Shown: positions 1 to 64,000 of the stretch, one piece after another
How the letters are laid out: every line of letters starts with the position of its first letter
How positions within the stretch are numbered: the first letter of the stretch is position 1
Assembly: GCA_963931605.1 (NCBI GenBank)
Contig: OZ007031.1
Span: 913,332 to 977,331 of the forward strand
DNA: 64,000 bases
Direction: 5' to 3'
Source: an uncultured Coriobacteriaceae bacterium
GTDB taxonomy: Bacteria; Actinomycetota; Coriobacteriia; Coriobacteriales; Coriobacteriaceae
Notes under the pieces: model-generated
Told to the model about the DNA's origin: nothing
Database searches by the model: none
The model's input: only the letters and a program-made list of their open reading frames with translations
Translations under genes and position numbers: made by a program

Positions 1-1
1 A

Positions 2-940
2 CGCTTCCTCATCGGCGGGCAGCTCACGGTGGGCACCCTGCAGGCGTTCTTCCAGTACGTGAACACCGCGGCCGAGCCGCTCACGCAGTTCTCGCTCACG
101 GTGAACACCATGCAAAGCGCGCTGGCCGCTGTGGAGCGCGTCTACGACATCTTGGACGAGCCCGAGATCGAGCCCGACCCTGCCGTGCCGGCGCTGCCCG
201 CGAATCCTGTGCGCGGGCGCGTGGCCTTCGAGCACGTGCGCTTCGGCTACGACCCGGCGCGCCCGCTCATGCGCGACGTGAGCTTCGTGGCCGAGCCCGG
301 GCAGAAGGTGGCCATCGTGGGCGCCACGGGTGCGGGCAAGACCACCCTCATCAACCTGCTGATGCGCTTCTACGAGATCGACGGCGGCCGCATCACGCTC
401 GACGGGGTCGACACCCACGCCATGCGCCGCGCCGACCTGCGCCGCAACTTCGGCATGGTGCTGCAGGACGCGTGGCTGCGCGAGGGCACCATCGCCGAGA
501 ACATCGCCTACGGGCGGCCGGACGCCACGCGCGAAGAGGTTATCCAAGCCGCGAAGACCGCGCAGGTTGACTTCTTCGTGCGCACGATGCCCCACGGCTA
601 CGACACGCTGCTCGAGAACGACGCGGAGAACATCTCCCAGGGCCAGCGGCAGCTGCTCACCATTGCGCGCGTGCTTCTGGCGAACCCGGCGATCCTCATC
701 TTGGACGAGGCCACCTCGAGCGTGGACACGCGCACCGAGAAGGCCATCGTGCGCGCCATGGAGCACCTCACCTACGGGCGCACGAGCTTCGTGATCGCGC
801 ACCGGCTCTCCACCATCGTGGACTCAGACCTCATCTTGGTGATGGACCACGGCACCATCATCGAGCAGGGCATCCACGAGGAGCTCCTGGCGGCCGGCGG
901 CGCCTACGCCGAGCTGTATCTGAGCCAGTTTGCGTCGTAG
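2..940 (+). CDS. ABC transporter ATP-binding protein/permease, C-terminal nucleotide-binding part (5' end outside window)
   Basis: Frame is open from the window edge. NBD motifs are present: Walker A GATGAGKTT, signature ISQGQRQLL, Walker B ILILDEATS, H-loop AHRLST. Confidence 0.9.
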   Translation, partial: RFLIGGQLTVGTLQAFFQYVNTAAEPLTQFSLTVNTMQSALAAVERVYDILDEPEIEPDPAVPALPANPVRGRVAFEHVRFGYDPARPLMRDVSFVAEPGQKVAIVGATGAGKTTLINLLMRFYEIDGGRITLDGVDTHAMRRADLRRNFGMVLQDAWLREGTIAENIAYGRPDATREEVIQAAKTAQVDFFVRTMPHGYDTLLENDAENISQGQRQLLTIARVLLANPAILILDEATSSVDTRTEKAIVRAMEHLTYGRTSFVIAHRLSTIVDSDLILVMDHGTIIEQGIHEELLAAGGAYAELYLSQFAS

Positions 941-1038
941 CGCAGGCGGTTTGGCGCGTCGGCAGGCGGTTTCGGCCCCTGCTGGCGCGGCGACCGGCGG
1001 TTTTGCCCCCCCGTCGGCGCGTCCGCAGCGCCTCGTTG

Positions 1039-1165
1039 CGTTAAACCTGTTGTTTTGGCCGCACCCGCGCAGTAGCCTGCGTCGTAATACGAAAATAGCC
1101 GCAGGTAGAACACCTGCGGCTATTTCGTGTGCTGAGCAGAACCCCGCAAAACAACAGGTTTAACG
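1039..1165. repeat. 19-bp perfect inverted repeat pair (CGTTAAACCTGTTGTTTTG at 1039-1057 / CAAAACAACAGGTTTAACG at 1147-1165) enclosing a terminator hairpin
   Basis: Read directly from the sequence. The arms are AT-rich in a GC-rich spacer between convergent genes. Confidence 0.8.
1091..1127. terminator. hairpin terminator between convergent ABC-transporter and ArsC-family genes (possibly bidirectional)
   Basis: Stem AAATAGCCGCAGGT (1093-1106) pairs with ACCTGCGGCTATTT (1112-1125), with A/T-rich flanks on both sides. Confidence 0.6.
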
Positions 1166-1228
1166 AAAGCGGGAGGCTCTTCGCGCCTTACGATGGCGCT
1201 TGCAAGCCTCCCATCATGCAAAACACGG

Positions 1229-1570
1229 TTACTCCCACGTCTTCCACACCTCGGGCGCATAGCCCACGGTAGCCTTCTGGCCGTTGCGGACGATGGGCTC
1301 GCGCAGCACCTGCTGGTTCTCGAGCAGCTTGTCGAACTTCTGGCTGTCGGCCAGGTAGGTGATGAGCGCCACCGCGTCCTGGTCCTTGGCCTTGGGGTCG
1401 ACCACGGCCTCGATGCCGCCCGCCGCGCGGATCACGCTCGCAAGCTCGCCTTTGCTCATCTCCTTCTCTTTGAGGTCGATAAACTGAAAGCGGATGCGGC
1501 GCTCCTTGAAGTAGCGCTGCGCCTTTTTAGTGTCGAAGCTCTTCTTGGTGCCGAAAATCTGGATGTTCAC
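1229..1570 (-). CDS. ArsC/Spx-family (arsenate reductase-like, YffB-type) protein, 113 aa
   Basis: N-terminus MNIQIFGTKKSFDTKKAQRYF is typical of the ArsC/Spx thioredoxin-fold family. GTG start lies 9 nt after the glf stop, with AAGGGGA upstream. Confidence 0.75.
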   Translation of the reverse strand: MNIQIFGTKKSFDTKKAQRYFKERRIRFQFIDLKEKEMSKGELASVIRAAGGIEAVVDPKAKDQDAVALITYLADSQKFDKLLENQQVLREPIVRNGQKATVGYAPEVWKTWE

Positions 1571-1579
1571 GCCGTCCCC

Positions 1580-2737
1580 TTACGCGCAGGGCTCCACGCC
1601 CAGCTCGGCGCGCACCACGTCGAACGCCGCCGCGATGGCCTTGTCCATGTCGTAGTACTTGTAACCGCCCAGGCGGCCGGCGAAGACCACGTCGCCCTCC
1701 TGGTCTGCCAGCTCGCGGTAGGCCCGGTAGAGCTTCTCGTTGCGCTCGTCGTTCACCGGGTAGTAGGGCTCGTCGCCGGGCTTCCAGTCGGCCGGGTACT
1801 CGCGCGTGATGACGGTCTTGGGCAGCGGCTCGCCGTTCTCGTCCAGGCCGAACTCGAAGTGCTTGTGCTCGATGATGCGCGTGTAGGGCACCTCGCGCTC
1901 GTTGTAGTTGACCACGGCCACGCCCTGGTGGTTCTCCTCGTCCAAAAGCTCGCTCTCGAAGCGCAGCGAGCGGTACTCGAGCTGCCCGAGCTTGTAGTTG
2001 AAGTAGGCGTCGATGGGGCCGCAGTAGACGGTGCGCGCGGCGATGTTTGGCTGCTCGGCTGCGAGGTCGGCGTACTCCACGCCCAGGCGCACCTCGGTGC
2101 CCTCGAGCATGCGCTCCACCATCTTGGTGTAGCCGCCCATGGGGATGCCCTGGTAGCGGTCGTTGAAGTAGTTGTTGTCGTAGGTCAGGCGCACGGGAAG
2201 GCGCTTGATGATGGAGGCCGGAAGATCCTTGCAGTCGCGGCCCCACTGCTTCTCGGTGTAGCCCTTCACGAGCTTCTCGAAGATGTCGCGGCCCACGAGG
2301 GACAGCGCCTGCTCCTCGAGGTTCTTGGGCTCGGTGATGCCCTCGGCGGCGATCTGCTCGTCGATCTTGGCGCGCGCCTGCGCCGGCGTCACCACGCCCG
2401 GCCACATCTTGGAGAAGGTGTTCATGTTGAAGGGCATGTTGTAGACCTCGCCCTTGTAGTAGGCCACCGGCGAGTTCACGTAGTTGTTGAACTCGGCGAA
2501 GCGGTTGACATAGTCCCATACGTCCTTCAGCGAGGTGTGGAAGATGTGCGCGCCGTACTTGTGCACGTTGATGCCCTCGACGCGCTCGGTGTACACGTTG
2601 CCGGCGATGTGCGGGCGGCGGTCGATGACCAGGCAGCGCTTGCCGGCGCGCTTGGCCTCATGGGCGAACACCGCGCCGGTGAGGCCGGCGCCAACGATAA
2701 GGTAGTCGTAAGCGGGAGTGGTCTGTGACTGGGCCAT
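1580..2737 (-). CDS. glf: UDP-galactopyranose mutase, 385 aa
   Basis: FAD fingerprint YDYLIVGAGLTGAVFA plus HKYGAHIFHT and the YNMPFNMNTF block. Start chosen at ATG 2737 with AGGAG RBS; the upstream 92 codons of the track ORF run into the repeat block. Confidence 0.92.
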   Translation of the reverse strand: MAQSQTTPAYDYLIVGAGLTGAVFAHEAKRAGKRCLVIDRRPHIAGNVYTERVEGINVHKYGAHIFHTSLKDVWDYVNRFAEFNNYVNSPVAYYKGEVYNMPFNMNTFSKMWPGVVTPAQARAKIDEQIAAEGITEPKNLEEQALSLVGRDIFEKLVKGYTEKQWGRDCKDLPASIIKRLPVRLTYDNNYFNDRYQGIPMGGYTKMVERMLEGTEVRLGVEYADLAAEQPNIAARTVYCGPIDAYFNYKLGQLEYRSLRFESELLDEENHQGVAVVNYNEREVPYTRIIEHKHFEFGLDENGEPLPKTVITREYPADWKPGDEPYYPVNDERNEKLYRAYRELADQEGDVVFAGRLGGYKYYDMDKAIAAAFDVVRAELGVEPCA

Positions 2738-2828
2738 GGGGGGGCTCCTTCGCAGCTCGGGTGCAATGTCGGGCCTATTGTACGGCAAGCGTGTGGAGGT
2801 CTGAAGGCGAGCGGAGGGAGGCGCGCGG

Positions 2829-3440
2829 CGGTTGGTCGCGCTTTCGACAGCCGTCGCAGGGGCCGCGCGCTTTTCTCGGCAGGTGCGGCCGCGGTTAGCC
2901 GCGTTTCCGACGTCGCCGCAGGGGCTGCATGTTCTTCTCGGCAGGTGCGAGGGGCTCGTCAGGCCGCGCCGCCGACGCCGCCACAAAACGCCTGCTTTTC
3001 TCAGCAGACGCAAGGCGCAGTACCCATTTTCGCAACGACCCCTGATGCGGCGCGTTTTTCTCGACAGGTGCGGATCGCGCTAACCGCGTTTCCGACGTCG
3101 CCGCAGGGGCCGCGCGTTTTTCCCGGCAGGTGCGAGGGGCTCGCGGCGTTTCCCCAGGAAACGCGTTAGGGCCTGCGCGCTTTTCTCGGCAGGCGCAAAA
3201 CGGGCGCGCCTTGCGTGGGCGCGCCACCTCCCCCGCTCCCGCATCTGTCGAGAAGAACCTGCCGAGAAGGCCCCGGGACGGCTCCGCGCCCTGCGACTGC
3301 CGAGAAGAACGCGCGGGCCGGCAGCCGCCGCCCCAACCCGCTCTGCACCTGCCGAGAGGAACCCGCAGAAACCGGCTCAAAACCCTCATCCTCGCTGCAT
3401 CTGTCGAGAAAAACGTACGGTGTCGCAACCGCGGCCAAAA
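2829..3440. repeat. mirror repeat block A: six ~62-bp units carrying TTTTCTCGGCAGGTGC, then four to five ~52-bp units carrying the reverse complement
   Basis: Forward motif starts at 2871, 2932, 2996, 3055, 3117, 3181. Reverse motif starts at 3241, (3259), 3293, 3345, 3397. Confidence 0.85.
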
Positions 3441-3615
3441 CGCGCGGGACGGCTCGTAGCTCACCGGGATCCAAGAGCGCAAGTGACGGTCGTTGACAAG
3501 CGTTATGATCCTTGCAATATCAAACGCATGTTCTTTTTATGGGGTGAATCGTGGTATGATGAGCTTGCGAGCGGGCGGTGCCCTCCGAGTCTAGCAGGTA
3601 GTGAGGAGGGATCCC

Positions 3616-3699
3616 GTGATCGTGAAGCTCACCGAGCTCGTTCGGGCGCTTGTTGCCCTTGTAGCTCTCATTATTATCCTGATGCTCTTGGTCAGGTAA
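3616..3699 (+). CDS. candidate small hydrophobic peptide, 27 aa (MIVKLTELVRALVALVALIIILMLLVR, GTG start)
   Basis: GAGGAGGG RBS lies 5 nt upstream of the GTG. An extended -10-like TGGTATGAT sits at 3552-3560. The patch is lower in G+C by eye. No homology evidence is available. Confidence 0.3.
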   Translation: MIVKLTELVRALVALVALIIILMLLVR

Positions 3700-3703
3700 A
3701 ATC

Positions 3704-5039
3704 GGGGTTATAGGACAAAAAGTGTGTATGGGCTAGTCCCAGTCCATACGGTATGGCTCGGAGCGATGCAGCTCTGACCACACTATGGCATCTCCCCACT
3801 GAGGAATGGTTCCTTGTAGCTTGTCCTGCTGATTGAGTCTCTCGTATATAGCTCTGATAGAGCCGTCCGTCGGCATGGCACGCAGGATCTCCGCTGCAGG
3901 CAAGGGGCTCGGGCTGTGCATACAGCACCACCAGAAGATCGCCTTGAGCCTGCGTTCGATAGAAAGTCCCCTATGGTCCCTGAGCATGGCTCTGAGCTGC
4001 GCGTTGGTGCCGCCTTCGATACGGTTGTTGGTGGCCGGGAGAGGGGCGAGGTGCTCTAGGCGGGGATCAAGGTAGGTGAACAGCGTCCCGGTGTTGATGA
4101 GCCGGGCGAGAGACCTCCGCGCCTTGACGAGGCGTTCATGCGCGAGGACGCACCTTCCCTCTTCCGTCTTCGTCCTCTCCGATAGGAAGTCGTCCCACCT
4201 CTCGGACCACGCAAGGAATGCCTCCGCCCACCCCTGCGCCTCTTTAAGGGTGGTGATGCCGAGCAGCGCTTTGGCAAGGCCGTACAGCTCTGCGCCCGCC
4301 TGCGTGCGGGGCTTCGAGGTGGTGTAGCGCTTGACCTGGGAGAATGCGTGGAAGATGCAGCGCTGGTGGTGCGCACGGGGCCATGTCTTCCCGAGCGCCT
4401 TCGGAAAGCCGTCGCCCCCGTCCGAGACGACCACCTCGGGGGCGGCTATGCGCTGCATCAAGGCCGACCAGCCGCGGCTGTTCTCCGCACGGCATAGGTG
4501 CCATCCCAGTACATGGCGCTCATCCGAGGCGATGAGCACGACGGCCTTTCTTCCGAGGTGTATGCCGTCAACGTAGATGACGCTTCGCGGCTCCTCTATC
4601 TTGGGCGGCATGGGCCATATATCCCAGAAGGGCGCGCACTTCCTTCTGAAGGTCCTGCCGGCCCCCGGCATATCTGATTGACGTTTGCGGGACAAAAGCC
4701 ACGCCAGGAAGGTTCTAAGGTCCTTGGCAGAGGTGTCGATCCTCCTCACCGAGCTCGAGCCGCAGCACCTACATCTGAAGCGAGTCCTGCCAGCTTTCGT
4801 TTTCCCGTTCTTAACCATATTGGAGCCGCAAACAGGGCAGCGGGGATTTCCCACGGCAACCTCGCAGATAGGCCAACTTCACTGTTAGAAACAACATGGT
4901 CTACCTGCGAGGATATGAAATTCTATACACACCTTTTGTCCAGGCAAAAGTTGGGACGATGCAACTCGAAGAGGCAATTTATAGGTATCTACCTGCAGTG
5001 ATACAGGAATCCCATACACACTTTTTGTCCTATAAGCCC
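3704..5039 (-). mobile_element. IS1249-like (IS256 superfamily) insertion sequence, ~1.34 kb
   Basis: Terminal inverted repeats GGGGTTATAGGACAAAAAGTGTGTATGGG (3704-3732) and CCCATACACACTTTTTGTCCTATAAGCCC (5011-5039) match at 28/29. They enclose a single transposase ORF. Confidence 0.85.
3733..4854 (-). CDS. IS1249-family transposase, 373 aa
   Basis: N-terminal zinc-finger CPVCGS...RFRCRCCG. The mutator/IS256-like core includes VIYVDGIHLGRK, VVSDGGDGF and HHQRCIFH. Confidence 0.88.
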   Translation of the reverse strand: MGNPRCPVCGSNMVKNGKTKAGRTRFRCRCCGSSSVRRIDTSAKDLRTFLAWLLSRKRQSDMPGAGRTFRRKCAPFWDIWPMPPKIEEPRSVIYVDGIHLGRKAVVLIASDERHVLGWHLCRAENSRGWSALMQRIAAPEVVVSDGGDGFPKALGKTWPRAHHQRCIFHAFSQVKRYTTSKPRTQAGAELYGLAKALLGITTLKEAQGWAEAFLAWSERWDDFLSERTKTEEGRCVLAHERLVKARRSLARLINTGTLFTYLDPRLEHLAPLPATNNRIEGGTNAQLRAMLRDHRGLSIERRLKAIFWWCCMHSPSPLPAAEILRAMPTDGSIRAIYERLNQQDKLQGTIPQWGDAIVWSELHRSEPYRMDWD

Positions 5040-5101
5040 AAACCGCTCCAAAACCACATACAAGCTTCATGGAGCCATGACGAGGCTGATGCCCTGAAAC
5101 G

Positions 5102-5134
5102 AAAAACAGCCCAGACGAGCCATATCGTCTGGGC
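5102..5134 (-). terminator. rho-independent terminator downstream of tRNA-Thr
   Basis: On the minus strand: GCCCAGACGA-tatggc-TCGTCTGGGC followed by tgTTTTT. Confidence 0.75.
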
Positions 5135-5147
5135 CGTTGCTCTGCCA

Positions 5148-5223
5148 TGGAGCCAGCAACGAGACTCGAACTCGTGACCCCCGCTTTACGAGAGCGGTGC
5201 TCTACCAACTGAGCTATGCTGGC
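5148..5223 (-). tRNA. tRNA-Thr (anticodon CGU), 76 nt with encoded CCA
   Basis: Cloverleaf folded by hand. Acceptor GCCAGCA/TGCTGGC, D arm GCTC/GAGC, anticodon stem CCGCT/AGCGG with loop CTCGTAA, T arm ACGAG/CTCGT with TTCGAGT loop. Confidence 0.9.
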
Positions 5224-5378
5224 TTGCGGGACGGTGTAACCGTGCCGGCAAGTAGATATAGTACGGCTTCAGCGGCCGAGGCGCAAGATGCAATTCGCGG
5301 GATTCTCGCCTTCACAGAGTGTCCCGAAACTGCGGACACCCTTTGGCGGCGCCTGCCATACGCGGCGTCCGCCTTAAG

Positions 5379-5843
5379 CTACGCGCGAACCTTGAAGCAG
5401 ACTTTCTTCACCTGCTGCGGGCCGTCGCCCGGGAACTCCAGCGTGGGCATGTGCGGCTCCCCCACCACAAAGATCGCGAAATGCCCTTCGTCCAGGTTGC
5501 CGTCAAGCGAGCGCTCGGCATCTACCAGCTCGAAGTCGCCCGCCTCGTCGTATGTCTGCACCAGCGTAGTGGCACCCGCCGCAGTCTTGAACGCCTCGCG
5601 GCCGATAAGGTCGATCTGCACGTCCATGTAGTCGCGGTGCGTCTCGTGGTGCGCGTCCTCGGGCTTGCGCGTGGTAGCCTCCATCACGTTGGCGTACACG
5701 TCGTCGCCGGCAATCTCGTTGCGGCCGAGCGGCAGGGCCGCCAGCTCTTCCGCGCTCTTGTTGGCTAGCCAGTCGATAAGCACGTCGAGATTGGGGTACA
5801 GGCCGCGGTACCTGCCGATATGGGAGAGCTCGTCGTAGATCAT
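5379..5843 (-). CDS. YhcH/YjgK/YiaL-family (DUF386) protein, 154 aa
   Basis: Family-typical layout: MIYDELSHIGRYRGL..., HRDYMDVQIDLIGRE, GHFAIFVVGEPHMP. Start is ATG 5843; the upstream part of the track ORF lies in repeat block B. Confidence 0.75.
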   Translation of the reverse strand: MIYDELSHIGRYRGLYPNLDVLIDWLANKSAEELAALPLGRNEIAGDDVYANVMEATTRKPEDAHHETHRDYMDVQIDLIGREAFKTAAGATTLVQTYDEAGDFELVDAERSLDGNLDEGHFAIFVVGEPHMPTLEFPGDGPQQVKKVCFKVRA

Positions 5844-6009
5844 GGCAACGCCTTTCGTGAAGCGGATGCGCGCGATGCGCCTTGTCGGTTCCATCATACC
5901 CGGATGCGCCGTGCGAACCAACCCGGCGCGGAGTTTGGGCGGTTCGGGTGGTGAGGGGCGGCTGTCCTGCGCTTGGATGCCAGCAGTGCGGGTAACCGCC
6001 GGGACCGGC

Positions 6010-6700
6010 GGCGCATCTGCCGAGAAAAATGCGCAGACTTTTTCAGCCGGCAATGCTTTCGCGACCAAAGGACTTTGCATCTAACGAGAAAAACGCGCGG
6101 GCTTCGTGAGTGGTGACGTTTTCGCAACCAAGCAGGGCATTCGATGTCGGAAGTGCGACCAACCGTCAGCGCCGGTAACGTACCTGCCGAGAAGAATGCG
6201 CGGGCCTCTCGGACGATGACGCTTTCGCGACCAAGCGGGACGATAGGTGTCGGAACCGCGGACAACCGAGTGAGACGAGTTCGGTTGGTCGCTGTTCCGA
6301 CATGGCCGATGTAGTTAGTCGCCCGAACCGCATCTAAATCCCGGAAATCCGGGAGTTGCGTGCGGCCCGGGCGACCAAGCGGAAGTTAGCGGTCGGATAT
6401 GCGACCAACCGGGAGCCTAGATGTCGCACTAACGGGCAAGTAGGAGCTTCGATGTCGCAACCGCGGGCAACTTATGCTTAGACGCCGGAAAGGTGACCAA
6501 CCGCCGGGGGCCACCGGTGCACCTGCCGAGAGAAATGCGCGAACTTCTCGGCCGATGACGCTTTCGCGACCAAGCGGGGCGATAGACGCCGCAAACGAGA
6601 GCAACTGCCAACGCCGGCGGCGTACCTGGCGAGAGTAATGTGCCCGCAGAGGGCGCGAGGCAGGAAGCTACCCCTCAGCCGCTGGCGCACCCGGCGAGAG
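6010..6700. repeat. repeat block B: GCAYCTGCCGAGAARAAYGCGC and GCGACCAAC/GGTTGGTCGC units around a palindromic core
   Basis: First motif starts at 6013, 6077, 6180, 6519, 6622, 6687. GCTTTCGCGACCAAGCGGG-type units lie at about 6054, 6117, 6219 and 6559. Dyad TCCCGGAAATCCGGGA is at 6339-6354. Confidence 0.8.
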
Positions 6701-7918
6701 TTACTCCTCCGCTCCACCGCCCAGCAGGCGCAGGGTGCCCATGAGGACCTGGGCCACGCGGTCGCTGGCGTCGGCGGCGCGGCGCAGAACCTCGTCGCGC
6801 GTGAGATCGGCGTCGCAGGCCCCGTGGGTCACCAGCGTGAGCCCCATGACCTCCATCCCTAACGCCCGAGCCATGATGACCTCGCACACGGCGCTCATGC
6901 CCACATACCGCGCGCCCAATGCGCGAAGCATTCCCGCCTCGGCCGGCGTCGGATAGCTCGGGCCTAGAAGCGCCGCGTACACGCCCTCGTCAAGCGCAAC
7001 GCCTGCCTCCTCGGCCGCCGCGCGCGCAAAGGCACGCAGGTACGGGGAGTACGTCTCGCCCATCGGCACAAACGGCGTGTCGACCATCGAGCCGACGGTA
7101 CGGCATGCCAGCGGGTTTCTCCCCGTGAGGTTGAGGTGGTCGGCGATAAGCCCGACGGTGCCGGGCGCAACATCCTCGTCGAGCCCGCAGGTGCCGCACG
7201 AGAAGATCACGTCGCGGCAGCCGATCCGGTGCGCGTGGCGCACGAGCGCCGTGACCTCGAGCTCGGAGAATCCCTGGTACAGATGGATGCGCCCAGGGTA
7301 CACCACCACCGGCACGCCCTCGATGGTACCAACCAGCGCCTCGAACACGTGGCCCTCAACCGGGCGCGCGTCATCGGGGAAGCCCTCGATGTCGGTATAC
7401 GGGATGCGCCGCACCACGCGCACGCACTGGGCGAGGTCGCCCATCTCGCTGCCCAGCATGATGGCAACCGGATGCTCCACGCTCGGCTCGCAATACGCTA
7501 CCTTTTCCTCGTTCACCACGGGTATCCCCTCTTTCCTGATAAGCTCGGCGGCAACGCCCCAGCCCGGCACGAGCCGGCCGGAGAACGTGCCGTCGTAGAT
7601 GCGGCCGGAGCCGCACGACGGACTCTTGGCCTTCAATATAGCAAGCCGCACGTGCGCCGCCTGGGCGCGCGCCAGGGTTTTGCGGGCACCGGTGGCAAAC
7701 GCCGCGCTAACGTCGTGCCCGGCGGCGTCCAGCACCCGCACACCTGCGCGCTCGGCCGGCGGTCGCGGGCGAGAAAGGCCGCCTGCCGTCTCGGGGCACA
7801 CGCCCACCACGCCCGCACCCAGGCGCGCAGCCAGCCTCTGCACCGCCGCGTTGGGCCGCGCCTCCCCGTCGAACCGGCAGGGCTTTCCCAGCAGGCATGC
7901 GCTTATCGCCACGTTCAT
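6701..7918 (-). CDS. fusion protein: DUF523 (TudS-like Fe-S) domain + trimeric-type purine nucleoside phosphorylase domain, 405 aa
   Basis: N-terminal half has ACLLGKPCRFDGE, GVCPE and KAKSPSCGSG (DUF523 cysteines). C-terminal half has GRIHLYQGFS, ADHLNLTG, GPSYPTPAE and MSAVCE (PunA/MTAP-like). AGGAG RBS precedes ATG 7918. Confidence 0.8.
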   Translation of the reverse strand: MNVAISACLLGKPCRFDGEARPNAAVQRLAARLGAGVVGVCPETAGGLSRPRPPAERAGVRVLDAAGHDVSAAFATGARKTLARAQAAHVRLAILKAKSPSCGSGRIYDGTFSGRLVPGWGVAAELIRKEGIPVVNEEKVAYCEPSVEHPVAIMLGSEMGDLAQCVRVVRRIPYTDIEGFPDDARPVEGHVFEALVGTIEGVPVVVYPGRIHLYQGFSELEVTALVRHAHRIGCRDVIFSCGTCGLDEDVAPGTVGLIADHLNLTGRNPLACRTVGSMVDTPFVPMGETYSPYLRAFARAAAEEAGVALDEGVYAALLGPSYPTPAEAGMLRALGARYVGMSAVCEVIMARALGMEVMGLTLVTHGACDADLTRDEVLRRAADASDRVAQVLMGTLRLLGGGAEE

Positions 7919-8074
7919 ACGCGCTCCTTCACTCGCGCGCCGCGCCGCACGTTCCCGCGCCGCGGCAGAACAAAGCGGGCGACCGCCGCAACAGCCGCCC
8001 GCCCTTCTCGCCCAAACCGTGTAAACCCAGGCAACCTGCGCACGCATGCACGCGGCGCCCCGGCCCGTGCCGCC

Positions 8075-9292
8075 TTAGATGTACACGCCGTAGATGTCGA
8101 CGTTGGCGTTGGCGTACAGGCTGTTGATGTAGTTGGCCCAGGTCTCCTGGCCCTCGCTCGCCTGGCTGGCGTACTGCTGGTAGGCCACGTAGTAGGCGGT
8201 CTGCGCCTGCGTGTACGTGGCGCCGTCGGCGTTCCACTCCTCGCCGGAGAGCGCCTGGTAGTACGGGCCGTCCTCGCTCGCCCACGTGCCGGTCTCGCTG
8301 TCCCACTCATCGCCGGCCAGGTTGATGATGTAGTCGGCGTACTTCTTGTCCACCGTCTCGTTGTTGCCGTCGGCCGGCTCCTCGGGGGCCTCGGGCGCCG
8401 TTGCGGAGGCGCCGTCGGGCACAACCTGCTCGTAGAGCTTCTGCTGGGTGCAGTTGTCGCGCACGATCTGCTTGGCCTGGTCGGTGGTCACGCCGTACTG
8501 CTCGGCCAGCGCGTCGTAATCAGAGCTGCCCAGCGCCTGCTCGGCGTAGGAGGCCATGTCGTCGTCGGAGACCTCGATGCCGCGGCTCGCCGCGTCGTCA
8601 AGCAGGATCTGCGTGCGCACGTAGCCCAGCACCGTGTCTGCCGAGGGGGCGGCGTAGGTGCCGTCGTCGTTCTTCACGTTGTCGACGCTGTACTGCGTCT
8701 CGATGGCCTGGCGCGCCGTCACGTCGTGGCGCGCGCCGTTGTAGGTGTAGGTGGCCACCACGTCGTCCAGCTGACTTTCGGAAAGCGCGGCGGTGCCGGT
8801 GCCCTTGCCGCCAAAGCCGCCGGAACCCAGCAGGTAACCGCCCACGGCAAACACCACCGCAGCGATGATCACCGCAGCAATGGCGATCGGCAGCTTCACG
8901 TTGCTCCCGCCGTTGCCCGAACCGCCCGCGCGGGCGGGGCCCTTCTCTTCGCTCATGGCCATCCCTTCGTCTGCGCTGCCTTGAACGTCCCGGTCGTCTG
9001 CGCCCGTCGAGAAGTGCGCACCCGTGTGCGCATCCTTCTCGGCCGCCGCGTCCTCGCCTTCCGCTGCCGCCCGCTCGCGCGCCAGCCGCTCGGAGGTGGC
9101 TCGGTTGAGCTGCGCCTCCTGCTCGAGCATGGCCTGGTGCGCAGCCTCGGCGTCGGCCGCAGGGTCCTTCGCGCGGCCGATAAGCTCCACCGGGTTGTCT
9201 GCCTCCGGGTCGGGGCCGGCGCCGCGCTCGATGATCTCGATGTCGCGGTCCTCCTCGTCGCGGAAGTCGTCCTTCTTAACCACAAGGCCCAT
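8075..9292 (-). CDS. membrane-anchored hypothetical protein (acidic N-terminus, one TM helix, SurA-N-like extracytoplasmic region), 405 aa
   Basis: TM segment LPIAIAAVIIAAVVFAVGGYLLG. AGGAGG RBS precedes ATG 9292. Codon bias looks coding. Function not recognised. Confidence 0.65.
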   Translation of the reverse strand: MGLVVKKDDFRDEEDRDIEIIERGAGPDPEADNPVELIGRAKDPAADAEAAHQAMLEQEAQLNRATSERLARERAAAEGEDAAAEKDAHTGAHFSTGADDRDVQGSADEGMAMSEEKGPARAGGSGNGGSNVKLPIAIAAVIIAAVVFAVGGYLLGSGGFGGKGTGTAALSESQLDDVVATYTYNGARHDVTARQAIETQYSVDNVKNDDGTYAAPSADTVLGYVRTQILLDDAASRGIEVSDDDMASYAEQALGSSDYDALAEQYGVTTDQAKQIVRDNCTQQKLYEQVVPDGASATAPEAPEEPADGNNETVDKKYADYIINLAGDEWDSETGTWASEDGPYYQALSGEEWNADGATYTQAQTAYYVAYQQYASQASEGQETWANYINSLYANANVDIYGVYI

Positions 9293-9518
9293 CGCGGCCC
9301 TCCTTCTTCTCAAACCTGTGCAAGCCGCGCCGCCGACAAAAGCCGCGCGCGGCGCCTCGCACCTATTGTGACGCATGCGCCCGCGCCGCGCGCGCAAACC
9401 CACGGCCTGCCCGCATACGTGAAACAGGCCTGAACAGGCGCGTCCCACGCAAGGGCCCAGCCGCTCCGCCTGCGGCGTGCGCAACCCGCGTCTGACAACG
9501 CCCGGCTGCGCCCCGAAC

Positions 9519-10601
9519 CTACAGCGCGGCGATCACCGCGTCGGCGTAGGCCTGCGTGCCGGCTGCGCCCTCGGCAGAGCCCGTCAGCGCGCGCTTCACG
9601 TCGCCGGTGACGACCTCGCCGGCGGCAAGCGTGGCGCGCACCGCGCACCGGATGCGGTCGGCCGCCTCGCGCTCGCCCAGGTGGTCCAGCAGCATCGCCG
9701 CCGAGAGGAACTCGGCCGTGGGGTTGGCCAGGTCCTTGCCGGCGATATCGGGCGCCGAGCCGTGCGTGGGCTCGAAGATGGCGCAGTCCGCGCCGATGTT
9801 GGCGCCCGGCGCCATGCCGAGCCCGCCCACCAGGCCGGCCGTGAGGTCGCTCACGATGTCGCCGTAGAGGTTCGGCAGCACCAGCACGTCGAAGTCCTCG
9901 GGGTGCATCACCAGCCCCATGCAGGTGGCGTCCACGATCTTGTCCTCGAAGGCGATGTCGGGGTAGCCGGCGGCAACCTCGCGCGCCACGCGCAGAAACA
10001 GCCCGTCGGTGGCCTTCATGATGTTGGCCTTGTGCACCGCCGTGACCTTCTTGCGGCCCTGGCGCCGCGCGTACTCGAAGGCGTAGCGCACGATGCGCTC
10101 CGACCCTGCGCGCGAGATCGGCTTGACCGAGATCGCCGCGTCCTCGCGGATGGCGCCCGCGCCCTCGGCGGCCACCAGCTCGCGCAGCGCGTCGGCGCCG
10201 GGTGTGCCGACGTCGAACTCGATGCCGGCGTAGAGGTCCTCGGTGTTCTCGCGGATCACCGTGAGGTCCACGCCCTCGTAGCGCGAGCCGTCGCCGGGCA
10301 TCGACACGCAGGGGCGCACGCAGGCGTACAGGTCGAAGGCGCGGCGCAGCGCCACGTTCACGCTGCGGAAACCCGTCCCCACCGGCGTGGTGACCGGGCC
10401 CTTGATGGCCACGCCCACCTCGCGCACCGCCTCGAGCACGTGCTCGGGCAGCGGCGTGCCGTACTGCTCGATCACGCCGGCGCCGGCCTCGACCACGCGC
10501 CAGGAAACGCTGACGCCCGCCGCCTCGACCACGCGGCGCATCGCGCCGGTGATCTCGGGACCGATGCCGTCGCCGGGAATGAGCACCACCTCGTGCGTCA
10601 T
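9519..10601 (-). CDS. isocitrate/isopropylmalate dehydrogenase-family enzyme, probably NAD-dependent isocitrate dehydrogenase, 360 aa
   Basis: Motifs LIPGDGIGPE, IKGPVTTP, VIRENTEDLYAG, NLYGDIVSDL and HGSAPDIAG. The ATGA overlap with the upstream gene suggests translational coupling. Confidence 0.85.
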   Translation of the reverse strand: MTHEVVLIPGDGIGPEITGAMRRVVEAAGVSVSWRVVEAGAGVIEQYGTPLPEHVLEAVREVGVAIKGPVTTPVGTGFRSVNVALRRAFDLYACVRPCVSMPGDGSRYEGVDLTVIRENTEDLYAGIEFDVGTPGADALRELVAAEGAGAIREDAAISVKPISRAGSERIVRYAFEYARRQGRKKVTAVHKANIMKATDGLFLRVAREVAAGYPDIAFEDKIVDATCMGLVMHPEDFDVLVLPNLYGDIVSDLTAGLVGGLGMAPGANIGADCAIFEPTHGSAPDIAGKDLANPTAEFLSAAMLLDHLGEREAADRIRCAVRATLAAGEVVTGDVKRALTGSAEGAAGTQAYADAVIAAL

Positions 10602-11287
10602 TGTTCGTCGTCCTCCTCCCCGCCCGCCTTGCGCGAGCGCTTAGCCTCGGGGTTCTCGAGCGCGAACCGCTCTACCAATAGATGGTAAATCTCGGCGGAG
10701 CGCGCCTTCAAGTAGTTGCCCTTACCGTTTTCAGCATCGAAACGAAGCCGCGCGGCAAGCTGCTCGGCCACGCTCGCGTCGATGGCGCCGCCGGCGAAGG
10801 CGAGCAGGCAGCCCAGCATGTCGCGGTACTCCAAGTCGCCGTGGTAGCACTGGACGGCCTCGTCCACGACCGGCCACACCTGAAGCGACGCGTCCTTGTC
10901 GCACGCGCCCCACGCCGTCAGGAAGCGGAAGGCCGACAGGCGCAGCGTGGCCGAGTCCTCGTCGAACAGCGCCGCCTCGGCGCCGTCGAGCGCCCCGTCG
11001 AGCCCCTCGCGGCTCACGGGCACCAGAAGCGTCAGCGCGTCGAGCACCTCCCAGCGCGTCTGGGCCTCGGGGCGGTACAGCGCGTCCACCAGCTCGTCCA
11101 CGAACCCCGTCAGAAGCGAGGGCTCGCGCTCGGCCAGCAGGTACACCACGTGCGCCGCGAACTGGCGCTTCCGCCGGGTCTGCCCCTCGAGCTCCTCCAC
11201 CAAGCGCGCCAACGCCTCGCGGTCGTGCTCGACGCGCTCCAGCTCCTGCTCGTCGCGCTCGTCCATCTGCTCCTCCGTACGTGCCAT
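10598..11287 (-). CDS. hypothetical protein (helical-repeat-like), 229 aa
   Basis: GGAGG RBS before ATG 11287. The 4-nt overlap with the downstream dehydrogenase gene is consistent with coding. No recognisable catalytic motif. Confidence 0.6.
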   Translation of the reverse strand: MARTEEQMDERDEQELERVEHDREALARLVEELEGQTRRKRQFAAHVVYLLAEREPSLLTGFVDELVDALYRPEAQTRWEVLDALTLLVPVSREGLDGALDGAEAALFDEDSATLRLSAFRFLTAWGACDKDASLQVWPVVDEAVQCYHGDLEYRDMLGCLLAFAGGAIDASVAEQLAARLRFDAENGKGNYLKARSAEIYHLLVERFALENPEAKRSRKAGGEEDDEQ

Positions 11288-11422
11288 GTATACCTCCGTA
11301 ACCCTGATGCGTTTCCCTCTGTATGCGAGAAGGGCGGCTCGGACAGGTTCCGGGCCGCCTGAAGACGCCTGCCGGCGGGGAGGCCGCAGCCGCAGCCCCG
11401 CGCCCCGCCCGCAGGCGCGCCG

Positions 11423-11887
11423 TTATCCCTTGCGCGAGCGACGGCCCGCAGCGCGCTTGCCGCCCGCGGGGTCCGCCGTCTTAGGCGCGTCGCCGCCCAC
11501 CGAGATGAGGTCGGGCTCGTCTGCGCCCTCGGCGCGGCGGCGCCGGCGCGCAGCCCCCGCCCCGCTCGCCGCGGCGCGCTGGTGCGCCTTGTTGATGTTG
11601 AAGAACCGGTCCACGAACTTCCACGGGCCCACGGACTCGCCGAAGGCCATCTTGAGCCCCGTGAGCCCGCCGGCGATGATGCCCACCGGCACCGCCTCGA
11701 GCAGCACCAGGCCGGCCGCGCCGATCAGCGCCCCCAGCACGATGCCGCCTGCGAGAAGCGCCGCGTTCATCCCCCAGAACTCGCCTGCGGTGACGGCGCG
11801 CTCGCCCAGCTCGGTGCCCAGGCGGAACCCGATGAGGATGCCCAGCACGCCGAGCACCGCGAAGCTCACGACAAACGCTATCTCCAC
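11423..11887 (-). CDS. small membrane protein with basic C-terminal tail, 154 aa
   Basis: Three to four hydrophobic helices (FVVSFAVLGVLGILIGF, ALLAGGIVLGALIGAAGLVLL, VGIIAGGL). GTG start lies 3 nt after the upstream stop, with GAGGAG RBS. Confidence 0.6.
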   Translation of the reverse strand: MEIAFVVSFAVLGVLGILIGFRLGTELGERAVTAGEFWGMNAALLAGGIVLGALIGAAGLVLLEAVPVGIIAGGLTGLKMAFGESVGPWKFVDRFFNINKAHQRAAASGAGAARRRRRAEGADEPDLISVGGDAPKTADPAGGKRAAGRRSRKG

Positions 11888-11890
11888 GCG

Positions 11891-12973
11891 CTACTCCTCG
11901 CTGGCGTCGTGATGGTGGCAGCACGAGCCGTCCTCGTGGGCGTGGTCGTGTCCGCAGGTGCACTCGTGGTCGTCCTCGTGATGGTGGCCGCAGCCGCACT
12001 CCTCGCCATGGCCGTGGTCATGGCCGCAGCCGCACTCGTCGTCCTCGTGGGCGGCCGTGTACAGCGACCAGTCAAGCCCGGCCGCCACCGCGTCGGCCTC
12101 CTCCTGGTACAGCAGCGTGATGCCCTGGGTGCCCATCTCGGAGCCGCCGATGGCGTCGAGCATGTCGTAGAGGGTGAAGGCGGTCTCGGCGCCGGGCAGC
12201 GCGATCTCCTTGTCCTCGGCGGTCTGCAGCGCCAGGCCCAGGTCCTTCAGGAAGTGCTTGACCATGAAGCCGGGCTTGTAGTCGCCGTCGAGCGCCAGCG
12301 GGGCGAGCGAGCGCATGGCCCCGGAGTCGCCGGTGCCCGAGCAGATGAGGTCGCGCACCTGAGCCTGGTCAAGGCCGCACTGCTCGGCAAAGGCCAGCGC
12401 GTCGGCCATGCCCACCATGGCGCTGGCGAGCGCCACCTGGTTGGCGAGCTTGGCCTCCTGGCCCTTGCCCGCGCCGCCGAAGCAGCAGATCTTGGACGAG
12501 AAGGTCTCGAGGATGGGGCGCACGGGCTCGATGTCGCGCTCGGTGGCGCCCACGATGAGGGTGAGCGTGCCGGCCTCGGCGCCGGACTGGCCGCCGGTCA
12601 CCGGGCAGTCGAAGGCCACCTTGCCCATGACCTGCGCGGACTCGGCGATGTCGCGCGCAAGCTGCGGCGAGGAGGTCGTGAGGTCGATGAGGTAGGCGCC
12701 CTTCTTGGCGCAGCGCAGAAGCCCCTCGGTGGTGAGGTAGGTCTCCTCCACGTCCTCGGGGTAGCCCAGCATGGTGAAGACCACGTCGGCGCCGGCGGCC
12801 GCCTCGGCGGCGGAGTCGGCCCAACGCGCGCCGCGCTCGACGAGCGGCTCGGCCTTGGCCTTGGTGCGGTTATAGACGGTCAGCTCGTAGCCGGCGTCCA
12901 TGATGTGGCCGGCAATGGGCGCGCCCATGATGCCGGTGCCGATGAAAGCGACCTGCTGCTTGGTGTGTGCCAT
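11891..12973 (-). CDS. NAD(P)-dependent beta-hydroxyacid dehydrogenase family (HIBADH/6PGDH-NAD-binding) with His/Cys-rich C-terminal tail, 360 aa
   Basis: Rossmann motif VAFIGTGIMGAPIA and the SSPQLAR and VTGGQSGAEAGTL blocks. About 50-aa tail EDDECGCGHDHGHGEECGCGHHHEDDHECTCGHDHAHEDGSCCHHHD. AAGGAG RBS. Confidence 0.85.
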   Translation of the reverse strand: MAHTKQQVAFIGTGIMGAPIAGHIMDAGYELTVYNRTKAKAEPLVERGARWADSAAEAAAGADVVFTMLGYPEDVEETYLTTEGLLRCAKKGAYLIDLTTSSPQLARDIAESAQVMGKVAFDCPVTGGQSGAEAGTLTLIVGATERDIEPVRPILETFSSKICCFGGAGKGQEAKLANQVALASAMVGMADALAFAEQCGLDQAQVRDLICSGTGDSGAMRSLAPLALDGDYKPGFMVKHFLKDLGLALQTAEDKEIALPGAETAFTLYDMLDAIGGSEMGTQGITLLYQEEADAVAAGLDWSLYTAAHEDDECGCGHDHGHGEECGCGHHHEDDHECTCGHDHAHEDGSCCHHHDASEE

Positions 12974-13027
12974 GAACTAGCTCCTTACGCGGGGCCTTCC
13001 CCGCCTTGGGTACCGAAAGAGTGACGT

Positions 13028-13076
13028 GCGGGCGAGAAGCGCGCGGCGCTTGCGGGGCGAGGTTCTTCTCGCCCGC
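13028..13076. repeat. hairpin with 12-bp stem GCGGGCGAGAAG / CTTCTCGCCCGC
   Basis: Arms at 13028-13039 and 13065-13076. It carries the GGGCGAGAAG word also used in block C and in the palindromic elements. Confidence 0.7.
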
Positions 13077-13133
13077 GGGCTGCAGCCTGTCGGGGCCGCA
13101 ACTCCGCGCGCTTGGGCCGCGATCCCGTTCGCT

Positions 13134-13202
13134 GGGCCGGGGGCGATAAGGTTCCGAAATCCGATATCGGACGGATTTCGGGTTCTTATCGCCCCCGGCC
13201 CC
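13134..13202. repeat. ~70-bp palindromic intergenic element (copy 1 of 3)
   Basis: GGGCCGGGGGCGATAAGGTTCCGAAATCCG - atatcgga - CGGATTTCGGGTTCTTATCGCCCCCGGCCCC. It belongs to the same family as 41344-41415 and 44281-44348. Confidence 0.8.
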
Positions 13203-13239
13203 TTGGGGCAGCTGCCCCGCCGGAGTCGAGATGTTCCCC

Positions 13240-14202
13240 TTACGCCTCGCCGCGGACGCGCCGGGCGATGCGGTCGGACATGGAGACTTTCTCGGCGCGG
13301 TTCTTGCCCCAGAACAGCACCGCCACCATGCCCGGGCCCACGTGGGCGCCGATGGTGGGGCCCACCGAGCCGCGGATGATGTTGACGTCGGCGCAGCCCG
13401 GCTCCTTGCGGATGGCCGCCTCGAGCCAGTCGGCGTCCTTCTCGGCGTCGGCCGACACGATGGTCATGGGCAGGCCGGCCTCGTGGTCGTAGTTCTCGCG
13501 GAAGCTCTTGACCAGGTTCTTCAGCGCCTTCTTGCGACCGCGGGCAACGCCGGTGAGGGTGAGCGACCCGGTAAGGTCGAACGACAGCAGCGCCTTGATG
13601 TCGAGCTTGCTGGAAAGCTGGGCCGCCGCCGGCGGGATGCGGCCGCCCGCGGCAAGGGAGTGCAGGTTGTCCAGGGTGAAGTAGCCGTGCACGTAGCTTT
13701 TGGACTCTGCGGCCCACGCGGCGATCTCCTTGGCCGTAAGGCCCGCCGTGCGCTGGTGCACGGCCTCCAAGGCGATAAGCTCGCCGCCGGCGCAGGGCAG
13801 CGAGTTGTCGACCACGTACAGCTCGAAGCCGGGGTGGCTTGCGCGCACCTGCTCGGCCGCCTGGCACGCGGCGTCGTAGCTCGAGGAGAGCGCCGCCGGG
13901 AAGCACAGGTACACCGTGGGCGTGCCCTCCTCGGCGCAGCTCTCGAAGAACTCCAGGTAGCGGCCGATCGGCACGGCCGAGGTTGAGGCGCGCACGCCCG
14001 AGCGCAGGCGCTCGTAGAAGTCCTCGGGGGTGATGGAGGCCCACATGTCGTCGTCGTGCACCTCCCCGTCCAAGATGTAGGGGAAGCTCAGCACGTCCAC
14101 ATCGAGCGTTGCGGCAACGTCGGGGTTCAGGTCCGCGCAGGTGTCGATCACGATGCGGCAATGGTCATGGCGTGGCTCGGCGGTGTGGGAAAGGGTGGCC
14201 AT
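13240..14202 (-). CDS. DegV-family (fatty-acid-binding) protein, 320 aa
   Basis: Layout is typical of DegV: IVIDTCADL..., TSAVPIGRY, SSSYDAA, YFTLDNLHSLAAGGRI, GPTIGAHVGPG. GAGGAG RBS before ATG 14202. Confidence 0.85.
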   Translation of the reverse strand: MATLSHTAEPRHDHCRIVIDTCADLNPDVAATLDVDVLSFPYILDGEVHDDDMWASITPEDFYERLRSGVRASTSAVPIGRYLEFFESCAEEGTPTVYLCFPAALSSSYDAACQAAEQVRASHPGFELYVVDNSLPCAGGELIALEAVHQRTAGLTAKEIAAWAAESKSYVHGYFTLDNLHSLAAGGRIPPAAAQLSSKLDIKALLSFDLTGSLTLTGVARGRKKALKNLVKSFRENYDHEAGLPMTIVSADAEKDADWLEAAIRKEPGCADVNIIRGSVGPTIGAHVGPGMVAVLFWGKNRAEKVSMSDRIARRVRGEA

Positions 14203-14322
14203 TCTCGCTCCTCTCGCGTTGGGCGGCGGGAAAGCCCGCGGCGCCCGTACAAACGTGCAAAGCGGCCGCCCCGTACCAGGGCGGCCGCCCAACATGCACA
14301 GCTGTGTCGTATTGTACGCGCT

Positions 14323-14904
14323 CTACGCGGTCAGCTTGGGCTTGATGATGCCATATCCACCATTCTTACGGCGATAGATCACGTTGATGACACCGGTGAG
14401 CGAGTTCTCGAAGACGTAGAAGTCGTGCCCGATGAGGTCGGTCTCAACCAGGGCCTGCTCCTCGGTCATCGGGGTGATCTCGATGACCTTCTCGCGCACG
14501 AGCAGGTCGTCGGGCTCCTCTTCCTCCGGCTCGATAAGCTCGGCCAGGTCGTCGACGTGCTCGGCGGGGGCCACCTCGGCGGCAGACTCGCCGCGCTGGC
14601 GCCGGTCGACCACCTTGGTCTTGAACTTGCGCAGCTGGCGGGCGATCTTGTCAGCCGCAGCATCGATGGCCAGGTACATGTCGGAGCCGTGCTCGGCAAC
14701 GCGCACCACGTAGCCGCGGCAGCGCACCGTGACTTCCACGATGGCCGGCTGCGCGATGGAGGGGTTCTTCTCGTAGCGAAGCACGACGTCAACCGTCATG
14801 GGCTCGATATCAAAGACCTTGACGGCCGTCCCGATCTTCTCGTCAACATGAGCGCGCAGTGCGTCGGTGACCGTAGTTTTACGCCCAGAGACCGTGATTT
14901 CCAT
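14323..14904 (-). CDS. hpf: ribosome hibernation-promoting factor, long form, 193 aa
   Basis: MEITVSGRKTTVTDALRAHVDEKI at the N-terminus, AIDAAADKIARQLRKFK, and the C-terminal dimerisation domain IGHDFYVFEN...NVIYRRKNGGYGII. Confidence 0.9.
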   Translation of the reverse strand: MEITVSGRKTTVTDALRAHVDEKIGTAVKVFDIEPMTVDVVLRYEKNPSIAQPAIVEVTVRCRGYVVRVAEHGSDMYLAIDAAADKIARQLRKFKTKVVDRRQRGESAAEVAPAEHVDDLAELIEPEEEEPDDLLVREKVIEITPMTEEQALVETDLIGHDFYVFENSLTGVINVIYRRKNGGYGIIKPKLTA

Positions 14905-15089
14905 GCTCACTCCAATCTGTTGGGGACAGTACAACGTGCGTCTGCTGTGCTTGTACCCAAATTAGCGCGGGCATACGGCGTGCGTCCGGTAAGCGAAAAG
15001 GTCGGGCCGAGGTGTATACGGAGGCCGCACGTTGGATAAGGGCGCGGCACGCCCGTGCGGGCGAGAAGCGCCGGCGGCGGGCGCCGTCG

Positions 15090-16106
15090 TTAGAAGAACG
15101 TGTCCGTGGAGTTGAGCGCGGAGTGGTCGAGACCGTCGGCGCCGGTTGAGGAGGTGCCCGCAGCGTCCGTGTCCGCGGAAGAGCCGCCCGCGGCGCCGGT
15201 GCCCTCATCGCTCTCGGCGTCTGAGCTCAGCGCTGCGTCCTCGTCGTCGCTCTCCTCGGAGATCACCACGCCGGCAACCTCCATGCCCGAAAGGTCGGTC
15301 GGCAGGTCGCCGAACCACGCGGTGCGCACCGCGTCGAGCACGCCGTTGGACGCGAGGGTGGAAAGCGCGCCGGAAACCGCCTCGGCAAGCTCCGCGTTGC
15401 CCGCGGCGACCGCCGCCACAACCTCGGACGGCGCGCCAAGCGTGCCGACAAGCGCCACGTCGTCGTAGGCGCGGGTGAGGTAGCCGCCCGCGCTGGCGTT
15501 GCACACGGCGTAGTCAACCTGGCCGGACTCCAGCGCCGACAGGCACTCGTTCACGTTGGAGCAGCTCATCTCGGTGTAGGTGACGTTTGAGCGCTCGAGC
15601 TGCTGCTGGGAGGCCGAGCCGTCCTGCACGGCGATGCGCGCGCCCGAGAGGCTCTCGGCCGAGACCTCGGCGCCAGCCTCGCCGGTCGTCCGCGCGAACA
15701 CGCCCATGGCCTCGGTGAAGACGGAGCCGGTGGAGACGGTGTCGTCGGGAAGGGCGTCGGCCTCGGCGCCGAGGTACACGTCGGCCGTGCCTTCGGCAAC
15801 GTCAGAGGGCGAGGCGTTCATCACCGAAGCGGAGAGTCCCAGCTCGGAGGCAAGGGCACGGGCAACGTCGGCCGTGTAGCCCGACGGGTTGCCCTCGGCG
15901 TCGAGCATGCCCATGGGAGCGGACGCCGTGTTCACCGCGACGGTGAGCGTGTCGGGCTCGACCAGCGCCGCAGAAGAGACCTGCGCGGTGCGCGGCTGGG
16001 AGGTTTTCTCGGAAAGGGGCGGCGTGGAAAGCGCGCAGGCGCTGAGCCCAACCAGCGCGAGCACCGCGCAGCACCCGGCGACAAAGCACGCGACCCAACG
16101 TTTCAT
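15090..16106 (-). CDS. lipoprotein, family-3 (amino-acid type) ABC substrate-binding protein with acidic low-complexity C-terminus, 338 aa
   Basis: Signal peptide plus lipobox LVGLSAC. An SBP_bac_3-like core is present (DTLTVAVNTASAPMGM, NPSGYTADVARAL, IAVQDGSASQ). GGAGG RBS before ATG 16106. Confidence 0.75.
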   Translation of the reverse strand: MKRWVACFVAGCCAVLALVGLSACALSTPPLSEKTSQPRTAQVSSAALVEPDTLTVAVNTASAPMGMLDAEGNPSGYTADVARALASELGLSASVMNASPSDVAEGTADVYLGAEADALPDDTVSTGSVFTEAMGVFARTTGEAGAEVSAESLSGARIAVQDGSASQQQLERSNVTYTEMSCSNVNECLSALESGQVDYAVCNASAGGYLTRAYDDVALVGTLGAPSEVVAAVAAGNAELAEAVSGALSTLASNGVLDAVRTAWFGDLPTDLSGMEVAGVVISEESDDEDAALSSDAESDEGTGAAGGSSADTDAAGTSSTGADGLDHSALNSTDTFF

Positions 16107-16544
16107 GGAGCCTCCCCCTCGTTGCAAGCTATATGGTTCCCCCCAGCTGACCTGGTCTTTGCCCCCACACTTGCGCACCGGGGCGTTTGCTCGGGCCGCC
16201 GCGGCGGCCTTCACGACTAACCCGCTCGCCCGCGGGGCAACGTGCCCCAGAGGTGGTATACGGACGGTGCGACTTACTCCTAGGACGCGCCATGATCGCG
16301 CGGCGCGCACGCCGTCGCTTACGTGGACCCTTTCGGCCGCGTCTGCCTTGGGATTGAACAGGCCTCGCGCAAGGGAGCGCGCCAACGGGCACCGTACCCG
16401 CGTGCGTGCGTCTTGCACCTATTCGCAACCACAGACCTGGGAGGAACGTGCGGCAGTATAACAAGAAGAAGCCTAACCGTAAACCTGAACTTGAATGTTT
16501 TGGACAAACGAACAGAGAGGCCGCGTCAGCCGACATGCCGACGC

Positions 16545-17165
16545 GGTGCAAGCGGGCGAAAAGGGGTGTTCACGCAGGGGCGCGCGGGCGAGAAGGGTGT
16601 TCATGCAGGGGGCGCGCGGGCGAGAAGGGTGCTCGTATGAGAGCGCGCGGGCGAAAAGAGCGTTCATACGAAAAGCGTGGGCGAGAAGAACGAGGCGCAT
16701 GGGCGAAAGGAGCGTTCATACGAGCGCTGTGGGCGACAATTGCGTTCATACGACAAGCGTGGGCGAAAAGGACGTTCGTACGGACGCGGTTTTGTCGGCT
16801 AAGCCTTCGCACGGTATTTTTATACCGCAATGCGACCAGCTAGCGGGGAGGCGCATGCCGTAGTGCCGCCCCTACGGGCAACTCCAGTCGTATGATTGCT
16901 TTTCTCGCCCATGCCTGTCGTATGAGTGTTGTTTTCGCCCATACCCGTCGTATGAATGCCTTTTTCGCCCACGCGGTTCGTATGGACGTTGTTTTCGCCC
17001 GGCAGGTCCGTACGAATGGTGATTTCGCCCACGAAGCTCGTATAAGTGCTGTTTTCGCCTGCTTGGTTCGTATGAGCCGTTATTGTCGCCCGCGTGGTTC
17101 GCATGGATGATGATATCGCCCACGGAACTTGCCACGAGGCTCGCACGCACGCTCTTTTCGCCTGG
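16545..17165. repeat. mirror repeat block C: 8 + 8 units of ~30 bp (GGGCGAAAA-N6-TCATACG-N8 and its reverse complement)
   Basis: Left units start at 16554, 16586, 16618, 16649, 16679, 16701, 16731, 16761. Right units start at 16889, 16919, 16949, 16979, 17009, 17039, 17069, 17100. Confidence 0.9.
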
Positions 17166-17398
17166 AAGCGTCCGCTCCCCCGCCCCGCGCGCGCAGCAAA
17201 TGCTGCCGCACGCTCTCTACCTGGAGCTGTCGTATAAACGCAACAGGTGCCCCCGCGGAGAAACGCTCGGTCGCCTCCAGCCTGCCCGTACGGGTGAGAA
17301 CGACGGCACCCCATAGGCGTTTTGCGCATATCGGCAGCGCGCGCACCGGGCCGAACGCACCGCAGCTATACTGAACGCATCCTCCTCCCGCGTCCCGC

Positions 17399-18304
17399 AT
17401 GTCGGGAGGGATCTGCATGTACGCCGCATCCAGCTGCAACCGAATACCCGCTGCCGAACAGACACCTACCGTCGCCGGGATATCCGCCGATGTCGGGATA
17501 CCCACCGGCGCCGGTATACCCACCGCCAACTGGACATCCACCGCATGCGACCCAAGCGTTTCGGCCACCGCAGGCACCCATGGCGATACCCGCGGCCTGG
17601 GCGCACGCCTGAGAAACGCCGCGCTCGAGCTGTTGAGCCCCACGCGCTGCATCGGCTGCGAGAAGCCCGGGGAGCTCATCTGCGCGGAGTGCCTGGAGCG
17701 CATCGAATGGATCGACGCGGCAACGGCCTGCCTTGCGTGCGGCGCGCCCTTTGGGTCGGTCACCTGCACCGAATGCCGCGGCGCCCCCAGCGCCCTTGCC
17801 TGGTGCCTCGCCTGCGCCTCGTACGAAGAGCCGCTCCCCAGCCTCATCCGTGGCTACAAAGACGGCGGCGAGCGGCGCTTGGCCGAGGTAATCGCCGAGA
17901 TGATGGCGGCGCGCTACCTCAGCGCGTGGCGCGACGCAGGCACGCGCCTTGCCGGCTGCGTGCCAGAGGCGATCGTGTTTGTGCCGGCAACGCGCGCGGC
18001 CTTTCGCCGCCGCGGGTTCGACCACATGGAGGCGGTGGCGCGCGGACTTGCCGCCTATGTGGGCCTGCCGCTTGCCGACGCGCTTGCCAAGCGCGGGCGC
18101 GCAGACCAGCGCGAGGCCGGCCGCGCGGGGCGCCTCGCGCAGGCGCAGGGCGTCTACCAGGTGGTGCGAGACGTGCGCGGCGCGCGCCTCCTGCTTATCG
18201 ACGACGTGATAACCACCGGCGCCACCATGAACGCCGCCGCGGGCGCGCTTGTTGCCGCGGGAGCCGCGCAGGTGGCGGGCTTGGCGCTCGCCCGCGTGTG
18301 GTAA
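17399..18304 (+). CDS. comF: ComF-family protein (phosphoribosyltransferase domain); start codon uncertain
   Basis: Zinc-finger-like CIGCEKPGELICAECL...CLACGAPFGSVTCTEC and PRTase motif LLLIDDVITTGATM. The first ~60 codons contain 3 x 18-bp tandem repeats and may not be translated. Confidence 0.8.
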   Translation: MSGGICMYAASSCNRIPAAEQTPTVAGISADVGIPTGAGIPTANWTSTACDPSVSATAGTHGDTRGLGARLRNAALELLSPTRCIGCEKPGELICAECLERIEWIDAATACLACGAPFGSVTCTECRGAPSALAWCLACASYEEPLPSLIRGYKDGGERRLAEVIAEMMAARYLSAWRDAGTRLAGCVPEAIVFVPATRAAFRRRGFDHMEAVARGLAAYVGLPLADALAKRGRADQREAGRAGRLAQAQGVYQVVRDVRGARLLLIDDVITTGATMNAAAGALVAAGAAQVAGLALARVW

Positions 18305-18343
18305 CGCAAGGTGCAGGCCGTGCGCCGCCGCGGGCGCCCTCCC

Positions 18344-19909
18344 CTACTCGGGTAGCACGATCGTGAACACCGTGTGCTCGGCGTCGGACGCGCACGAGAT
18401 GGTGCCGCCGTGCGCAGTGACGATCTCCTTGGCGATGGCCAGGCCCAGCCCCGCGCCGCCGCGGTTGGTGGCGCGCGCCGCGTCCAGACGGTAGAACTTC
18501 TCGAAGATCACGTCCAGCTTGGCCTTAGGGATGGGATCGCCTTGGTTCTCGAAGCGGATCACGCAGCTGTGGTCCTCGGCGCGCTTCTCGGCCTCAACGC
18601 GGATGGCGGTGCCCTCGTAGCTGTAGGCGATGGCGTTTTTCATCACGTTGTTGAACACGCGGGCCATCTTGTCGCCGTCGACCAGCACGGTGAGCCCCAG
18701 CGGCACGGACAGCTCCACGGTCTTGCGCTGCTCGGCGAGGGTGGGATAGAACTCTTCGGCCACCTGGGCGAGCATGAGGTTCAGGTCGACGTAACCGCGC
18801 GTGAGCACGATGTCGTGGAAGTCGAAGCGCGTGATGTCGAAGAACTCCTCGATAAGCGCGTCCAAGCGGTGCGCTTTGTCCAGCGCGATGCCCGTGAAGC
18901 GCACGCGCTGCTCGGCCGGCAGGTCGGGCGCCTCGTTGAGCAGCGAGAGGTAGCCCACCACGCTTGCCAGCGGCGTCTTGAGGTCGTGCGCGAGGTAGGT
19001 CACCAAGTCGTCCTTGCGGCGCGACTCGTCGCGCAGCGCCTGCTCGCTCATGCGCTCGCGCGCGCGGACGCGGTTGAGGGCGGCCTCGACCTCCAAGAAG
19101 TCGCTGTCCAGGTCGCCCCAGTCGTTCGGGTTCTCGATGAGGCGACTCACCAGGTGCTCGGCAATGGCGGAGTCGGCCTCGGCCTGGCCGGCGGCAACGC
19201 CGCGGCGGTACATGTCGCGCGCGAGGAAGAACAACCCGCACACCGCCAGGCACACCACGAAGCCCAAGAACACGAACACCCAGCGAATGTCAAGGTAGAC
19301 GAGGGGAAACGCCGAGTAGATCATGCCGCCGGCGAGCATGGTGAGCCCCCAGGCGGTCCCGCCGATGATGACGGCGTGGCGCACGTCGATGAAGCGGTCG
19401 ATCAGCACGTAACCGCCGAACAGCACCGCCACCAGCAACAGGAAGCTCTCGCTCAGAAGCGTGAACGTCAAAACGAGCAGCACGACAAAGGCGGCCAGGC
19501 GGCTGTTGAACAGCGTGCGCAGCCAGTCCGGAGCGGCGGCACGGCCAGGGCCGGCAGCGCGGTGAAGTGGCGCGGCGGCGGCATCGGGCGCATAGCCGTC
19601 GGACGACGCAGGCGAGAAGGGTGCGCCCGCGGCTCCGGCGCCCGCCGCATGTGAGGACGCGCCTGTGGCAGCGTTTGCCGAGCGAGCTGACGGGGCGGCG
19701 GAAGATGCCGGGGAGCCGGCCGTCGCGCGGCCGCCGTAGCTGGTGCTCTTATCCCCCGCCGCATACGCCCGCACCTCGATGGTGCGCGCAGGATCGGCAG
19801 GGTCGGGCGAGCCGGGCGCGTTCGGCCGACCGGTCAGCGGGTTCACCGGCGTGCGCAGCGGATCCGTCTGCTGCACGGCATCCCATACATGCGGCTTTCT
19901 GATCTTCAC
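18344..19909 (-). CDS. sensor histidine kinase, VanS-like, with ~130-aa Ala/Pro/Gly-rich N-terminal extension, 521 aa
   Basis: H-box YLAHDLKTPLASVVGYLSLL, N-box ARVFNNVMKNAIAYS, G-boxes RATNRGGAGLGLAIAKEI. As I recall it, the block order closely resembles enterococcal VanS. GTG start with AAGGAG 6 nt upstream. Confidence 0.88.
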   Translation of the reverse strand: MKIRKPHVWDAVQQTDPLRTPVNPLTGRPNAPGSPDPADPARTIEVRAYAAGDKSTSYGGRATAGSPASSAAPSARSANAATGASSHAAGAGAAGAPFSPASSDGYAPDAAAAPLHRAAGPGRAAAPDWLRTLFNSRLAAFVVLLVLTFTLLSESFLLLVAVLFGGYVLIDRFIDVRHAVIIGGTAWGLTMLAGGMIYSAFPLVYLDIRWVFVFLGFVVCLAVCGLFFLARDMYRRGVAAGQAEADSAIAEHLVSRLIENPNDWGDLDSDFLEVEAALNRVRARERMSEQALRDESRRKDDLVTYLAHDLKTPLASVVGYLSLLNEAPDLPAEQRVRFTGIALDKAHRLDALIEEFFDITRFDFHDIVLTRGYVDLNLMLAQVAEEFYPTLAEQRKTVELSVPLGLTVLVDGDKMARVFNNVMKNAIAYSYEGTAIRVEAEKRAEDHSCVIRFENQGDPIPKAKLDVIFEKFYRLDAARATNRGGAGLGLAIAKEIVTAHGGTISCASDAEHTVFTIVLPE

Positions 19910-20009
19910 GGGCTGCTCCTTCGTCCTTGATTGCGTACCAGTATACGAAGGCGTGCGGACACGATTCCCGAAAGAGTTACTTAAGTTGGCACGGCGGCTT
20001 GACGGCGCC

Positions 20010-20430
20010 GGCGCGCGCCTGCCGGTTGCCCGCGGAAACTACGACCAGGGCAGGCGGCTCCTTCGGTTGCCCGCGGAAAAGTCGCGCAAGCTTTTGGTCG
20101 GTTGCGAGAACATCGATCAGGCCCTCGGCTGGTCGCGAAAATGACGGCTAGAGCCGGTGGTCCCCCTTCGGCTGGTCGCGGAAGCGTCGTGCAGAACTTT
20201 GGTTGGTCGCCGTTTCGACATTGCCGGAACAGTTAGTCGCTCCCACGACAGCTAACTCCCAGAAATCCGGGAGTTGCATGCAGCCCGAACGACCAAACGG
20301 GATTTACCTGCGATTATCGCGATCAACCGGAGGCCTCGATGCCGTTAGCGCAACCAACTGGAGCTTGCGCGCCACCATCGCGGCCAACCGCAGCGCGAAC
20401 ACCGTTAGCGCGGCAAGCGCGAGCTGAATC
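20010..20430. repeat. mirror repeat block D between response-regulator and kinase genes: GGTTGGTCGC-type units, dyad core, then GCGACCAAC-type units
   Basis: Left units lie at about 20022, 20063, 20094, 20127, 20169, 20200, 20230. The dyad CTCCCAGAAATCCGGGAG is at 20255-20272. Right units lie at about 20285, 20315, 20344, 20367. Confidence 0.8.
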
Positions 20431-20436
20431 TCCGCC

Positions 20437-21135
20437 CTACCCCTCGATGGTGTAGCCGACGCCCCAGATGTTCTTGATGAAGCGCGGGTTCTGAGCGTCG
20501 TCACCCAGCTTCTCGCGCAGGTGGCGGATGTGCACCATCACCGTGTTGTTGGAGCTCGGCAGAAACTCCTCTTTCCACACCGCGCGGAACAGGTCCTCCA
20601 CCGCCACCACCTTGCCGCGGTTGTCGGCCAGGTACAGCAGGATCGCGTACTCCAGCGGCGTGAGGCGCACGGGCTTCTCGTCCACGGTGACCTGGCGCGA
20701 GTCGCGGTTGATGGTCAGCCCGTCGATGGAGATGACCGCCGCGTCCTCGCCGTTGGCCCGGTTGCCGTAGCTGGTGTAGCGCCTGAGCTGCGCTTTTACG
20801 CGCGCCACAAGCTCGAGCGGGCGGAAGGGCTTCACCACGTAGTCGTCTGCGCCAAGTGACAGTCCCTCGATCTTGTCGGTCTGGGAGTCGCGCGCGGTGA
20901 GCATGATGACAGGATAGGTGTGGTCGGCGCGGATGGAGCGCAGGAGCTCGAAGCCATCAATGTCGGGCAGCATCACGTCGAGAACCGCCAGGTCGAACTC
21001 TTGGGCGAGAATCTCGCGCAGAGCGTCGGCGCCGGTGTAGGCAAGCGTCACGGCATAGCCCTCGTTTTTGAGGTAGATGCCCACCAGGTCGGTAATGGCC
21101 TTCTCGTCGTCGACCACCAGGATACGCGTTTCCAT
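20437..21135 (-). CDS. OmpR/PhoB-type response regulator, VanR-like, 232 aa
   Basis: Receiver motifs LVVDDE, LAVLDVMLPDIDG and VVKPF. Winged-helix C-terminus LTPLEYAILLYL, VMVHIRHLREKL, GVGYTIE. Confidence 0.92.
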   Translation of the reverse strand: METRILVVDDEKAITDLVGIYLKNEGYAVTLAYTGADALREILAQEFDLAVLDVMLPDIDGFELLRSIRADHTYPVIMLTARDSQTDKIEGLSLGADDYVVKPFRPLELVARVKAQLRRYTSYGNRANGEDAAVISIDGLTINRDSRQVTVDEKPVRLTPLEYAILLYLADNRGKVVAVEDLFRAVWKEEFLPSSNNTVMVHIRHLREKLGDDAQNPRFIKNIWGVGYTIEG

Positions 21136-21312
21136 GCCGTTCCCTTCCAGACTTCCCGCACCTCACGCGCCATGCTCGGCGCCCCGGGCCGGCGTGCGCG
21201 CCTGCGGCAGGCGCGGCCGATCCACGCGCCGCGCATGGCGCGCAGCGACGTTGAGCACACCGCCCCTCATTATGACCGAACGGCGCGCAGCGTGCGCGCG
21301 AGGGGCGCAGCC

Positions 21313-22809
21313 TTAAGAACTTTTAAGTGACGGGCGCCACGGCAAGTCGGCGGCGCGCCAGCCTGCCCAGGCGAGAAGCACCCCGACCGCAAGCAACCCC
21401 GCAAGCGACAGCGGAACGACCCCCACGAGGTACCCCGAGAGGTTGAGCGCGAGGTGCAGTCCGATGCACGGGCCCAGGCGCCGGTAGCGGCGGTACACCA
21501 CGCCCAGCACCAACCCGGAGGCGAACGCATAGGCGCCCTGCACGAAGTTGCCGTGAAGCACGCCGAACATCAGCGCCTGCAGCACGTTGGCAGCCCAGAA
21601 CCTGCCGGTGGCCTTCTCGGCAAACGTGAGGCCGAGCCCGCGGCAGAACAGCTCCTCGGAGATCGGCGCGCCGATAACCGAGGTCAGAATGGGGATCAGG
21701 GCAACGTCGGAGAGGTCGCCGGCGTTTACCGAGGTGGAATAGCTTTTCATGAGGTCGGGCACGAGCGGCAGCAGGGCCGTGAGCGCCACTGCGAGCACGA
21801 ACTGGAAACCGACGCCCAAGGCGAGGATGCCCGCTGCGTTGCGGCAGCTCACCTGCGCGCGCCGCGCAGGGTCGCGGTGGCGGCGCTCGATGTAGCGCCA
21901 CCAGGGCAGGGCGATCAGGATCGAGATGATCTGACCGGCGGCCAGCGCGCAGGACATGCTGCCGGCCAGGTACGACGCGAGCTCGCGCGCACCGGCGGCC
22001 AGCGCCAAACCAGCGCCCGCAGCGGCGGCAAACGCGCCGGCGAGCTGCGCGCCCACGAGGATGAACGGCAGCGCGAGGAAAAGCAGGAACCAGCCGATGC
22101 GCTTGCCCCAGGTGAGACGCGCCATAAACCGAGCGGCGCGCGGCGCTGCCGAGGATGCCCGCGGAGGCTGGGGAGCAGAGGCGGACCCCGGAGCGTCGCT
22201 TGCGAGGCGGGAGTCCGGCTCTGCCGACGCGCGGTCGACCGGCTCGTTCGGCGCTTCGGAAGCTGGCTCCTCAGTCAGAGAGGCGGCGACCGTGACGGGG
22301 CTTTGAGCATCCGGTGCGGGAGCATCGGCAAGCGCAAGCACGCCCGGGGCGTCAGCACCGACGCCGGAGCCGAGACTCACGATGCGGGAAGCGTCGCCTA
22401 AGCCAACGGCGCTTTCAAAACCGGCCTGCTCTACGCCGGCCCCGGCGGCGATGCTTGCGAGCGAGGGCCCCAGCACCGCTACGGAAGCAGGAGCCGCAGC
22501 TTCTTCTGAGGCGGTCGGCAGCGCTTCGGCATCATCGCAGACAGATGCCTCGGCTTCGTCACAGGCGGGCGCATCAACGGCCGCACCAGTCTCACCGGAA
22601 CCACATGGGTCGGCTTCACCGCGATCAGCCTCGTCGGCCTCACAACGGCCGTGCGCGTCAACGCGGTCGCGCTCATCCGCGCAGCCGCGCTGCTCGGCCC
22701 CGTCGGCAGCCAACTCGGGCTCCGCCTCGTGAGCGGCGGCGTCTCTCGCGTTGCGAGGTTCATCTTGGGAAGCCTCAAGGGCGTCCTTCTTGCTTACGTC
22801 GTCGCCCAT
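21313..22809 (-). CDS. CPBP-family intramembrane glutamic endopeptidase (CAAX protease/Abi-like) with ~230-aa acidic low-complexity N-terminus, 498 aa
   Basis: Motifs EELFCRG, FGVLH and HLALN occur in a polytopic membrane C-terminal half. GGAGG RBS before ATG 22809. Confidence 0.8.
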   Translation of the reverse strand: MGDDVSKKDALEASQDEPRNARDAAAHEAEPELAADGAEQRGCADERDRVDAHGRCEADEADRGEADPCGSGETGAAVDAPACDEAEASVCDDAEALPTASEEAAAPASVAVLGPSLASIAAGAGVEQAGFESAVGLGDASRIVSLGSGVGADAPGVLALADAPAPDAQSPVTVAASLTEEPASEAPNEPVDRASAEPDSRLASDAPGSASAPQPPRASSAAPRAARFMARLTWGKRIGWFLLFLALPFILVGAQLAGAFAAAAGAGLALAAGARELASYLAGSMSCALAAGQIISILIALPWWRYIERRHRDPARRAQVSCRNAAGILALGVGFQFVLAVALTALLPLVPDLMKSYSTSVNAGDLSDVALIPILTSVIGAPISEELFCRGLGLTFAEKATGRFWAANVLQALMFGVLHGNFVQGAYAFASGLVLGVVYRRYRRLGPCIGLHLALNLSGYLVGVVPLSLAGLLAVGVLLAWAGWRAADLPWRPSLKSS

Positions 22810-22975
22810 AGCGCCTCCCCAACGTTTTCAGCCACCGCTGCCACGATCTTCTCGCCCTATAGTACTCCGGATGCCCGCGCGCGGAAAACGTCTGCGCGCA
22901 CCATCTCTATCAGGTTCCTTTTAAAACCTTGCCTGATCTTGCCACCACGCCTTGCCAAGCCGGGCTACGTCGGCG

Positions 22976-25615
22976 TCATCGCAGGCCGTAGGCGCGCTTG
23001 ACGCGGGCGAGCTTGCGGCACCACGGCGCGTACAGCACCAAAAGGAACGCCACCGTTGCCACGCCGTGCGCGATGTCGAACGGCAGCGCCGCGGCGTACA
23101 CGGCGGCCAGCTGGGACGCCGTCTGGGGATGGTAGAACCCGATGATGCTCCACAGGTTGAGCACCACCCCGTACAGCGGTCCCGAAAGGAACCCGTACAA
23201 GCAGAGCGGCCAGGCGCGCAGCAACGAGCGGATCGCGGATCGCACGCGGCGCATGCTGCTGCGCACGCTGCGGCCAGCGTTCGGCGCCGAGGCCCCCGCG
23301 CCGGCACGCGCAGCCTGCGGGCCACATTCCTGCGCGGGACGGGCAGCGGACGCTGCGGCTCCAAGCTCGGACGCGCCGGCAACCGTGCCAAGCACGCCGG
23401 GCACACCGGATGCGGCGCCCTTCTCAGACGCGCCCCGAAACGCGCCGACCTGCGCCAGCACACCGGCCAGGTAGCCCACGAGCCCCCATGCGTACATCTG
23501 CCAGGGCGTCCACGGCCCCTGGCCCAGAAAGAAGTTGGAGACGAGCGCCGCCAGTGCCCCCACCATAAAGCCGCTCTGCCGCCCAAAGACCGCGCCGGCC
23601 ATGATGGCGATAGCGCTCACCGGCTTGAAGTTGGGCAGCGGCGCGAACAGCACGCGCCCGGCCGCCGCGCACGCTGCGAGCACCACGGCGGGCATCACGT
23701 CGCGCAGACGCGGGGCGCGCCGCTCGTAGTGCGAGAAGAACAGCGCGATGGCCGCAAGCACCACCACCAGCGAGAGCAGGGCCGCCTGCTGAACGCGCGT
23801 CACCGCGCAGAACGCGAGCACAGCGGGAACCGCGCCGACGGCCAGCACCTCGAGCACCGCGCCGAACACGCGGCTCAGCGTGCGCGGCCTCCCTCCCGGG
23901 CTGTCGACGCGCGCACGGGACGCTCCGCCGTCGGTACGCGGCGCCCCCGCACTCGCTGCGCCAGCCGTGCTGGCCGCACCGGACGCGCCGTCCGCTGCGC
24001 CAGCGCCCCCGTCCTCGGAGCAGCCGCCCTCAGCCTCGTCCTTTTCGTTCTCGTCGTCCTCCCCCGCCAGCAGCGCGCCGTACAGGCGCGCCGAGTCGCT
24101 CGGGCGGTACAGCAGGCTCCCCGCAAAGAAGCGCGGCGCCGGCTCGGTGCAGGCAACCTCCCCGTCAAAGACCAGCGAGACCTCTTCGGCGCAGGCCAGC
24201 GCAAAATCCAGGTCGTGCGTCACCAGAACCACGGTGCGCCCCTCGTCCGCAAGGCCCGTAAGCTCGCGCGCCACGTCGGCGGCGGCGCAAGGGTCGAGCC
24301 CCTTGGTGGGCTCGTCCAAAAACAGCAGCCGCGGCGCGGCGAGCAGCACCTTGGCAAGCGCCAGCTTCTGCTGCTGCCCGCCGGAAAGGTCGTACGGGTG
24401 GTGGTCGGCCAGCCCCGCCAACCCGAAGCGCTCGAGCATGGCGCGCTCGTCGGCCGGCGCATACCCGCAGCGGCCCCGCCACTCGGCCAGCTCGTCGGCA
24501 ACCGTATCGCACACGAGCAGGGCCTTGGGGTCTTGCGGCAGCAGCGCCTGCGAGCTGGCGAGCGGGCTGTCAACCCGCCCGCGCTGCGGCTTGTCCGCGC
24601 CGGCGAGCACGCGCAGCAGCGTGGACTTGCCGCAGCCGTTGCCGCCCACAAACGCGTGCACGCCGCCTGCGCGCACCTCGGCCGAAAGCCCGCGCAGCAC
24701 CCAGGCACCCGCGCGGTCGTAGCGGAAGAAGACGTCGCGCGCGGCCAAGACCACTTCGCCCGCCCGCGCAGGCGCCTCCAACCCACCGCGCGCCGCCATA
24801 GCGCCCGCGTGCCCGCGCCCGGCCGGCGCGCCAGCCGCCGCGCACGCCCGCTCCCAGCGCGCCCAGCGCGGGGCGAGCAGGCGCTTCTCCACCGCCGCAC
24901 GCGGGGCCCGGGGCACTTCTCGCCCCAGGTTGACGCGCTGCGTGGCCAGGCCCTCAACCTCCTCGGGGGCGTGCGTGGCCATGACCACCGTGATCCCCAG
25001 CTCCCGGTTCACCCGTCCCAGCATCGCGGTGAACTGCTCGCGCGCCACCGGGTCGAGCTGCGCGGTCGGCTCGTCGAGCAGCAGCAGCCCCGGGCGCAGC
25101 GCCAGCACCGCCGCCAAGTTCACCAGCTGCTTCTGCCCGCCAGAGAGCGTCTCGGTCCCCGCGCCCACCCACGGCTCGATGCCGAAGAAGTGCGCAACCT
25201 CGGCCACGCGCCGGCGCATGTCGCCAACGCCCGCGCCCAGGCTCTCCAGCCCAAACGCCAACTCGTGCCACACCGTGTCGCACACGATCTGCGCCGCTGG
25301 GTCCTGCATCACATAGCCGATCTCGGCTGCCGACCAGCGCGCATCCGTGCCCTCTGCCGCGCGTCCGCCCTCAACCAGCGCGCGCCCGAGCACGCGCACG
25401 CTGCCGCGCCGCTCGCCCGCCGGCGCGAGCTCGGGCTTGAGCGAGCGCAAAAGCGTGGTCTTGCCGCACCCCGTGGGCCCGGCGAGCACGCAGAAAGCGC
25501 CCTTCTCAACCGCAAGGTTCACGCCCTCGAGCACCGCCTGAGCCGGCGCGCCCGCCGCAGCGGACGGGTAGGCAAAGCCGTACCCCGCCACCCGCACTAC
25601 CTGCTCGCGCGCCAC
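22976..25615 (-). CDS. ECF transporter fusion protein: two ABC ATPase domains (EcfA-EcfA') + C-terminal S-component-like membrane domain, ~879 aa
   Basis: Walker A GPTGCGKTT and GGNGCGKST, signatures LSGGQKQ and LSGGQQQ, Walker B LLLLDEPT and LLFLDEPT. Five to six TM helices follow (PNFKPVSAIAIMAG, ...FDIAHGV). GTG 25615 was chosen because GGGAG lies 8 nt upstream. It overlaps the ecfT end; start is +/- 9 nt. Confidence 0.8.
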   Translation of the reverse strand: MAREQVVRVAGYGFAYPSAAAGAPAQAVLEGVNLAVEKGAFCVLAGPTGCGKTTLLRSLKPELAPAGERRGSVRVLGRALVEGGRAAEGTDARWSAAEIGYVMQDPAAQIVCDTVWHELAFGLESLGAGVGDMRRRVAEVAHFFGIEPWVGAGTETLSGGQKQLVNLAAVLALRPGLLLLDEPTAQLDPVAREQFTAMLGRVNRELGITVVMATHAPEEVEGLATQRVNLGREVPRAPRAAVEKRLLAPRWARWERACAAAGAPAGRGHAGAMAARGGLEAPARAGEVVLAARDVFFRYDRAGAWVLRGLSAEVRAGGVHAFVGGNGCGKSTLLRVLAGADKPQRGRVDSPLASSQALLPQDPKALLVCDTVADELAEWRGRCGYAPADERAMLERFGLAGLADHHPYDLSGGQQQKLALAKVLLAAPRLLFLDEPTKGLDPCAAADVARELTGLADEGRTVVLVTHDLDFALACAEEVSLVFDGEVACTEPAPRFFAGSLLYRPSDSARLYGALLAGEDDENEKDEAEGGCSEDGGAGAADGASGAASTAGAASAGAPRTDGGASRARVDSPGGRPRTLSRVFGAVLEVLAVGAVPAVLAFCAVTRVQQAALLSLVVVLAAIALFFSHYERRAPRLRDVMPAVVLAACAAAGRVLFAPLPNFKPVSAIAIMAGAVFGRQSGFMVGALAALVSNFFLGQGPWTPWQMYAWGLVGYLAGVLAQVGAFRGASEKGAASGVPGVLGTVAGASELGAAASAARPAQECGPQAARAGAGASAPNAGRSVRSSMRRVRSAIRSLLRAWPLCLYGFLSGPLYGVVLNLWSIIGFYHPQTASQLAAVYAAALPFDIAHGVATVAFLLVLYAPWCRKLARVKRAYGLR

Positions 25616-26502
25616 AGCCACCACTCCCTTGCCGCCAAAACCTCCGGTACCAGCATGAGCGCCGCGTACGGGGCGTAGGCCCACCACGGCGCAAGCGCGT
25701 CGAGCGCCAGGCGCGGGTAAAACGAGAACCGCGCGGCGAGCTGCCACAGCGCCAGCGCGCTCACAATCGCCAGCATCGCGATCACCACCAGGACACCGAC
25801 GTCTGCGCGCGTCAGGCGGTAGCGCCGATAGCTCGTGCGCCGCGCGCCGCACCCGTAGCCGCGGGCGCGCATGGCGTCGCCGCGCACCAGCCCGTCCTCC
25901 ATGCCCCAGCCCATGAGAACCGAGACGGTGCGCAGCCGGTCGGAAGCGGCCGCGCGCGCGTCCCTGGGCGCCGCGGCGCTTATCGAGCGCTGGACGGCGC
26001 GGATGGCCCGGCCGCGCGTCACAAACTGCGGCACCAGCCTGAGCACCTGCGAGACCATGAGCGAAACCGTGGGCAGGGCGCGTCCGAACAGCGCCAGCGT
26101 GGCCTCGCTCGTCATGCAGGCCGCGTAGCTTGCAAACCACAGCAGCACCGCCGCCATCATGGCGCCCGAGCACGCCCCGTACGCCAGCGACTCGACGTAG
26201 ATGGCGCGCGAGCCTATGCGCGCAAGCTCGGTAGACCCCGAAGCCGAGAAGAACGGGTTCAGCACCAGGGCGAGAACCACCATGGGCAGCGCCCAGAGAA
26301 GCGAGCGCGCCGTGGCCCGCGGCCCGCGCGTGACGCATGAGCAGCCCAAGGCGCCTGCCAGCGCAAGCGCCACGCACACCGGCTGCATCGCAGCCATGGC
26401 GAGCACGATGACGCAGGCGAGGTAGCAAAACGCCACCGCCGGGTGGTAGGTTGCGAACACGTTGGACAAACCGTTGGGCACGCGCGGCCCCTTCTCTTTC
26501 AT
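25597..26502 (-). CDS. ecfT: ECF transporter transmembrane (T) component, CbiQ/EcfT family, 301 aa
   Basis: Polytopic membrane protein with the Arg-containing coupling-helix region (AIRAVQRS..., GDAMRARGY). It sits immediately upstream of the ATPase genes. Confidence 0.82.
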   Translation of the reverse strand: MKEKGPRVPNGLSNVFATYHPAVAFCYLACVIVLAMAAMQPVCVALALAGALGCSCVTRGPRATARSLLWALPMVVLALVLNPFFSASGSTELARIGSRAIYVESLAYGACSGAMMAAVLLWFASYAACMTSEATLALFGRALPTVSLMVSQVLRLVPQFVTRGRAIRAVQRSISAAAPRDARAAASDRLRTVSVLMGWGMEDGLVRGDAMRARGYGCGARRTSYRRYRLTRADVGVLVVIAMLAIVSALALWQLAARFSFYPRLALDALAPWWAYAPYAALMLVPEVLAAREWWLWRASR

Positions 26503-26605
26503 ACCGTGCCAAAAAGGGACGGGTGCGCTTTAGCCGCGGCAAAGCGCACCCGTCCCTTTTTTGGCGCGCCCCGCAGCCGCACGGCCGCGGGGCGCGCCCT
26601 TCTCG

Positions 26606-27082
26606 TTACTCGAAGCTGGTGACGTAGGTGAAGGTCACCGCGTCGCCGTCCTTGAGCGTGAGCTGGTCGCACGAGACCTGCGCGTCCTCGCCGTTCACGC
26701 TGAACATCCAGCCGCTCGTGTCGCCGAAGTCATAGGCGGCCAGGCCCCCGATGCCCTCGACGTACTTGCCGTACTGGCTGTCGCTCGCGTTGATCGAAAG
26801 GCCCGTGGCCACCAGCGCGTCGTAGGCCGTAGCGCCCTCGTCGAGCTCGACGGTCTCGTCGTAGGCCACGCTGCCGTCGGCCGCGCTGGAGTCGACCTTC
26901 ACGGCCACCGCCATCTTGGCATCCTCGGCAGACGCCGCGGCGGCGCTGCCGGCGGGCGCGGTGCCGGCGTCGGTGGCAGCGGTGGTGCCCGAGCAGCCGC
27001 TCACCGCGAAGGCGAGCACCAGGCAAACGAAAAGGGAGAGCAGAGCGGTGCGCTTCTTAGGCGCAGATGCGGTTCCGAACAT
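26606..27082 (-). CDS. DUF4430-domain lipoprotein, 158 aa
   Basis: Signal peptide plus lipobox FAVSGC. C-terminal GWMFSVNGE...LKDGDAVTFTY is typical of DUF4430. ATG 27082 has GAAAGG upstream. Confidence 0.75.
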   Translation of the reverse strand: MFGTASAPKKRTALLSLFVCLVLAFAVSGCSGTTAATDAGTAPAGSAAAASAEDAKMAVAVKVDSSAADGSVAYDETVELDEGATAYDALVATGLSINASDSQYGKYVEGIGGLAAYDFGDTSGWMFSVNGEDAQVSCDQLTLKDGDAVTFTYVTSFE

Positions 27083-27139
27083 GCGGACACCTTTCTTCCA
27101 GGACCCCGGCCGCCATGCGCGCCGCGCCGGGCCCGCCCG

Positions 27140-27265
27140 CGCGAGCCCGCAGATGGAGAGGCGATCCGACTTGTTCCGCAGCGCACCGCGGAAGTTACGG
27201 TTACTGGTATAGCCGGGGACTTGCACCCCGATTCCCCTGAGCAGCCGCCGGCTCCCCGGCCGCGC
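27140..27265 (-). promoter_or_regulatory. probable cobalamin (B12) riboswitch aptamer in the leader of the DUF4430-ecfT-ecfAA'S operon
   Basis: The minus strand reads AGGGGAATCGGGGTGCAAGTCCCCGGCTATACCAGTAACCGTAA...CCGCGGTGCGCTGCGG..AAGTCGGATCGCCTCTCC. This parallels the GGGAA-GGTG-AA-TCC / CCNGNAACNGTAA core and B12-box of RF00174 as I remember them. No covariance model was run. Confidence 0.6.
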
Positions 27266-27362
27266 CGCCCGCGCCTGCGCGCCATCCATCAGGTCAGTGA
27301 TCTATGCGCCCACCAGTGTAGCAGCAACCACCCCTCCCGCACCAGAAAACCCGAGCGACAAA

Positions 27363-27438
27363 GCCTGCCATTGGGGACGGGTACGGATGGCAGACGCCGT
27401 GCCGGGTCTGCCGTCCGTACCCGTCCCCAATGGCAGGC
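27363..27438 (-). terminator. long perfect hairpin (25-bp stem with nested 7-bp hairpin) after the activase operon
   Basis: GCCTGCCATTGGGGACGGGTACGGA ... TCCGTACCCGTCCCCAATGGCAGGC, about 40 nt after the stop at 27479. There is no clear U-tract, so terminator function is inferred. Confidence 0.5.
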
Positions 27439-27478
27439 CCCAATAGCGCACGTATGGCCACGCAAATGCCAGCGAGCC

Positions 27479-28447
27479 TTAGCGGGCAGCGGCGTCGACC
27501 TTAATGGCCCCGCGGTCGCAACGGTTCCCCCACGAGTCGATGAGGTCCTGGTCGCGGTACACGCACACGATCTCGCAGTGGTTGGCGCAGTGGCCGCAGA
27601 CCACTTCGCGCGTGCGGAACTCGAAGTGGTCGATGTCGAACATGAACGGCTCTGCGCGCAGCGCCGGCGCGTCGGCCGCCAGCAGCGCCGCGCCGAACGC
27701 GCCCATGAGGTGCCCGTCGGGATCCACCAGCACCGGCACGCCGAGCGCGTCCTCAAAGGCGCGCACCACGCCCACGTTCTTCGAGACGCCGCCCTGGAAC
27801 ACCACCGGGCTCTCGATCTTCTTGCCGCGCCCCACGTTGTTCAGGTAGTTGGTGGCCACCGCGCGGCACAGCCCCGCGATCACGTCCCTCTTCTCGTAAC
27901 CCACCTGCAGCTTGTGCACCAGGTCGCTCTCGGCGAACACGGTGCAGCGCGCGGCGATGTTGGCGGGCTTGTCGCTCGTCAGCGCGATCTCGCCGAACTC
28001 CTCGACCTCGACGCCCAGGCGGTGGGCCTGGCTCGAGAGGAACGAGCCCGTTCCCGCGGCGCACAGCGTGTTCATGGCGTAGTCGACGGCGATGCCGTTC
28101 TCGATGCAGATGATCTTGGAGTCCTGGCCGCCGATCTCGAGGATCGTGCGCACGTCCGGATGCAGGAAGGTGGTACCCACGGCGTGGGCGGTGATCTCGT
28201 TTTTCACCACCTGCGCCTCGAGCATCGCGCCTACCAGCCGGCGCGCCGAGCCGGTGGTTCCGATGGCCATGACCTCGACCTCGGCGAGGTCGATTTGGCT
28301 GCGCAGGTCGTCCACCACGCGGCGCACCGCTCCCGCCGGGTCGCCCTCGGTCCACAGGTAGGAGCGGGCGATGATCTTCTTGCTCTCGTCGATCACCACG
28401 CCCTTGGTTGAGATGGAGCCGGTGTCTATGCCGAGATATGCCCTCAT
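27479..28447 (-). CDS. acyl-CoA dehydratase activase-type ATPase (BcrAD/BadFG/HgdC family) with Cys-rich C-terminus, 322 aa
   Basis: Motifs LGIDTGSISTKGVV, EIGGQDSKII, CAAGTGSFL and FQGGVSKN. C-terminal CGHCANHCEIVC...RCDRG. Confidence 0.88.
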   Translation of the reverse strand: MRAYLGIDTGSISTKGVVIDESKKIIARSYLWTEGDPAGAVRRVVDDLRSQIDLAEVEVMAIGTTGSARRLVGAMLEAQVVKNEITAHAVGTTFLHPDVRTILEIGGQDSKIICIENGIAVDYAMNTLCAAGTGSFLSSQAHRLGVEVEEFGEIALTSDKPANIAARCTVFAESDLVHKLQVGYEKRDVIAGLCRAVATNYLNNVGRGKKIESPVVFQGGVSKNVGVVRAFEDALGVPVLVDPDGHLMGAFGAALLAADAPALRAEPFMFDIDHFEFRTREVVCGHCANHCEIVCVYRDQDLIDSWGNRCDRGAIKVDAAAR

Positions 28448-29658
28448 GAGCGAACCTTTCTCATCGCGATCATGTCGTAGAACGCCTCCAGGCGGGTGTC
28501 GAGGCCCGCGTCGGAGGTCTGGGTGTCGAAGGTCAGGAACAGCACCGGCACGCGGTAGTCGCGGGAGAGGCGCTGCAGCACCGGCATCACGTCGATCTCG
28601 GGCGTGCAGCCGGCACTCTTGATGTGCACGATGCCGTCGTAGCCCGCCTCGGCGAAGCGCTTGGCCGCGGCGATGTTGAACGTGGAGGTGGGGCCCATGT
28701 CGTAGCTCGCGTACTCGGAGATGTAGGCCTGCGACGCCTCGGCGTTGTAGTGCAGGTTGAAAGTCGAGATGGACATGGCGTTGGAAAGCTCCACGCCCAT
28801 GCCCATGAGCTTCTCCTCCAGGTTGAGGCAGCTCACCGGGTCCTGCGCGGTGTAGTACTCGCCCACGATGCCCACGCGCACCGGGTCGGCGGGCTTGCGC
28901 AGCTCGAGGGCGTCAAGCGCGTCGACGGCGCGGCGGTAGCCCTCCTCGATCTCGGCAACCGAGGTGGCGGCGCTCATGTCGGAGAGGAAGGAGCGCCGCA
29001 CGCGGGCGAATGAGCCCTTCTCGGCTTCGAAACCGGCGTTGGCCAGGTAGCGATCGCGGAACGCGTCGATGTGCTCGACCATGCGCCACGCCCCCAGCGC
29101 GCCCTTGACGCCGTGGGGAACCGACAGGTTGGGGTTCACCACCTTCTTGCAAAACGACACGTAGTCGCGCAGCTTGCCGGTGGCCACGTACGAGAAGTTC
29201 AGCATCTGGAAGTTGTCGTAGCCGGCGCTGCGCAGGATCATCTCCTGCAGCTCGCCGTAGTAGTTGAGGCGGCAAAAGCCCGTGACCTGCACGAGCACGT
29301 CGGCGCCGCGGTCGAGCGCGGCGGCGTAGTCGCCGATGATGTGCTTGAACGGCGTGCAGACGTAGTCGGCGCTCATCTCCTCGCCACGCTTGAGCGTGGC
29401 GCGCGTGGGTGCGGGCGTGGGCACGAAGTCGGCGTCGAGCACCTGCTCGGTGAAGTACTTGAAAGCCGGCTCGTAGTAGCGGAAGTGGAAAAACGCCACG
29501 CGCCGGCGAGAGTGGCGGTCGCGCTTGGGGCGCTTGCCGGTGAAGAACAGCGGCCGCGGGGCGCCGTCGCTCACCAGGATGCGCCCGCGCTCCTCGGCCG
29601 GGCTCTTGGCGCGGGGCTCGCCGGCGCTCTGCTCGGGTTCGGCGGTGGTGTCACGCAT
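28444..29658 (-). CDS. 2-hydroxyacyl-CoA dehydratase-like (HGD-D family) subunit of activase-associated cluster, 404 aa
   Basis: Family-like blocks VCTPFKHIIGDY, RVGIVGEYYT and HIKSAGCTPEID. It has a 4-nt overlap with the downstream activase gene and an 8-nt overlap with the upstream gene. Confidence 0.72.
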   Translation of the reverse strand: MRDTTAEPEQSAGEPRAKSPAEERGRILVSDGAPRPLFFTGKRPKRDRHSRRRVAFFHFRYYEPAFKYFTEQVLDADFVPTPAPTRATLKRGEEMSADYVCTPFKHIIGDYAAALDRGADVLVQVTGFCRLNYYGELQEMILRSAGYDNFQMLNFSYVATGKLRDYVSFCKKVVNPNLSVPHGVKGALGAWRMVEHIDAFRDRYLANAGFEAEKGSFARVRRSFLSDMSAATSVAEIEEGYRRAVDALDALELRKPADPVRVGIVGEYYTAQDPVSCLNLEEKLMGMGVELSNAMSISTFNLHYNAEASQAYISEYASYDMGPTSTFNIAAAKRFAEAGYDGIVHIKSAGCTPEIDVMPVLQRLSRDYRVPVLFLTFDTQTSDAGLDTRLEAFYDMIAMRKVRS

Positions 29659-30652
29659 TGAGGTACCCGCCCTTCTTTTGGTACGAGAGGATGTCTACGA
29701 AGCTCTCCACGCGCGTCTCCACGCCGGCGGTTCCCGCTTGGGCGTCCACCGTGAGCGTGAGGATCGGCTTGCCGTGGATGCAGCGCTCTATGGCGTCGTC
29801 GCACATGGAGTCGGGACCGCAGGGGTAGGCGCTCATGAGCACGATGCCGTCGATGCGGTCGTGGAGCGTCAGGATCGAGCCGATGAGCTCGCGGTTCACG
29901 ATCCAGGGGATGGAGTGGCTGAACTCGTAGCTTTTCTTGAGCGTCCGGGCGCGATCGGTCTCGTCGGCGAAAAGCACGCAGGCGCCCTGGGCGCGCAGCG
30001 CGTCCTCCACCACCCCGCCCACGAAGGGGTCGTGGCTCACGTAGGGGTGCGCGGCAACCAGGATGGTGAGCGGGCGCTTCTCGGCCGGCAGCTTGGAAAG
30101 CACGCGCACGAGGCTCTCCTGCTCGCGCGCCATCTCGGCGTCGTAGGCGCGTTGGGCCGCGGCGGCAGCGCGATAGGCATGGCGAGCCTCCTTGCGCGTC
30201 ACGCCGAACCGCACGCCCAGCTCGTAGAAAGCGTCCTCCTCTGACGTGCCGCGCGGCTCGTCTATGCGCAGCGCGATCACGCGCACGCTCTTGCCGGCAA
30301 CCGCGAAGGCGTTTTTTGCGAGGTCGGGCAGCGCCTGGAACTTGGTGCAGAACGTCTCGAAGCGCCCGTAGCCCATGAGGCTCGGCACGAACACGGCGTC
30401 CACGCCCTCGTCCATGAGCGCGGACACGTGGCCCAAGAACAGCTTCGAGGCCAGACAGCACTCGTCAACCGAGAGCTTGTCGCCGATCTCGAGCGTGGCG
30501 CGGTCAGACGGGCGATCGATAACCACCTCGCGCCCCAGCTCGGAGAAGAACGTCTGCCACATCCTGCCGTAGCGGTAATACATCAGCGCGCGCGGAATGC
30601 CGACGCGCCTCACGTCGGCAAGGTCGGCGCGCTGCCTTGCAAGTTTCGCCAT
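29651..30652 (-). CDS. acyl-CoA dehydratase activase-related protein (DUF2229), 333 aa
   Basis: VGIPRALMYYRYGRMWQTFFSELGREVV is the typical DUF2229 N-terminus. Also ECCLASKLFLGH and SAYPCGPDS. GGAGGG RBS before ATG 30652. Confidence 0.75.
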   Translation of the reverse strand: MAKLARQRADLADVRRVGIPRALMYYRYGRMWQTFFSELGREVVIDRPSDRATLEIGDKLSVDECCLASKLFLGHVSALMDEGVDAVFVPSLMGYGRFETFCTKFQALPDLAKNAFAVAGKSVRVIALRIDEPRGTSEEDAFYELGVRFGVTRKEARHAYRAAAAAQRAYDAEMAREQESLVRVLSKLPAEKRPLTILVAAHPYVSHDPFVGGVVEDALRAQGACVLFADETDRARTLKKSYEFSHSIPWIVNRELIGSILTLHDRIDGIVLMSAYPCGPDSMCDDAIERCIHGKPILTLTVDAQAGTAGVETRVESFVDILSYQKKGGYLNA

Positions 30653-30805
30653 ACAGCCCTCCAGCACTCTCACATATAAGTTTGTATTGTAGCTTTGGAG
30701 CGTGGTGACACAAGGAGCAACGCAGCGCGTCAGAGCTTTTACGGCATCTCGGCGCGGGCGCAGACCCGCGTGCGTGGGGCCGGGCGCCTTTTGGCTGCGC
30801 TTTCT

Positions 30806-30984
30806 GTGCAAATATTCGAGCTATGGACGATTTGTCGTTGGCGAAGATCGTGACTGCCCGTCTGGCTTGTGGTTTTATGCATATTGATCTGCAAACGTGC
30901 AGATGTCTATCAGAGATTATTCATTTACTTTTCTCCCGGGCAGAAGCGGTTCTCCAGAATCGTCCATAGCTCGTAAAATTGCAC
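30806..30984. repeat. imperfect 27-bp inverted repeats flanking a ~125-bp AT-richer core (MITE-like or operator pair)
   Basis: GTGCAAATATTCGAGCTATGGACGATT (30806-30832) faces AATCGTCCATAGCTCGTAAAATTGCAC (30958-30984), with 16 bp perfect. The inner palindrome ATCTGCAAACGTGCAGAT lies near 30887-30904. Confidence 0.65.
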
Positions 30985-31108
30985 AGCTGCATAACGAAGT
31001 GAGGCGCTTGGCCGTCAAGCTTCAGCGCACCGACGCTCCGTGATGCGCGCAAAACCGCGGACCCTCGCGTATTATGGTTGGGAAACCCTAACCCGAGCGA
31101 GGATCCGC

Positions 31109-33328
31109 ATGAAGCAGCAGAACGGCAGCACCAACCGCAAGCGGAAAGGGAGCGGGAAGCAGCACCTTCCCCGTCCGCACGCAAACAAGCATCCGAAAGG
31201 TTCAGACGGCCGCGCCGCCCGGCGCAGCGGAGCCTCAAGCAAAACCGAAGGCAAACCGCGCGGCGCCGAACGGCAGCGCACGACAAAGCCCCTGGCAGAC
31301 CCCTGCGGCCCTACCGCCCTCGGCATCGCGCGCGAGGCCTTCCTGCCCGTCTCGCGCGCCGACATGGAGGCGCGCGGCTGGGATCAGTGCGACTTCGTGT
31401 ACGTGTGCGGCGACGCGTACGTTGACCACCCCTCCTTCGGCATGGCCATCATCACGCGCGTGCTCGAGGCGCACGGCTACCGCGTGGGCGTGATCTGCCA
31501 GCCCGACTGGACCGACCCCGCGAGCGTTACCGCCCTAGGCGAGCCGCGTCTGGCGTTTCTCGTCTCGGCGGGCAACATGGACTCCATGGTGAACCACTAC
31601 AGCGTGAGCAAGCACCGCCGCCGCACCGACGCCTACACCCCCGGCGGAGCCGCGCGCGCCCGCCCCGACCACGCCGCCGTGGTGTACGGCAACCTCATCC
31701 GCCGCACCTACAAGGACGTGCCGGTGATTCTCGGCGGCATCGAGGCGAGCCTCAGGCGCTTGGCGCACTACGACTACTGGTCGGACAAGCTCAAGCGCTC
31801 GATCCTTCTGGACGCAGGCGCCGACCTGGTGATCTACGGCATGGGCGAGAAGCCCGTGGTGGAGGTGGCCGACGCGCTGGCAGCCGGGCTCCCGGTTGAC
31901 CAGATCACCTACGTGGCCGGCACCTGCTACCGCACGCGCTCGCTCGAGCATGTCTACGACGCCACCGAGCTGCCCTCGTGGGACGAGCTCGAGGCCGACA
32001 AGCTCGCCTACGCGCGCAGCTTCAACGTGCAACATCAGAACATGGACCCCATCCGCGGCGGCCGGCTGGTAGAGGCCTACCCGCACAGCGTGTATGTGGT
32101 GCAGAACCCGCCCGCCGCCCCGCTCACCACCCCCGAGATGGACGCCGTCTACGCCCTGCCGTACACGCGCACCTACCACCCCGACTACGAGGCGGCCGGC
32201 GGCGTGCCCGCGCTCAAGGAGGTCAAGATGAGCCTGATCTCCAACCGCGGGTGCTTCGGCGAGTGCAGCTTCTGCGCGCTGACCTTCCACCAGGGACGCA
32301 TCCTGCAGGTGCGCAGCCACGAGAGCATCGTGGCCGAGGCGAGGCAGATCATCGCCGAGCCCGACTTCAAGGGCTACATCCACGACGTGGGCGGCCCCAC
32401 CGCCAACTTCCGCCAACCCGCCTGCAAGGCGCAGCTCAAACGCGGCGCGTGCGCCAACAAGCGCTGCCTGTGGCCCGGCGTGTGCAGCCAGATGGAGGTG
32501 AGCCACGCCGACTACGTGGAGCTGCTGCGCGAGCTGAGCGCGCTGCCCGGCGTGAAGAAGGTCTTCGTGCGCAGCGGCATCCGGTTCGACTACGTCATGG
32601 CCGACCCCGACGACACCTTCCTCACCGAGCTGTGCGCCAACCATGTGTCGGGCCAGCTCAAGGTGGCGCCCGAGCACGTGAGCGACGCCGTCCTCTCGGT
32701 TATGGGCAAGCCCAGCCGCGCGGTGTACGACCGCTTCTGCGACGCCTACCGCCGCACCAACAAGCGTCTGGGCAAAGACCAGTACCTGGTGCCCTACCTC
32801 ATGAGCAGCCATCCCGGGTCCACCATGAAGGAGGCCGTCGAGCTGGCCGAGTACTGCCGCGACCTTGGTTACATGCCCGAGCAGGTGCAGGACTTCTACC
32901 CCACCCCGAGCACCATGAGCACCTGCATGTACTACACCGGCGTGGACCCGCGCACCATGAAGCCGGTCTACGTGCCCAAAAGCCCTCACGAGAAGGCCAT
33001 GCAGCGCGCGCTTATCCAGTACCGCAAGCCCGAGAACTACGAGCTGGTGGCTGAAGCGCTCAGACGCGCGCATCGCACCGACCTCATCGGCTACGGGCCG
33101 AAGTGCCTGATCCGTCCGCGCAAAGGCGCGGGCCGGGACGGCAAGGGAGCAGGCGGGCAAGAAGCGCGCCCGTCCGGCGGGAAGGCGGAGCGCGGGAGCG
33201 CCGCGCGCAGCAGTCGCCCCAAGGCGGGCAAAGGCAAGGGCGGGGCGTTCCCGCGCGGCTCGTGGGCGCAGGGCCGCAACCGCGCCGGCCAGGGCCGCGA
33301 GGCCAACCGAGGCGGCCACCGCGGCTGA
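31109..33328 (+). CDS. ygiQ: YgiQ-family (UPF0313) radical SAM protein with basic N- and C-terminal tails, 739 aa
   Basis: Radical SAM CxxxCxxC (CFGECSFC). YgiQ N-domain CGDAYVDHPSFGMAII. GAGGA RBS 6 nt before ATG 31109, which I prefer over the track start at 31040. Confidence 0.88.
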   Translation: MKQQNGSTNRKRKGSGKQHLPRPHANKHPKGSDGRAARRSGASSKTEGKPRGAERQRTTKPLADPCGPTALGIAREAFLPVSRADMEARGWDQCDFVYVCGDAYVDHPSFGMAIITRVLEAHGYRVGVICQPDWTDPASVTALGEPRLAFLVSAGNMDSMVNHYSVSKHRRRTDAYTPGGAARARPDHAAVVYGNLIRRTYKDVPVILGGIEASLRRLAHYDYWSDKLKRSILLDAGADLVIYGMGEKPVVEVADALAAGLPVDQITYVAGTCYRTRSLEHVYDATELPSWDELEADKLAYARSFNVQHQNMDPIRGGRLVEAYPHSVYVVQNPPAAPLTTPEMDAVYALPYTRTYHPDYEAAGGVPALKEVKMSLISNRGCFGECSFCALTFHQGRILQVRSHESIVAEARQIIAEPDFKGYIHDVGGPTANFRQPACKAQLKRGACANKRCLWPGVCSQMEVSHADYVELLRELSALPGVKKVFVRSGIRFDYVMADPDDTFLTELCANHVSGQLKVAPEHVSDAVLSVMGKPSRAVYDRFCDAYRRTNKRLGKDQYLVPYLMSSHPGSTMKEAVELAEYCRDLGYMPEQVQDFYPTPSTMSTCMYYTGVDPRTMKPVYVPKSPHEKAMQRALIQYRKPENYELVAEALRRAHRTDLIGYGPKCLIRPRKGAGRDGKGAGGQEARPSGGKAERGSAARSSRPKAGKGKGGAFPRGSWAQGRNRAGQGREANRGGHRG

Positions 33329-33435
33329 GGCGCAGCGTGCGCCGCACGGCAGGCGGGGCCGGTCTTTGCCCGGAGCAGCTGAGCCCCAAGCAAAGATCGA
33401 CCCAGCACCGAAGAGCACCGAACGGGAACCTGCGC

Positions 33436-34182
33436 CTATGCCAACGGCCCGCAGTAGGCAGCCCCGGAACGCAGCACAGACTCGCGCACCAGCACGTCGA
33501 GCGCGTCCAAGCAACACGGCGGTACCGCGTGGTCGCGCTTGTACACCGAAAGCTCTGTGCACGCCAAGACAACCGTGCTGCAGCCCTTCTCGCCCACCAG
33601 CTCGTCCAGCACGCGGCCGAAGCGCTCCTCGCTCGCCGGCTTGCCGGCCTTGATCTCGTCGTAGATCAGCGCCATCACGTCGCGCTGCCGGTCAGGCGAA
33701 GGCGCCACCGCCTCAACGCCGAGCGCTTGGCACTCGCGCGCGTACACTCCGGCGGAAATGGTTCCGTCGGTAGCCATGATGCCGATGCGACGCGTGCCGC
33801 CCGCCGTGGCGGTGTCGCCCAAACCGTGCGCCACCGCGTAGCGTACGGTTTCGCGCGGCATGTGGATTACGGGTACCGCCGTCTCGGCCTGGATCTTGTC
33901 GTAGAAGAAATGAGAGGTGTTGCAGGGGATGGCGATGTGCGCCGCCCCCCAGCCCTCGAGCAGGCGCACGTCAGCAGCCATAGCGGCGATAAGCTCGCGA
34001 TCCTCGCCTGTCACGATGGCGCGGGTGCGGTCGGGCATGGAGGCGTGGCTGACGATGAGGGTGTCGATATGGTCTTGGTCGCCCGCCGCCTGCGTTGCGG
34101 CAATGAGCTGGTCGTAGAAGTAGCACGAGGCCTCCGGCCCCATTCCGCCGATGACGCCGAGCTTTTTGCGCGCTTGTTCCAT
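33436..34182 (-). CDS. aspartate/glutamate racemase-family protein (aspartate racemase-like), 248 aa
   Basis: GVIGGMGPEAS plus two catalytic-Cys motifs, IPCNTSH and LACTELS. GGGAGG RBS before ATG 34182. Confidence 0.85.
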   Translation of the reverse strand: MEQARKKLGVIGGMGPEASCYFYDQLIAATQAAGDQDHIDTLIVSHASMPDRTRAIVTGEDRELIAAMAADVRLLEGWGAAHIAIPCNTSHFFYDKIQAETAVPVIHMPRETVRYAVAHGLGDTATAGGTRRIGIMATDGTISAGVYARECQALGVEAVAPSPDRQRDVMALIYDEIKAGKPASEERFGRVLDELVGEKGCSTVVLACTELSVYKRDHAVPPCCLDALDVLVRESVLRSGAAYCGPLA

Positions 34183-34275
34183 GCCGCCTCCCTGTACGTT
34201 GCGTCGTCCCATACCGCCTGCCGCATGCGGGACGCAAGTGCCGCATCCGCCCCACGCGAAAGGTCGCGCATGCCT

Positions 34276-35490
34276 CTACGGGCGGTAGTTCTCCTTGTAA
34301 TCCTTGAAATAGCCGAGGTAGGTGTGCCACATGCGCAGCGTGCGGTTGAAACCGTTGTCGCCGCGCATGAACACGGGGTTCACCACCTCGCCCGCGCGCC
34401 ACAGCGCAAGTGCGTCCGCGCGGTTCTTGGGATCGGTCACGTAGCGTTTGATGACGCCCTTGGGCACCACGCTCCACAAGTGCGGCTTGCGCGGCGTCTC
34501 AAACGGCAGCTCGCAGCCGCGCACCCAATCCTCTACCAGGTACTTGGCAACGTTTAAGCCCGAACCCGTAACGTAGTAGTTGCTGCGGCCCTGGCGCGTG
34601 TTGAAGTCGAAGAACTTGAAGCGGCCGTCGCGCTGGTCGAACTTGACGTCGAAGTTGGCAAAGCCCACGTAACCCAGGTCCTCAAGCAGCTCCTTGATGC
34701 GCACCAGCTCGCCCAGCTCGGGCTCGGTGATGATGGCTGCGTGGTTGCCGCCGGCGTGCGGGGAGTGCTCCTCCAAAAGCACGTGGCCCAGGCACATCAT
34801 CTTGACCTTGCCGTTGCGGTCGGAGTACGTGGTGAGCACGCGCATGTACTCGTCGTTGCCCGGGATCATGTCTTGGATGATGAGGTCGCCGGAGTAGCCC
34901 GAGGCGTACACCTCGCCGATGACCCGCTCAAGCCGCGGACGGTCCTCGATGACGTACACCTTGAACTGGGTGTCAAACGGATGCGCCCAGTAGTCGATGC
35001 CGTCGGAGGGCTTGAGGATAACCGGGAAGGGGAAGTCAAGCGAGAAGTCCATCGGGGCGCCCTTCTTATACACGAAGGTGCCAGGACGTTCGATGGCGTG
35101 CTTGTCGCAGAAACGGTAGAACTCGTCCTTGCGCTGGAACGTGTCCATCATCTCGAAATCGATGTAGGGCGCGATCACGTTGGAGGGGTACGCGCCCTTG
35201 TGCTTGCTGGCCAGCGCCACGTAGTTGTCGCCGCAGCCAATGAGCAAGACTTTCTTGTCGGCGTGCGCCGCGGCGAAGGCGCTCACCGCAGCCACGAACT
35301 CGTCATCTTGGTCGATGTTCTCGTTGGGCGTGTACTCAACGATCTTGCTGCGGAAGCTCGGGCCGGTGTGGTACTTGCCGTACACGTAGGTCTTCACTTG
35401 GTACTGCTCGTAAAACGCGCGGGCCACGCTGTAAGAGTTGATGTCGCCGCCAAACACCAGCGGCACGAACTCGCGCTCGGTAAACTGCAT
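34276..35490 (-). CDS. ATP-grasp carboxylate-amine ligase (D-aspartate ligase-like, COG3919 type), 404 aa
   Basis: N-terminus FVPLVFGGDINSYSVARAFYEQY plus the ATP-grasp core (FPVILKPSDG, LIIQDMIPG, GFANFDVKFD). GGGGAG RBS before ATG 35490. Confidence 0.8.
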   Translation of the reverse strand: MQFTEREFVPLVFGGDINSYSVARAFYEQYQVKTYVYGKYHTGPSFRSKIVEYTPNENIDQDDEFVAAVSAFAAAHADKKVLLIGCGDNYVALASKHKGAYPSNVIAPYIDFEMMDTFQRKDEFYRFCDKHAIERPGTFVYKKGAPMDFSLDFPFPVILKPSDGIDYWAHPFDTQFKVYVIEDRPRLERVIGEVYASGYSGDLIIQDMIPGNDEYMRVLTTYSDRNGKVKMMCLGHVLLEEHSPHAGGNHAAIITEPELGELVRIKELLEDLGYVGFANFDVKFDQRDGRFKFFDFNTRQGRSNYYVTGSGLNVAKYLVEDWVRGCELPFETPRKPHLWSVVPKGVIKRYVTDPKNRADALALWRAGEVVNPVFMRGDNGFNRTLRMWHTYLGYFKDYKENYRP

Positions 35491-35693
35491 AGAGGCTCCC
35501 CCTGCATCGCGCAATGGCAATCGTCAGGCACCGAGAAGCGGCGCAGCCATCCGCAGCCGCCCGTCGGCGCATACGTGCCTTATGATAGCCCCTTGCGTGC
35601 GGGGGCCTGCGGTTTCCAACAGTTTTTCCGCATAGCCGCCTGCCGGCTGCGGGACGCAGGCGCAGCAGGGCGGCACGGCATGGGCGGCTGCGC

Positions 35694-36854
35694 CTAGATC
35701 CCCGCGGCTCGGATCGCCTCCACGGCGGCGCGCAGCCCCTCGGGCGGCAGCACGAGCGCCATGCGCACGTACCCCTCGCCGCTCGGGCCGAAGCTCGCGC
35801 CCGGGGTCACCACCACGCCGGCACGCTCCATGAGCTCCTCGCAAAACGCCAGGCTGTCGGTGCGGCCGCCGGGCAGCTTGGCCCACACGAACATGGTGCC
35901 GTGCGCGTTGGGCCGCTCCCAGCCGATGGCCTCCAGGCCGTCGCACAGCGCGTCGCGACGCTCCTGGTACAGCATCCGCTGGCGCTCCACGCCCTCGAGC
36001 GAACCGGTGAGCGCGGCGATGGCGGCCATCTGGATGGGATAGAACATTCCGAAGCTCATCTGCCCGCGCAGCTTGGCGAAAGCGGCCACCACGTCGGCGC
36101 GGCCCACCAGAAAGCCCACGCGCGCGCCGGTCACGTCAAACGACTTGGAGAGCGAGAAGAACTCCACGCCCTGCTCGAGCGCGCCCTCGTGCGCCAGGAA
36201 GCTGCCGCCGCGCTCGCCGTCGTAGATGATGTCGGAATAGGCGTTGTCGTGCACGATGAGAATGTCGTGTGCGCGCGCGAAGGCGATGATCTCCTCGTAC
36301 AGCCCAGGGGTGGCCACGCTGCCCACGGGGTTGGCCGGCAGCGACACGATCATGTACTTGGCGCGGTCGGCCACCTCGTCGGGGATGTCGGCCACGTGCG
36401 GCAGAAAGCCGTGCTCGGCGGTGAGCTTGTAGTAGTACGGCTTGGCCTTGGCGATAAAGGCGCCGCCCTGGAAGATGGGGTAGCACGGGTCGGGCACGAG
36501 CACCGTGTCGTCCTCGTCGAGCATCGCCAGCGCGAAGAGCCCCACGCCCTCCTGCGTGCCGTTCACGCTCGTCACCATGTCGGGCGTGATGCCCTCGACG
36601 CCGAAGCGGCGCGCGTAGTAGTCGCACACGGCCTGCTTGAGCTCGGGCAGGTCGCGCAGGGAGTACTTCCACATCTCGGGCTTGCGCGCCGCGTTGACGA
36701 GCGCGTCAACGATGTGCGGCGCCGGCGGGAAGTCGGGCGTGCCGACCGACAGGTTGTAGATCGTGCGCCCCTCGGCCTCCAGGGCCAGGCGCTTGTCGTT
36801 CAACGAAGCGAAGATCTCCTCGCCAAAGGCGTCCAAGCGTTTCGAGAACTGCAT
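35694..36854 (-). CDS. class I/II PLP-dependent aminotransferase, 386 aa
   Basis: Motifs PANPVGSV, VHDNAYSD and the PLP-lysine motif SLSKSFDVTGARVG. GGGGAG RBS before ATG 36854. Confidence 0.88.
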   Translation of the reverse strand: MQFSKRLDAFGEEIFASLNDKRLALEAEGRTIYNLSVGTPDFPPAPHIVDALVNAARKPEMWKYSLRDLPELKQAVCDYYARRFGVEGITPDMVTSVNGTQEGVGLFALAMLDEDDTVLVPDPCYPIFQGGAFIAKAKPYYYKLTAEHGFLPHVADIPDEVADRAKYMIVSLPANPVGSVATPGLYEEIIAFARAHDILIVHDNAYSDIIYDGERGGSFLAHEGALEQGVEFFSLSKSFDVTGARVGFLVGRADVVAAFAKLRGQMSFGMFYPIQMAAIAALTGSLEGVERQRMLYQERRDALCDGLEAIGWERPNAHGTMFVWAKLPGGRTDSLAFCEELMERAGVVVTPGASFGPSGEGYVRMALVLPPEGLRAAVEAIRAAGI

Positions 36855-36978
36855 GCGCTCCCCTCTCTTGTTGCGACGTTGCCGGCTGGCGAACCTGCCG
36901 GCCACGGGCCGCAACTGAAAAGGGCCCGTCGCGATGCGGCGAACCCTGCTGAACTCTCGCTTGGAAAGAGTATATACC

Positions 36979-37716
36979 TTAGGCCTCCGGGCAAAGGGAG
37001 AGCGCAGCCTCGTCGGCCACGATCGTAACATCCTGGTGGAACTGGAGGATGGAGGCGGGCAGCTGCGGGGTGACCGGGCCGTACACGGCGGCCTTGAGCG
37101 CCTCGGCCTTGTCAGCGCCGGAGACGACCACGAGGATCTTCTTGGCGCACATGATGGTGCCGATGCCCATGGTGTAGGCCTGGCGCGGCACGTCGTCGGC
37201 AGAGGCGAAGAAGCGCTTGTTGGCCTCGATAGTGCTCTCGGTCAGGTCGACGCAGTGGGTGGTGGCGGCGAAGTCGTCGGCCGGCTCGTTGAAGCCGATG
37301 TGGCCGTTGCGGCCGAGGCCCAGAAGCTGCAGGTCCATCCCGCCGAGCGCACGGACAGCGGCCTCGTAGGTGGCGCACTCGTCGTCAGCGTCGGGGTTCT
37401 CGCCGTTCGGCACGTGGGTGTTGGCCTTGTCGATGTTCACGTGGTCGAACAGGTTCTCGTTCATGAAGTAGTAGTAGCTCTGGTCGTTGGTGCGGGGCAG
37501 GCCGCGGTACTCGTCCAGGTTGTAGGTCACCACGTGTGAGAAGTCCACGTCGCCGGCCTCGTTGGCGGCGATCAGGTTCTTGTAGGTGCCCACCGGCGAG
37601 GAGCCGGTAGCCAGGCCGAGCTTGCTCTCGGGGTTGAGAACGACCTGAGCAGCGATGATGTTGGCTGCCTTGCGGCTCATGTCGTCATAGTCGCGCACGC
37701 GGATGATCTTGATCAT
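36979..37716 (-). CDS. nagB: glucosamine-6-phosphate deaminase, 245 aa
   Basis: Motifs GLATGSSPVGTY, YNLDEY and LGLGRNGHIGFNEP. Confidence 0.92.
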   Translation of the reverse strand: MIKIIRVRDYDDMSRKAANIIAAQVVLNPESKLGLATGSSPVGTYKNLIAANEAGDVDFSHVVTYNLDEYRGLPRTNDQSYYYFMNENLFDHVNIDKANTHVPNGENPDADDECATYEAAVRALGGMDLQLLGLGRNGHIGFNEPADDFAATTHCVDLTESTIEANKRFFASADDVPRQAYTMGIGTIMCAKKILVVVSGADKAEALKAAVYGPVTPQLPASILQFHQDVTIVADEAALSLCPEA

Positions 37717-37964
37717 GATCCCTCTTTCTGCCTGGGAGCGTCTGCTCCGCCCTTAGCACCTGCAGTGTTAAGTATACGTGAATTGATGAAAACCAACTGG
37801 TTACTACCAGTTGAATTCGCAAACGGTCGAAATCTCCATGTGAGGGGTCTAAACGGCAACATGTTGGCGGAAAATGTACAGAAATACGCGGCGAACGGCT
37901 GAGGCACGGCGTGTCGCCGGTGGCAAGGGTGCCTGCGGTAACGGTGCGCGATTTCCACGGGTAG

Positions 37965-38415
37965 CGGCGCGCGTTTTTCTCGGCAGGTGCTACGGTGCGC
38001 ATATTTCTCTCGACAGGTACGGCAGTGCGCACGCTTCTCTCGACAGATGCAGTCTACCTGAGCCTTTTGGGCCCAACCCTGCGCACTCTTCTCGGCAGAT
38101 GCAAAACCGACATGCGGCGCACTCCCCCAACGCTTGCATCTGTCGAGAAAAACCGGGCGAAATCGTGCAGCAATCCCTGCCGACGTCGCACCTGCCGAGA
38201 AGAACATGCCAACGCACCGTCAGTGGCCCCAGCCCCCTCACACCTGTCGAGAAAAACCAGCGAAACAGCGCGGCATACGTTGTCGACGTTGCGTCTGCCG
38301 AGACAAACTAACCGACATATCGCCAGCGGCTTTAACCTTCCTGCACCTGCCGAGAAGAACGCTCAAGGGGCCCCGCACTCGCACAAGCGGACGCATCTGC
38401 CGGGAAGATCGCGCA
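37965..38415. repeat. mirror repeat block E: four TTYTCTCGRCAGRTGC units, then six reverse-complement units at a 52-bp phase
   Basis: Forward motif starts at 37974, 38004, 38035, 38087. Reverse motif starts at 38136, 38188, 38240, 38291, 38343, 38393. Confidence 0.85.
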
Positions 38416-38452
38416 GAGCCCCCCGCGCGCAGAAAACGCCTGCGCCAGCCAA

Positions 38453-38488
38453 GAAAAAAGCGCTCCGGAGCATGAAGCCCCGGAGCGC
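38453..38488 (-). terminator. rho-independent terminator downstream of glmM
   Basis: On the minus strand: GCGCTCCGG-ggcttcatgct-CCGGAGCGC followed by TTTTTT. Confidence 0.7.
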
Positions 38489-38629
38489 TCGAAGCGCAAT
38501 CAGCACGATGCGGTGCAACGCCATCGGCGCAACATGATCAAGGCAACGTGACGCCCTCGGCGGACGCGTCGCCCGCAGCCGGGCACGCCCGCGCAGCACG
38601 CCCCGTCCTAGCGCCGTCGCCCCGCGCGC

Positions 38630-39970
38630 TTACTCGGCGCGGTACGGCTCGAGCGCCTTCAGCACGACGGCGTTGGCCTGCTGGCACAGCTCGTCGGTCG
38701 GCGCCTCGGCCAGCGTGCGCACAAGCGGCTCGGTGCCGGAAGCGCGCACGAGCACGCGACCGCGGTCGCCCAAAAACTCGTCGGCCTCCTTGGCGGCAGC
38801 CAGCACCGCCGGGTCGTTCATCGCCGCGTCCTTGTCGGTCACGCGCACGTTCACCAGCTCCTGCGGGTACAGCTTCACCGGCGCCGCCAGCTGCGAGAGC
38901 GTCTCGCGCTCGGCACGGATAACCTCCATCACGCGCAGCGAGGTCATGATGCCGTCGCCGGTGCACTCGATGTCGCCGAAGATGATGTGGCCCGACTGCT
39001 CGCCGCCCAGGCTGTAGCCGTTCTCGCGCATGCAGGCGTAGACGTACTTGTCGCCCACCTGCGTGGTCTCGTAGGAGAGGTGCGCCTGATCGAACGCCTT
39101 GAACAGGCCGTAGTTGCTCATGACGGTGGGCACCACGGTGCCGGCGGTGAGGCGGCCGTGCTTGTTTAGATACACGCCGCACACGTACAGGATGAGGTCG
39201 CCGTCGACCACGTTGCCGCGCTCGTCCACCGCCAGGCAGCGGTCGGCGTCGCCGTCGTAGGCAAAGCCCACGTCCAGGCCCTGCTCAACCACGTGGCGGC
39301 GCAGACGGTCGATGTGGGTGGAGCCGCAGTCCACGTTGATGTTGAGGCCGTTGGGCGCGTTGTTGATCACGCGGACGTCGGCGCCCAGCGCGTCGAACAC
39401 CGGCTTGGCCACCGAGGAGGCGGCGCCGTTTGCGCAGTCCAGGCCGATCTTGACGCCCTGGAGGGAGAAGTTGGCGCTGGCGATGAGGTGGGCGATGTAG
39501 CGGTTGCGGCCCTGCATGTAGTCGATCGTGGAGCCGATGGCGTCGCCGGTGGCCAGCGGCACCTCGCTCTCGCCGTCGATGTAGGCCTCGATAAGCTCAA
39601 GCACGTCCTCGTCCATCTTGTAGCCGTCGCCGTTGACGAGCTTGATGCCGTTGTCGGTGTAGGGGTTGTGGGAGGCCGAGATCATGATGCCGCAGTCGAA
39701 GCGGCCGTCGAGCGTCTCATAGGCCAGGCCCGGCGTGGGAATGACGTGCAGCATGTACACGTCGGCGCCGGAGGCCACGAGACCGGCGGTGAGCGCCGAC
39801 TCGAACATGTAGCTGGAGCGGCGGGTGTCCTTGCCCAGGACCACGCGCGCCTTCTTGCCCTGCCGCGCGCCGTAGTACCAGCCCACGTAGCGGCCGATCT
39901 TGAAGGCGTGGTCAACCGTGAGCCCCACGTTGGCCTCTCCACGGAAGCCGTCGGTGCCGAAGTACTTCAT
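38630..39970 (-). CDS. glmM: phosphoglucosamine mutase, 446 aa
   Basis: MKYFGTDGFRG, phosphoserine loop ISASHNPYTDNGIK, metal site FAYDGDADR, GEQSGH. AAGGAG RBS before ATG 39970. Confidence 0.93.
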   Translation of the reverse strand: MKYFGTDGFRGEANVGLTVDHAFKIGRYVGWYYGARQGKKARVVLGKDTRRSSYMFESALTAGLVASGADVYMLHVIPTPGLAYETLDGRFDCGIMISASHNPYTDNGIKLVNGDGYKMDEDVLELIEAYIDGESEVPLATGDAIGSTIDYMQGRNRYIAHLIASANFSLQGVKIGLDCANGAASSVAKPVFDALGADVRVINNAPNGLNINVDCGSTHIDRLRRHVVEQGLDVGFAYDGDADRCLAVDERGNVVDGDLILYVCGVYLNKHGRLTAGTVVPTVMSNYGLFKAFDQAHLSYETTQVGDKYVYACMRENGYSLGGEQSGHIIFGDIECTGDGIMTSLRVMEVIRAERETLSQLAAPVKLYPQELVNVRVTDKDAAMNDPAVLAAAKEADEFLGDRGRVLVRASGTEPLVRTLAEAPTDELCQQANAVVLKALEPYRAE

Positions 39971-40262
39971 AGGTAAAACTCCTTTGCGCGTCATGCGATA
40001 AAACGGCGGTGCCGCTTTCCCGACCCACGTAACAACTGGTCTGCTCAAAAGCAGACCACGCAGTATTGTAGCGCCCGCCGCGCGCAAGCATAGCGCCAGC
40101 GGGCAACTTGCTCAGAACGTCCACCGGCGGCGCGCACCGGCAGGCATCCGGCCGGGAATGCCGCGCGAGCGGCAAACGGGCAGAGGCATGGAAACGAACG
40201 GAAGCATAGCCCGTCCCCTGCCGCTGCGCACCCCGCGCGCCCGCCTGCAAACTGCGCCGTCA

Positions 40263-40296
40263 CAAAAAAAGAACCCGCCACGGGGACGGGTTCTTT
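40263..40296 (-). terminator. rho-independent terminator downstream of rpsI
   Basis: On the minus strand: GAACCCG-tccccgtgg-CGGGTTC followed by TTTTTTT. Confidence 0.75.
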
Positions 40297-40328
40297 GACA
40301 AGCAAATATACGCGACTCGCAGCGGCGC

Positions 40329-40724
<396 letters not shown>

Positions 40725-40727
40725 GGG

Positions 40728-41171
40728 TTACGCCTCCAGCTCGATCTTCACGGGGTTCTGGGCAGCATGCGGATGCTCGGTGCCTGCGTAGACCTTGAGC
40801 TTGCGGAGCTGCTGACGGCCGAGCGTGGTCTTGGGGAGCATGCCGCGCACGGCGCGCTCGATAACGCGCTCGGGGTGCTTCTCCATCGCCTGACGGAACG
40901 TCTCAGCCTTGAGGCCGCCGTTGTAGCCGGTGTGATGGTAGTAGGTCTTCGTGTTCGCCTTGTTGCCGGTAAGCTGGACCTTATCGGCGTTGATGACGAT
41001 CACGAAATCGCCGGTGTCAACGTGGGGGGTGTACTGGGGCTTGTTCTTGCCGCGCAGGATCATGGCGATCTGGGTGGCAAGGCGGCCGAGGATAGCACCC
41101 TCAGCGTCGATGAGGTACCAGTTGCGCTGAACCTCACCCGGCTTTGCGTAGCGAGTCGACTTGTTGATCAC
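40728..41171 (-). CDS. rplM: 50S ribosomal protein L13, 147 aa
   Basis: [38 protein letters not shown] and [13 protein letters not shown] start with AGGAGG RBS. Confidence 0.97.
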
Positions 41172-41234
41172 GAGACTCCTCCTGGTGAATGTTTTTTACA
41201 GAGATTACACGGGGCTCTGTAAAGCAACCTGATC

Positions 41235-41263
41235 AGTATATTCACGCCGACAACCTGCGTCAA
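41235..41263 (-). promoter_or_regulatory. sigma70-type promoter for rplM-rpsI (TTGACG - 17 nt - TATACT)
   Basis: The minus strand reads TTGACGcaggttgtcggcgtgaaTATACT, about 65 nt upstream of the rplM start. A 9-bp leader hairpin TTTACAGAG/CTCTGTAAA follows. Confidence 0.55.
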
Positions 41264-41343
41264 CGGGTTTTGCCGGCACCCTCCACGAAAGATGCATTTG
41301 CACAAGGTATCCACACGCAGGTGTCGGCGGGCAGCGCTGACCA

Positions 41344-41481
41344 GGGAGCCCGGGGCGAGAAGAACCCGGAATCTGCCCGAAATCAGATTCCGGAACCTTC
41401 TCGCCCCGGGCTCCCTCACGCGTTGTTGCTCCCCTGCTAGGCTGCACATGCGCCAAATTAAGCACGGCCTCATTTGGCGCA
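41344..41481. repeat. composite intergenic element, copy 2: ~72-bp palindrome (41344-41415) + conserved hairpin TGCGCCAAAT..ATTTGGCGCA (41449-41481)
   Basis: GGGAGCCCGGGGCGAGAAGAACCCGGAATCTG-cccgaaat-CAGATTCCGGAACCTTCTCGCCCCGGGCTCCC. The same two-part element recurs at 44281-44392. Confidence 0.85.
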
Positions 41482-41558
41482 CGGGCGGCGCGGCGAAACT
41501 ATGTCCGCGCGCACTTATATACTATGGGCGAGAAAAACGCCAACGCAAAGGAGCCCAT

Positions 41559-44243
41559 ATGGCCGATGCATCCCTCACCGACACCGCGCCCGCCGCGCGC
41601 GCCAGCTCGTTTGCCGCCGGCAGCGCCGAGCCCGCGCCGCCCGGATCGCTTGGCGCGCTTGCCCCCTCGTGGTGGGAGCCCGAGGACGGCTCCGCGCCCG
41701 AGCCGTGGCTTACGCCCGACGAGGCCTTCGAGCGCTTCCTCGGCTGGTGCGAGGAGCGCGGCATCGAGCTGTGGCCGCACCAGGAAGAAGCGCTGATGGA
41801 CCTTGCCGCAGGCGACCACGTGATCCTGGGCACCCCCACCGGCTCAGGCAAGTCGCTCGTGGCGCTCGGGATGATCTACATGGCCATGGCCCAGGGCAAG
41901 CGCGCTTACTACACCGCCCCCATCAAGGCGCTGGTGTCCGAGAAGTTCTTCGACCTGGTCGAGGTGCTCGGCCGCGACAACGTCGGGATGGTCACTGGCG
42001 ACACCCACATAAACACCGCCGCCCCCGTCATCTGCTGCACCGCCGAGATCCTGGCCAACCAGGCCCTGCGCGAAGGCAGCGAGGCCGACGTGGGCGCCGT
42101 TGCCATGGACGAGTTCCACTACTTCGCCGACCCCGACCGCGGCTGGGCCTGGCAGGTGCCGCTGCTGACGCTGCCGCACGCGCAGTTCATGCTCATGAGC
42201 GCCACGCTGGGCGACGTGACCGCCATCGCCGCCGCCCTCGAGGAGCAGACCGGCACCCCGGTCGACCAGGTAACCGACGCGCCGCGCCCGGTGCCGCTCT
42301 CCTTCGAGTACGTCACCACCGCCATCGAGGGCACGGTCGAGCTCGCGCTGCGTCAAGGCGCCTCGCCGCTGTATATCGTGCACTTCTCGCAGGACGCAGC
42401 GCTTTCGTGCGCGCAGTCGCTCGCCAACTTCGGCATCGCCAGCAAGGAGCAGCGCGAGCGCATCAAGGAGGCCGCGCGCGGCACGCGCTTCACCACCGCC
42501 TTCGGCAAGATCCTGAAGCGCCTCATCGGCTGCGGCGTGGGCGTGCACCACGCCGGCATGCTGCCGCGCTACCGCCTGCTGGTGGAGAAGCTCGCTCAGC
42601 AGGGGCTCCTGCCCGTGATCTGCGGCACCGACACCCTGGGCGTGGGCATCAACGTGCCCATCCACACCGTGGTGCTCACGGCGCTCACCAAGTACGACGG
42701 CTACAAGATGCGCCGCCTGCGGGCGCGCGAGTTCCATCAGATCGCCGGGCGCGCCGGGCGCGCCGGCTTCGACACCGAGGGCCTGGTGATAGCCGAGGCG
42801 CCCGAGCACGACATCGAGAACGCCAAGCTCGTGGCCAAGGCCGGCGGCGACCCCAAGAAGCTCCGCAAGATCAAGCGCAAGAAGCCGCCGGAGGGCTTTG
42901 TCACCTGGAACGAGGCGACCTTCACGCGCCTCATCGAAGCCGCGCCCGAGACGCTCAAGCCCCGCCTGCGCATCACCCACTCCATGGTGCTCTCGCTGGT
43001 CGAGCAAGGCGGCGACGCGCGCGAGCGCGTCCGGGCGCTTATCGCCCGCAGCCTGCAGACGCCCGAAGAGAAGCTGCGCCTGAACGACCGCGCCGACGAG
43101 ATCTTCGCCACGCTCATCGACTCGGGCGTAGTCGTGGTGACCGCGGTGCCGCCGGCGCCGGACGCGCCCGCGGGAACCGCACCCGAGAAGGATTACGCCC
43201 TCACGGTGGACCTGCCGGAGGACTTCGCACTGGACCAACCGCTCTCCCCCTTCCTGCTCGCCGCCCTCGAGCTGCTGGACCCCGAGAGCGAGACCTACAC
43301 CTTCGACCTCATCTCCATGGTGGAGGCCACGCTGGAGGACCCCAAGCAGGTGCTGCGCGCCCAGGAGCGCGCCGCGCGCGACCGCGCCATGGCCGAGATG
43401 AAGGCCGACGGCGTGGAGTACGAGGAGCGGCTGGAGCGCATCCAGGACGTCACCTACGAAAAGCCGCTCGAGGAGCTGCTCGACGCCGCGTTCGAGCGGT
43501 ACTGCGCCGAGGTGCCCTGGGCCAACGACTACGAGCTCTCCCCCAAGAGCGTGCTGCGCGACATGCTGGAGAGCGCTTCTGACTTCAAGGGATACGTGCA
43601 GCGGCTGGGCATCGCGCGGTCCGAGGGCATCCTGCTGCGCTACCTGGCCGAGGCGTACCGCGCGCTGATGCGCACCGTGCCGCTGGAGAAGCGCAACGAG
43701 CAGCTCGAGGACATCATCAGCTGGCTGGGCTTCGTGGTGAGAAGCGTCGACTCCAGCCTGGTAGACGAGTGGGAGGCTGCCGGCGAGACGGGTGCTTTGG
43801 ACGCAGCGCCGCCGAGCGCCGCCGACGCCGTGGTGGCCGACCGCCGCGGCGTGACGCTCTTGGTCCGCAACGCCCTGATGCGCCGCGTGACGCTCGCCGC
43901 CGCTGGGCGCACCGACGAGCTCGGCAGCCTCGACGCCGACTGGGGCATGCCCGAAATCCGTTGGAAGCGCGCGCTGGAGGCCTACCACGCCGAGCACGAG
44001 GAGATCCTCACCGACGCCGACGCGCGCTCGACGGCGTTCTTCTCGGTTGACGAGACAGACGAGAAGCGCCCGGCCGAGGACGGCGGGCACGTGTGGCACG
44101 CGCACCAGATCTTCTCCGACGAGGCCGGCGACCACGACTTCGGCATCATGGCCGACCTCGACCTCGACGCCACGCAGGAGCAGAGCGAAGCCATCTTCAA
44201 GAACTACCGCGTCGGCTTTTTCGAGGAGATCAGCGAGGGCTGA
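41559..44243 (+). CDS. DEAD/DEAH-box (Ski2/HelY-like) helicase with long C-terminal DUF3516-type region, 894 aa
   Basis: Motif I GTPTGSGKS, motif II AMDEFH, motif III MSATLG, motif VI QIAGRAGRAGFD. AAGGAG RBS 5 nt before ATG 41559. Confidence 0.9.
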   Translation: MADASLTDTAPAARASSFAAGSAEPAPPGSLGALAPSWWEPEDGSAPEPWLTPDEAFERFLGWCEERGIELWPHQEEALMDLAAGDHVILGTPTGSGKSLVALGMIYMAMAQGKRAYYTAPIKALVSEKFFDLVEVLGRDNVGMVTGDTHINTAAPVICCTAEILANQALREGSEADVGAVAMDEFHYFADPDRGWAWQVPLLTLPHAQFMLMSATLGDVTAIAAALEEQTGTPVDQVTDAPRPVPLSFEYVTTAIEGTVELALRQGASPLYIVHFSQDAALSCAQSLANFGIASKEQRERIKEAARGTRFTTAFGKILKRLIGCGVGVHHAGMLPRYRLLVEKLAQQGLLPVICGTDTLGVGINVPIHTVVLTALTKYDGYKMRRLRAREFHQIAGRAGRAGFDTEGLVIAEAPEHDIENAKLVAKAGGDPKKLRKIKRKKPPEGFVTWNEATFTRLIEAAPETLKPRLRITHSMVLSLVEQGGDARERVRALIARSLQTPEEKLRLNDRADEIFATLIDSGVVVVTAVPPAPDAPAGTAPEKDYALTVDLPEDFALDQPLSPFLLAALELLDPESETYTFDLISMVEATLEDPKQVLRAQERAARDRAMAEMKADGVEYEERLERIQDVTYEKPLEELLDAAFERYCAEVPWANDYELSPKSVLRDMLESASDFKGYVQRLGIARSEGILLRYLAEAYRALMRTVPLEKRNEQLEDIISWLGFVVRSVDSSLVDEWEAAGETGALDAAPPSAADAVVADRRGVTLLVRNALMRRVTLAAAGRTDELGSLDADWGMPEIRWKRALEAYHAEHEEILTDADARSTAFFSVDETDEKRPAEDGGHVWHAHQIFSDEAGDHDFGIMADLDLDATQEQSEAIFKNYRVGFFEEISEG

Positions 44244-44280
44244 GCACGTCGGTCGCGCGAGAAATGCGACCCTAACGAGA

Positions 44281-44392
44281 GGGGCCCGGTGCCGAGGAAC
44301 CCGAAATCTGCCCGACATCAGATTTCGGAACCCTTGGCCCCGGGCCCCTTTCTCGCCTGTGCGCCAAATTAAGCACGGCCTAATCTGGCGCA
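44281..44392. repeat. composite intergenic element, copy 3: ~68-bp palindrome (44281-44348) + hairpin TGCGCCAAAT..ATCTGGCGCA (44360-44392)
   Basis: It has the same orientation and order as the copy at 41344-41481. It lies between the convergent helicase and aminotransferase genes. Confidence 0.85.
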
Positions 44393-44399
44393 TTTCGTC

Positions 44400-46043
44400 T
44401 TACTGGCGATAGTGCGCGAAGAAGTCGGCCAGATCCTCCATGGCCTCGTGCAGCACCTCCATGCGCGGCAGGTACACGATGCGGAAGTGGTCGGGCTTCG
44501 CCCAGTTGAAACCGCCGCCGCGCGTGATGAGGATGCGCTTCTCGTGCAGCAGGTCGAGCGCGAACTGCTCGTCGTCGGTGATGTTGAACTTCTCCACGTC
44601 CATCTTGGGGAAGATGTAAAACGCCGCCTTGGGCTTGACCGCCGTGATGCCGGGGATGGCGTTCAGCGCCTTATACACGTACTCGCGCTGCTCGTAGATG
44701 CGGCCGCCGGGCTCAACGTAGCGCTCCACGCTCTGATAACCGCCCAGCGCCGTCTGCACGACGGACTGCGCCGGCACGTTGGAGCACAGGCGCATGTTGG
44801 AGAGCATGTTGATGCCGTAGATGAAGTCCTTCATGCAGCGCTTGTTGCCCGAAAGAATCATCCAGCCGATGCGGTAGCCCGCGATCATGTGGCTCTTGGA
44901 AAGGCCTGAGAACGTGACGCACGGCAGGTCGGGAGCCAGGCTCGCGATAGAGATGTGCTCAACGCCGTCCATGCACAGGCGGTCGTAGATCTCGTCCGAG
45001 AAGATCATGAGCTGGTTCTCGCGCGCGATCTCCACGATCTCCTCGAGCACCTCGCGCGGGTACACGGCGCCTGTGGGGTTGTTGGGATTGATGATGACGA
45101 TGGCCTTGGTGTTGGGCGTGATTTTGGCGCGCACGTCGTCCAGGTCGGGGTTCCAGTCGGCCTCCTCGTCGCACACGTAATGCACGGCGGTGCCGCCGGC
45201 GAGCGTGGCGCACGCGGTCCACAGCGGGTAGTCGGGGCTCGGGATGAGGATCTCGTCGCCGGTGTCCAACAGCGCGTTCATGCACAGCTGGATGAGCTCG
45301 GAGACGCCGTTGCCCGTGTAGATGCCGTCCATGGAGACATTGGGCAGGTGCTTGAGCTGCGCGTACTGCATGATGGCCTTGCGTGCCGAGAAGAGCCCGC
45401 GCGAGTCGGAGTAGCCCTCGCAGTCGGGCAGCTGCTGGCGCATGTCGGTGATGACCTCGTCGGGGGTGCGGAAGCCGAAGGGCGCCGGGTTGCCGATGTT
45501 GAGCTTCAAGATCCGCAGACCCTCGTCCTCCATGCGAGCGGCCTCGTCGGCCACCGGGCCGCGGACGTCGTAGAGCACGTTGTCGAGCTTGGTTGACTTG
45601 GTGAACTGGCGCATGGGTGCGCTCCTTTGCGTGTCGGTGGTTGGGCGAGAAGCGCCCGCGGCATGTGCGGCGCGGGCGGACGTGGAGGCGGCCGCAGGCC
45701 GCGCGGAAGCTCGCCCTGGCGGCGCGGCGGGAGCCGGCGGGGTTGATGCGGCCGCAGATGCAGCGCGCGCGACTGGATCTGACTGAGGCTGAACCGTAGC
45801 CGAAGCGGCCGACTGAGGCGCGTCCGCATTGCCCGCGAGCCATGCAACGTCAACGTCAAGCAGGCTGGCAAGCAGCCGCATCACGTCGCGCCGGGGAACG
45901 GTCTTGCCGCTCACGTACTGGCTCACCTGGCTTTTTCCCAGCTTCTTGCCCTGTGCGGCGGCACGGCGGATAAGGTCGGCCTGCTTCACGTGCGCCGTGT
46001 CCATCGCGCTTCTCAGCCGCTCTGCAAACGCCGTCTCCCCCAT
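44400..46043 (-). CDS. XRE-family HTH domain fused through an Ala/Pro-rich linker to an AlaA-type class I aminotransferase, 547 aa
   Basis: N-terminus FAERLRSAMDTAHVKQADLIRRAA...SQVSQYVSGKTVP (HTH_3-like). Aminotransferase core NIGNPAPFGF, INPNNPTGAVY and the PLP-lysine motif SGLSKSHMIAGYRIGW. GGGAGG RBS 6 nt before ATG 46043. Confidence 0.85.
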   Translation of the reverse strand: MGETAFAERLRSAMDTAHVKQADLIRRAAAQGKKLGKSQVSQYVSGKTVPRRDVMRLLASLLDVDVAWLAGNADAPQSAASATVQPQSDPVARAASAAASTPPAPAAPPGRASARPAAASTSARAAHAAGASRPTTDTQRSAPMRQFTKSTKLDNVLYDVRGPVADEAARMEDEGLRILKLNIGNPAPFGFRTPDEVITDMRQQLPDCEGYSDSRGLFSARKAIMQYAQLKHLPNVSMDGIYTGNGVSELIQLCMNALLDTGDEILIPSPDYPLWTACATLAGGTAVHYVCDEEADWNPDLDDVRAKITPNTKAIVIINPNNPTGAVYPREVLEEIVEIARENQLMIFSDEIYDRLCMDGVEHISIASLAPDLPCVTFSGLSKSHMIAGYRIGWMILSGNKRCMKDFIYGINMLSNMRLCSNVPAQSVVQTALGGYQSVERYVEPGGRIYEQREYVYKALNAIPGITAVKPKAAFYIFPKMDVEKFNITDDEQFALDLLHEKRILITRGGGFNWAKPDHFRIVYLPRMEVLHEAMEDLADFFAHYRQ

Positions 46044-46063
46044 GTCGCACCTCCCGCACTGAA

Positions 46064-46173
46064 AGTTCAATTTCAGAAGCCTTGCAAATTGAACTTCACC
46101 GAGTTTCTCTCGGCAGTATGTTCAATTTAGGCGCCAGTATAACACGGCAGAGTTCAAAGGATGGTTCAATTTT
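46064..46173. promoter_or_regulatory. cluster of five GTTCAATTT-type sites (putative operators) upstream of the HTH-aminotransferase gene
   Basis: Sites are GTTCAATTTC 46065-46074, inverted AAATTGAAC 46086-46094, GTTCAATTTA 46120-46129, GTTCAAAG 46152-46159 and GTTCAATTTT 46164-46173. The first two form an 11-bp inverted repeat with a 12-bp spacer. Confidence 0.45.
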
Positions 46174-46243
46174 ATAAAACCAGTGGGATCTTGCGCATAG
46201 ATGTGCCTGGCTTGCTGCCTGCACCAAGCCGGGCGCCCGATCC

Positions 46244-47026
46244 TTACAGGCAGGTCCAAGGCTCTTGGCGGACGGCGCACTTCTGCGCAAAGGCCTCACG
46301 GGCGGCTGTCAGCGCTTCGCCGCCGCCAATCGTGCGCGCACCGGCTGGGCACACTGCCACGCAACGGAAACACGAGATGCAGCGGTCGACATCCGTTGCG
46401 GTTGTGTCGTCAAAGGTGATGGCGCCCGTGGGGCAAAAGCGTACGCACAGGCCGCAGGTCGTGCACTCGTCGGCGTCCGCCTCGGGCTTGAAGACCACGC
46501 CGCCAAAGGTGCGGTAGGGCCGGTTGCCGGGGATCGACGCCACGCGCGCGGCCTCGGCGCTGTCCGCACGAGCGAGCTTCTCGACCACCTGCGCGGCAAA
46601 CGCCCGCACCGCCGCAAGGTCGTCGGCATCCGGACGGCCTTCGGCCACGTTGGTCATAAGCGAGTGGTGCGCCACGAACGAACCGAGCGCCACGGGGACA
46701 AAGCCACCCTCCCCCAGCACGTCGGTCATCTCCAAGAACGTGTCGTCCACCGCGCGGTTTCCGTAGCTCACGACAAGCACGGCGGGCACGCCCTCGCCCA
46801 CGCATCGCCTGAGCTTCTCTGCCGCCGGCACCGGAACGCGGCCACCATACGACGGCACCGCGAACACGGCAAGGTCTCCTGGGGCAAAGGCGGGCACCGC
46901 GCGTTTCTGCGGCGTGATGTCGGTGACCTCATAGGGAATCCCCGTGGCTCGGCAAAACTCCTCCGCGATCTGCATGGTCGTGCCGGCACCCGTGAACACG
47001 CACGCGCGAACGCTCTCGATCTTCAT
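46244..47026 (-). CDS. flavodoxin-like domain + 2x[4Fe-4S] ferredoxin domain protein (EFR1-type), 260 aa
   Basis: Two CxxCxxCxxxCP motifs (CTTCGLCVRFCP, CISCFRCVAVCP) follow a flavodoxin-like N-terminal half. Confidence 0.78.
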   Translation of the reverse strand: MKIESVRACVFTGAGTTMQIAEEFCRATGIPYEVTDITPQKRAVPAFAPGDLAVFAVPSYGGRVPVPAAEKLRRCVGEGVPAVLVVSYGNRAVDDTFLEMTDVLGEGGFVPVALGSFVAHHSLMTNVAEGRPDADDLAAVRAFAAQVVEKLARADSAEAARVASIPGNRPYRTFGGVVFKPEADADECTTCGLCVRFCPTGAITFDDTTATDVDRCISCFRCVAVCPAGARTIGGGEALTAAREAFAQKCAVRQEPWTCL

Positions 47027-47057
47027 ACCATCCATCCTTCCCCTCAAACGCAACGCT

Positions 47058-47780
47058 CTAGGTATGCCACGCCGCCAGCACCTCCGCAGGTACTGCGCTG
47101 GCGTCAAAGCGGTAGTGGCCTGTTACCTCTTGGCGAAACGGATATGCCAGATAGTCGTTCTCACGCCAGAGCTGACCCATGTTGTGGATCACAAACGCCT
47201 TGCCGCGCCGGTCGCGGCGGTCGCTCACGATCCCGATATGGGAACCGTTGCCAAACACCACCACGTCCCCGCCCTGCCATGCGTCAAGGGCGTCAGCGTC
47301 GCAGCTCAGCTCCTGCGCATACCGCCTGAAAAACACGTCCAGCACGCCCGCTCGGCGAAAGTCTATGTTGGGGTCGGGCTCGTTAACCACCCCGGCATAC
47401 GCCTGTGGATCTGCCGCGACGTCCCTGTCGACCATGGCCTTGAGATCGTACCCCGCACGCGCGAAAGCGCGCCACACCGTGTCGGTGCACGCACCGCGCC
47501 CCTCGGGCGGGTAGCCGCCCTCGTAGTACCCGCTGTCGTAAACCGGCCACGCCTCGGCGTCGGCGCGGGCCCCTTGCACGATGTCGCGGTAGTCGTCCAC
47601 GCCGTCGGCGTCAAAATCAACCGCGCTTGCCGCCATGGGATAGCGCGTGCCCATCCGACCGCTGGGCATCGTCCACCAAACAAACCCCGCCAGCACGGCG
47701 AGCAAGGCGAGAAGAACACCCGCGGCCACGCGCGCAGCCCATCCGAGACCGCCCCGCAGCAAGCAGCGCATACGCTTCAT
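47058..47780 (-). CDS. DUF1287-domain protein with N-terminal membrane anchor, 240 aa
   Basis: GACTDTVWRAFARAGYDL, PDPNIDFRR and GDVVVF..SHIGIV...FVIHNMG match my recollection of DUF1287. GGGAGGA RBS before ATG 47780. Confidence 0.72.
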   Translation of the reverse strand: MKRMRCLLRGGLGWAARVAAGVLLALLAVLAGFVWWTMPSGRMGTRYPMAASAVDFDADGVDDYRDIVQGARADAEAWPVYDSGYYEGGYPPEGRGACTDTVWRAFARAGYDLKAMVDRDVAADPQAYAGVVNEPDPNIDFRRAGVLDVFFRRYAQELSCDADALDAWQGGDVVVFGNGSHIGIVSDRRDRRGKAFVIHNMGQLWRENDYLAYPFRQEVTGHYRFDASAVPAEVLAAWHT

Positions 47781-47920
47781 GGCATCCTCCCTCTCTCGTC
47801 GTTTAACTATGCCACATCGCAGAGCCGCTTGCATCCATGAAACGTACACATGTTCGAATTTCGTGTCCGCACGGAGATGTACGCTCGTCGCAGCGAGCCA
47901 CTGCAGAGGGAAGGGGCAAG

Positions 47921-48280
47921 ATGGTCAGACACAGCTTGGCGGGCACCAACGGCATCCCCGCTCCGTCATCCCGCACGTACCTGCACGTGGTGGCCGAGGT
48001 TACCGAGGCTGGGAAAGAGCGTCCGCTCGAAATCATTTGGCCAGACGGACGGCGCTTCCGCGTAACGTCCTCGCGCGAGCTGCGCAGCTTCGGGCGGTGG
48101 GAGTTCGGCACGCTCGTCGTGGCCTATGAGGTGACGCTCAAGCGGCGGTGCGGCAGCGATGCGCGACGCACGGTGTGGTGGGAGCGGGGACGGTGGTTCA
48201 CGCAGGCACGCCCCCGGTCCGCAGGTGCGCCAAACCGCCAAGCGGCAGGCTCCGTCGCCTGGAAGGAGGGGCGGCCATGA
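47921..48280 (+). CDS. small hypothetical protein, 119 aa
   Basis: ATG 47921 follows a GGGAAGGGG purine tract. The block LEIIWPDGRRFRV...VWWERGRWF looks like a folded domain rather than GC noise. There is no functional call. Confidence 0.45.
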   Translation: MVRHSLAGTNGIPAPSSRTYLHVVAEVTEAGKERPLEIIWPDGRRFRVTSSRELRSFGRWEFGTLVVAYEVTLKRRCGSDARRTVWWERGRWFTQARPRSAGAPNRQAAGSVAWKEGRP

Positions 48281-48378
48281 GGCAGGCAGCGCACCCGAGC
48301 GGGGTCCGCGCAAAAGCGGTGCGCCCCGGCCGTGCAGGCAACCAGGGCGCACCGTATGTCACGCATGCGGTCGAGGCG

Positions 48379-49740
48379 TTACGCCAAATCCTCTCCGTTG
48401 CTCTCAAACGCCTTCTTGAACCAGGCGAAGCTCTTCTTGGGATAGCGCGCCAGGTGCTTCTCGCCCTCGGCGTCGTAGTCAACGTACACGGCGCCGTAGC
48501 GCTTGACAATGGTGCCGCTGGACGCCGGAATGTCGATAAGCCCCCAGCCCAGGTAGCCCAGCACCTGGACGCCGTCCTTCTCGACCGCGTCTTTCATGGC
48601 CTGGATGTGGGCGCGGTGGTAGCTGATGCGGTAGTCGTCCTCGACCATGGTGCCGTCCGCAGGAAGGTTCTCGCGCCAGCCGATGCCGTTCTCGATCGGG
48701 AACACCGGCAACCCGCAGCGCTCGTAGATCTCGGAGAGCGAGCAGCGGAAGCCCGCCGGGTCGATCTGCCAGCCCCACTCGTTGGCCTCGCAGTGCTCGT
48801 TTTTGACCATGCCGGCCTCGCCCAGGTGAACGGCAGGCGTGCCCTCGGGGATCTTGGCAGCCGACACGCAGTCCGAACGGTAATAGCTGAACGCGGCGAA
48901 GTCGTTTCTCATGCGGGCGATGTCGGCCATCTCGGCGGCCGTCATCTCAAGCTCGATGCCCTGGCGGCGCAGATAGGCGGTGTAGTAGGCCGGGTACGCT
49001 CCGCGCGCGGCGGTGTCGAGCACCACCCAGTCGCTGAACCGCTCGGCCTCGGTAGCAGCCAAGACGTCGGCCGGATCGCTCGTAGCCGGGTACACGGGCG
49101 TGAAAGCGCACATGACGCCGATCTTGCAGTCGGGGTAGTTCTCGTGCAGGTAGTTCACCACGCGCGCGTGCGCGACCATCACGTTGTGGGCAATCTGCAG
49201 GATCTTGGGCTCGTCGTTGCCCACAGGGTCGGCGGCGCCGGCGATGCGGCATGCGCCAGGGATGCCGTAAAGGTTCTGCTCGTTGAAGGTGATCCACCAC
49301 TTGACCTTGGGCGCAAGCGCGTCGATCGCGACCTTGGCAAACTCCACGAACGCGTCCACCACATGCTTGGAGGCAAAGCCGTCGTACTCCTCAGCCAACG
49401 CCAACGGCATGTCGAAGTGATACAGGCGCGCCATGGGCTCGATGCCTTGGGCGATAAGATCGTCGCCGAGCGCCTCGTAGTAAACGAGGCCCTCCTGGTT
49501 CACCCGCCCCTCGCCCTCGGGCATGATGCGCGACCACGAGGTCTGGAAGCGGTAGCAGTTCATGCCCATCTCGGCCATGAGCTCGTTGTCCTCATGAAAG
49601 CGATGGCAGCCGTCCACTGCCTCCTCCCACGCGCCCTCATAGTTCTCATACACGCTCGAGCCCTTGCCGCCCTCGTGCTAAGCCCCGTCGTACTGCATGC
49701 TGGAGACAGAGTTACCCCACAGGAACCCCTTCGGCAACAC
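48379..49740 (-). pseudogene. glycoside hydrolase family 1 (beta-glucosidase/6-phospho-beta-glucosidase) interrupted by in-frame TAG at codon 21
   Basis: The GH1 N-terminus VLPKGFLWGNSVSSMQYDGA-TAG-HEGGKGSSVYENY is continuous in one frame (TAG at 49678-49680). Acid/base motif TFNEQ and nucleophile motif IENGIG lie downstream. AAAGGAG precedes GTG 49740. Confidence 0.75.
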
Positions 49741-49953
49741 GGACGCGACATGCTCCTTTCTCGTTGGCGCCCCGCAACCAGAGCGCGTTATATTCCGTTG
49801 AAAAGATTGTAGCGCTTTAATTTTACTTTCGTCACGCTCCGCCAATCTTCACCTCCCCGTTACGGGGAGTTAGCGCCCCTCGGCCGGCGGTGGCGGGCGC
49901 TACGCCGGCGGTGCGTGCTACGATGGGCTCAACCGAACCAAAGGGGTCTTGAC

Positions 49954-50511
49954 ATGAGAACCGTGCGCGTGGCGGCAGCCATCATCGTACAAGAGGAACG
50001 CGTGCTGGCCGCACAGCGCGGCTACGGCGAGTTCGCGGGCGGCTGGGAGTTCCCCGGCGGCAAGATCGAGCCCGGTGAGACGCCCGAAGGCGCCTGCGTG
50101 CGCGAGGCGCGCGAAGAGCTTGGCGTCGAGGTGTGCGACCTCGTACCGTTCCACACGGTAGAGCATGACTACCCGGATGCCGAGCACCCCTTCCACCTTA
50201 CTATGCACTGCTTCCTGTGCCGCAAGGCCCCCGGGCCCCTTCGCGACTCCGAGCATGCAAGCCTGCGCTGGCTTGCCCCGCACGAGCTGACGTCCGTGGC
50301 ATGGCTTCCCGCCGATATAGAGCTGGTAGAGAAGCTCAAGATGCACTTGGAAACAGGAGACGCCGCGAAGCTGGCGAGCGAAACGGACAACGCGGCCGAG
50401 CAGGGCAGGGCCAAAGCAAGTGCCGCCCACGGATCCGGCTACCCAACTGGGGCCGACAGCCCCGCCGAGCCTGAATGTGCCGCCGAGCCTGAAAGCGAGG
50501 AGCGCCCATGA
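49954..50511 (+). CDS. NUDIX hydrolase (MutT/8-oxo-dGTP diphosphatase-like), 185 aa
   Basis: Nudix box GGWEFPGGKIEPGETPEGACVREAREELG. AAGGGG lies 8 nt before ATG 49954. Confidence 0.88.
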   Translation: MRTVRVAAAIIVQEERVLAAQRGYGEFAGGWEFPGGKIEPGETPEGACVREAREELGVEVCDLVPFHTVEHDYPDAEHPFHLTMHCFLCRKAPGPLRDSEHASLRWLAPHELTSVAWLPADIELVEKLKMHLETGDAAKLASETDNAAEQGRAKASAAHGSGYPTGADSPAEPECAAEPESEERP

Positions 50512-53255
50512 CCTCGACCCAACCCCGGCGCCTCGACACCAGCGCAAACAACACGCACCCCATCACGAATCCCGGCCGCATACCGCAACCGCACAGCACG
50601 GCCGACGACGGCGCAGAGACACACGTCAGCACAGAAGCGCACGCAAGAAGGGCGCGCCCCGCGCTCGAGCAGACCATGCCCCTGCCGAAGATGAAAGACC
50701 TGCCCGCGCAAGAGGGCCCGCGCCGCAGCGAGCGCGCCGCGCGCCCCGCAGGCGGACAGCCGCACCCGCGCGCAACGGCGCGGCGCGGGCAAGCCGCAGC
50801 GCGCAGGACGGCAGAGCATCCGACGCCGCGCCGGCAAGGTCCGGCGGGCGCCGGGCGCGCCGAGGCCGCCCAGCCGCAAGCGCCTTTGCGCGGCCGCAGG
50901 CAGCATGCCGTGCGCGGCGGCGCGGCGGCACACCCGCGCGACGCTGGAGCAGCGCCCCGCAGCGGCGCCGAAGCCAGCAGCCGCGCTGCCGGCCGCCCGC
51001 GCGCGACTCCAAGCAGCGCGGAGCGGCAGGCGTCCGTGCCGAGCCGCCCCGCGCCGGTCGAGCTGCGCCGGCGCCCGCATGCCAGCGCCGGCACCATGGT
51101 CAAGCGCCGCAGCCCCATCGCCCTTCTCCGCCGCCAGTGGCTTCAGCACGCCGTGGGGCGCACGGGCACGCCGGCCGCCCCGGGACGCATCCCTGCGCTC
51201 GACGGCCTGCGCGCGCTGGCCGTCATCAGCGTGGTTCTCTACCACGCGCGGCCGCAGATCCTTCCCGGCGGCTTTCTGGGCGTGACGCTCTTCTTCGTGA
51301 TCACCGGCTTCCTCACCACCCGCAGCATCGAGCGCGAGCTCAGCCGCACGGGATCGTTCTCGTACCTCGGGTTCATCGGCAGGCGCCTGGCGCGTCTCGT
51401 GCCGCCCGTCCTGGTGCTTATCGCCCTTACGGCGCTGGGGACCTACCTGGTGGGCCCGAGCCTTTTGCCCAAGGTGCAGGCGGACGCGCTCCCCTCTGCG
51501 CTGTTTTACAGCAATTGGGCGAACATCCTGCGCGACGAGCCCTACTTCGCCGCCGCGGGCCTTCCCTCCCCCCTCACGCACCTGTGGTTTCTGGGCGTGA
51601 CCATGCAGCTCTACCTTATATGGCCGCTTATGCTCATCGCCATTGCCCGCGGGCTCAGCACTCGCGAGCGCGCCGTCGGCTGCGTCGGTGGGCTCGCGCT
51701 TCTCTCCACCGCCGCGATGGCCGTGCTCTTCGATCCTGCGGGCAACACCGCGCGCGTCTATTACGGCACCGACACGCGCGCGGCCGAGCTGCTCGTGGGC
51801 GCCGGGCTCGCGCTGGCGCTGCCGCTCGTGCGCTCGTGGCGCCCCGACACTGCGCGCACCGCGCACCCGCGCCTTGCCAGGGCTGCCGCAGCTGCGCAGC
51901 GCATCGCGCTCGGCAGCGACTCGAGCACCTCTGTGGGCTGCGTGTGCCTGGTGATTCTCGGCGCGGCCTACATGCTCGCAAACGGCGAGAGCGCCCTGCT
52001 CTACCGGGGAGGCTTTCTGCTTGCCGCCCTGCTGTGCGCGCTGCTTGCGCTGTGCGTCCTGCAGCCCGAAAGCGGCCTGGCCGCCGTGCTTAGCTGGGCG
52101 CCCTTCACCTACCTGGGAACGCGCTCGCTGTCCATCTACCTGGTGCATTACCCGCTGCTCACCCTCATGAACCCCGCCGCGAACACCACCGAGCTGCCCT
52201 GGTGGGGCACGGTTTTGCAGCTTGCCTGCGTGCTTGCGGCTGCCGAGGCGTTTTACCGTCTCGTCGAGAAGCCGAGCGTTTCGTGGGTTCGGCAGCTGGT
52301 GGGCAAAGAGGAACGCACGGAGACCCCGCGCAAGGAGCGCACCTCAAACGCAAGGGCGACCGCGTGTCTGCGTGCCCTCGCCAAGATGCGCACGCGCGGC
52401 GCGGGGCGCTACGTGGCCGCAGACCAGGCTGCCGGCGCCGAGGCTCCGGACGCGCAGGCAACCCAAGACGGCGAACCGGCGCGCAGCCCCTCTCCGCTTC
52501 TCGACCGCCTGCGCGCGTTTAGCTCGCTGCTGCCGCGCCCGCACTACCTGACGCTTGCCGCGGCTTTGAGCGCGTCGGCCGTGGTCACGCTCGCCTTCGT
52601 GCCGGTCAACTGGGAGGGCATCGCGCGCGAGCGCGCCGAGGCCCTCCGCCCCGAGCTCACCGCCGAGGCCGCGCCCACCTCCGACGCAAGCGGCCACGGC
52701 ACCTCGGAAACCGCAGGCCCCGTGGCCGAGAAGATCCCCGCCAACCTCCCGTGGGAGGCCTGGTCCTTTGACGAGGACGCAGGCACCTGCGACGCCAACG
52801 TGCTCATCGTCGGCGACTCCGTCACCGAAACCGCCCAAGACGCCCTGCAGGAAGCGCTGCCCTACGCCCGCGTCGACGCGGTGATCGGCCGGCAGTTCTA
52901 CGGCAGCGAGGACACCATCACCGCCGACGAGGCCGACTTCGACGCCGCGGCGGTTGTCGTGGCGCTGGGCGGCAACGGCACGATCAACTACGACGAGCAG
53001 GTGCAGGCCGTCATCGACGCCGCCGCAGGGCGGCCGCTCTACTTCGTCACCATCCGCTGCCCGCTTCCCCTGCAGGATCAGAACAACGCCAAGCTGCGCG
53101 CCTTCGCCGCCAGCAACGACAACGTGGGCATCATCGACTGGTACGGCGCGAGCGAGGGCCACAGCGAGTACCTGGAAGACGACGGGCAGCACCTCACCCC
53201 CACCGGCGTTGCGGCGTACACCGCGTTGATCCGGCAAGCGCTCTGCGGCCGGTAG
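50508..53255 (+). CDS. acyltransferase-3 family membrane protein with C-terminal SGNH domain (OatA-like O-acetyltransferase) and ~200-aa basic N-terminal extension, 915 aa
   Basis: LDGLRALAVISVVLYH, FFVITGFL and about 10 TM helices. C-terminal SGNH-like LIVGDSV...GGNG...DGQHLT. ATGA overlap with the NUDIX stop, with GAGGAG 6 nt upstream. Confidence 0.85.
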   Translation: MTSTQPRRLDTSANNTHPITNPGRIPQPHSTADDGAETHVSTEAHARRARPALEQTMPLPKMKDLPAQEGPRRSERAARPAGGQPHPRATARRGQAAARRTAEHPTPRRQGPAGAGRAEAAQPQAPLRGRRQHAVRGGAAAHPRDAGAAPRSGAEASSRAAGRPRATPSSAERQASVPSRPAPVELRRRPHASAGTMVKRRSPIALLRRQWLQHAVGRTGTPAAPGRIPALDGLRALAVISVVLYHARPQILPGGFLGVTLFFVITGFLTTRSIERELSRTGSFSYLGFIGRRLARLVPPVLVLIALTALGTYLVGPSLLPKVQADALPSALFYSNWANILRDEPYFAAAGLPSPLTHLWFLGVTMQLYLIWPLMLIAIARGLSTRERAVGCVGGLALLSTAAMAVLFDPAGNTARVYYGTDTRAAELLVGAGLALALPLVRSWRPDTARTAHPRLARAAAAAQRIALGSDSSTSVGCVCLVILGAAYMLANGESALLYRGGFLLAALLCALLALCVLQPESGLAAVLSWAPFTYLGTRSLSIYLVHYPLLTLMNPAANTTELPWWGTVLQLACVLAAAEAFYRLVEKPSVSWVRQLVGKEERTETPRKERTSNARATACLRALAKMRTRGAGRYVAADQAAGAEAPDAQATQDGEPARSPSPLLDRLRAFSSLLPRPHYLTLAAALSASAVVTLAFVPVNWEGIARERAEALRPELTAEAAPTSDASGHGTSETAGPVAEKIPANLPWEAWSFDEDAGTCDANVLIVGDSVTETAQDALQEALPYARVDAVIGRQFYGSEDTITADEADFDAAAVVVALGGNGTINYDEQVQAVIDAAAGRPLYFVTIRCPLPLQDQNNAKLRAFAASNDNVGIIDWYGASEGHSEYLEDDGQHLTPTGVAAYTALIRQALCGR

Positions 53256-53367
53256 GCCTGCCGACGGCACAGCGCTAGCAAGATCCGCGTGCAAAAACGC
53301 CGCCGCCGGCCTCCGCGCCACCCGCAGGGCCCGACGGCGCCCGCTGTTCTCGCCCGGCCGGCCGGGC

Positions 53368-55212
53368 CTACCGCCCGCGCTCGGTGCGCCAGCGGTTAAG
53401 GCAGGCGGCGAGCTCCTGCTTGCGCGGAAGCGCAAGGCCGCAGGCGGCGTACCCATGCGCGGAAAGCGCCTGCCACCCACGCTCGGCGAGCTCGGCATAC
53501 AACGCATCGACTGCCTCCGAAACCGTGCGCGAGCCGTCCAGCGCCCCGTCTTGGGCGAGCTTGCGCACCATCTGCGCCAGCGCCGCCACCTGCTCGGGAT
53601 CCACCAGCTGCTCTACCAGCCGCACATCAGCAGAGCCCGTGCCCACGCTGAGCTCGTCAAGCCCCTGCGCGCGCACCTTCAACCGGGTGCCGCGCGCATC
53701 GTCGCGGCCGCGGCGCTTATCGTACGCACGGCGGCCGGAGGCACCGGCCGCCCCGCCGACGCTGAGGACGAGGCGCTTGCCGCCCGCCGGCACGGCAAAG
53801 CCCGCCGCCCGCACCGGCAACGCAGCTCCGTGCGCGGCGCACACCTCCCGCACGCGGTCGGTAACGTCCAAGGCCTCGTAGCGGTCCATCTGAACCACCG
53901 TGTCGGCCGCCGGGAAAAACGCCCCGGAGCTTCCCACCACGATGACGCTGCTCACGCCGGCGCGCTCCCACAGGTCGCGCACGCGCTCGACAAAGGGCGT
54001 GATGGGCTCGTGGTCGGCAGCCACGACCTCTTCCATCAGCGCGTCGCGCACCATGAAGTTGGTGGCCGAAGTGTCCTCGTCGATGAGCAGCGTGCGGCAA
54101 CCAGCCTCCAGGGCCTCCACAGCACCGGCCGCCTGCGAGGTCGAGCCGCTGGCGTCGGCGGTTGAGAAGCGCCGCGTGTCGCGCCCGTCGGGCAGGTTGT
54201 TGATGAACAGCGAGATGTCGGTGCCGCGCACCGGCCGCCCGTCCTCGGCGCGCAGCTTCACGGCTGCCGCGTCGGTCACCACGAGCTCGCGGCCGTCGCC
54301 CGCCACGTGGTTGTACACGCCCTCCTGCAGCGCCTTGAGCAGCGTGGACTTGCCGTGGTATCCCCCGCCCACGATGAGCGTGACGCCGCAGGGCACGCCC
54401 ATGCCCGGGGTGGGTCCGCGATGCGGCAGGTCAAGCACAACGCGCAAGCGCTCGGGCGCGCGGAAGGGCTTGGCACCGGCGAGCGGGCGCGCCGAGACGC
54501 CGCTTTGGCGCGGGAGCACCGCGCCGTCCGCCACGAAGGCCACCAACCCGCGGCGCGCCAGCTCCGCGCGAGCCGCCGCCTGGTCGTCCGCAAGGTCGGC
54601 CGCTTGGCGCGCAGCGGCCAGCGCTCCAGCGTCGGCCGCGAGCGCGCGGCAGACGCAGCGCGGCACGAGCTCGCACAGCATGCGCTCAAGCGCCGCGGCG
54701 TCAACCGTGCGGCCGTGCGCGGGAAACCCCGCCTCGAAGCGCAGCGTCACTCCACGCGGCCCCACCGTGCAAGCGCTGCGCGGCAGCACCTCCGGGCCAG
54801 GGCGGCTCGTGGCGACAAGGCCGCTTTTGCCCGAGCCACCCACCTTGAAGCTCACCTGCGCGGCCTCGCGGCAAAAACGGCGTATGAGCAGGTCTTCGAG
54901 CGCGCAGCGGCGCTCCGGCGTGGAAAAAAGCTCGGGCGGAAAGCTGGGGATCGAGTCGGCGCGAGCCCTGAGGTTCGCGCCGGGGCTCGCGCCCTGCCCG
55001 CCCTCCTCGCCAGGCAGCGCATCGGACGCGCCGCCCCGCGCCGGCACGAACACGCTCAGCTTGGAAGGCGCCGCAAACGGATCGCCCTGCACGTGGTCAA
55101 CGGTGAGCGTAAAACCGTCAAGCCGGTAGCTGCCCCGCAGGCTCTTGAGCGCCGGATACCCGCGCCGGTCCATGCCCGCCAGCATCCGCCTCAGGTCTTT
55201 CTCCGTCTTCAT
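53368..55212 (-). CDS. ABC-ATPase domain-containing protein (predicted ATPase of the ABC class, PF09818-like), 614 aa
   Basis: N-terminus LRRMLAGMDRRGYPALKSLRGSY, Walker A GGGYHGKSTLL, LLIDEDTSATNFM. ATG 55212 has AAAGGGG upstream. Confidence 0.8.
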   Translation of the reverse strand: MKTEKDLRRMLAGMDRRGYPALKSLRGSYRLDGFTLTVDHVQGDPFAAPSKLSVFVPARGGASDALPGEEGGQGASPGANLRARADSIPSFPPELFSTPERRCALEDLLIRRFCREAAQVSFKVGGSGKSGLVATSRPGPEVLPRSACTVGPRGVTLRFEAGFPAHGRTVDAAALERMLCELVPRCVCRALAADAGALAAARQAADLADDQAAARAELARRGLVAFVADGAVLPRQSGVSARPLAGAKPFRAPERLRVVLDLPHRGPTPGMGVPCGVTLIVGGGYHGKSTLLKALQEGVYNHVAGDGRELVVTDAAAVKLRAEDGRPVRGTDISLFINNLPDGRDTRRFSTADASGSTSQAAGAVEALEAGCRTLLIDEDTSATNFMVRDALMEEVVAADHEPITPFVERVRDLWERAGVSSVIVVGSSGAFFPAADTVVQMDRYEALDVTDRVREVCAAHGAALPVRAAGFAVPAGGKRLVLSVGGAAGASGRRAYDKRRGRDDARGTRLKVRAQGLDELSVGTGSADVRLVEQLVDPEQVAALAQMVRKLAQDGALDGSRTVSEAVDALYAELAERGWQALSAHGYAACGLALPRKQELAACLNRWRTERGR

Positions 55213-55469
55213 GCGCGCCCCTTTCAGTTGCCTCAGCTCCCATTCTGCACAAAACGAGCCGCTTCCCGCCTCCCCGCAACGCGCGTGCACAAAAATGAGA
55301 TTTTTTCCACCTCCGCGTGCTTCTCCACCAGCCCCGAAGCGCCGCGCAGGCACCCAAGCGCTCCCAAGAAGGCGGTCGGTACCCGCGCGTCCTGCTATCA
55401 TGGTGCACGTTCAATTTCGCTCAAAAGATGGGCGGGGCGCGCCGTGCCCGCCTGTGAAAGGACGCTTAG

Positions 55470-56873
<1,404 letters not shown>

Positions 56874-56900
56874 CCGCCGCGCCAAGCGCTGCCGCACCGC

Positions 56901-56936
56901 AAGCCCCGCGGGCCCCACGGCTCGCGGGGCTTTCTG
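56901..56936 (+). terminator. hairpin terminator after asnS
   Basis: AAGCCCCGCG-ggccccacggct-CGCGGGGCTT followed by TCT, 28 nt after the stop. Confidence 0.65.
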
Positions 56937-57190
56937 CATCGCAGCCAAACCGCGGCGCCCGCCCGGTCCGCGCGGCGCGGGCGCTGCGCAGGCCCCCGCG
57001 CCGCTCCCCAACACCCGACCGGCGCACGCCGCCACACACGCAAACGCACGCCGCCGCACACGCAAAACATCTTGCAAATTGTCAGGTTAACCACCCTTGT
57101 TGCGACCACGCCCCGCCAGCCAACGTGGTACAAAGAAACCATGTGCAAACAAGTTGTCCGCAACGCATCGCCGTTGGAAACGGAGGCACC

Positions 57191-59344
57191 GTGATCACGC
57201 GTTACCGCTTTGGCACCCCCATCGAAACCGACACCGTCCCGCGCAAGCCGGACCCCGCCACGGGCCCCGTGCGCCACCTCGCCGTCCATCTGCCCGGCGA
57301 GCCCGTAACAGCGTCGGAACAAGAAAAACCCGGCGGCGAGGCCGTCAACCCCAGCCGCGGCGAGGCCGGCCCCGCCGCAAACAAGCAGGCCGACAAGCTC
57401 TTCTTCACCTGTCCCCTGCGCGAGGCCGACATCGTCTACGGCCTCGGCGAGCAGATGGGCGGCATCAACAAGCGCAACGCCGTCTACACCTCCCGCTGCA
57501 TGGACAACGACCTGCACACCGAGGATCGGCGCAGCCTGTACTCGGCGCACAACTTCCTCGTGGTGCACGACACGGCGCGCGGCGGGCGCACCTTCGGCGC
57601 CTTCGTCGACTGCGCCGGCATCGTCACCTTCGACGTGGGCGAGACCCGCCGCGACGAGCTCGTCATAACCCTCGACGACCCTGACGCCGACCTCTACCTC
57701 ATCGAGGGCGCCGACCCTGCCGACGTGGTGCGCCAGTTCCGCCAGCTCATCGGCCAAAGCTACATCCCGCCCAAGTGGGCCTTCGGCTACCAGCAGAGCC
57801 GCTGGGGCTACCGCACCGAGGAGGACTTCCGAGACGTTGCCGAGCGCTACCGCACCGCGCGCATCCCGCTCGACGCCCTGTACATGGACATCGACTACAT
57901 GGACGACTACGAGAGCTTCACCGTAAGCCCCGAGCGCTTCCCCCACTTCGACCAGCTCGTAAGCGAGATGCGCGCGCAGGGCGTCCACCTCGTGCCCATC
58001 ATCGACGCCGGCATCAAGGTCAAGCCCGGCTACCGCGTCTACGACGAGGGCGTCGCCCAAAACCGCTTCTGCAAAGACGAGAAAGGCGAGGACTTCGTCT
58101 GCGGCGTGTGGCCGGGGCACTGCCACTTCGTCGACGTGCTCGACCCCGACAACCGCCGGTGGTTCGGCAAGCAGTACCGGGCGCTTCTCGACCGCGGCAT
58201 CGACGGCTTCTGGAACGACATGAACGAGCCGTCCATCTTCTACACGGAGGAGCGCCTCGCCGAGGCGTATGCCCTGGTTGACGAGCTGCGGAACGGCGAG
58301 CTCGACCTCACCACCTACTTCGCCATGAAGGACGCCTTCGGCGCGCTCTCCAACAACCCCGCCGACTACCGCCTCTTCTACCACACCGTGAACGGGCGGC
58401 GGGTGCGGCACGACAAGGTGCACAACCTCTACGGCTACAACCTCTCGCGCGCCGCCGGCGAGGCCTTCGAGCGCCTCTCGCCCGACAAGCGCATCCTGCT
58501 GTTCTCGCGCTCCTCGATGATCGGCATGCACCGCGTAAGCGGCATCTGGACCGGCGACAACATGGCGTGGTGGTCGCACCTTCGGCTCGCGGTGTGCCAG
58601 ATGCCCAACATCCAGATGTGCGGGTTCCTCTACACCGGCTCCGACCTGGGCGGCTTCGGCTCCGACACCGACGAGGAGCTCATGGTACGTTGGCTCGAGT
58701 TCGCCGCGTTCGTGCCGCTCATGCGCAACCACTCCGCCAGCCCGCGCGCCCAGGAGCTCGACTGCTTCACGTGCACCGACACCATGCGCCGCATCGTCGA
58801 GCTGCGCTACGCGCTCATCCCCTACCTGTACAGCGAGTTCGTGAAAGCTGCGCTGGCTGGCGACCTGTACTTCAAGCCGCTCTCCTTCGTCTACGGCGAC
58901 AACGGCCGCACAGAACGCGTGGAAGACCAGCTCATGGTGGGCGAGTCGGTCATGATCGCCCCGGTGGTCGAGAAGAACGCGCGCGGACGTTACGTATACC
59001 TGCCCGAGCCCATGCGCATGGTGCGCTTCCGGGCGCTTGACGACTACGACGTAGCCGATCTCGCCGCCGGCGACCACTGGGTTGACCTGGCGCTTAACGA
59101 GCTCGCGATCTTCATCCGTCCCGGCCACCTGGTGCCGCTGGCCCAGCCGGCGCAGACCACGCGCGACATGGACTTCACCCACCTGCGCGTGCTTGCCAAC
59201 GTGGGCGCAGGCGAGACGGCCGCCTACACCCTTTACGACGACGACGGCTATACCCGCGCGATCGACGTGCGCGAGCATTTCCACACCGTCACGGTGGAAA
59301 ACGGCGCCGCAAGCTGCCCCACCAAGCACATGGAGCTCTTCTAA
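57191..59344 (+). CDS. glycoside hydrolase family 31 (alpha-glucosidase/alpha-xylosidase-like), 717 aa
   Basis: Motifs GYQQSRWGY, LYMDIDYM and GFWNDMNEP (nucleophile region). GTG 57191 with GGAGG 4 nt upstream is preferred over the track start at 57125. Confidence 0.88.
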   Translation: MITRYRFGTPIETDTVPRKPDPATGPVRHLAVHLPGEPVTASEQEKPGGEAVNPSRGEAGPAANKQADKLFFTCPLREADIVYGLGEQMGGINKRNAVYTSRCMDNDLHTEDRRSLYSAHNFLVVHDTARGGRTFGAFVDCAGIVTFDVGETRRDELVITLDDPDADLYLIEGADPADVVRQFRQLIGQSYIPPKWAFGYQQSRWGYRTEEDFRDVAERYRTARIPLDALYMDIDYMDDYESFTVSPERFPHFDQLVSEMRAQGVHLVPIIDAGIKVKPGYRVYDEGVAQNRFCKDEKGEDFVCGVWPGHCHFVDVLDPDNRRWFGKQYRALLDRGIDGFWNDMNEPSIFYTEERLAEAYALVDELRNGELDLTTYFAMKDAFGALSNNPADYRLFYHTVNGRRVRHDKVHNLYGYNLSRAAGEAFERLSPDKRILLFSRSSMIGMHRVSGIWTGDNMAWWSHLRLAVCQMPNIQMCGFLYTGSDLGGFGSDTDEELMVRWLEFAAFVPLMRNHSASPRAQELDCFTCTDTMRRIVELRYALIPYLYSEFVKAALAGDLYFKPLSFVYGDNGRTERVEDQLMVGESVMIAPVVEKNARGRYVYLPEPMRMVRFRALDDYDVADLAAGDHWVDLALNELAIFIRPGHLVPLAQPAQTTRDMDFTHLRVLANVGAGETAAYTLYDDDGYTRAIDVREHFHTVTVENGAASCPTKHMELF

Positions 59345-59492
59345 CCCATCGGGCGGGGCCGCTTCCCGCGCCAAGCCCCGCCCCGCCTGCTCCGCTTCGC
59401 CTGACCAACCGTTCCATCGCACAGCCGACAAAACGCGCTGAATCCAGGCGGCTTTTGTCAGCCGTGCGACGCTTTTAGATGGGCGGGCGCGA

Positions 59493-60746
59493 CTAGCCTT
59501 CCAGCCGGGTGGTGAGCTCTTGGGCAAAGGCCACGCAGTCGGCCTGCACGGCGTAGGTGGCGGCGGCCATGATGGGCGCCTCCGGGTCCTCGTTCACCGC
59601 GATGACGGTCTGCGCGCCGCCAATGCCGGCCAGGTGCTGGATCGCGCCTGACACGCCGAGCGCAACAAGGAGCTTGGGCGCCACCGACACGCCGGTCTGC
59701 CCCACCTGGTGGCGGTATGCAAGCCAGCCCATCTCAACGAGCGGGCGCGTGCACCCCACCTCGCCGCCTAAGAGCTCGGCCAGCCGCCGCACGAGCGCCA
59801 GGTTCTTCTTGGATCCAATGCCGCGACCGGCAACCACCAGCACGGGTGCCTCGGCAATGGAGGCGCCCTCGGCAAGCAAGCGCCGCTCGAGCACCCGCAC
59901 GTGCGAGGTCGCCCGGGGATCAAGCGCAACCTCGCTCACCCGGGCGAGAAGATCCTCTGCCACGGGCGCCGCAAGGCCGTCCGCATCCCCCGCGCCACCT
60001 GCGCCAACCAGCCCCGCAAACACCCCAGGGCGCACGGTGGCCATCTGGGGGCGGTGCGCCGGGCACGCGATCGTGGCCATGAGGTTGCCGCCAAAGGCCG
60101 GGCGCGTCTGCTGCAGCAAGCCCGTGGCGGGGTCGATCTCGAGCACGGTGCAGTCGGCCGTGAGCCCCGTCTGCAGGCGCACGGCCACGCCCGGCGCGAG
60201 CTCGCGCCCGAAGGGCGTGGCGCCGCACAGGATGATCTCGGGCTTGCGCTCGCGCGCCAGCTCGGCAAGCCACGCCGCGTACGGCTCGGCGTCGCGCTGG
60301 GCCAAGCGCTCGTCACGGCAGAGCAGCACCGCGTCCGCACCGCCGGCAAGCAGGCGCGCGCACGCAGCGTCCGCCGGGCCGCCCGCACCGAGGGCGACAT
60401 CGTCTGCGCCCGTGCCCAGCACCGCCGTCACCGCGCAGCCGCGCGCCGCCGCCAGCTCGCGCGCCTTGGCCACCAGCTCAAAGACCACGGGCAGCACCGC
60501 GCCCGCGTCCTGCTCGCAGAAGACCCACACGCCCTGCCAGGCGGCCAGGCCGGCGGCATCCGCCGCCGCGCCTTTCTCGATATGTAGCGCGCCCACCGGG
60601 CACGCCTCCACGCAGGCCCCGCACAGCACGCACCCTTCCGTCACGCGCGCCAGGCGCCCCTCCACCACGATGCCCGCCGTGGCGCAGGCCTTCTCGCAGC
60701 GGCGGCAACCAACGCAGCGCGCCGCGTCGACAACCAGCCCGCTCAT
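59493..60746 (-). CDS. etfA: electron transfer flavoprotein alpha subunit with N-terminal 2x[4Fe-4S] ferredoxin domain, 417 aa
   Basis: CVGCRRCEKAC and CVLCGACVEACP are followed by the EtfA core (RPAFGGNLMATI, VVAGRGIGS, QVGQTG, LVALGVSGAIQHLAG). ATGA overlap with etfB. Confidence 0.9.
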   Translation of the reverse strand: MSGLVVDAARCVGCRRCEKACATAGIVVEGRLARVTEGCVLCGACVEACPVGALHIEKGAAADAAGLAAWQGVWVFCEQDAGAVLPVVFELVAKARELAAARGCAVTAVLGTGADDVALGAGGPADAACARLLAGGADAVLLCRDERLAQRDAEPYAAWLAELARERKPEIILCGATPFGRELAPGVAVRLQTGLTADCTVLEIDPATGLLQQTRPAFGGNLMATIACPAHRPQMATVRPGVFAGLVGAGGAGDADGLAAPVAEDLLARVSEVALDPRATSHVRVLERRLLAEGASIAEAPVLVVAGRGIGSKKNLALVRRLAELLGGEVGCTRPLVEMGWLAYRHQVGQTGVSVAPKLLVALGVSGAIQHLAGIGGAQTVIAVNEDPEAPIMAAATYAVQADCVAFAQELTTRLEG

Positions 60747-61549
60747 AGCGTCATCCCCTCGATAAGATCCGCCACCTGCGCGGCCTGCTCGGCCACCGTC
60801 CCCTCAACCCGCACCGCCGCGCTCGTGCGCTGCGGCACGAAGGAGCGCACCACCTGCGTGGGCGAGCCTGCCAGGCCGCAGCGCGCGGGGTCGGCCCCGG
60901 CTGCGGGGGCGTCCAATACGCGCACGCGCGCCCGCTCGCCGAAGCGCACGCCCGCGATAGAGGGCATGCGCAGGTCGGCCGCCTCCTTGGCAACCGTCAG
61001 CACCGCCGGCAGCGGCGCCTCGGCAAGCTCGGTTCCGCCCTCGCAGCCGCGCCACACCCGCACGCGCCCCGCGCCCACCTCCGCGAGCTCGCGCACGTCC
61101 GTCACGCAGGGCACGCCCAGGGCGCCCGCGATCTCCGGGCCGATCTGCGCCGTGTCGCCGTCCACGGCCATCTTGCCGCACAGCACCAGGTCGGCCGGCG
61201 GCATCTGCGCAAGCCCGCAGGCAAGCGCGTAGGAGGTCGCCAGGGTGTCCGCCCCGGCAAAGGCCCGATCCGAAAGCAGCACCGCCGCGTCCGCCCCGCG
61301 GGAGAGGGCGTCGCGCAGCAGCCGCTCCGTGTCCGGGATCCCCATGGAGAGCACGCTCACCGAAACCGGCTCGGCCGGCGCGCCCTTCTCGCCCGCGGCA
61401 TCCTTGATGCGCAGGGCAAGCTCCAGCGCCGCGGTGTCAAAGGGGTTGATCACCGCTTGGCGCCCGTCGCGCACGATGGTGTGGGTCACCGGGTCCATGC
61501 GCACCTCCGTGGTAGAGGGCACCGCTTTCACGCAAACCACCACGTGCAT
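60743..61549 (-). CDS. etfB: electron transfer flavoprotein beta subunit, 268 aa
   Basis: MHVVVCVKAVP, INPFD, VDGDTAQIGPEIA. GGGGAGG RBS before ATG 61549. The upstream part of the track ORF is out-of-gene read-through. Confidence 0.9.
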   Translation of the reverse strand: MHVVVCVKAVPSTTEVRMDPVTHTIVRDGRQAVINPFDTAALELALRIKDAAGEKGAPAEPVSVSVLSMGIPDTERLLRDALSRGADAAVLLSDRAFAGADTLATSYALACGLAQMPPADLVLCGKMAVDGDTAQIGPEIAGALGVPCVTDVRELAEVGAGRVRVWRGCEGGTELAEAPLPAVLTVAKEAADLRMPSIAGVRFGERARVRVLDAPAAGADPARCGLAGSPTQVVRSFVPQRTSAAVRVEGTVAEQAAQVADLIEGMTL

Positions 61550-61550
61550 C

Positions 61551-63260
61551 TCACGCCACCTCCCCTGCGGCGTGCGGGCTGGCGCCTGCGGGGCTGCCCG
61601 CGGCTGCCGCGTCGAACGCGCAGCCCTTCTCGCCCGCCGCGGCCGCACAAGCCGCGCGCTCCTCGTCCAAAAGCTCGGCCGAGAAGAGGTTCCCCCGCCC
61701 GAGCAGCCCCTGCGGGTCCAGCTGGCACTTGAGCCGCGCCATCTCGCGCAGGTGCCCCTCGCCGTACATAACGGCCAAGAAGTCGCGCTTGATCTTGCCC
61801 ACGCCATGCTCCGCCGACACCGCGCCGCCCATGTCTGTGACCGCGCACGCCCAGCGGCAGAACAGCTCCTTGCCGCGGGCGTGGTCGGCAGCGTTGCGCG
61901 GCAGCACGTTCACGTGCAGGTGGTTGTTGCCGATGTGGCCCCAGGTGGCGCTTTCGAGCCCCGCCTCGGCGAGCGTTTCGCGGTAGAGCGCCATCACGTC
62001 GTGCAGGCGGTCGTCGGGCACCGCCATGTCCGAGCCCAGCTTGGTGATGGCGGGGTCGGTGCGGCGCCGCTCGTCTATGAGCATGTTCACGCTCTCGGGC
62101 ACCGCGTGGCGGAAAAACCGCAGCCGCTCGCGGTCCACGTCGGTGCGGGCAACCCACGTGGCGTCCTCGCTGCCGCCCACCCGGGCGATAAGCGCCGCCA
62201 CGCGCTCAAGAGCGGCAAGCGCCTCGGGCTCGTCCGCGCAGCCCAGCTCGACGAACACGCACGCCGCGGCGGCCGGGTCCACGTCGGGCAGGGACGCAAA
62301 GCCCGCGCCCGCCGCCTTCTGGTGCCGCAGGATCCCCAGCGCCGCCCCGTCGAAGTACTCGAACGCCAGCGCGCACCCAAGCTCCGGGCGGGCGGCAACC
62401 ACGAAGTCGAGCGCCTGGGACTCCGCGGTAAAAAAGCAGCTCACCGCCCACACCACGGCGGGCGCCGACACAAGCTCGACCTCTATCTCGGTCACCACGC
62501 CCAGCGTGCCGTCCGAGCCCACGAACAGATCCACGGCGTCCATGCCGTCCTCTATGTAGTAACCCGAGGCGTTCTTGGTGCGCGGCATCTCGTAGGACGG
62601 GAGTGCCAGGTCCATGCGGCGGCCCTGCTCGGTCTCAAGCGCAAGCGTCCGCTCCGCCCCGCGCCCGCGCGCCACCCGCGCGCCGCGCTCAAGCGCCAGC
62701 GTCTCGCCGGAGGCGAGCACCACGCGCAACGCCCGGATGTGCGGGCGCGCCGGCCCGTAGCGGTAGCTGCGCGCGCCGGAGGCGTTGCACGCCACGATGC
62801 CGCCGAGCGTGGCAGAGGCCTCGGTGGGGTCCGTGGGGAAGATCTGCTCGGGCCCCTCGCAAAGCTCGCCCCACGCCCGCAGGCTCTCGGCGTCCCACCC
62901 GGCGGTGGGCATGCTCTTGTCGGCCAGGTACTTGCGCAGGTTGGCCAGCACCACGCCCGGCTGCAGGCGCACGCAGAAGACCGCGGCGCCGTCCGGGCCG
63001 GGAGCCACCCGCATCCCCAGCACGCGGTCCATGCGCGCAAGGTTCATCACATGCCCGCCCGCGGGCACCGCGCCGGCCGCCAAGCCGGTGCGGGCGCCTT
63101 GCACCGTCACCGGCGTGCCCGCGGCGCTCATCTGCCGCATAAGCGCGCGCACCTCGTCCTCGCTCACGGGAAACGAGATGCTCGCCGCGCTGCCCTGCGT
63201 GCGTGACTCGTCGCGGCAAAAGCCGGCGTAGCCCTCGTCCATCGGGTGCACGTTGACCAT
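61551..63260 (-). CDS. FAD-binding oxidoreductase (GlcD/D-lactate dehydrogenase family) with Ala-rich C-terminal tail, 569 aa
   Basis: FAD_binding_4-type VTVQGARTGLAAGAVP and GHIGNNHLHVN, plus C-terminal SAEHGVGKIK. AAGGAGG RBS. The stop is 1 nt from the etfB start. Confidence 0.88.
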   Translation of the reverse strand: MVNVHPMDEGYAGFCRDESRTQGSAASISFPVSEDEVRALMRQMSAAGTPVTVQGARTGLAAGAVPAGGHVMNLARMDRVLGMRVAPGPDGAAVFCVRLQPGVVLANLRKYLADKSMPTAGWDAESLRAWGELCEGPEQIFPTDPTEASATLGGIVACNASGARSYRYGPARPHIRALRVVLASGETLALERGARVARGRGAERTLALETEQGRRMDLALPSYEMPRTKNASGYYIEDGMDAVDLFVGSDGTLGVVTEIEVELVSAPAVVWAVSCFFTAESQALDFVVAARPELGCALAFEYFDGAALGILRHQKAAGAGFASLPDVDPAAAACVFVELGCADEPEALAALERVAALIARVGGSEDATWVARTDVDRERLRFFRHAVPESVNMLIDERRRTDPAITKLGSDMAVPDDRLHDVMALYRETLAEAGLESATWGHIGNNHLHVNVLPRNAADHARGKELFCRWACAVTDMGGAVSAEHGVGKIKRDFLAVMYGEGHLREMARLKCQLDPQGLLGRGNLFSAELLDEERAACAAAAGEKGCAFDAAAAGSPAGASPHAAGEVA

Positions 63261-63608
63261 GGCCCCTCCTTACCTGCAGCCTTGGCACACCGCCCCGGCC
63301 GCGCCGATACGGCGGCCGGGGCGCAGGGGTATAGGTGCCTCATTATGCCGCCGCGCACGGACGCGACCCGATTTCGTTAACAACTCGTAACGAGCGCACC
63401 GTTGGCAAACTTGCCGCGCGCCTATGGAGAAACCGTGATTATTATGTATCGCATGTCGCCTTGGGCGCGGGCCCCGTGCAAGCCCGCCGCCCGAGCGACG
63501 CCCCGGCCCCGCACCAGGCGAGAAGCACCCGGGCACGGCCGTGCCGGGTTTCCCGTTTACCGACATGCGCCCGACTGGCCCGCACGTCACGACTCATCGG
63601 AGGTAACC

Positions 63609-64000
63609 ATGAGCACACCTGTCATTACCCGCCGCAGCCTCATCGCCTCCCTCGCGTTTACGGGCTCCGTGGCGCTCGCGGGCTGCAGCAACGAGGGCGC
63701 AGACAGCGCCGAGGACGCCGGCAGCGGCTCCGGATCGGCCGCTGCGAGCGGCACCTACAGGATCGGCGTGCTGCAGCTCACCGAGCACGGCGCGCTCGAC
63801 CAGGCCAACGAGGGCTTCGTCGCCGCGCTCAAAGACGCCGGCATCCCCAAGGACTGCATCGACCAGCAGAACGCCCAGAACGACCAGTCCACCTGCCAGA
63901 CCATCGCCGCCAAGCTCGTGAACGATGGCGACGACCTGATCTTCGCCATCGGCACGCCGGCGGCGCAGGCCGTGGCCGCCGCCACCTCCGACATCCCCAT
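63609..64000 (+). CDS. lipoprotein, ABC transporter substrate-binding protein (ABC_sub_bind/PF04392-like), 5' part (3' end outside window)
   Basis: Not in the ORF track because there is no stop in the window. GGAGG lies 5 nt before ATG 63609. Tat-like TRRSLIASLAFTGSVALAGCS with a lipobox, then YRIGVLQLTEHGALDQANEGF. Confidence 0.8.
   Translation, partial: MSTPVITRRSLIASLAFTGSVALAGCSNEGADSAEDAGSGSGSAAASGTYRIGVLQLTEHGALDQANEGFVAALKDAGIPKDCIDQQNAQNDQSTCQTIAAKLVNDGDDLIFAIGTPAAQAVAAATSDIP

Follow-up and report, generated by a model that had tools for sequence, protein, structure and literature searches.

Two blocks of short repeats, B and D, lie in the analysed window (the whole stretch of 64,000 nucleotides described above) and share a core of about 70 bp. 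The question raised by this locus is what kind of element the core belongs to: an origin-like or recombination-like centre, a binding site for a dimeric protein, or the central part of a MITE with arms lengthened by tandem duplication, as offered in the initial annotation. The host genome is a single contig of 2,392,411 bp with a G+C content of 66%; its nearest named relatives are members of Collinsella, and the response regulator adjoining block D is 77-78% identical to theirs.

Structure of the core and of the surrounding element

The cores of blocks B and D align without gaps along their full length, as had been claimed, with 56 of 69 positions identical. Both core strings are present exactly as quoted in the initial annotation, but the ranges given with them were off by one base; since the strings are 69 and 70 nt long, the true ranges are those listed in Table 1. 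The 31-nt conserved segment of the core occurs exactly twice in the window, compared with 0.00 occurrences expected from 100 shuffles. The dyad described as perfect in both blocks is perfect in block B (TCCCGG-AAAT-CCGGGA, six perfect pairs), but contains one mismatch in block D (TCCCAG/CCGGGA). The consensus dyad of the family to which both cores belong is CTCCCGG-AAAT-CCGGGAG. That the core is the point at which the flanking short units switch orientation is true of both blocks.

Table 1. Features of the elements in the window (window positions), followed by blocks with orthologous spacers in the congener G003 (positions in this genome, G000)
Feature	Position	Strand	Remarks
Hinge (core), block B element	6314..6382	+	half-units tail to tail around CCCGG-AAAT-CCGGG; top nhmmer match of the family, 70.9 bits
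99-nt modelled hinge region of B	6299..6397	+	hinge with CGACAT...ATGTCG-type flanks; alignment A1/model R1, 83.9 bits
Rightward unit directly left of hinge B	6283..6313	+	GGTTGGTCGC-TGTTC-CGACAT...; unit HMM, 17.4 bits
Right arm of B	6380..6575	-	leftward units 6380-6410, 6442-6472, 6472-6502, 6545-6575; unit HMM matches
Neighbouring array beside B	6134..6267	-	leftward units 6134-6164, 6206-6236, 6237-6267
Hinge (core), block D element	20232..20301	+	69.1 bits
99-nt hinge region of D	20216..20314	+	model R1, 81.2 bits; folds at apical stem only
Left arm of D	20127..20231	+	rightward units 20127-20157, 20201-20231; unit matches
Right arm of D	20298..20359	-	leftward units 20298-20328, 20329-20359; unit matches
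Whole block D	20015..20436	n/a	about 423 bp extra relative to the orthologous regulator-kinase spacer of G003
Block at G000 30190	30190		spacer 196 bp in G003, 420 bp in G000
Block at G000 458098	458098		spacer 200 bp in G003, 578 bp in G000
Block at G000 659300	659300		spacer about 215 bp in G003, 752 bp in G000
Block at G000 791311	791311		spacer 99 bp in G003, 901 bp in G000; flanks contiguous in G001 and G002
Block D in G000	933532		spacer 109 bp in G003, 549 bp in G000
Block at G000 1811573	1811573		spacer about 225 bp in G003, 982 bp in G000
Block at G000 1854168	1854168		spacer about 291 bp in G003, 612 bp in G000
Block at G000 2350931	2350931		spacer 285 bp in G003, 553 bp in G000

The elements have a simple grammar, in which units of about 30.5 bp run rightward, then leftward, and meet at the core, here called the hinge (>>>hinge<<<). 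A unit is made up of GGTTGGTCGC-N5-CGACAT-CTAAG, that is, a head GGTTRNNCGC, 5 nt and then CG.CA(T)CTAA, and the consensus of the unit profile is CGGTTGGTCGC-GGTTT-CGACAT-CTAAG-GAGC. The units have no internal stem and are not palindromes. Each arm holds one to six of them, every one aimed at the hinge. A search of the whole genome with the unit profile yielded 385 units, as against 3 in the reversed-genome control. The commonest spacing between units is 30-31 bp (111 cases), corresponding to about three helical turns, and the unit heads are found about 34, 64, 95 and 125 bp from the centre on either side. When the copies are stacked, conservation runs past the 69 nt of the core, with GGTTGGTCGC heads recurring about every 31 bp leftward and their complements rightward.

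Inward-pointing units, the presence of which at every copy was one of the checks proposed initially, were found at 64 of 64 copies, on both sides in 56 and on one side in 8. Conversely, the 69 convergent unit junctions present genome-wide coincide with a called core in 60 cases and with a degenerate core in 9. The innermost units, which form the core halves, have the consensus GGTTGGTCGCTC..ACG.CA.CTAA.TCCCG, and the outer units GGTTG.TCGC..TT.CGACATCTAA. Since its halves are the innermost units, the core is no separate module but the place where two opposed arrays meet tail to tail; it consists of two units fused around CTCCCGG-AAAT-CCGGGAG.

Conservation within the element is highest at the centre. 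In the 99-nt hinge region 47 columns, among them columns outside the detection model, are conserved at 80% or more and stand beside near-random columns. The outermost units carry inverted GGTTGGTCGC heads, but such heads also recur inside the element, and the majority of ends are ragged. A slight asymmetry of the hinge is seen in conserved mismatches at columns 37:62 and 32:67, and the copies most similar to one another match in the same orientation without exception. Left and right arm lengths are uncorrelated (rho 0.12), with no polarity. The detected elements have a median span of 188 bp and a size range of about 130-650 bp; none of the copies is coding.

In the window, the leftward array beside block B meets element B head to head at 6267/6283. 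Block D has weaker GGTTGCCCGC/GGCTGGTCGC heads at 20024, 20065 and 20170 on its left side and further weaker heads near 20380 and 20411 on its right side; its end coincides exactly with the regulator stop codon. Several other mirror-repeat blocks in the window are explained by the same elements.

Copies in the genome and occurrence among relatives

A profile of the two cores (nhmmer) detected hinge copies at no fewer than 64 distinct loci, about 65 overall, and the 99-nt model (A1/R1) recovers these loci with scores of up to 85 bits. A 20-mer of the core, with up to 3 mismatches, occurs 42 times in the genome and 0 times in the reversed control. The repeat-bearing blocks number 83 and total 17.8 kb. 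All 64 loci are intergenic and overlap none of the called genes, the gene calls behind this count being crude and GC3-based. The gene contexts (tandem, convergent, divergent) of the spacers holding a core are distributed as 24/17/14/9, the same proportions as for all spacers (389/339/180/173). Among the copies between same-strand genes, 16 of 41 are co-oriented with the genes, i.e., orientation is unrelated to gene direction, and nine copies lie between divergent gene starts. No bias by gene context, strand or replichore was found among the 64 loci. One copy is situated in the dnaA-dnaN spacer, which has a single DnaA-box-like 9-mer. Among the spacers enlarged by the elements are those within the operon-like pairs regulator-kinase, prfA-prmC and dnaA-dnaN.

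The family is restricted to one uncultured gut Coriobacteriaceae species. With model R1, 0 loci were detected in 39 of 40 related genomes (22 genera; genomes of related genera, of related families and of the same order); the exception is the congener G003 with 3 loci, as against at least 64 in G000. The unit pattern occurs 134 times in G000 and 0-8 times in the other genomes, which equals background. Searches of plasmid and phage collections, IMG/VR, JGI metagenomes and GTDB species genomes for the exact core patterns gave no hits outside the lineage. The three loci of G003 lie within kilobase segments that are 98-100% identical to G000, whereas identity is 67-96% in the flanks of 14 other blocks; these copies are therefore recent imports or belong to mis-binned contigs, and as such they are uninformative and were rejected as a test of selection. 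The core is not limited to the two loci of the window and no copy is devoid of flanking units, but the conservation in relatives that the initial annotation had looked for is absent.

At orthologous sites the congener lacks the arrays: in all eight blocks for which both flanks could be placed, the G003 spacer is shorter by 224-802 bp (Table 1), and in G001 and G002, where assessable, the block is absent as in G003. No target-site duplication is evident at the one clean junction (block D versus G003), the other orthologous spacers being too diverged for this comparison.

Copying, strain variation, folding and candidate mobilisers

Most pairs of copies are about 60% identical over 99 nt (mean 60%), and the closest pairs reach 82-89%; no identical copies were found, the best pair being 89% identical over 99 nt. 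In the closest pairs homology extends over 162-351 bp and includes several units on either side, which indicates that whole elements were copied, and in one close pair it begins exactly at a GGTTGGTCGC head. The similarity between units is 56% for neighbouring units, 54% for mirror units and 55% for units from different blocks. As these three classes are equally alike, recent unit-by-unit tandem copying and symmetric growth are both ruled out. Symmetric growth had been considered in the form of nested insertion into the hinge or hairpin-templated copying, and was rejected on the mirror units (54% versus 55%) and on the uncorrelated arm lengths; recent tandem duplication at the 31-bp level was rejected because neighbouring units (56% versus 55%) show no excess similarity. 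Larger duplications of 85-165 bp do occur, as do indels among strains.

The strain comparison is based on a small sample of 22 further strain contigs at 6 loci, obtained by exact-protein look-ups. The spacer of block D has a fixed length (527 bp) in 8 strain contigs, with 0-2 SNPs. At block B, the outer left array of another strain is shortened by a 64-bp deletion and contains a divergent patch, with hinge and right arm nearly identical; at the prfA-prmC element, one strain lacks 72 + 61 bp of the left arm and keeps the hinge; and at the rubrerythrin locus a 42-bp deletion is found among strains. Altogether, arm indels of 42-133 bp occur with the hinge retained. Presence/absence polymorphism of whole elements was not observed among the strains at the 6 loci, nor did any inversion or deletion end at a hinge in the 22 contigs.

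Segregating sites amount to 3.2% in other spacer DNA and 1.7% in coding DNA. For the units, the values are 6.6% (33/498) at variable and 2.3% (7/308) at conserved positions, and for the hinge 1.9% (6/312) in variable and 3.5% (10/282) in conserved columns. The repeats overall have 4.0% segregating sites, which does not differ significantly from other spacer DNA (p = 0.19) and exceeds coding DNA (p = 1e-7). With units and hinge pooled over the 6 loci, 17 of 590 conserved and 39 of 810 variable positions are polymorphic (p = 0.07), and in the most divergent strain the hinge differs at 7 of 46 conserved versus 5 of 44 variable positions. The repeats thus drift roughly like neutral spacer DNA, so that a host function under strong per-locus selection is unsupported. 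Between close copies, differences are fewer in the conserved columns: the top four closest pairs differ at 15 of 188 conserved versus 46 of 208 variable positions (p = 9e-5), and across 12 independent close pairs the difference rate per column is 0.106 at conserved versus 0.309 at variable positions. Boxes conserved across the family, together with drift in place that looks neutral, are most simply explained if propagation depends on the boxes.

The initial annotation had also suggested that RNA structure be predicted, and the prediction turned out negative: there is no consensus fold and no covariation, and copy D folds at its apex only. RNAalifold predicts no consensus base pairs for the family. 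Over the full palindrome (99 nt), 65.9% of cells pair, compared with 67.7 +/- 0.5% after shuffling of the 3' partners among copies and 32-38% in slid controls; since pairing equals that in the shuffled control, the symmetry is a property of the family consensus that individual copies do not maintain. Mismatches of the G·T type (222) are as frequent as those of the A·C type (229), hence neither strand is favoured for folding. Copy B folds, as DNA, into a long hairpin of -25 kcal/mol (z -3.6/-3.8), and the z-scores of the apical fold of copy D are -1.6/-1.9. Rfam gave no match at gathering score or at E <= 1, and no T-tract terminator or promoter consensus was found by scan. The lack of covariation, of a G·T excess, of Rfam, terminator and promoter matches and of an orientation or context bias argues against a role as RNA or as a single-strand hairpin.

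Candidate mobilisers were sought among the transposases of the genome. A RAYT-like Y1 (HUH) transposase is encoded by a single gene (G000 698382-699194), which scores 53.8 bits with PF01797 and 72.7 bits with NF047646, the latter under the cut-off of 80. The gene is flanked on both sides by another repeat family, GGTTSGTTGGGGACGTG, of which G000 has about 19-25 copies, and its closest orthologues, from other genera, are likewise flanked by a repeat of the GGTTSGTTGGGGACGTG family. Copies of that family number 87 in G012 and 72 in G014 (RAYT 72% identical in each) and 15 in G016, and neither hinge nor units occur in these three genomes. The RAYT and the GGTTSGTTGGGGACGTG repeat are a classical REP-RAYT pairing for the other family, and the hinge family is left with no known partner. 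The flanking repeat GGTTGGTTGGGGACGTG and the hinge unit GGTTGGTCGC begin with the same seven bases, and this shared GGTTGGT head is the sole link between the RAYT system and the hinge family. Judged by the flanks of the gene and its co-distribution with the other repeat family, the RAYT is unsupported as mobiliser of the hinge family.

An IS256-like element (window 3711-5035) and an IS481-like element (8 near-identical genome copies with CTAG duplications) have ends unrelated to the hinge family, and both were rejected as the parent IS. The IS481-like element is inserted into two of the arrays. Between the paired or facing arrays examined, only ordinary genes and no transposase-like or recombinase gene were seen by eye. 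A gene-bearing version of the element was also rejected, as the lone candidate interval holds PEP carboxykinase and a DUF559-like protein (the latter assigned by eye). No mobilising enzyme for the hinge family was found among these candidates.

Explanation of the family and likeness to known systems

The hinge family is probably a non-autonomous foldback-type mobile repeat, with the hinge and the phased boxes serving as recognition sites for a putative protein. It looks like lineage-specific selfish mobile DNA, not like an origin, an RNA gene or a gene switch. The family would have spread in its lineage by copying of whole elements, and the hinge and boxes would stay conserved across the family because propagation requires them, so that the lineages of source copies keep them. 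The spacers between boxes would be free to change, as in other non-autonomous elements that retain the sites of their mobiliser. Hinge and boxes may be double-stranded DNA sites to which a symmetric, sequence-specific protein binds in trans; with mirror symmetry, a three-turn phase and no folding signals, double-stranded DNA bound by a symmetric protein would most likely be the recognised form. After insertion, slippage or unequal recombination between units may lengthen or shorten the arms. No two copies are identical, and the family may be extinct.

The MITE interpretation fits best among the four that had been offered. In its favour are the dispersed, species-specific and intergenic occurrence, the absence in congeners, the whole-element copying and the arm variation of 42-133 bp; neither a target-site duplication (at block D, the one clean junction) nor a parent IS with the same ends was found. 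A binding site for a dimeric protein, as judged from the sequence, would agree with the symmetry, the phasing, the conservation in boxes and the absence of pairing covariation.

A REPIN- or BIME-type family, moved as single-stranded hairpins by the lone RAYT-like Y1 transposase through recognition of GGTTGG-headed units, is rather unlikely. It draws on the presence of one RAYT-like gene, on the seven first bases shared by GGTTGGTTGGGGACGTG and GGTTGGTCGC and on the hinge being, like a REPIN (as defined in PMC3337134), an inverted doublet, but the gene is flanked by the other repeat family, and in G012 and G014 the orthologues are accompanied by 87 and 72 copies of that family and by neither hinge nor units. 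Moreover, there is no covariation, no wobble strand bias and no replichore or orientation bias, the units are not palindromic and the NF047646 score is below the cut-off of 80. Domestication as architectural or regulatory DNA, with a host protein on boxes and hinge (for arm bridging, insulation or nucleoid organisation) and purifying selection at each locus, is unlikely. Boxes every 30-31 bp, or about three helical turns, in mirror symmetry and with box-like conservation would suit such a role, as would the fixed length of block D in 8 strain contigs and the lower polymorphism of conserved unit positions (7/308 versus 33/498, hand chi-square p near 0.006). However, SNPs overall are as dense as in other spacer DNA and denser than in coding DNA, conserved hinge columns are unprotected (10/282 versus 6/312; 7/46 versus 5/44 in the most divergent strain), the number of units per arm differs among strains, congeners lack the arrays at the same loci, and the copies follow the available spacer types with no favoured gene context.

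That hinge and arms act as RNA, either as a REP-like hairpin at 3' ends (stabiliser or terminator) or as a small RNA gene, is very unlikely. The long hairpin of copy B (-25 kcal/mol, z -3.6) and the many copies between same-strand genes, which would be co-transcribed, speak for it. Opposed to these are pairing no better than in the shuffled control, G·U-type mismatches no commoner than A·C on either strand, the apical fold of copy D (z -1.6), the lack of any Rfam match even at E <= 1 and of a terminator or promoter, and the placement of the copies, with 16 of 41 co-oriented with same-strand genes and nine between divergent starts. There is hardly any chance that the hinge is a centre of site-specific recombination (a crossover site with accessory sites in the arms) or of replication (an origin), and both the origin-like and the recombination-like centre of the initial annotation are unsupported. 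Sites of the attP and res types have, in outline, a core dyad with reiterated sites on both arms, an architecture which the element resembles, and one copy lies in the dnaA-dnaN spacer; but that copy is 1 of 64 in a spacer with only one DnaA-box-like 9-mer, the copies (at least 64) are dispersed without a replichore pattern, no recombinase gene adjoins them, the facing arrays examined enclose ordinary genes, and no rearrangement, be it inversion or deletion, ends at the hinge in the 22 strain contigs at 6 loci.

Beyond the foldback-type mobile repeat preferred here, it is conceivable, if doubtful, that the elements are the scaffold of an undescribed bacterial system, in which a symmetric protein would occupy CTCCCGG-AAAT-CCGGGAG and bind cooperatively along the three-turn boxes of both arms, driving a centre-defined foldback-type transposition or forming a new class of chromosome-architecture element. 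If true, such a system would be distinct from REP/BIME, MITEs and MIRUs, and foldback-type transposition is not known in bacteria. The family is of interest for its unusually clear grammar (a single conserved hinge between two arrays of phased units that face each other) and for its growth from none to about 65 copies in one species-level lineage with no transposase visibly associated. A mobiliser or binder, if found, would reveal how an element of the foldback type spreads in a bacterium, and why conservation falls on its centre rather than its ends. Strains could be told apart by their differences in arm length.

Proteobacteria and a few Firmicutes have well-described dispersed intergenic repeats; a literature search yielded no paper on these motifs, or on such repeats in Coriobacteriia including gut Coriobacteriaceae. 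The BIMEs of E. coli are similar in being mosaic intergenic clusters of reiterated short motifs with variable copy number. Along a BIME cluster the REPs alternate in orientation, whereas the arm units of the hinge family all have the same direction and flip once, at the conserved hinge. MIRUs and other VNTR-type repeats share intergenic units of about 30-60 bp that differ in number among strains, but they are direct tandem arrays with no hinge and no mirror symmetry, while the hinge family always has two opposed arms flanking one hinge. The BOX elements of Streptococcus pneumoniae are likewise modular and dispersed, with a variable number of an internal module; they read boxA-(boxB)n-boxC in one direction and fold by A and C, with no mirror arrays and no hinge dyad. 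Eukaryotic foldback transposons (FB/Galileo-type) have inverted arms of tandem subrepeats, a short middle and variable arm length. They are of kilobase scale and some copies carry a transposase, in contrast to the bacterial hinge elements of about 130-650 bp with no coding copy, so that the analogy is one of design only.

With the REPIN/REP and RAYT systems of Pseudomonas and Enterobacteria (PMC3116915, PMC3337134) the family has in common dozens of short, non-coding, palindromic intergenic elements, an inverted doublet around a spacer, lineage specificity and a single-copy Y1 transposase. It is unlike them in that its arms consist of 1-6 non-palindromic units of 30.5 bp instead of one REP of 20-25 bp, that pairing is not maintained and there are no identical or master-sequence copies, and that it is another repeat family that flanks the RAYT and shares its distribution. 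Bacterial MITEs (Correia, ERIC/RU-1 and MITEAba12; PMC3184786, PMC6382973) are comparable as non-autonomous, intergenic elements that are palindromic overall and absent from the orthologous sites of relatives; presence or absence at orthologous sites was seen between species, and within the species only differences in arm length. MITEs are defined by terminal inverted repeats, whereas the hinge family has a best-conserved centre and ragged ends; a target-site duplication was not seen at block D, and no parent IS with matching ends was found. By analogy, the hinge family would appear to work most like REPINs/BIMEs and MITEs, and in its design to resemble most the foldback elements of eukaryotes.

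Repeat motifs and occupied spacers
A second motif, ACCTGCCGAGAAnAATGCGCG (complement CGCGCATTnTTCTCGGCAGGT), is interleaved with the GGTTGGTCGC units in parts of the window, which gives double units of about 62 bp. An additional palindromic repeat family was formed by GGGAGATAAGGTTCCGG...CCGGGTTCTTATCTCCC and its relatives, and a hairpin repeat, ACGAAATGCGCCAAATTAGGCnnGGCCTAATTTGGCGCA, was found repeatedly beside several foldback arrays (the two-armed intergenic elements of the source genome). The spacer between prfA and prmC, which are usually neighbouring genes, is full of repeat elements and is about 137 bp shorter in one strain. The dnaA-dnaN spacer, the usual place of actinobacterial origins, holds one foldback element and only one DnaA-box-like 9-mer in the source genome.

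Features and their coordinates (window positions count from its start; C1 is the contig of the source genome, C4, C6 and C23 are contigs of the congener genome G003, and L021 and L023 are locus handles)
Feature	Position	Strand	Remarks
IS256-family (Transposase_mut) element	window 3711-5035		adjoins tRNA-Thr (5148-5223)
IS481-family copies	C1:21850-22928, C1:2215659-2216738		and six other sites
RAYT-like Y1 transposase	C1:698382-699194 = L023 1057-1869	minus	single-copy; outside the window
ACCTGCCGAGAAnAATGCGCG/GGTTGGTCGC double units	window 2829-3440, 6004-6210, 6510-6640		block A and outer parts of block B
Palindromic family GGGAGATAAGGTTCCGG...CCGGGTTCTTATCTCCC	C1:2042780-2042840; L021 1200-1260
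Hairpin repeat ACGAAATGCGCCAAATTAGGCnnGGCCTAATTTGGCGCA	C1:~797200, ~797500, ~1602790, ~1603050, ~2014900
prfA-prmC spacer	C1:2041999-2043147		1.15 kb
dnaA-dnaN spacer	C1:1735884-1736794		911 bp; hinge (conserved centre) of the foldback element at 1736245-1736313
raiA RNA	window 16138-16445	minus	Rfam match, 127 bits
AdoCbl-II riboswitch	window 27159-27238	minus	Rfam match, 37.3 bits, barely above threshold
Segments near-identical to the source genome	G003 C6:~55600-57521, C4:73045-76064, C23:~6000-9000

Insertion sequences
The IS256-family element of the window has a low G+C content and inverted ends consisting of ATAGGACAAAAAGTGTGTATGGG and its complement. Eight copies of an IS481-family insertion sequence, 99.7-100% identical, are present in the source genome together with one further copy at 85%; the insertion sequence carries CTAG duplications, and two of its copies are located within the arms of foldback arrays.

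Near-identical segments in a congener
Identity between G003 and the source genome was 98-100% in the segments on C6, C4 and C23, whereas it was 67-96% elsewhere, and one of these segments showed an abrupt step from about 88% to 100%. This pattern suggests either that the two species exchanged genes recently or that the contigs concerned are chimeric or mis-binned.

The RAYT-like transposase and its repeat
The gene of the RAYT-like transposase has GGTTSGTTGGGGACGTG hairpin repeats on both sides, and its orthologues are likewise flanked by this repeat. The source genome contains about 19-25 copies of the repeat, and the number rises to 87 and 72 in two further Coriobacteriaceae genera. The gene and its GGTTSGTTGGGGACGTG repeats together look like a REP-RAYT system in Coriobacteriaceae.

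Follow-up and report, generated by a model that had tools for sequence, protein, structure and literature searches.

A mirror-image pair of 30-bp repeat arrays between the raiA RNA gene and comF of an uncultured gut Coriobacteriaceae bacterium, possibly one copy of a dispersed foldback-type repeat element

The DNA analysed here (the window) is a stretch of 64,000 nucleotides from an uncultured gut Coriobacteriaceae bacterium, in which the spacer between a raiA RNA gene and comF contains a pair of facing 30-bp repeat arrays. The raiA motif RNA gene (16138-16445, minus strand; Rfam RF03072, 127 bits) lies outside the element and is given as context, and is preceded by a predicted promoter on the same strand (16455-16483, TTTACG-17-TATACT). 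On the other side comF has a TATACT -10 box on the plus strand (17367-17372), a leader hairpin in which CCTCCCG (17384-17390) pairs with CGGGAGG (17403-17409) and sequesters the Shine-Dalgarno sequence, and an ATG at 17417. The arrays sit between these back-to-back promoters. An SBP gene, hpf and a two-component system are further neighbours of the locus. The only transposase seen was an IS256-family fragment at ~3.7-4.6 kb of the window, with no arrays beside it.

The array unit is GGGCGAAAA-N6-TCATACGA-N7, with a bipartite core of 23 bp comprising box A (GGGCGAAAA), six free bases and the near-palindromic box B (TCATACGA). Eight sense units form the left arm (16554-16790, plus strand), starting at 16554, 16586, 16618, 16649, 16679, 16701, 16731 and 16761. 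The unit at 16679 (L5) is truncated to 22 bp, and the outermost three are degenerate, with periods of 31-32 bp. They are faced by antisense units, nine within 16881-17163 and, counting a tenth, another at 17223-17252. The nine units of the right arm (16888-17163, antisense on the plus strand) have inverted box B starts at 16888, 16918, 16948, 16978, 17008, 17038, 17068, 17099 and 17141; a strict 30-bp period is kept in the first six units, after which the spacing widens to 31 and then 42 bp. A degenerate tenth unit (GGGCACCTGTTGCGTTTATACGA..., 17223-17252, minus strand) was identified with the help of a position weight matrix (PWM) scan. The arms, each ~240-280 bp, are of opposite polarity, and unit decay runs from the centre to the outside. 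TRF reported periods of 32 and 30 for the left arm and of 30 or 60 for the right. The first-pass annotation had described 8 + 8 units across a centre of ~100 bp. All 16 of its unit starts were correct and its left-arm count stood; the right arm was extended by a ninth unit (17134-17163) and the degenerate tenth, and the centre measured 88 bp.

The innermost left unit is part of a dyad junction (16761-16799) consisting of box A, N6, a palindromic box B (TCGTACGG, 16776-16783), N6 and an orphan inverted box A (TTTTGTCGGC, 16790-16799). The centre that follows (16800-16887) is unique sequence. It contains the AT hairpin CGGTATTTTTATACCG at 16812-16827, the position previously given for it, and no significant fold was found across 16800-16887. 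At the outer edge of the left arm, a GC-rich hairpin (16519-16546) is terminator-like on the minus strand, with a weak T tail; its assignment to the element is uncertain. The GC content of the arrays is 52-58%, against ~68% for the genome. An excess of G+T at the variable positions of the plus strand is real in both arms of the window array and, by eye, absent from one of the further loci described below (L170).

The unit was enriched over shuffled sequence. The pattern GGGCGAAAA-N6-TCATACG, allowing up to three mismatches, had 12 matches in the 64-kb window, where shuffled sequence predicts 0.36, with all matches inside the array, and a junction pattern matched 10 times against 0.34 expected. 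In the PWM scan the 12 units from which the matrix was built scored 27-37 bits and two held-out units 17.8-18.5 bits; the best site outside the array in the window scored 12 bits, inside the shuffle range. The 1.3-kb spacer was identical in a 2.39-Mb circular-type contig (ERZ21564551 s19629.ctg024876c) and in independent megahit and Logan contigs, and differed at one base in a SPAdes contig. This agreement between independent long-read-type and short-read contigs indicates that the array is not an assembly artefact; misassembly was thereby ruled out, in line with the first-pass view that the arms are not an assembly duplication.

The arrays are diverged and non-coding. GC3 was 0.47-0.66 in the array frames versus 0.83-0.89 in real genes, and the information content of the unit by codon phase was 1.16, 1.10 and 0.98 bits, without a 3-base periodicity. 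Protein-coding function was rejected on these grounds and for want of a Shine-Dalgarno sequence and of homologues: among 5.8 billion proteins searched, the sole match was the ORF of the same locus. CRISPR was likewise rejected, as the first-pass annotation had done. A CRISPR array would have repeats of 23-55 bp alternating with unique spacers about as long, a leader and, as a rule, neighbouring cas genes; the variable stretches here are only 6 and 7 nt, the arms have opposite polarity and no cas gene was among the called genes around the locus.

Comparison with related genomes showed that the array is not a conserved feature of the locus. Three sister species (L001, L098 and L099) share the divergent raiA RNA/comF layout and the conserved promoters, and have no array at this site; the two promoters are separated by only ~30-400 bp of unrelated sequence. 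The raiA RNA promoter and its upstream sequence to 16505 are conserved in all three, and homology stops where the element-bearing insert starts. The right-hand limit of this lineage-specific insert lies at 17367-17419, the interval containing the comF -10 box. A stretch at 17200-17215 that resembles part of the raiA promoter in inverted orientation was not significant. Among 29 Coriobacteriaceae comF loci examined with TRF, none had an array upstream of comF, and the raiA RNA lies downstream of comF in 11 of the 13 Coriobacteriaceae comF loci scanned with Rfam.

Within the species, the left arm varies in copy number by whole-unit steps (8, 7 or 5 units) and the right arm has the same number of units in all strains. 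With regard to a possible invertible promoter switch, in which populations would carry the centre in both orientations, the orientation of the centre was the same in six of six haplotypes from independent samples, at the level of contigs. Divergence of the arms between strains is at least that of the neighbouring genes. One of ten strain SNPs in the arrays falls on the 14 of 30 unit positions with high information (binomial P ~0.02, calculated by hand), and this avoidance suggests that the boxes are under ongoing constraint. The left arm offers a ready strain-typing marker for this uncultured gut species.

Two further loci were found when the spurious reading frame of the right arm was used in a phmmer search, which returned two ORFs (P0012 and P0013) that cross mirror arrays. 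Their DNA (L170/L171 and L172) has the unit consensus, 30-bp period and mirror layout of the window array, together with outward unit decay and a palindromic innermost left box B; the palindromic form TCGTACGA occupies the equivalent position in both. Their centres are 91 and 100 bp long. Comparison of the three centres revealed no common structure or sequence, and the flanks are also unrelated; at L170 the neighbours are the co-directional hemC and cobA/hemD. That the called ORFs of these loci switch from a sense to an antisense frame across the centre is explained by a non-coding mirror repeat alone. The further loci come from the same samples as the window species or from sibling samples: L170 and L171 were recovered from the two samples that yielded L089 and L090, contigs of the window species, and for BRZ_HT, one of these samples, the coverages agreed (3.39 against 3.40). 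From this co-occurrence and coverage, L170 and L172 probably belong to the window's genome.

The family is known from these three loci only. In ~82 kb of contiguous chromosome there is one copy of the array, and no isolated single site above chance was found in the window, in the adjoining 18 kb or in fetched loci totalling 1.2 Mb, on which basis a regulon motif was rejected. An exact two-unit pattern had no matches in IMG/VR and JGI metagenomes. With a relaxed two-unit pattern, the multi-match metagenome contigs that were inspected (L108, L122, L138 and L150) carried an unrelated coding 30-bp repeat (GGGCGACGACAGCGGTTCTGCGCCC...), and the remaining matches were mostly single. A single-unit pattern gave 41 single chance matches and no arrays in IMG/VR, and blastn searches of 72,556 plasmids and 50,697 phages were without a match.

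Conservation across the three loci is confined to the boxes. Box identity was 83% both within and between loci, and spacer identity was 41% within and 37% between loci (random, 27%). This difference points to sequence-specific recognition rather than base pairing or coding. The suggestion of an iteron-like binding array was thus strengthened in one respect, since conservation is focused in two contiguous boxes, and weakened in another, since dispersed copies make a plasmid-type iteron origin less likely. The accompanying proposal that the conserved blocks share one DNA face did not hold: 30 bp corresponds to 2.86 turns at 10.5 bp per turn, not three, so each unit is turned by ~51 degrees relative to the one before and the boxes follow a spiral path on the helix.

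The reading we favour, at a probability of roughly 0.45, is that the array is one copy of a small, lineage-restricted foldback family, whose units would be protein-binding sites and whose origin would be selfish or mobile. Each copy would consist of two facing arms of tandem 30-bp units round a 90-100-bp centre that differs between copies, with the core as the putative binding site of a sequence-specific DNA-acting protein and the strict 30-bp phase of the inner units allowing cooperative side-by-side binding along an arm. The element would be MITE-like, comparable to '2-TIR' Foldback/Galileo copies or to the BrickBuilt MITE, and the protein that recognises it would be encoded elsewhere. It may have landed between the back-to-back promoters, now ~830 bp apart, and the length of the left arm may change through unequal exchange between units. 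The anatomy, the lack of coding, the dispersal, the conservation of the boxes, the absence from this site in sister species and the variation in copy number are observed; binding by a protein, movement and an influence on adjacent genes are predictions from sequence. Because the copies have unrelated neighbours, a dispersed family is likelier than a regulator dedicated to raiA and comF or an iteron origin of the plasmid type.

Inverted arms and several dispersed copies at unrelated sites, both seen here, are traits of MITEs and foldback elements. The three loci showed no transposase, no duplicated target site and no conserved termini; the outer units fade so that the ends cannot be placed, and the sister species are too diverged to supply an empty site. 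Two further features count against parts of this reading. Typical MITE families consist of near-identical copies, and those seen here are old, with nothing but the boxes in common; in transposons conservation usually peaks at the outer tips, and here the inner units are the best conserved. The small number of known loci (three) and the single copy in ~82 kb of chromosome also count against it, as does the lack of an identified binding protein. Long-term retention of the boxes at resident copies would be more in keeping with a host function than with a dead mobile element.

A host function of this kind is rather unlikely overall, but it accounts for part of the evidence directly. A chromosomally encoded protein would coat both arms in phase, join them across the centre in the manner of Lrp-type or partition-type nucleoprotein assemblies, and modulate the raiA RNA and comF promoters, or mark sites. 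Boxes equally conserved within and between loci and avoided by strain SNPs suggest maintenance in place; the inner units hold a strict 30-bp phase, and the element lies exactly between divergent promoters, with each arm oriented alike towards the nearer one. Such a platform is, however, difficult to reconcile with L170, which lies between co-directional, functionally unrelated genes, or with the sister species, which manage the same promoter pair without the element. The lack of isolated sites in ~82 kb, the free variation in the copy number of one arm and the absence of a candidate binding protein encoded nearby also argue against it.

A speculative and rather unlikely extension is that the arrays represent an undescribed prokaryotic foldback class or chromosomal 'mirror array', on which a dedicated protein would recognise the bipartite 23-bp core, polymerise inwards along the facing arms and pair them round an arbitrary 90-100-bp segment, units being added or homogenised at the centre and decaying outwards. 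If so, bacteria would have an equivalent of the eukaryotic Foldback transposons, or the arrays would be nucleoprotein landmarks of a new kind, recognised by a protein of their own.

A long hairpin RNA or a DNA cruciform is improbable. The region would be transcribed and its arms would pair into a ~250-bp rod of 9-bp and 8-bp helices with internal loops, a substrate for processing by an enzyme such as RNase III or an influence on the stability of neighbouring transcripts. An imperfect hairpin of this size, as the first-pass annotation proposed, is thermodynamically possible on either strand: folding z-scores were -8 to -12 for the window array and -7 to -12 across the three loci, all of which fold better than shuffles. 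The arms are in register with the same period on both sides, L170 lies within an apparent operon and would be co-transcribed, and terminator-like hairpins follow the left arm on the minus strand at two of the three loci, in numbers not above those in shuffles. At the variable positions, however, mirrored unit pairs were no more complementary than non-mirrored pairs, on which ground register-specific pairing of the arms was rejected, and box variants in the pairs compared by hand (L8/R1 and L7/R2) were not compensated. Selection for the hairpin is therefore not borne out. The box sequence itself is conserved and not merely its complementarity, the truncated unit L5 disrupts the register, and no consensus promoter pointing into the array was found. 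An Rfam search of the array at E values up to 10 gave nothing besides the neighbouring raiA RNA, so that tests for a structured non-coding RNA family yielded neither a covariance-model match nor compensatory changes.

It is very unlikely that the arrays are a functionless by-product, produced by tandem duplication and fold-back inverted duplication at the TCGTACGA palindrome and drifting neutrally since. A perfect short palindrome at the inner end of the left arm, beside unique spacer, is the classic footprint of fold-back priming, and the strain divergence of the arms and the instability of the left arm would also fit. Neutral drift, though, cannot hold the boxes at 83% while the spacers drop to ~40%; the same boxes, period and positional variant at three unrelated loci would go unexplained, and unrelated centres and flanks argue against recent segmental copies.

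An origin, the remnant of a plasmid-type iteron array or centromere, or a fork trap is less probable still. The arrays resemble iteron origins, the centromeres parC and sopC, and TerI/TerII of Bacillus subtilis, which face each other, and the asymmetric bipartite sites here face each other across an AT-containing centre, as polar Ter sites do. At 16.8 kb, however, there is neither a GC skew switch nor an inflection in cumulative skew, and genes lie mostly on the minus strand on both sides of the locus; with no skew or gene-strand switch at the site, a chromosomal origin or terminus was rejected. No rep, par or dnaA gene is present in the window or 10 kb beyond, the plasmid and phage searches and IMG/VR gave no array, and three copies with different centres fit no single origin or terminus. 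The chance that the arms are decapeptide-repeat genes, represented by a 169-aa ORF (16820-17329, minus strand; repeat GExxxHTTxx) whose inverted copy in the left arm would be a pseudogene, is negligible: a period divisible by three, five of six open unit frames and a 164-aa product called by the gene caller in one assembly (L092) are outweighed by GC3, codon periodicity, Shine-Dalgarno and homologue evidence and by the frame swap across the centre at the other loci.

Bacterial interspersed repeats such as REP, BOX, Correia and MITEs influence transcription, how long mRNAs last and how genomes rearrange, and much has been learned from the proteins that recognise them. If the proposed foldback-type family has a dedicated binder or transposase, it would offer a simple system for cooperative polar DNA recognition and for foldback growth. 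The raiA RNA is a widespread structured RNA, and the array, which parts its promoter from that of comF in one species only, provides a natural comparison for promoter spacing.

To our knowledge, no bacterial family with two facing arrays of phased, bipartite, asymmetric units round a free centre has been described; literature searches for bacterial mirror arrays gave analogues only, in agreement with the first-pass annotation. Lrp-type sites between divergent promoters (for example pap) lie about three helical turns apart, but number at most six, are AT-rich and roughly palindromic, and form no mirror array or dispersed copies. Plasmid iterons, R1 parC, F sopC and P1 parS (A and B boxes round an IHF bend) are phased sites, some bipartite or in two blocks, that bind one protein cooperatively. 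They adjoin rep or par genes on plasmids and phages, whereas the array is chromosomal and present in several copies with no such genes near.

BOX and REP/BIME elements are intergenic and hairpin-forming, with a variable number of modules and conservation mainly at protein-recognition motifs. REP units are palindromic, number in the hundreds and are accompanied by a RAYT transposase, and BOX elements have A, B and C modules; the array, in contrast, has an asymmetric unit in homogeneous arrays of opposite polarity. REPINs are described as short modular non-coding repeats (PMC3116915). Assignment to the REP/BIME/REPIN class, which is defined by a palindrome of ~20-40 bp, many copies and RAYT, was rejected because only box B is near-palindromic in an otherwise asymmetric unit and ~82 kb contain one copy. 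The BrickBuilt MITE of Porphyromonas gingivalis, a minisatellite inside a MITE, is species-restricted, strictly intergenic and multi-copy, with a tandem repeat of ~23-30 bp in variable copy number (PMC4596501). Its one direct array is flanked by small inverted ends and has leader and tail subunits that are conserved, whereas the present element has two facing arrays whose units include spacers, and lacks a conserved leader or tail.

Foldback/Galileo-type transposons carry two long inverted arms of tandem short repeats, with highly dynamic arm length and dispersed copies (PMC3573991). They are eukaryotic, have defined termini and depend on transposases known to belong to the P or MULE superfamilies, whereas the array has no known transposase or termini, three copies and best-conserved inner units. 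What the two have in common is inverted arms built of repeats, round short or heterogeneous middles.

Sequence inspection bears out the first-pass annotation of a mirror pair of 30-bp repeat arrays at 16545-17165, in the spacer between the raiA RNA and comF. The left arm holds eight plus-strand units of the form GGGCGAAAA-N6-TCATACGA-N7, whose two conserved parts are termed box A and box B, starting at 16554, 16586, 16618, 16649, 16679, 16701, 16731 and 16761 (periods of 32, 32, 31, 30, 22, 30 and 30 bp). The right arm is built from the reverse complement of this unit, with six units at a strict 30-bp period followed by spacings of 31 and 42 bp, and it extends beyond the eight units first described to a ninth (17134-17163) and a degenerate tenth (17223-17252). 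Unit quality falls from the centre outwards in both arms. Box B of the innermost left unit is palindromic (TCGTACGG) and is followed six bases on by an orphan inverted box A (16790-16799), so that the true unique centre comprises only the 88 bp at 16800-16887. The arrays were enriched over shuffled sequence: the core pattern, with at most three mismatches, gave 12 matches in the whole window versus 0.36 expected, and all 12 lie inside the array. A position weight matrix gave scores of 27-37 bits for the 12 units used to build it and approximately 18 for two left-out units, and the best window site outside the array reached 12 bits, the same level as shuffles. On the plus strand, the variable unit positions in 16554-17163 are G- and T-rich in both arms whatever the unit polarity (GC skew +0.40 and +0.21; AT skew -0.23 and -0.24), their unit-sense composition is unequal between the arms (chi-square P = 7e-5), and the plus strand therefore folds better than the minus strand (-355 versus -295 kcal/mol); by eye, this bias does not recur in L170, another mirror-array locus.

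Searching for the exact protein of the neighbouring SBP gene retrieved five assemblies: a 2.39-Mb contig, by its name apparently a circular long-read assembly, with the rest produced by megahit, SPAdes or Logan. The 1.3-kb spacer is identical in four of them and one base different in the fifth, so the array is not a misassembly. Six haplotypes from independent samples were then compared, and unit number was found to vary between strains in one arm: all six carry the same right-arm units, whereas the left arm has eight units in the window, seven in L086/L087 (lacking one 32-bp unit) and five in L088-L097 (84 bp shorter, with hybrid units), changes expected from unequal exchange between units. 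The arms show 0.5-2% substitution divergence versus approximately 0.8% in neighbouring genes, so the element overall is not unusually constrained; of ten true SNPs located in units, only one affects any of the 14 high-information positions among the 30 (hand-calculated binomial P ~0.02). L086 is a recombination mosaic relative to window 11000-19940, with a breakpoint near 16107-16138: identity is ~94-98% left of the raiA RNA (6.3% mismatches in the SBP gene) and 99-100% over that RNA and to its right.

The right arm's 72-aa antisense-frame ORF, used as query in a full phmmer run against 1.84 billion representative proteins, retrieved two short ORFs, P0012 and P0013, each composed of four sense-frame decapeptides (GExxTHTTxx), 33-35 unrelated residues and five or six antisense-frame repeats (RMNxxFAHxx). 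A frame with this order of repeats must run straight across a mirror array of the same unit, and neither ORF has the GC3 signature (0.62-0.63 versus 0.81-0.89). L170/L171 carries four good sense units (2724-2843) and eight antisense units (to ~3183) around a centre of 91 bp; L172 has four sense units (237-356) and five antisense units (to 614) around one of 100 bp. The unit consensus is common to the three loci, with inner units spaced exactly 30 bp. The palindromic TCGTACGA occurs in the innermost left unit at all three, the inverted box A follows the palindromic unit in L170 as in the window, and units decay outwards at both additional loci. No similarity was found among the three centres or among the flanks, and no common or significant fold of the centres. 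The neighbours of the L170 array are hemC and a cobA/hemD fusion gene, which are co-directional. The two samples that yielded L170 and L171 also contain the window-species contigs L089 and L090, coverage in the BRZ_HT sample is 3.39 and 3.40 for the mirror-array and window-species contigs, and the L172 run is adjacent in accession number to two runs containing the window species; from these links we infer that all three loci belong to the window species. Pattern matching also picked up metagenome contigs (L108, L122, L138 and L150) with 5-12 copies of GGGCGACGACAGCGGTTCTGCGCCCGCYGC, a highly regular 30-bp tandem repeat that is unrelated and probably codes for a decapeptide repeat.

The host is an uncultured Coriobacteriaceae member close to Collinsella and Enorma, and its closest comF among species representatives shows 76% amino-acid identity. 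In 11 of 13 Coriobacteriaceae comF loci scanned with Rfam, the raiA RNA follows comF closely and shares its strand. The window species and the sister-species loci L001, L098 and L099 have a divergent layout, with the raiA RNA, SBP gene and hpf to the left and comF to the right, which looks like a lineage-specific inversion or rearrangement common to the four. In the window, the SBP gene is inserted between the raiA RNA and hpf (raiA). The raiA motif RNA (RF03072; 16138-16445, minus strand; Rfam, 127 bits) has a good predicted sigma-70-type promoter, TTTACG-17-TATACT, at 16483-16455, and comF, which the gene callers start at 17417 (plus strand), is preceded by a TATACT box (17367-17372, plus strand) and a leader hairpin. 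In L001, L098 and L099 the raiA promoter and ~25 bp upstream are conserved, to the equivalent of window 16505, as are the comF -10 box and leader hairpin; the sequence between the promoters is only ~30, 170 and 400 bp long, respectively, and is unrelated. No repeat unit above chance was found in these three loci or in 29 Coriobacteriaceae comF loci. Conserved ends around an unrelated, unit-free middle in three relatives mark ~16506-17340 as a lineage-specific insert between two back-to-back promoters.

The gap between these promoters is also expanded, with other content, in L099 (1256-2125; a 34-nt inverted repeat, an 18-nt hairpin and three ~46-nt direct repeats) and L098 (4362-5000), and seems prone to gathering hairpin-forming inserts. 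The comF leader hairpin (17384-17409, plus strand) forms between CCTCCCG and CGGGAGG, the latter being the Shine-Dalgarno sequence, 7 nt ahead of the ATG. The three sister species have one of like design and altered sequence (L001 ~4862-4900 and equivalents in L099 and L098), and the hairpin may act in the translational control of comF. An 18-bp tandem repeat of 3.4 copies inside the comF 5' end (17464-17525, plus strand) encodes a G-I-P-T-G/A-A type N-terminal extension absent from the sister species, whose matches start at approximately residue 70-80. Elsewhere in the window are a truncated IS256-family (Transposase_mut / MULE) transposase gene (~3733-4611; 292 aa as called in contig L173), adjoining tRNA-Thr (5148-5223, minus strand) and with no repeat units at its flanks; an AdoCbl-II riboswitch match (27159-27238, minus strand; 37.3 bits versus the Rfam gathering score of 36.5) within a stop-to-stop ORF at 26606-27301; and a 1188-aa fused ABC ATPase/membrane transporter ORF at 22976-26542.

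Over 32 units from the three loci, the 17 box positions are 83% identical whether units are compared inside one locus or between loci. The 13 spacer positions are 41% identical within and 37% between loci versus 27% for random sequence; a conserved C at position 13 accounts for part of this excess. Selection acting only on base pairing cannot give this pattern, because it would leave the boxes free to co-vary. Mirrored unit pairs matched no better than non-mirrored pairs over the 13 spacer positions (5.3 versus 5.8 identities; 9.3 versus 8.4 with wobble pairs), and no compensation of box variants was found in the facing unit. Read most simply, each unit is a target recognised through its sequence. 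Its 9-bp box and its near-palindromic 8-bp box are separated by six bases and cover about two duplex turns, a layout typical of two-domain or dimeric DNA-binding proteins. The boxes had been placed on one DNA face, but 30 bp is 2.86 turns at 10.5 bp per turn, so bound proteins would spiral by ~51 degrees per unit rather than line up, an arrangement that still allows a helical protein filament.

The element is tentatively explained as one member of a non-coding, dispersed family of foldback repeats, whose units would act as protein-binding sites and whose origin is more likely selfish or mobile than in dedicated regulation (probability roughly 0.45). This reading is favoured by copies at unrelated intergenic sites, absence from the orthologous site in sister species, a GC content below the surrounding genome, unstable copy number, and nearest analogues that are known mobile or repetitive elements. 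Against it, no transposase, termini or target-site duplication is known for the three-locus family, only three copies are known and they have just the boxes in common, and conservation is best near the centre.

A host architectural or regulatory platform would account for boxes maintained in place and for the symmetric position between two divergent promoters, but is rather unlikely, leaving unexplained the unrelated neighbours at L170 and the sister species that do without the element. The transcribed long hairpin or cruciform offered in the first-pass annotation is thermodynamically plausible at all three loci (z-scores -7 to -12); that part stood, but covariation, a promoter and an Rfam relative are lacking, making this improbable. 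Neutral fold-back duplication is very improbable, as neutral decay of duplicated DNA cannot give boxes at 83% identity versus spacers at ~40%, and a remnant of an origin, terminus or plasmid, disfavoured by the tests run, is more doubtful still. Least credible is a protein-coding repeat: many ORFs cross the array because five of six unit frames are open, but none of them is credible, as their GC3 is 0.47-0.66 versus 0.83-0.89 in comF, the SBP gene and hpf, information content has no three-base periodicity (1.19, 1.22 and 1.10 bits per codon phase in the window; 1.16, 1.10 and 0.98 over the 32 units), conservation forms two contiguous boxes that include would-be wobble positions, and the sole relative of the 169-aa array ORF among 5.8 billion proteins is the same ORF in one other assembly.

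No matches were found in Rfam, plasmid and phage collections, IMG/VR or JGI metagenomes, and a literature search found no published description of a bacterial element with this mirror-array architecture, in line with the first-pass annotation, which knew of no described class of this kind. The element belongs to the broad kind of bacterial interspersed non-coding repeats, but its design, in which a free centre is flanked by two facing arrays whose units are phased, bipartite and asymmetric, is new. The recurring design and clear sequence-specific constraint make it more than an orphan local repeat; to date the family is known from a single uncultured species and three copies, and its function and partner protein are putative. 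Returning to the foldback-family reading, the closest analogues are Foldback/Galileo, whose inverted arms are internally repetitive and which has '2-TIR' copies (PMC3573991), and the BrickBuilt MITE, which contains a minisatellite (PMC4596501).

Follow-up and report, generated by a model that had tools for sequence, protein, structure and literature searches.

Regulator and kinase genes of this type normally lie side by side, and the locus studied here raises the question of why the genes for its VanR-like regulator and VanS-like kinase are separated by a spacer filled with mirror-image repeats, and whether these repeats uncouple the two genes. The window, i.e., the whole stretch of DNA analysed, comprises 64 kb. 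Both genes lie on its minus strand, so that transcription runs from right to left with the regulator first:

20437 to 21135, minus strand: gene for a VanR-like OmpR-family response regulator of 232 aa (Pfam Response_reg and Trans_reg_C)
18344 to 19909, minus strand: gene for a VanS-like histidine kinase of 521 aa with a GTG start (Pfam HisKA and HATPase_c)
19910 to 20436, no strand: regulator-kinase spacer of 527 bp, from the regulator stop to the kinase start

The 527-bp separation reported in an earlier note on this DNA was confirmed by measurement (19910-20436), and the kinase has the start signals ascribed to it there, a GTG codon at 19907-19909 and an AAGGAG ribosome-binding site at 19916-19921. 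The kinase of the orthologous locus L001 aligns with that of the window from residue 1. The VanR/VanS-like naming used in the note is fair in that the top NCBIfam models are VanR_ACDEGLN for the regulator (344 bits, cut-off 350) and HK_VanS for the kinase (316.7 bits, cut-off 400), but both scores fall under the curated cut-offs, and we use the labels as best-hit family assignments only. The neighbours of the pair encode a CAAX/Rce1-like protease and an ABC/ECF transporter, and no van resistance genes are adjacent. Among 185,579 species genomes, the closest match to the kinase (75% identity) is from the MAG of an uncultured member of the Coriobacteriaceae, and all good matches are from Collinsella, Enorma, and other Coriobacteriaceae. 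The host is a high-G+C, Collinsella-like member of the Coriobacteriaceae near Collinsella and Enorma; an identical contig of 2.39 Mb is present in ENA as ERZ21564551, s19629.ctg024876c. Within the species, the spacer measures 527 bp in all six contigs that cover it completely, a seventh (L079) stopping about 13 bp short of the full spacer, and each of the seven contigs carries 0-2 SNPs in it. The repeat array, referred to as D, is not hypervariable within the species: its length is fixed and its sequence nearly invariant. It consists of the following parts:

20013 to 20436, no strand: mirror-array element D, an insert relative to the array-free locus L001
20023 to 20254, plus strand: left arm of D, seven forward D-type units with the core GGYTGSYCGC, then GAAA or TTTCGAC
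20254 to 20275, no strand: central dyad AACTCCCAGAAATCCGGGAGTT, a 9-bp stem with one mismatch and a 4-nt loop
20285 to 20425, minus strand: right arm of D, four to five reverse-complement D-type units, abutting the regulator stop codon

About seven forward units had been described in the spacer, and seven were found, with starts at 20023, 20064, 20099, 20126, 20169, 20201, and 20232 on the plus strand and a start-to-start spacing of 27-43 nt. The units at 20023 and 20064 share the exact 16-mer CGGTTGCCCGCGGAAA, those at 20126 and 20169 contain CGGCTGGTCGCG, and those at 20201 and 20232 contain GGTTGGTCGC and GTTAGTCGC, respectively. The dyad CTCCCAGAAATCCGGGAG is present as well, one base away from where it had been placed (20256-20273, not 20255-20272), and extends to the stem AACTCCC.G/C.GGGAGTT at 20254-20275. 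As for the approximately four reverse-complement units, four have clear cores (20289-20298, 20319-20328, 20350-20359, and 20380-20389) and a degenerate fifth lies at about 20410-20423. Unit by unit, the left arm (20023-20254) and the right arm (20285-20425) are reverse complements of each other; the units are 60-75% alike, and inverted pairs are 70-92% complementary. The cores measure 10-16 nt and the linkers 15-30 nt, and orientation flips once, at the centre. An internal 105-bp duplication in the left arm (20060-20105 versus 20165-20210, 74%) indicates that this arm grew in place.

The array stands out clearly from its surroundings. The motif GGYTGSYCGCG has seven matches in the 64 kb, where 2.4 are expected and none of 100 shuffles reached seven, and five of these seven matches sit inside the 420 bp of D. 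Pairs of 9-mers with at most one mismatch number 55 direct and 43 inverted in 20013-20436, compared with 17.8±7.3 direct (maximum 44) and 19.8±6.6 inverted (maximum 41) in 200 dinucleotide shuffles; chance low complexity was rejected as an explanation because the pair counts exceed those of the shuffles. TRF called no array at D because the units are too degenerate. The ORFs on the minus strand of the spacer are 18-43 aa long, and none found on this strand bridges the regulator stop and the kinase start.

Comparison of the junction in relatives shows how variable this gap is. Among orthologous pairs, 42 have a co-oriented regulator upstream of the kinase, and in 31 of these the spacer is at most 100 bp long, in line with the expectation that the two genes are normally adjacent. 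In L001, whose regulator is 92% and whose kinase is 75% identical to those of the window, the spacer is 89 bp long, contains no array, and aligns only to about 19910-20012 of the window; positions 20013-20436 therefore represent extra DNA. The gap from the regulator stop to the kinase promoter box (see below) is 13 nt in L001. L080 (kinase 80% identical) and L081 (kinase 74%) have spacers of 752 and 1119 bp, both filled by a mirror array with units GCGTTTTGCCTGTTGGCG and GTTCTTCTCGGCTTGCGC and an AT-rich centre; these two arrays are 82% identical to each other and have no blastn similarity to D. In Enorma massiliensis (L014), the spacer measures 691 bp and contains direct repeats of its own together with a long hairpin; the junction is occupied by a small lipoprotein-like ORF in L016 and L020, by 3.3 kb of DNA in L015, and by a hairpin in L017. 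Three to four lineages with long repeat-rich or hairpin inserts in the same gap could reflect a selected insulator, an observation that runs against the explanation preferred below. In the comparison of orthologous spacers proposed in the earlier note, L001 and most orthologues lack the array, and L080, L081, and L014 carry long unrelated repeat inserts. Neutral DNA between these species is saturated, so that independent insertions are formally inseparable from divergence, replacement, or loss (in L001) of an ancient array, which likewise weighs against the preferred explanation. The fallback idea of the note, an insertion hot spot, is supported by the various fillings of the same gap across relatives and by a paralogue of D situated 14 kb away. 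Whichever of these histories applies, insertions are tolerated or favoured at this gap, and the array does not belong to the conserved parts of the two-component system.

D is one of at least five mirror arrays (A, B, C, D, and E), which occupy roughly 4% of the window:

2828 to 3410, no strand: sibling array A, D-type and X-type units alternating with a 62-nt period, forward to 3196, X reversed from 3241
5988 to 6600, no strand: sibling array B, D-type and X-type units, with a centre homologous to that of D
16552 to 17240, no strand: sibling array C, built of Y units GGGCGAAAAG..GTTCATACGA at a period of 30-32 nt, forward at first and in reverse from 16888 on
37960 to 38410, no strand: sibling array E, X units, forward to 38102, reversed from 38136
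20198 to 20344, equivalent to 6280 to 6426, no strand: core common to D and the paralogous B (blastn and MAFFT)

The D core (147 nt) matches array B over 148 aligned columns at 77% identity in the same orientation (blastn, E 1.7e-27), and the alignment takes in the central hairpin, the centre of B near 6337-6358 carrying the same hairpin, TCCCGGAAATCCGGGA. The centres of A and E are homologous to each other (94 nt, 71%) and differ from the B/D centre; there are therefore at least two subfamilies, of which B/D is represented by these two copies only in the DNA examined. The D-type unit, GGTTGGTCGC followed by ..TTCCGACA or GAAAGCG, with the core GGTTGGTCGCNGTTTCGACAT, was found in arrays A, B, and D. 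The X unit, GCGCGyTTTTCTCGGCAGGTGC, with the core GCGCGTTTTTCTCGGCAGGTGC, occurs 26 times in the window, always within A, B, or E, and shows about 23 conserved positions between random flanks; as the units were found by their core, conservation of the core is partly an ascertainment effect, and conservation of the X unit includes positions outside the search pattern. In the better-preserved arrays, the period is 30-31 nt, i.e., about three helical turns. Arrays A and C occupy divergent-promoter regions, and C is absent from the orthologous sites in L001 and L080. Furthermore, the mirror architecture recurs with other unit sequences in other Collinsella-like genomes (L007/L008 and L080/L081): in L007, a module located just past the kinase stop consists of eight units of about 31 nt in forward orientation, a hairpin, and eight units in reverse, and L008 has such a module in three tandem copies. 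Core variants are genome-specific, with CAGGTGC in the window genome and CTTGCGC in L080/L081.

The portion of the genome examined for arrays amounts to 72 kb, the window plus 8.4 kb to its left (L091), and these 8.4 kb contain no further arrays. The centre and X motifs are absent from 72 loci of other species, their matches being confined to contigs of the same species. In the JGI metagenomes, the B/D centre motif had no match and the X unit had eight single matches on contigs of 38-67% G+C without arrays, which we take as chance; the host species seems to be absent from this collection. A search of the literature on Collinsella or Coriobacteriia repeats or MITEs returned nothing relevant, and the family appears to be undescribed, being in neither Rfam nor the searchable literature. 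We found no target-site duplication, terminal motif, or autonomous partner for the arrays, which, like the small number of B/D copies, weighs against the explanation preferred below, and inspection revealed no direct repeat flanking 20013/20436, where the empty site of L001 is too diverged for base-exact boundaries. It is their distribution that suggests that the arrays may be mobile. The IS256/Mutator-family element beside array A (3704-5039), which has 29-bp inverted repeats with ends unrelated to the arrays, was considered as the parent IS and rejected, since it has no similarity to any array at E<=0.01.

Two candidate promoter blocks bear on the split between regulator and kinase:

19940 to 19985, minus strand: putative kinase promoter block, box CTTAAGTAACTCTTTCG at 19969-19985 and -10 hexamer TATACT at 19940-19945, 23 nt apart
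21269 to 21327, minus strand: putative regulator promoter block, direct repeats CTTAAAAGTTCTTAAGG at 21311-21327 with an 11-bp period and -10 hexamer CATAAT at 21269-21274

The kinase block lies outside array D, 27 nt downstream of the array edge, and is laid out as TTAAG-N5-(T)CTT, 23-24 nt, TATACT, about 35 nt, and the start codon. In an alignment of 14 lineages with or without arrays, TTAA(G)..CTT..TATACT are the sole invariant columns; the alignment is otherwise largely unconserved, with a mean column identity of 51%, conserved block included. All orthologues with a spacer longer than about 60 bp have the block. Of 54 loci, 12 have it in front of the kinase, and all 12 either have a long spacer or lack an upstream regulator in the same orientation; over 2.8 Mb in total, the pattern occurs only 28 times. 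Upstream of the regulator, a CTTAA-N6-CTTAA box, followed about 30-45 nt later by CATAATGG, is present in 16 of 17 orthologous loci inspected; the -10 hexamer reads GATAAT in L022, and L017 has neither box nor -10. The kinase box CTTAAG-N5-CTTTCG resembles the regulator box CTTAA-N6-CTTAA. A period of 11 bp and a centre at about -45 characterise the direct repeats used by OmpR/PhoB-type activators. From the conservation of these blocks and from what is known of the OmpR/PhoB family, we infer that the kinase block acts as promoter and as binding site of the regulator, and that both genes are probably autoregulated from separate promoters. The split between regulator and kinase seems to be independent of the array because the kinase promoter block is kept in array-free relatives.

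Our preferred reading, to which we give a probability of about two in three, is that D is an interspersed repeat carried as a passenger in a gap that tolerates insertions, and that it at most dampens read-through and did not cause the split. Regulator and kinase would already have been separate, likely autoregulated transcription units before the array, which is probable because the kinase promoter is conserved with or without an array. One copy of a dispersed, non-coding family of mirror arrays, built as units, a centre, and units in reverse complement, would have taken the sole free DNA at the junction, which amounts to a few bases from the regulator stop to the kinase promoter. Read-through transcripts from the regulator gene would then fold the array into an imperfect hairpin of about 400 nt, which should impede read-through or leave a 3' end that resists nucleases or is sensitive to RNase III. 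As a consequence, the kinase would rely to a greater extent on its own promoter, with an increase in the regulator-to-kinase ratio. BOX elements and intercistronic REPs suggest by analogy that the array may impede or process regulator read-through transcripts.

The predicted RNA structure also bears on a stronger claim, namely that selection maintains the array as a transcriptional insulator or terminator that stops read-through and thereby sets the regulator-to-kinase ratio. On the gene strand, the RNA of 19996-20436 is predicted to form one long imperfect hairpin (dG -217.5 kcal/mol, z -6.2), and none of 100 shuffles was as stable. Besides this strong hairpin, a selected insulator is favoured by the position of the array, which starts a few bases from the regulator stop codon, by the fixed array length within the species, and by the mirror arrays or repeat-plus-hairpin inserts that L080, L081, and L014 have in the same gap, as well as the hairpin of L017. 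However, the array is absent in L001 and most orthologues, and the identical architecture occurs at the divergent promoters of A and C, where no upstream gene needs termination. A search for intrinsic terminators (GC-rich stem plus T-run) gave no site on either strand of 19500-21500, the shuffle mean being 1.3, so that the spacer contains no stem-plus-T-tract terminator. Rfam 15 covariance models had no match in the arrays at the gathering threshold; across the whole window no array was matched at E<=1, and matches over 19850-20500 were at chance level (E 6-9). In a permutation test on the orthologous L080 and L081 arrays, compensatory changes were not in excess (P 0.57-0.88), and changes that break pairs were at most weakly depleted (P about 0.015); the D/B paralogues gave no signal, with neither a compensatory excess (P 0.31-0.86) nor a deficit of broken pairs. 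Because compensatory changes are not in excess, the long hairpin of D seems to follow from the mirror layout and not from selection on the RNA. At the level of single units, folding is no more stable than in mononucleotide shuffles for six of the seven in D, with u7 (23 nt) as a marginal exception (-5.3 versus -2.2±1.6 kcal/mol). We therefore regard a selected insulator as unlikely, whereas a secondary insulating effect of the approximately 400-nt hairpin is plausible in view of the predicted fold.

These results do not sustain the proposal of the earlier note that the array uncouples the kinase as an internal promoter or terminator. Neither element was found in it, a consensus scan of 19500-21500 revealing no sigma-70-like promoter, and the kinase promoter block that is invariant in 14 lineages, array-free ones included, lies outside the array. 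A covariation signal for a selected structure is likewise missing, and the array is not supported as the cause of the uncoupling.

Another reading starts from the units themselves and takes them as sites for a DNA-binding protein (transposase-end, iteron-like, or nucleoid), so that the array would support a nucleoprotein assembly, DNA bending, or a roadblock or boundary. An asymmetric conserved core between random linkers (about 23 conserved nt in the X unit), the helically phased 30-31-nt period of the better-preserved arrays, and the genome-specific cores, CAGGTGC as opposed to CTTGCGC in L080/L081, would all suit such sites, and the order of forward block, centre, and reverse block is the layout of transposon ends with several subterminal sites. 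Yet there is no candidate protein, as the sole nearby transposase is that of the IS256-family element (3704-5039) with its unrelated ends; the units of D are irregularly spaced (27-43 nt), neither a terminal motif nor a target-site duplication emerged, and part of the core conservation stems from the way the units were found. On balance, protein-binding sites have an outside chance. A speculative extension, which we consider distinctly improbable, is that the mirror arrays are an undescribed class of interspersed element in Coriobacteriaceae, with asymmetric cores that are phased at about 30-31 nt, converge on the centre, and bind a dedicated protein. This protein would be a transposase-like mobiliser or else a factor of chromatin or boundaries, and the core would co-evolve with it in each genome. 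The arrays could then serve as programmable boundaries between transcription units, in the case of D between the two autoregulated promoters of a single two-component system.

Very improbable, finally, is a kinase promoter supplied by the array. There is a precedent in the senX3-regX3 intergenic DNA, which contains MIRUs and shows promoter activity (PMC4213456), and D has a GATAAT hexamer on the minus strand at about 20311-20316, but the consensus scan of 19500-21500 gave no promoter-like site, the conserved promoter block is downstream of the array and also present in array-free relatives, and the array sequence is unconserved between species. Three further candidates were rejected. A CRISPR array does not match cores of 10-16 nt that flip orientation at the centre, and there are no cas genes among the Pfam-profiled neighbours; an iteron or origin was dismissed because no rep genes occur among the neighbours profiled; and the repeat structure and the paralogue B argue against decayed coding sequence.

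With D read as a passenger repeat, the VanRS-like system of this whole clade of gut Coriobacteriaceae appears to consist of two genes with a promoter each, probably with one shared regulator box, and separate promoters would make the regulator-to-kinase ratio tunable. For read-through, relatives that have or lack the array amount to an experiment set up by nature. For annotation, mirror arrays attract spurious ORF calls, such as a 251-aa call in L080, they inflate intergenic distances, and they can confuse predictors of operons, CRISPRs, and ncRNAs in Collinsella-like MAGs. The D locus is ordinary once explained; its family seems undescribed. If the arrays do bind a protein or are processed as RNA, they would be a new type among the few bacterial interspersed repeat families.

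Among known systems, VanR-VanS is the nearest in terms of the proteins, as VanR and VanS are the best models and the direct repeats of the regulator promoter suit an OmpR-family autoregulator. The vanRS genes of the VanA cluster are co-transcribed, whereas the kinase studied here has its own putative promoter. Among clustered repeats, enterobacterial REPs located between operon genes, as in malE-malF, can cause differential expression by stabilising the upstream mRNA. D resembles REPs and BIMEs in being a cluster of short intergenic repeats in both orientations. However, REP units are individually palindromic, unlike the D units, six of seven of which fold no better than shuffles, and BIMEs alternate in orientation and are linked to RAYTs, whereas D switches once, at its centre, and no RAYT was seen in the DNA examined.

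MITEs include the Correia elements of Neisseria and Chunjie of Geobacter, which inserts within operons. Like them, D is about 420 bp long and non-coding (no gene-strand ORF exceeds 43 aa), has inverted arms, is tolerated between co-oriented genes, and is variably present. It also belongs to a set of several dispersed copies in the 72 kb examined, given the paralogue B and the D-type units in A, B, and D. It differs from MITEs in that no cognate autonomous IS with matching ends was found within the DNA examined, and in that neither a clear-cut terminal inverted repeat nor a target-site duplication nor a parent IS was found for D; moreover, its arms are arrays of units, unequal in number (7 versus 4-5), and its paralogues are old (77% identity).

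The nearest precedent for the position of D is the MIRU block in the senX3-regX3 gap of Mycobacterium tuberculosis, where the downstream gene is independently expressed and the pair is not a simple bicistronic operon (PMC4213456). Both are short interspersed repeats between two-component genes and are restricted to particular lineages. MIRUs are near-identical direct tandem repeats of 53-77 bp or, in the wider definition, about 46-101 bp, whose number varies between strains, whereas D has degenerate units of 27-43 nt, arranged in forward and reverse blocks around a dyad and fixed in number in the contigs of the same species. Promoter activity resides inside the MIRU region, whereas the putative kinase promoter lies outside the array; small ORFs in MIRUs overlap the flanking stop and start codons, whereas no ORF bridges the gap at D; and the gene order is kinase then regulator in senX3-regX3 but regulator then kinase here. 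BOX elements of Streptococcus pneumoniae were judged to be parasitic and expected to affect co-transcribed genes via their secondary structure (PMC3049150). They share with D a modular, non-coding, intergenic, and species-restricted nature, a variable number of units, and extensive predicted structure. BOX elements have distinct A and C ends and a B module in one orientation, whereas D has one unit on both arms, opposed around the centre, and the two have no sequence relationship and belong to different phyla. MIRU, BOX, BIME, and MITEs are thus the closest analogues of the mirror arrays, and D is a bacterial interspersed, structured intergenic repeat that shares some traits with each of BOX, BIME, and MITE and departs from each in others.

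Conserved promoter blocks were found upstream of both the VanS-like kinase gene and the VanR-like regulator gene:

19940-19985, upstream of the kinase, CTTAAG-N5-CTTTCG ... TATACT
21269-21327, upstream of the regulator, CTTAA-N6-CTTAAGG ... CATAAT

The presence of such blocks ahead of both genes suggests that the same putative regulator box lies at two separate promoters, throughout a clade of Coriobacteriaceae. The cognate regulator was absent within 10 kb upstream of the orthologous kinase in about eight Collinsella loci (L005, L007, L008, L010, L012, L013, L052, and L053). Despite this absence, L007 and L008 retain the kinase promoter block. At L021, the locus of another relative, the regulator gene is oriented opposite to the kinase.

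Alignment to many kinase orthologues begins only at residue 90-160, and the N-terminal region of the kinase is thus highly variable. Residues 1-130 (19520-19909, minus strand) form an Ala/Pro/Ser/Gly-rich N-terminal extension of ~130 residues that precedes the first membrane segment.

Array D, the mirror array in the regulator-kinase spacer, has four siblings in the window, each laid out as forward block, centre, and reverse block:

2828-3410, array A
5988-6600, array B
16552-17240, array C
37960-38410, array E

Arrays A and E have one centre and the X units, a second repeat unit type, in common, and the centre of array D is also found in array B. Arrays A-E jointly account for roughly 4% of the window. 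Mirror modules also lie directly 3' of the kinase stop in two of the Collinsella loci:

L007, 10575-11205, single module with unit GGATCCCGGGTTCGGCTTCTGTCCATCGGC and centre CTGGGGGTGAAAAACGGCCCCAG
L008, 11590-12650, the whole module present three times in tandem

As judged from the tandem copies in L008, entire modules can duplicate. Repeat arrays at two further kinase loci carry public gene calls, all without a Pfam match:

L080, 6415-7170, minus strand, 251 aa
L081, 3269-3823, plus strand, 184 aa
L081, 4033-4200, plus strand, 55 aa

These three ORFs are almost certainly spurious genes arising from the arrays.

RNA motifs were also detected in the window:

16138-16445, minus strand, raiA motif (127 bits), with array C directly upstream
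27159-27238, minus strand, AdoCbl-II riboswitch aptamer (37.3 bits, just over the Rfam gathering threshold of 36.5)

Array C starts a short distance upstream of the conserved promoter of raiA; the orthologous site lacks it in L001, whose spacer is array-free, and in L080.

Between array A and a tRNA gene lies an insertion sequence that showed no similarity to the mirror arrays in the window:

3704-5039, IS256/Mutator-family insertion sequence
3704-3732 and 5011-5039, its terminal inverted repeats (29 bp, 96.6%)
3733-4854, minus strand, its transposase ORF
5151-5223, minus strand, tRNA gene

A 27-codon ORF (3616-3699, plus strand), preceded by a promoter-like stretch (TTGACA...TATGAT, 3494-3510) and a strong GAGGAGG ribosome-binding site, encodes the very hydrophobic peptide MIVKLTELVRALVALVALIIILMLLVR. 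This peptide resembles a type I toxin.
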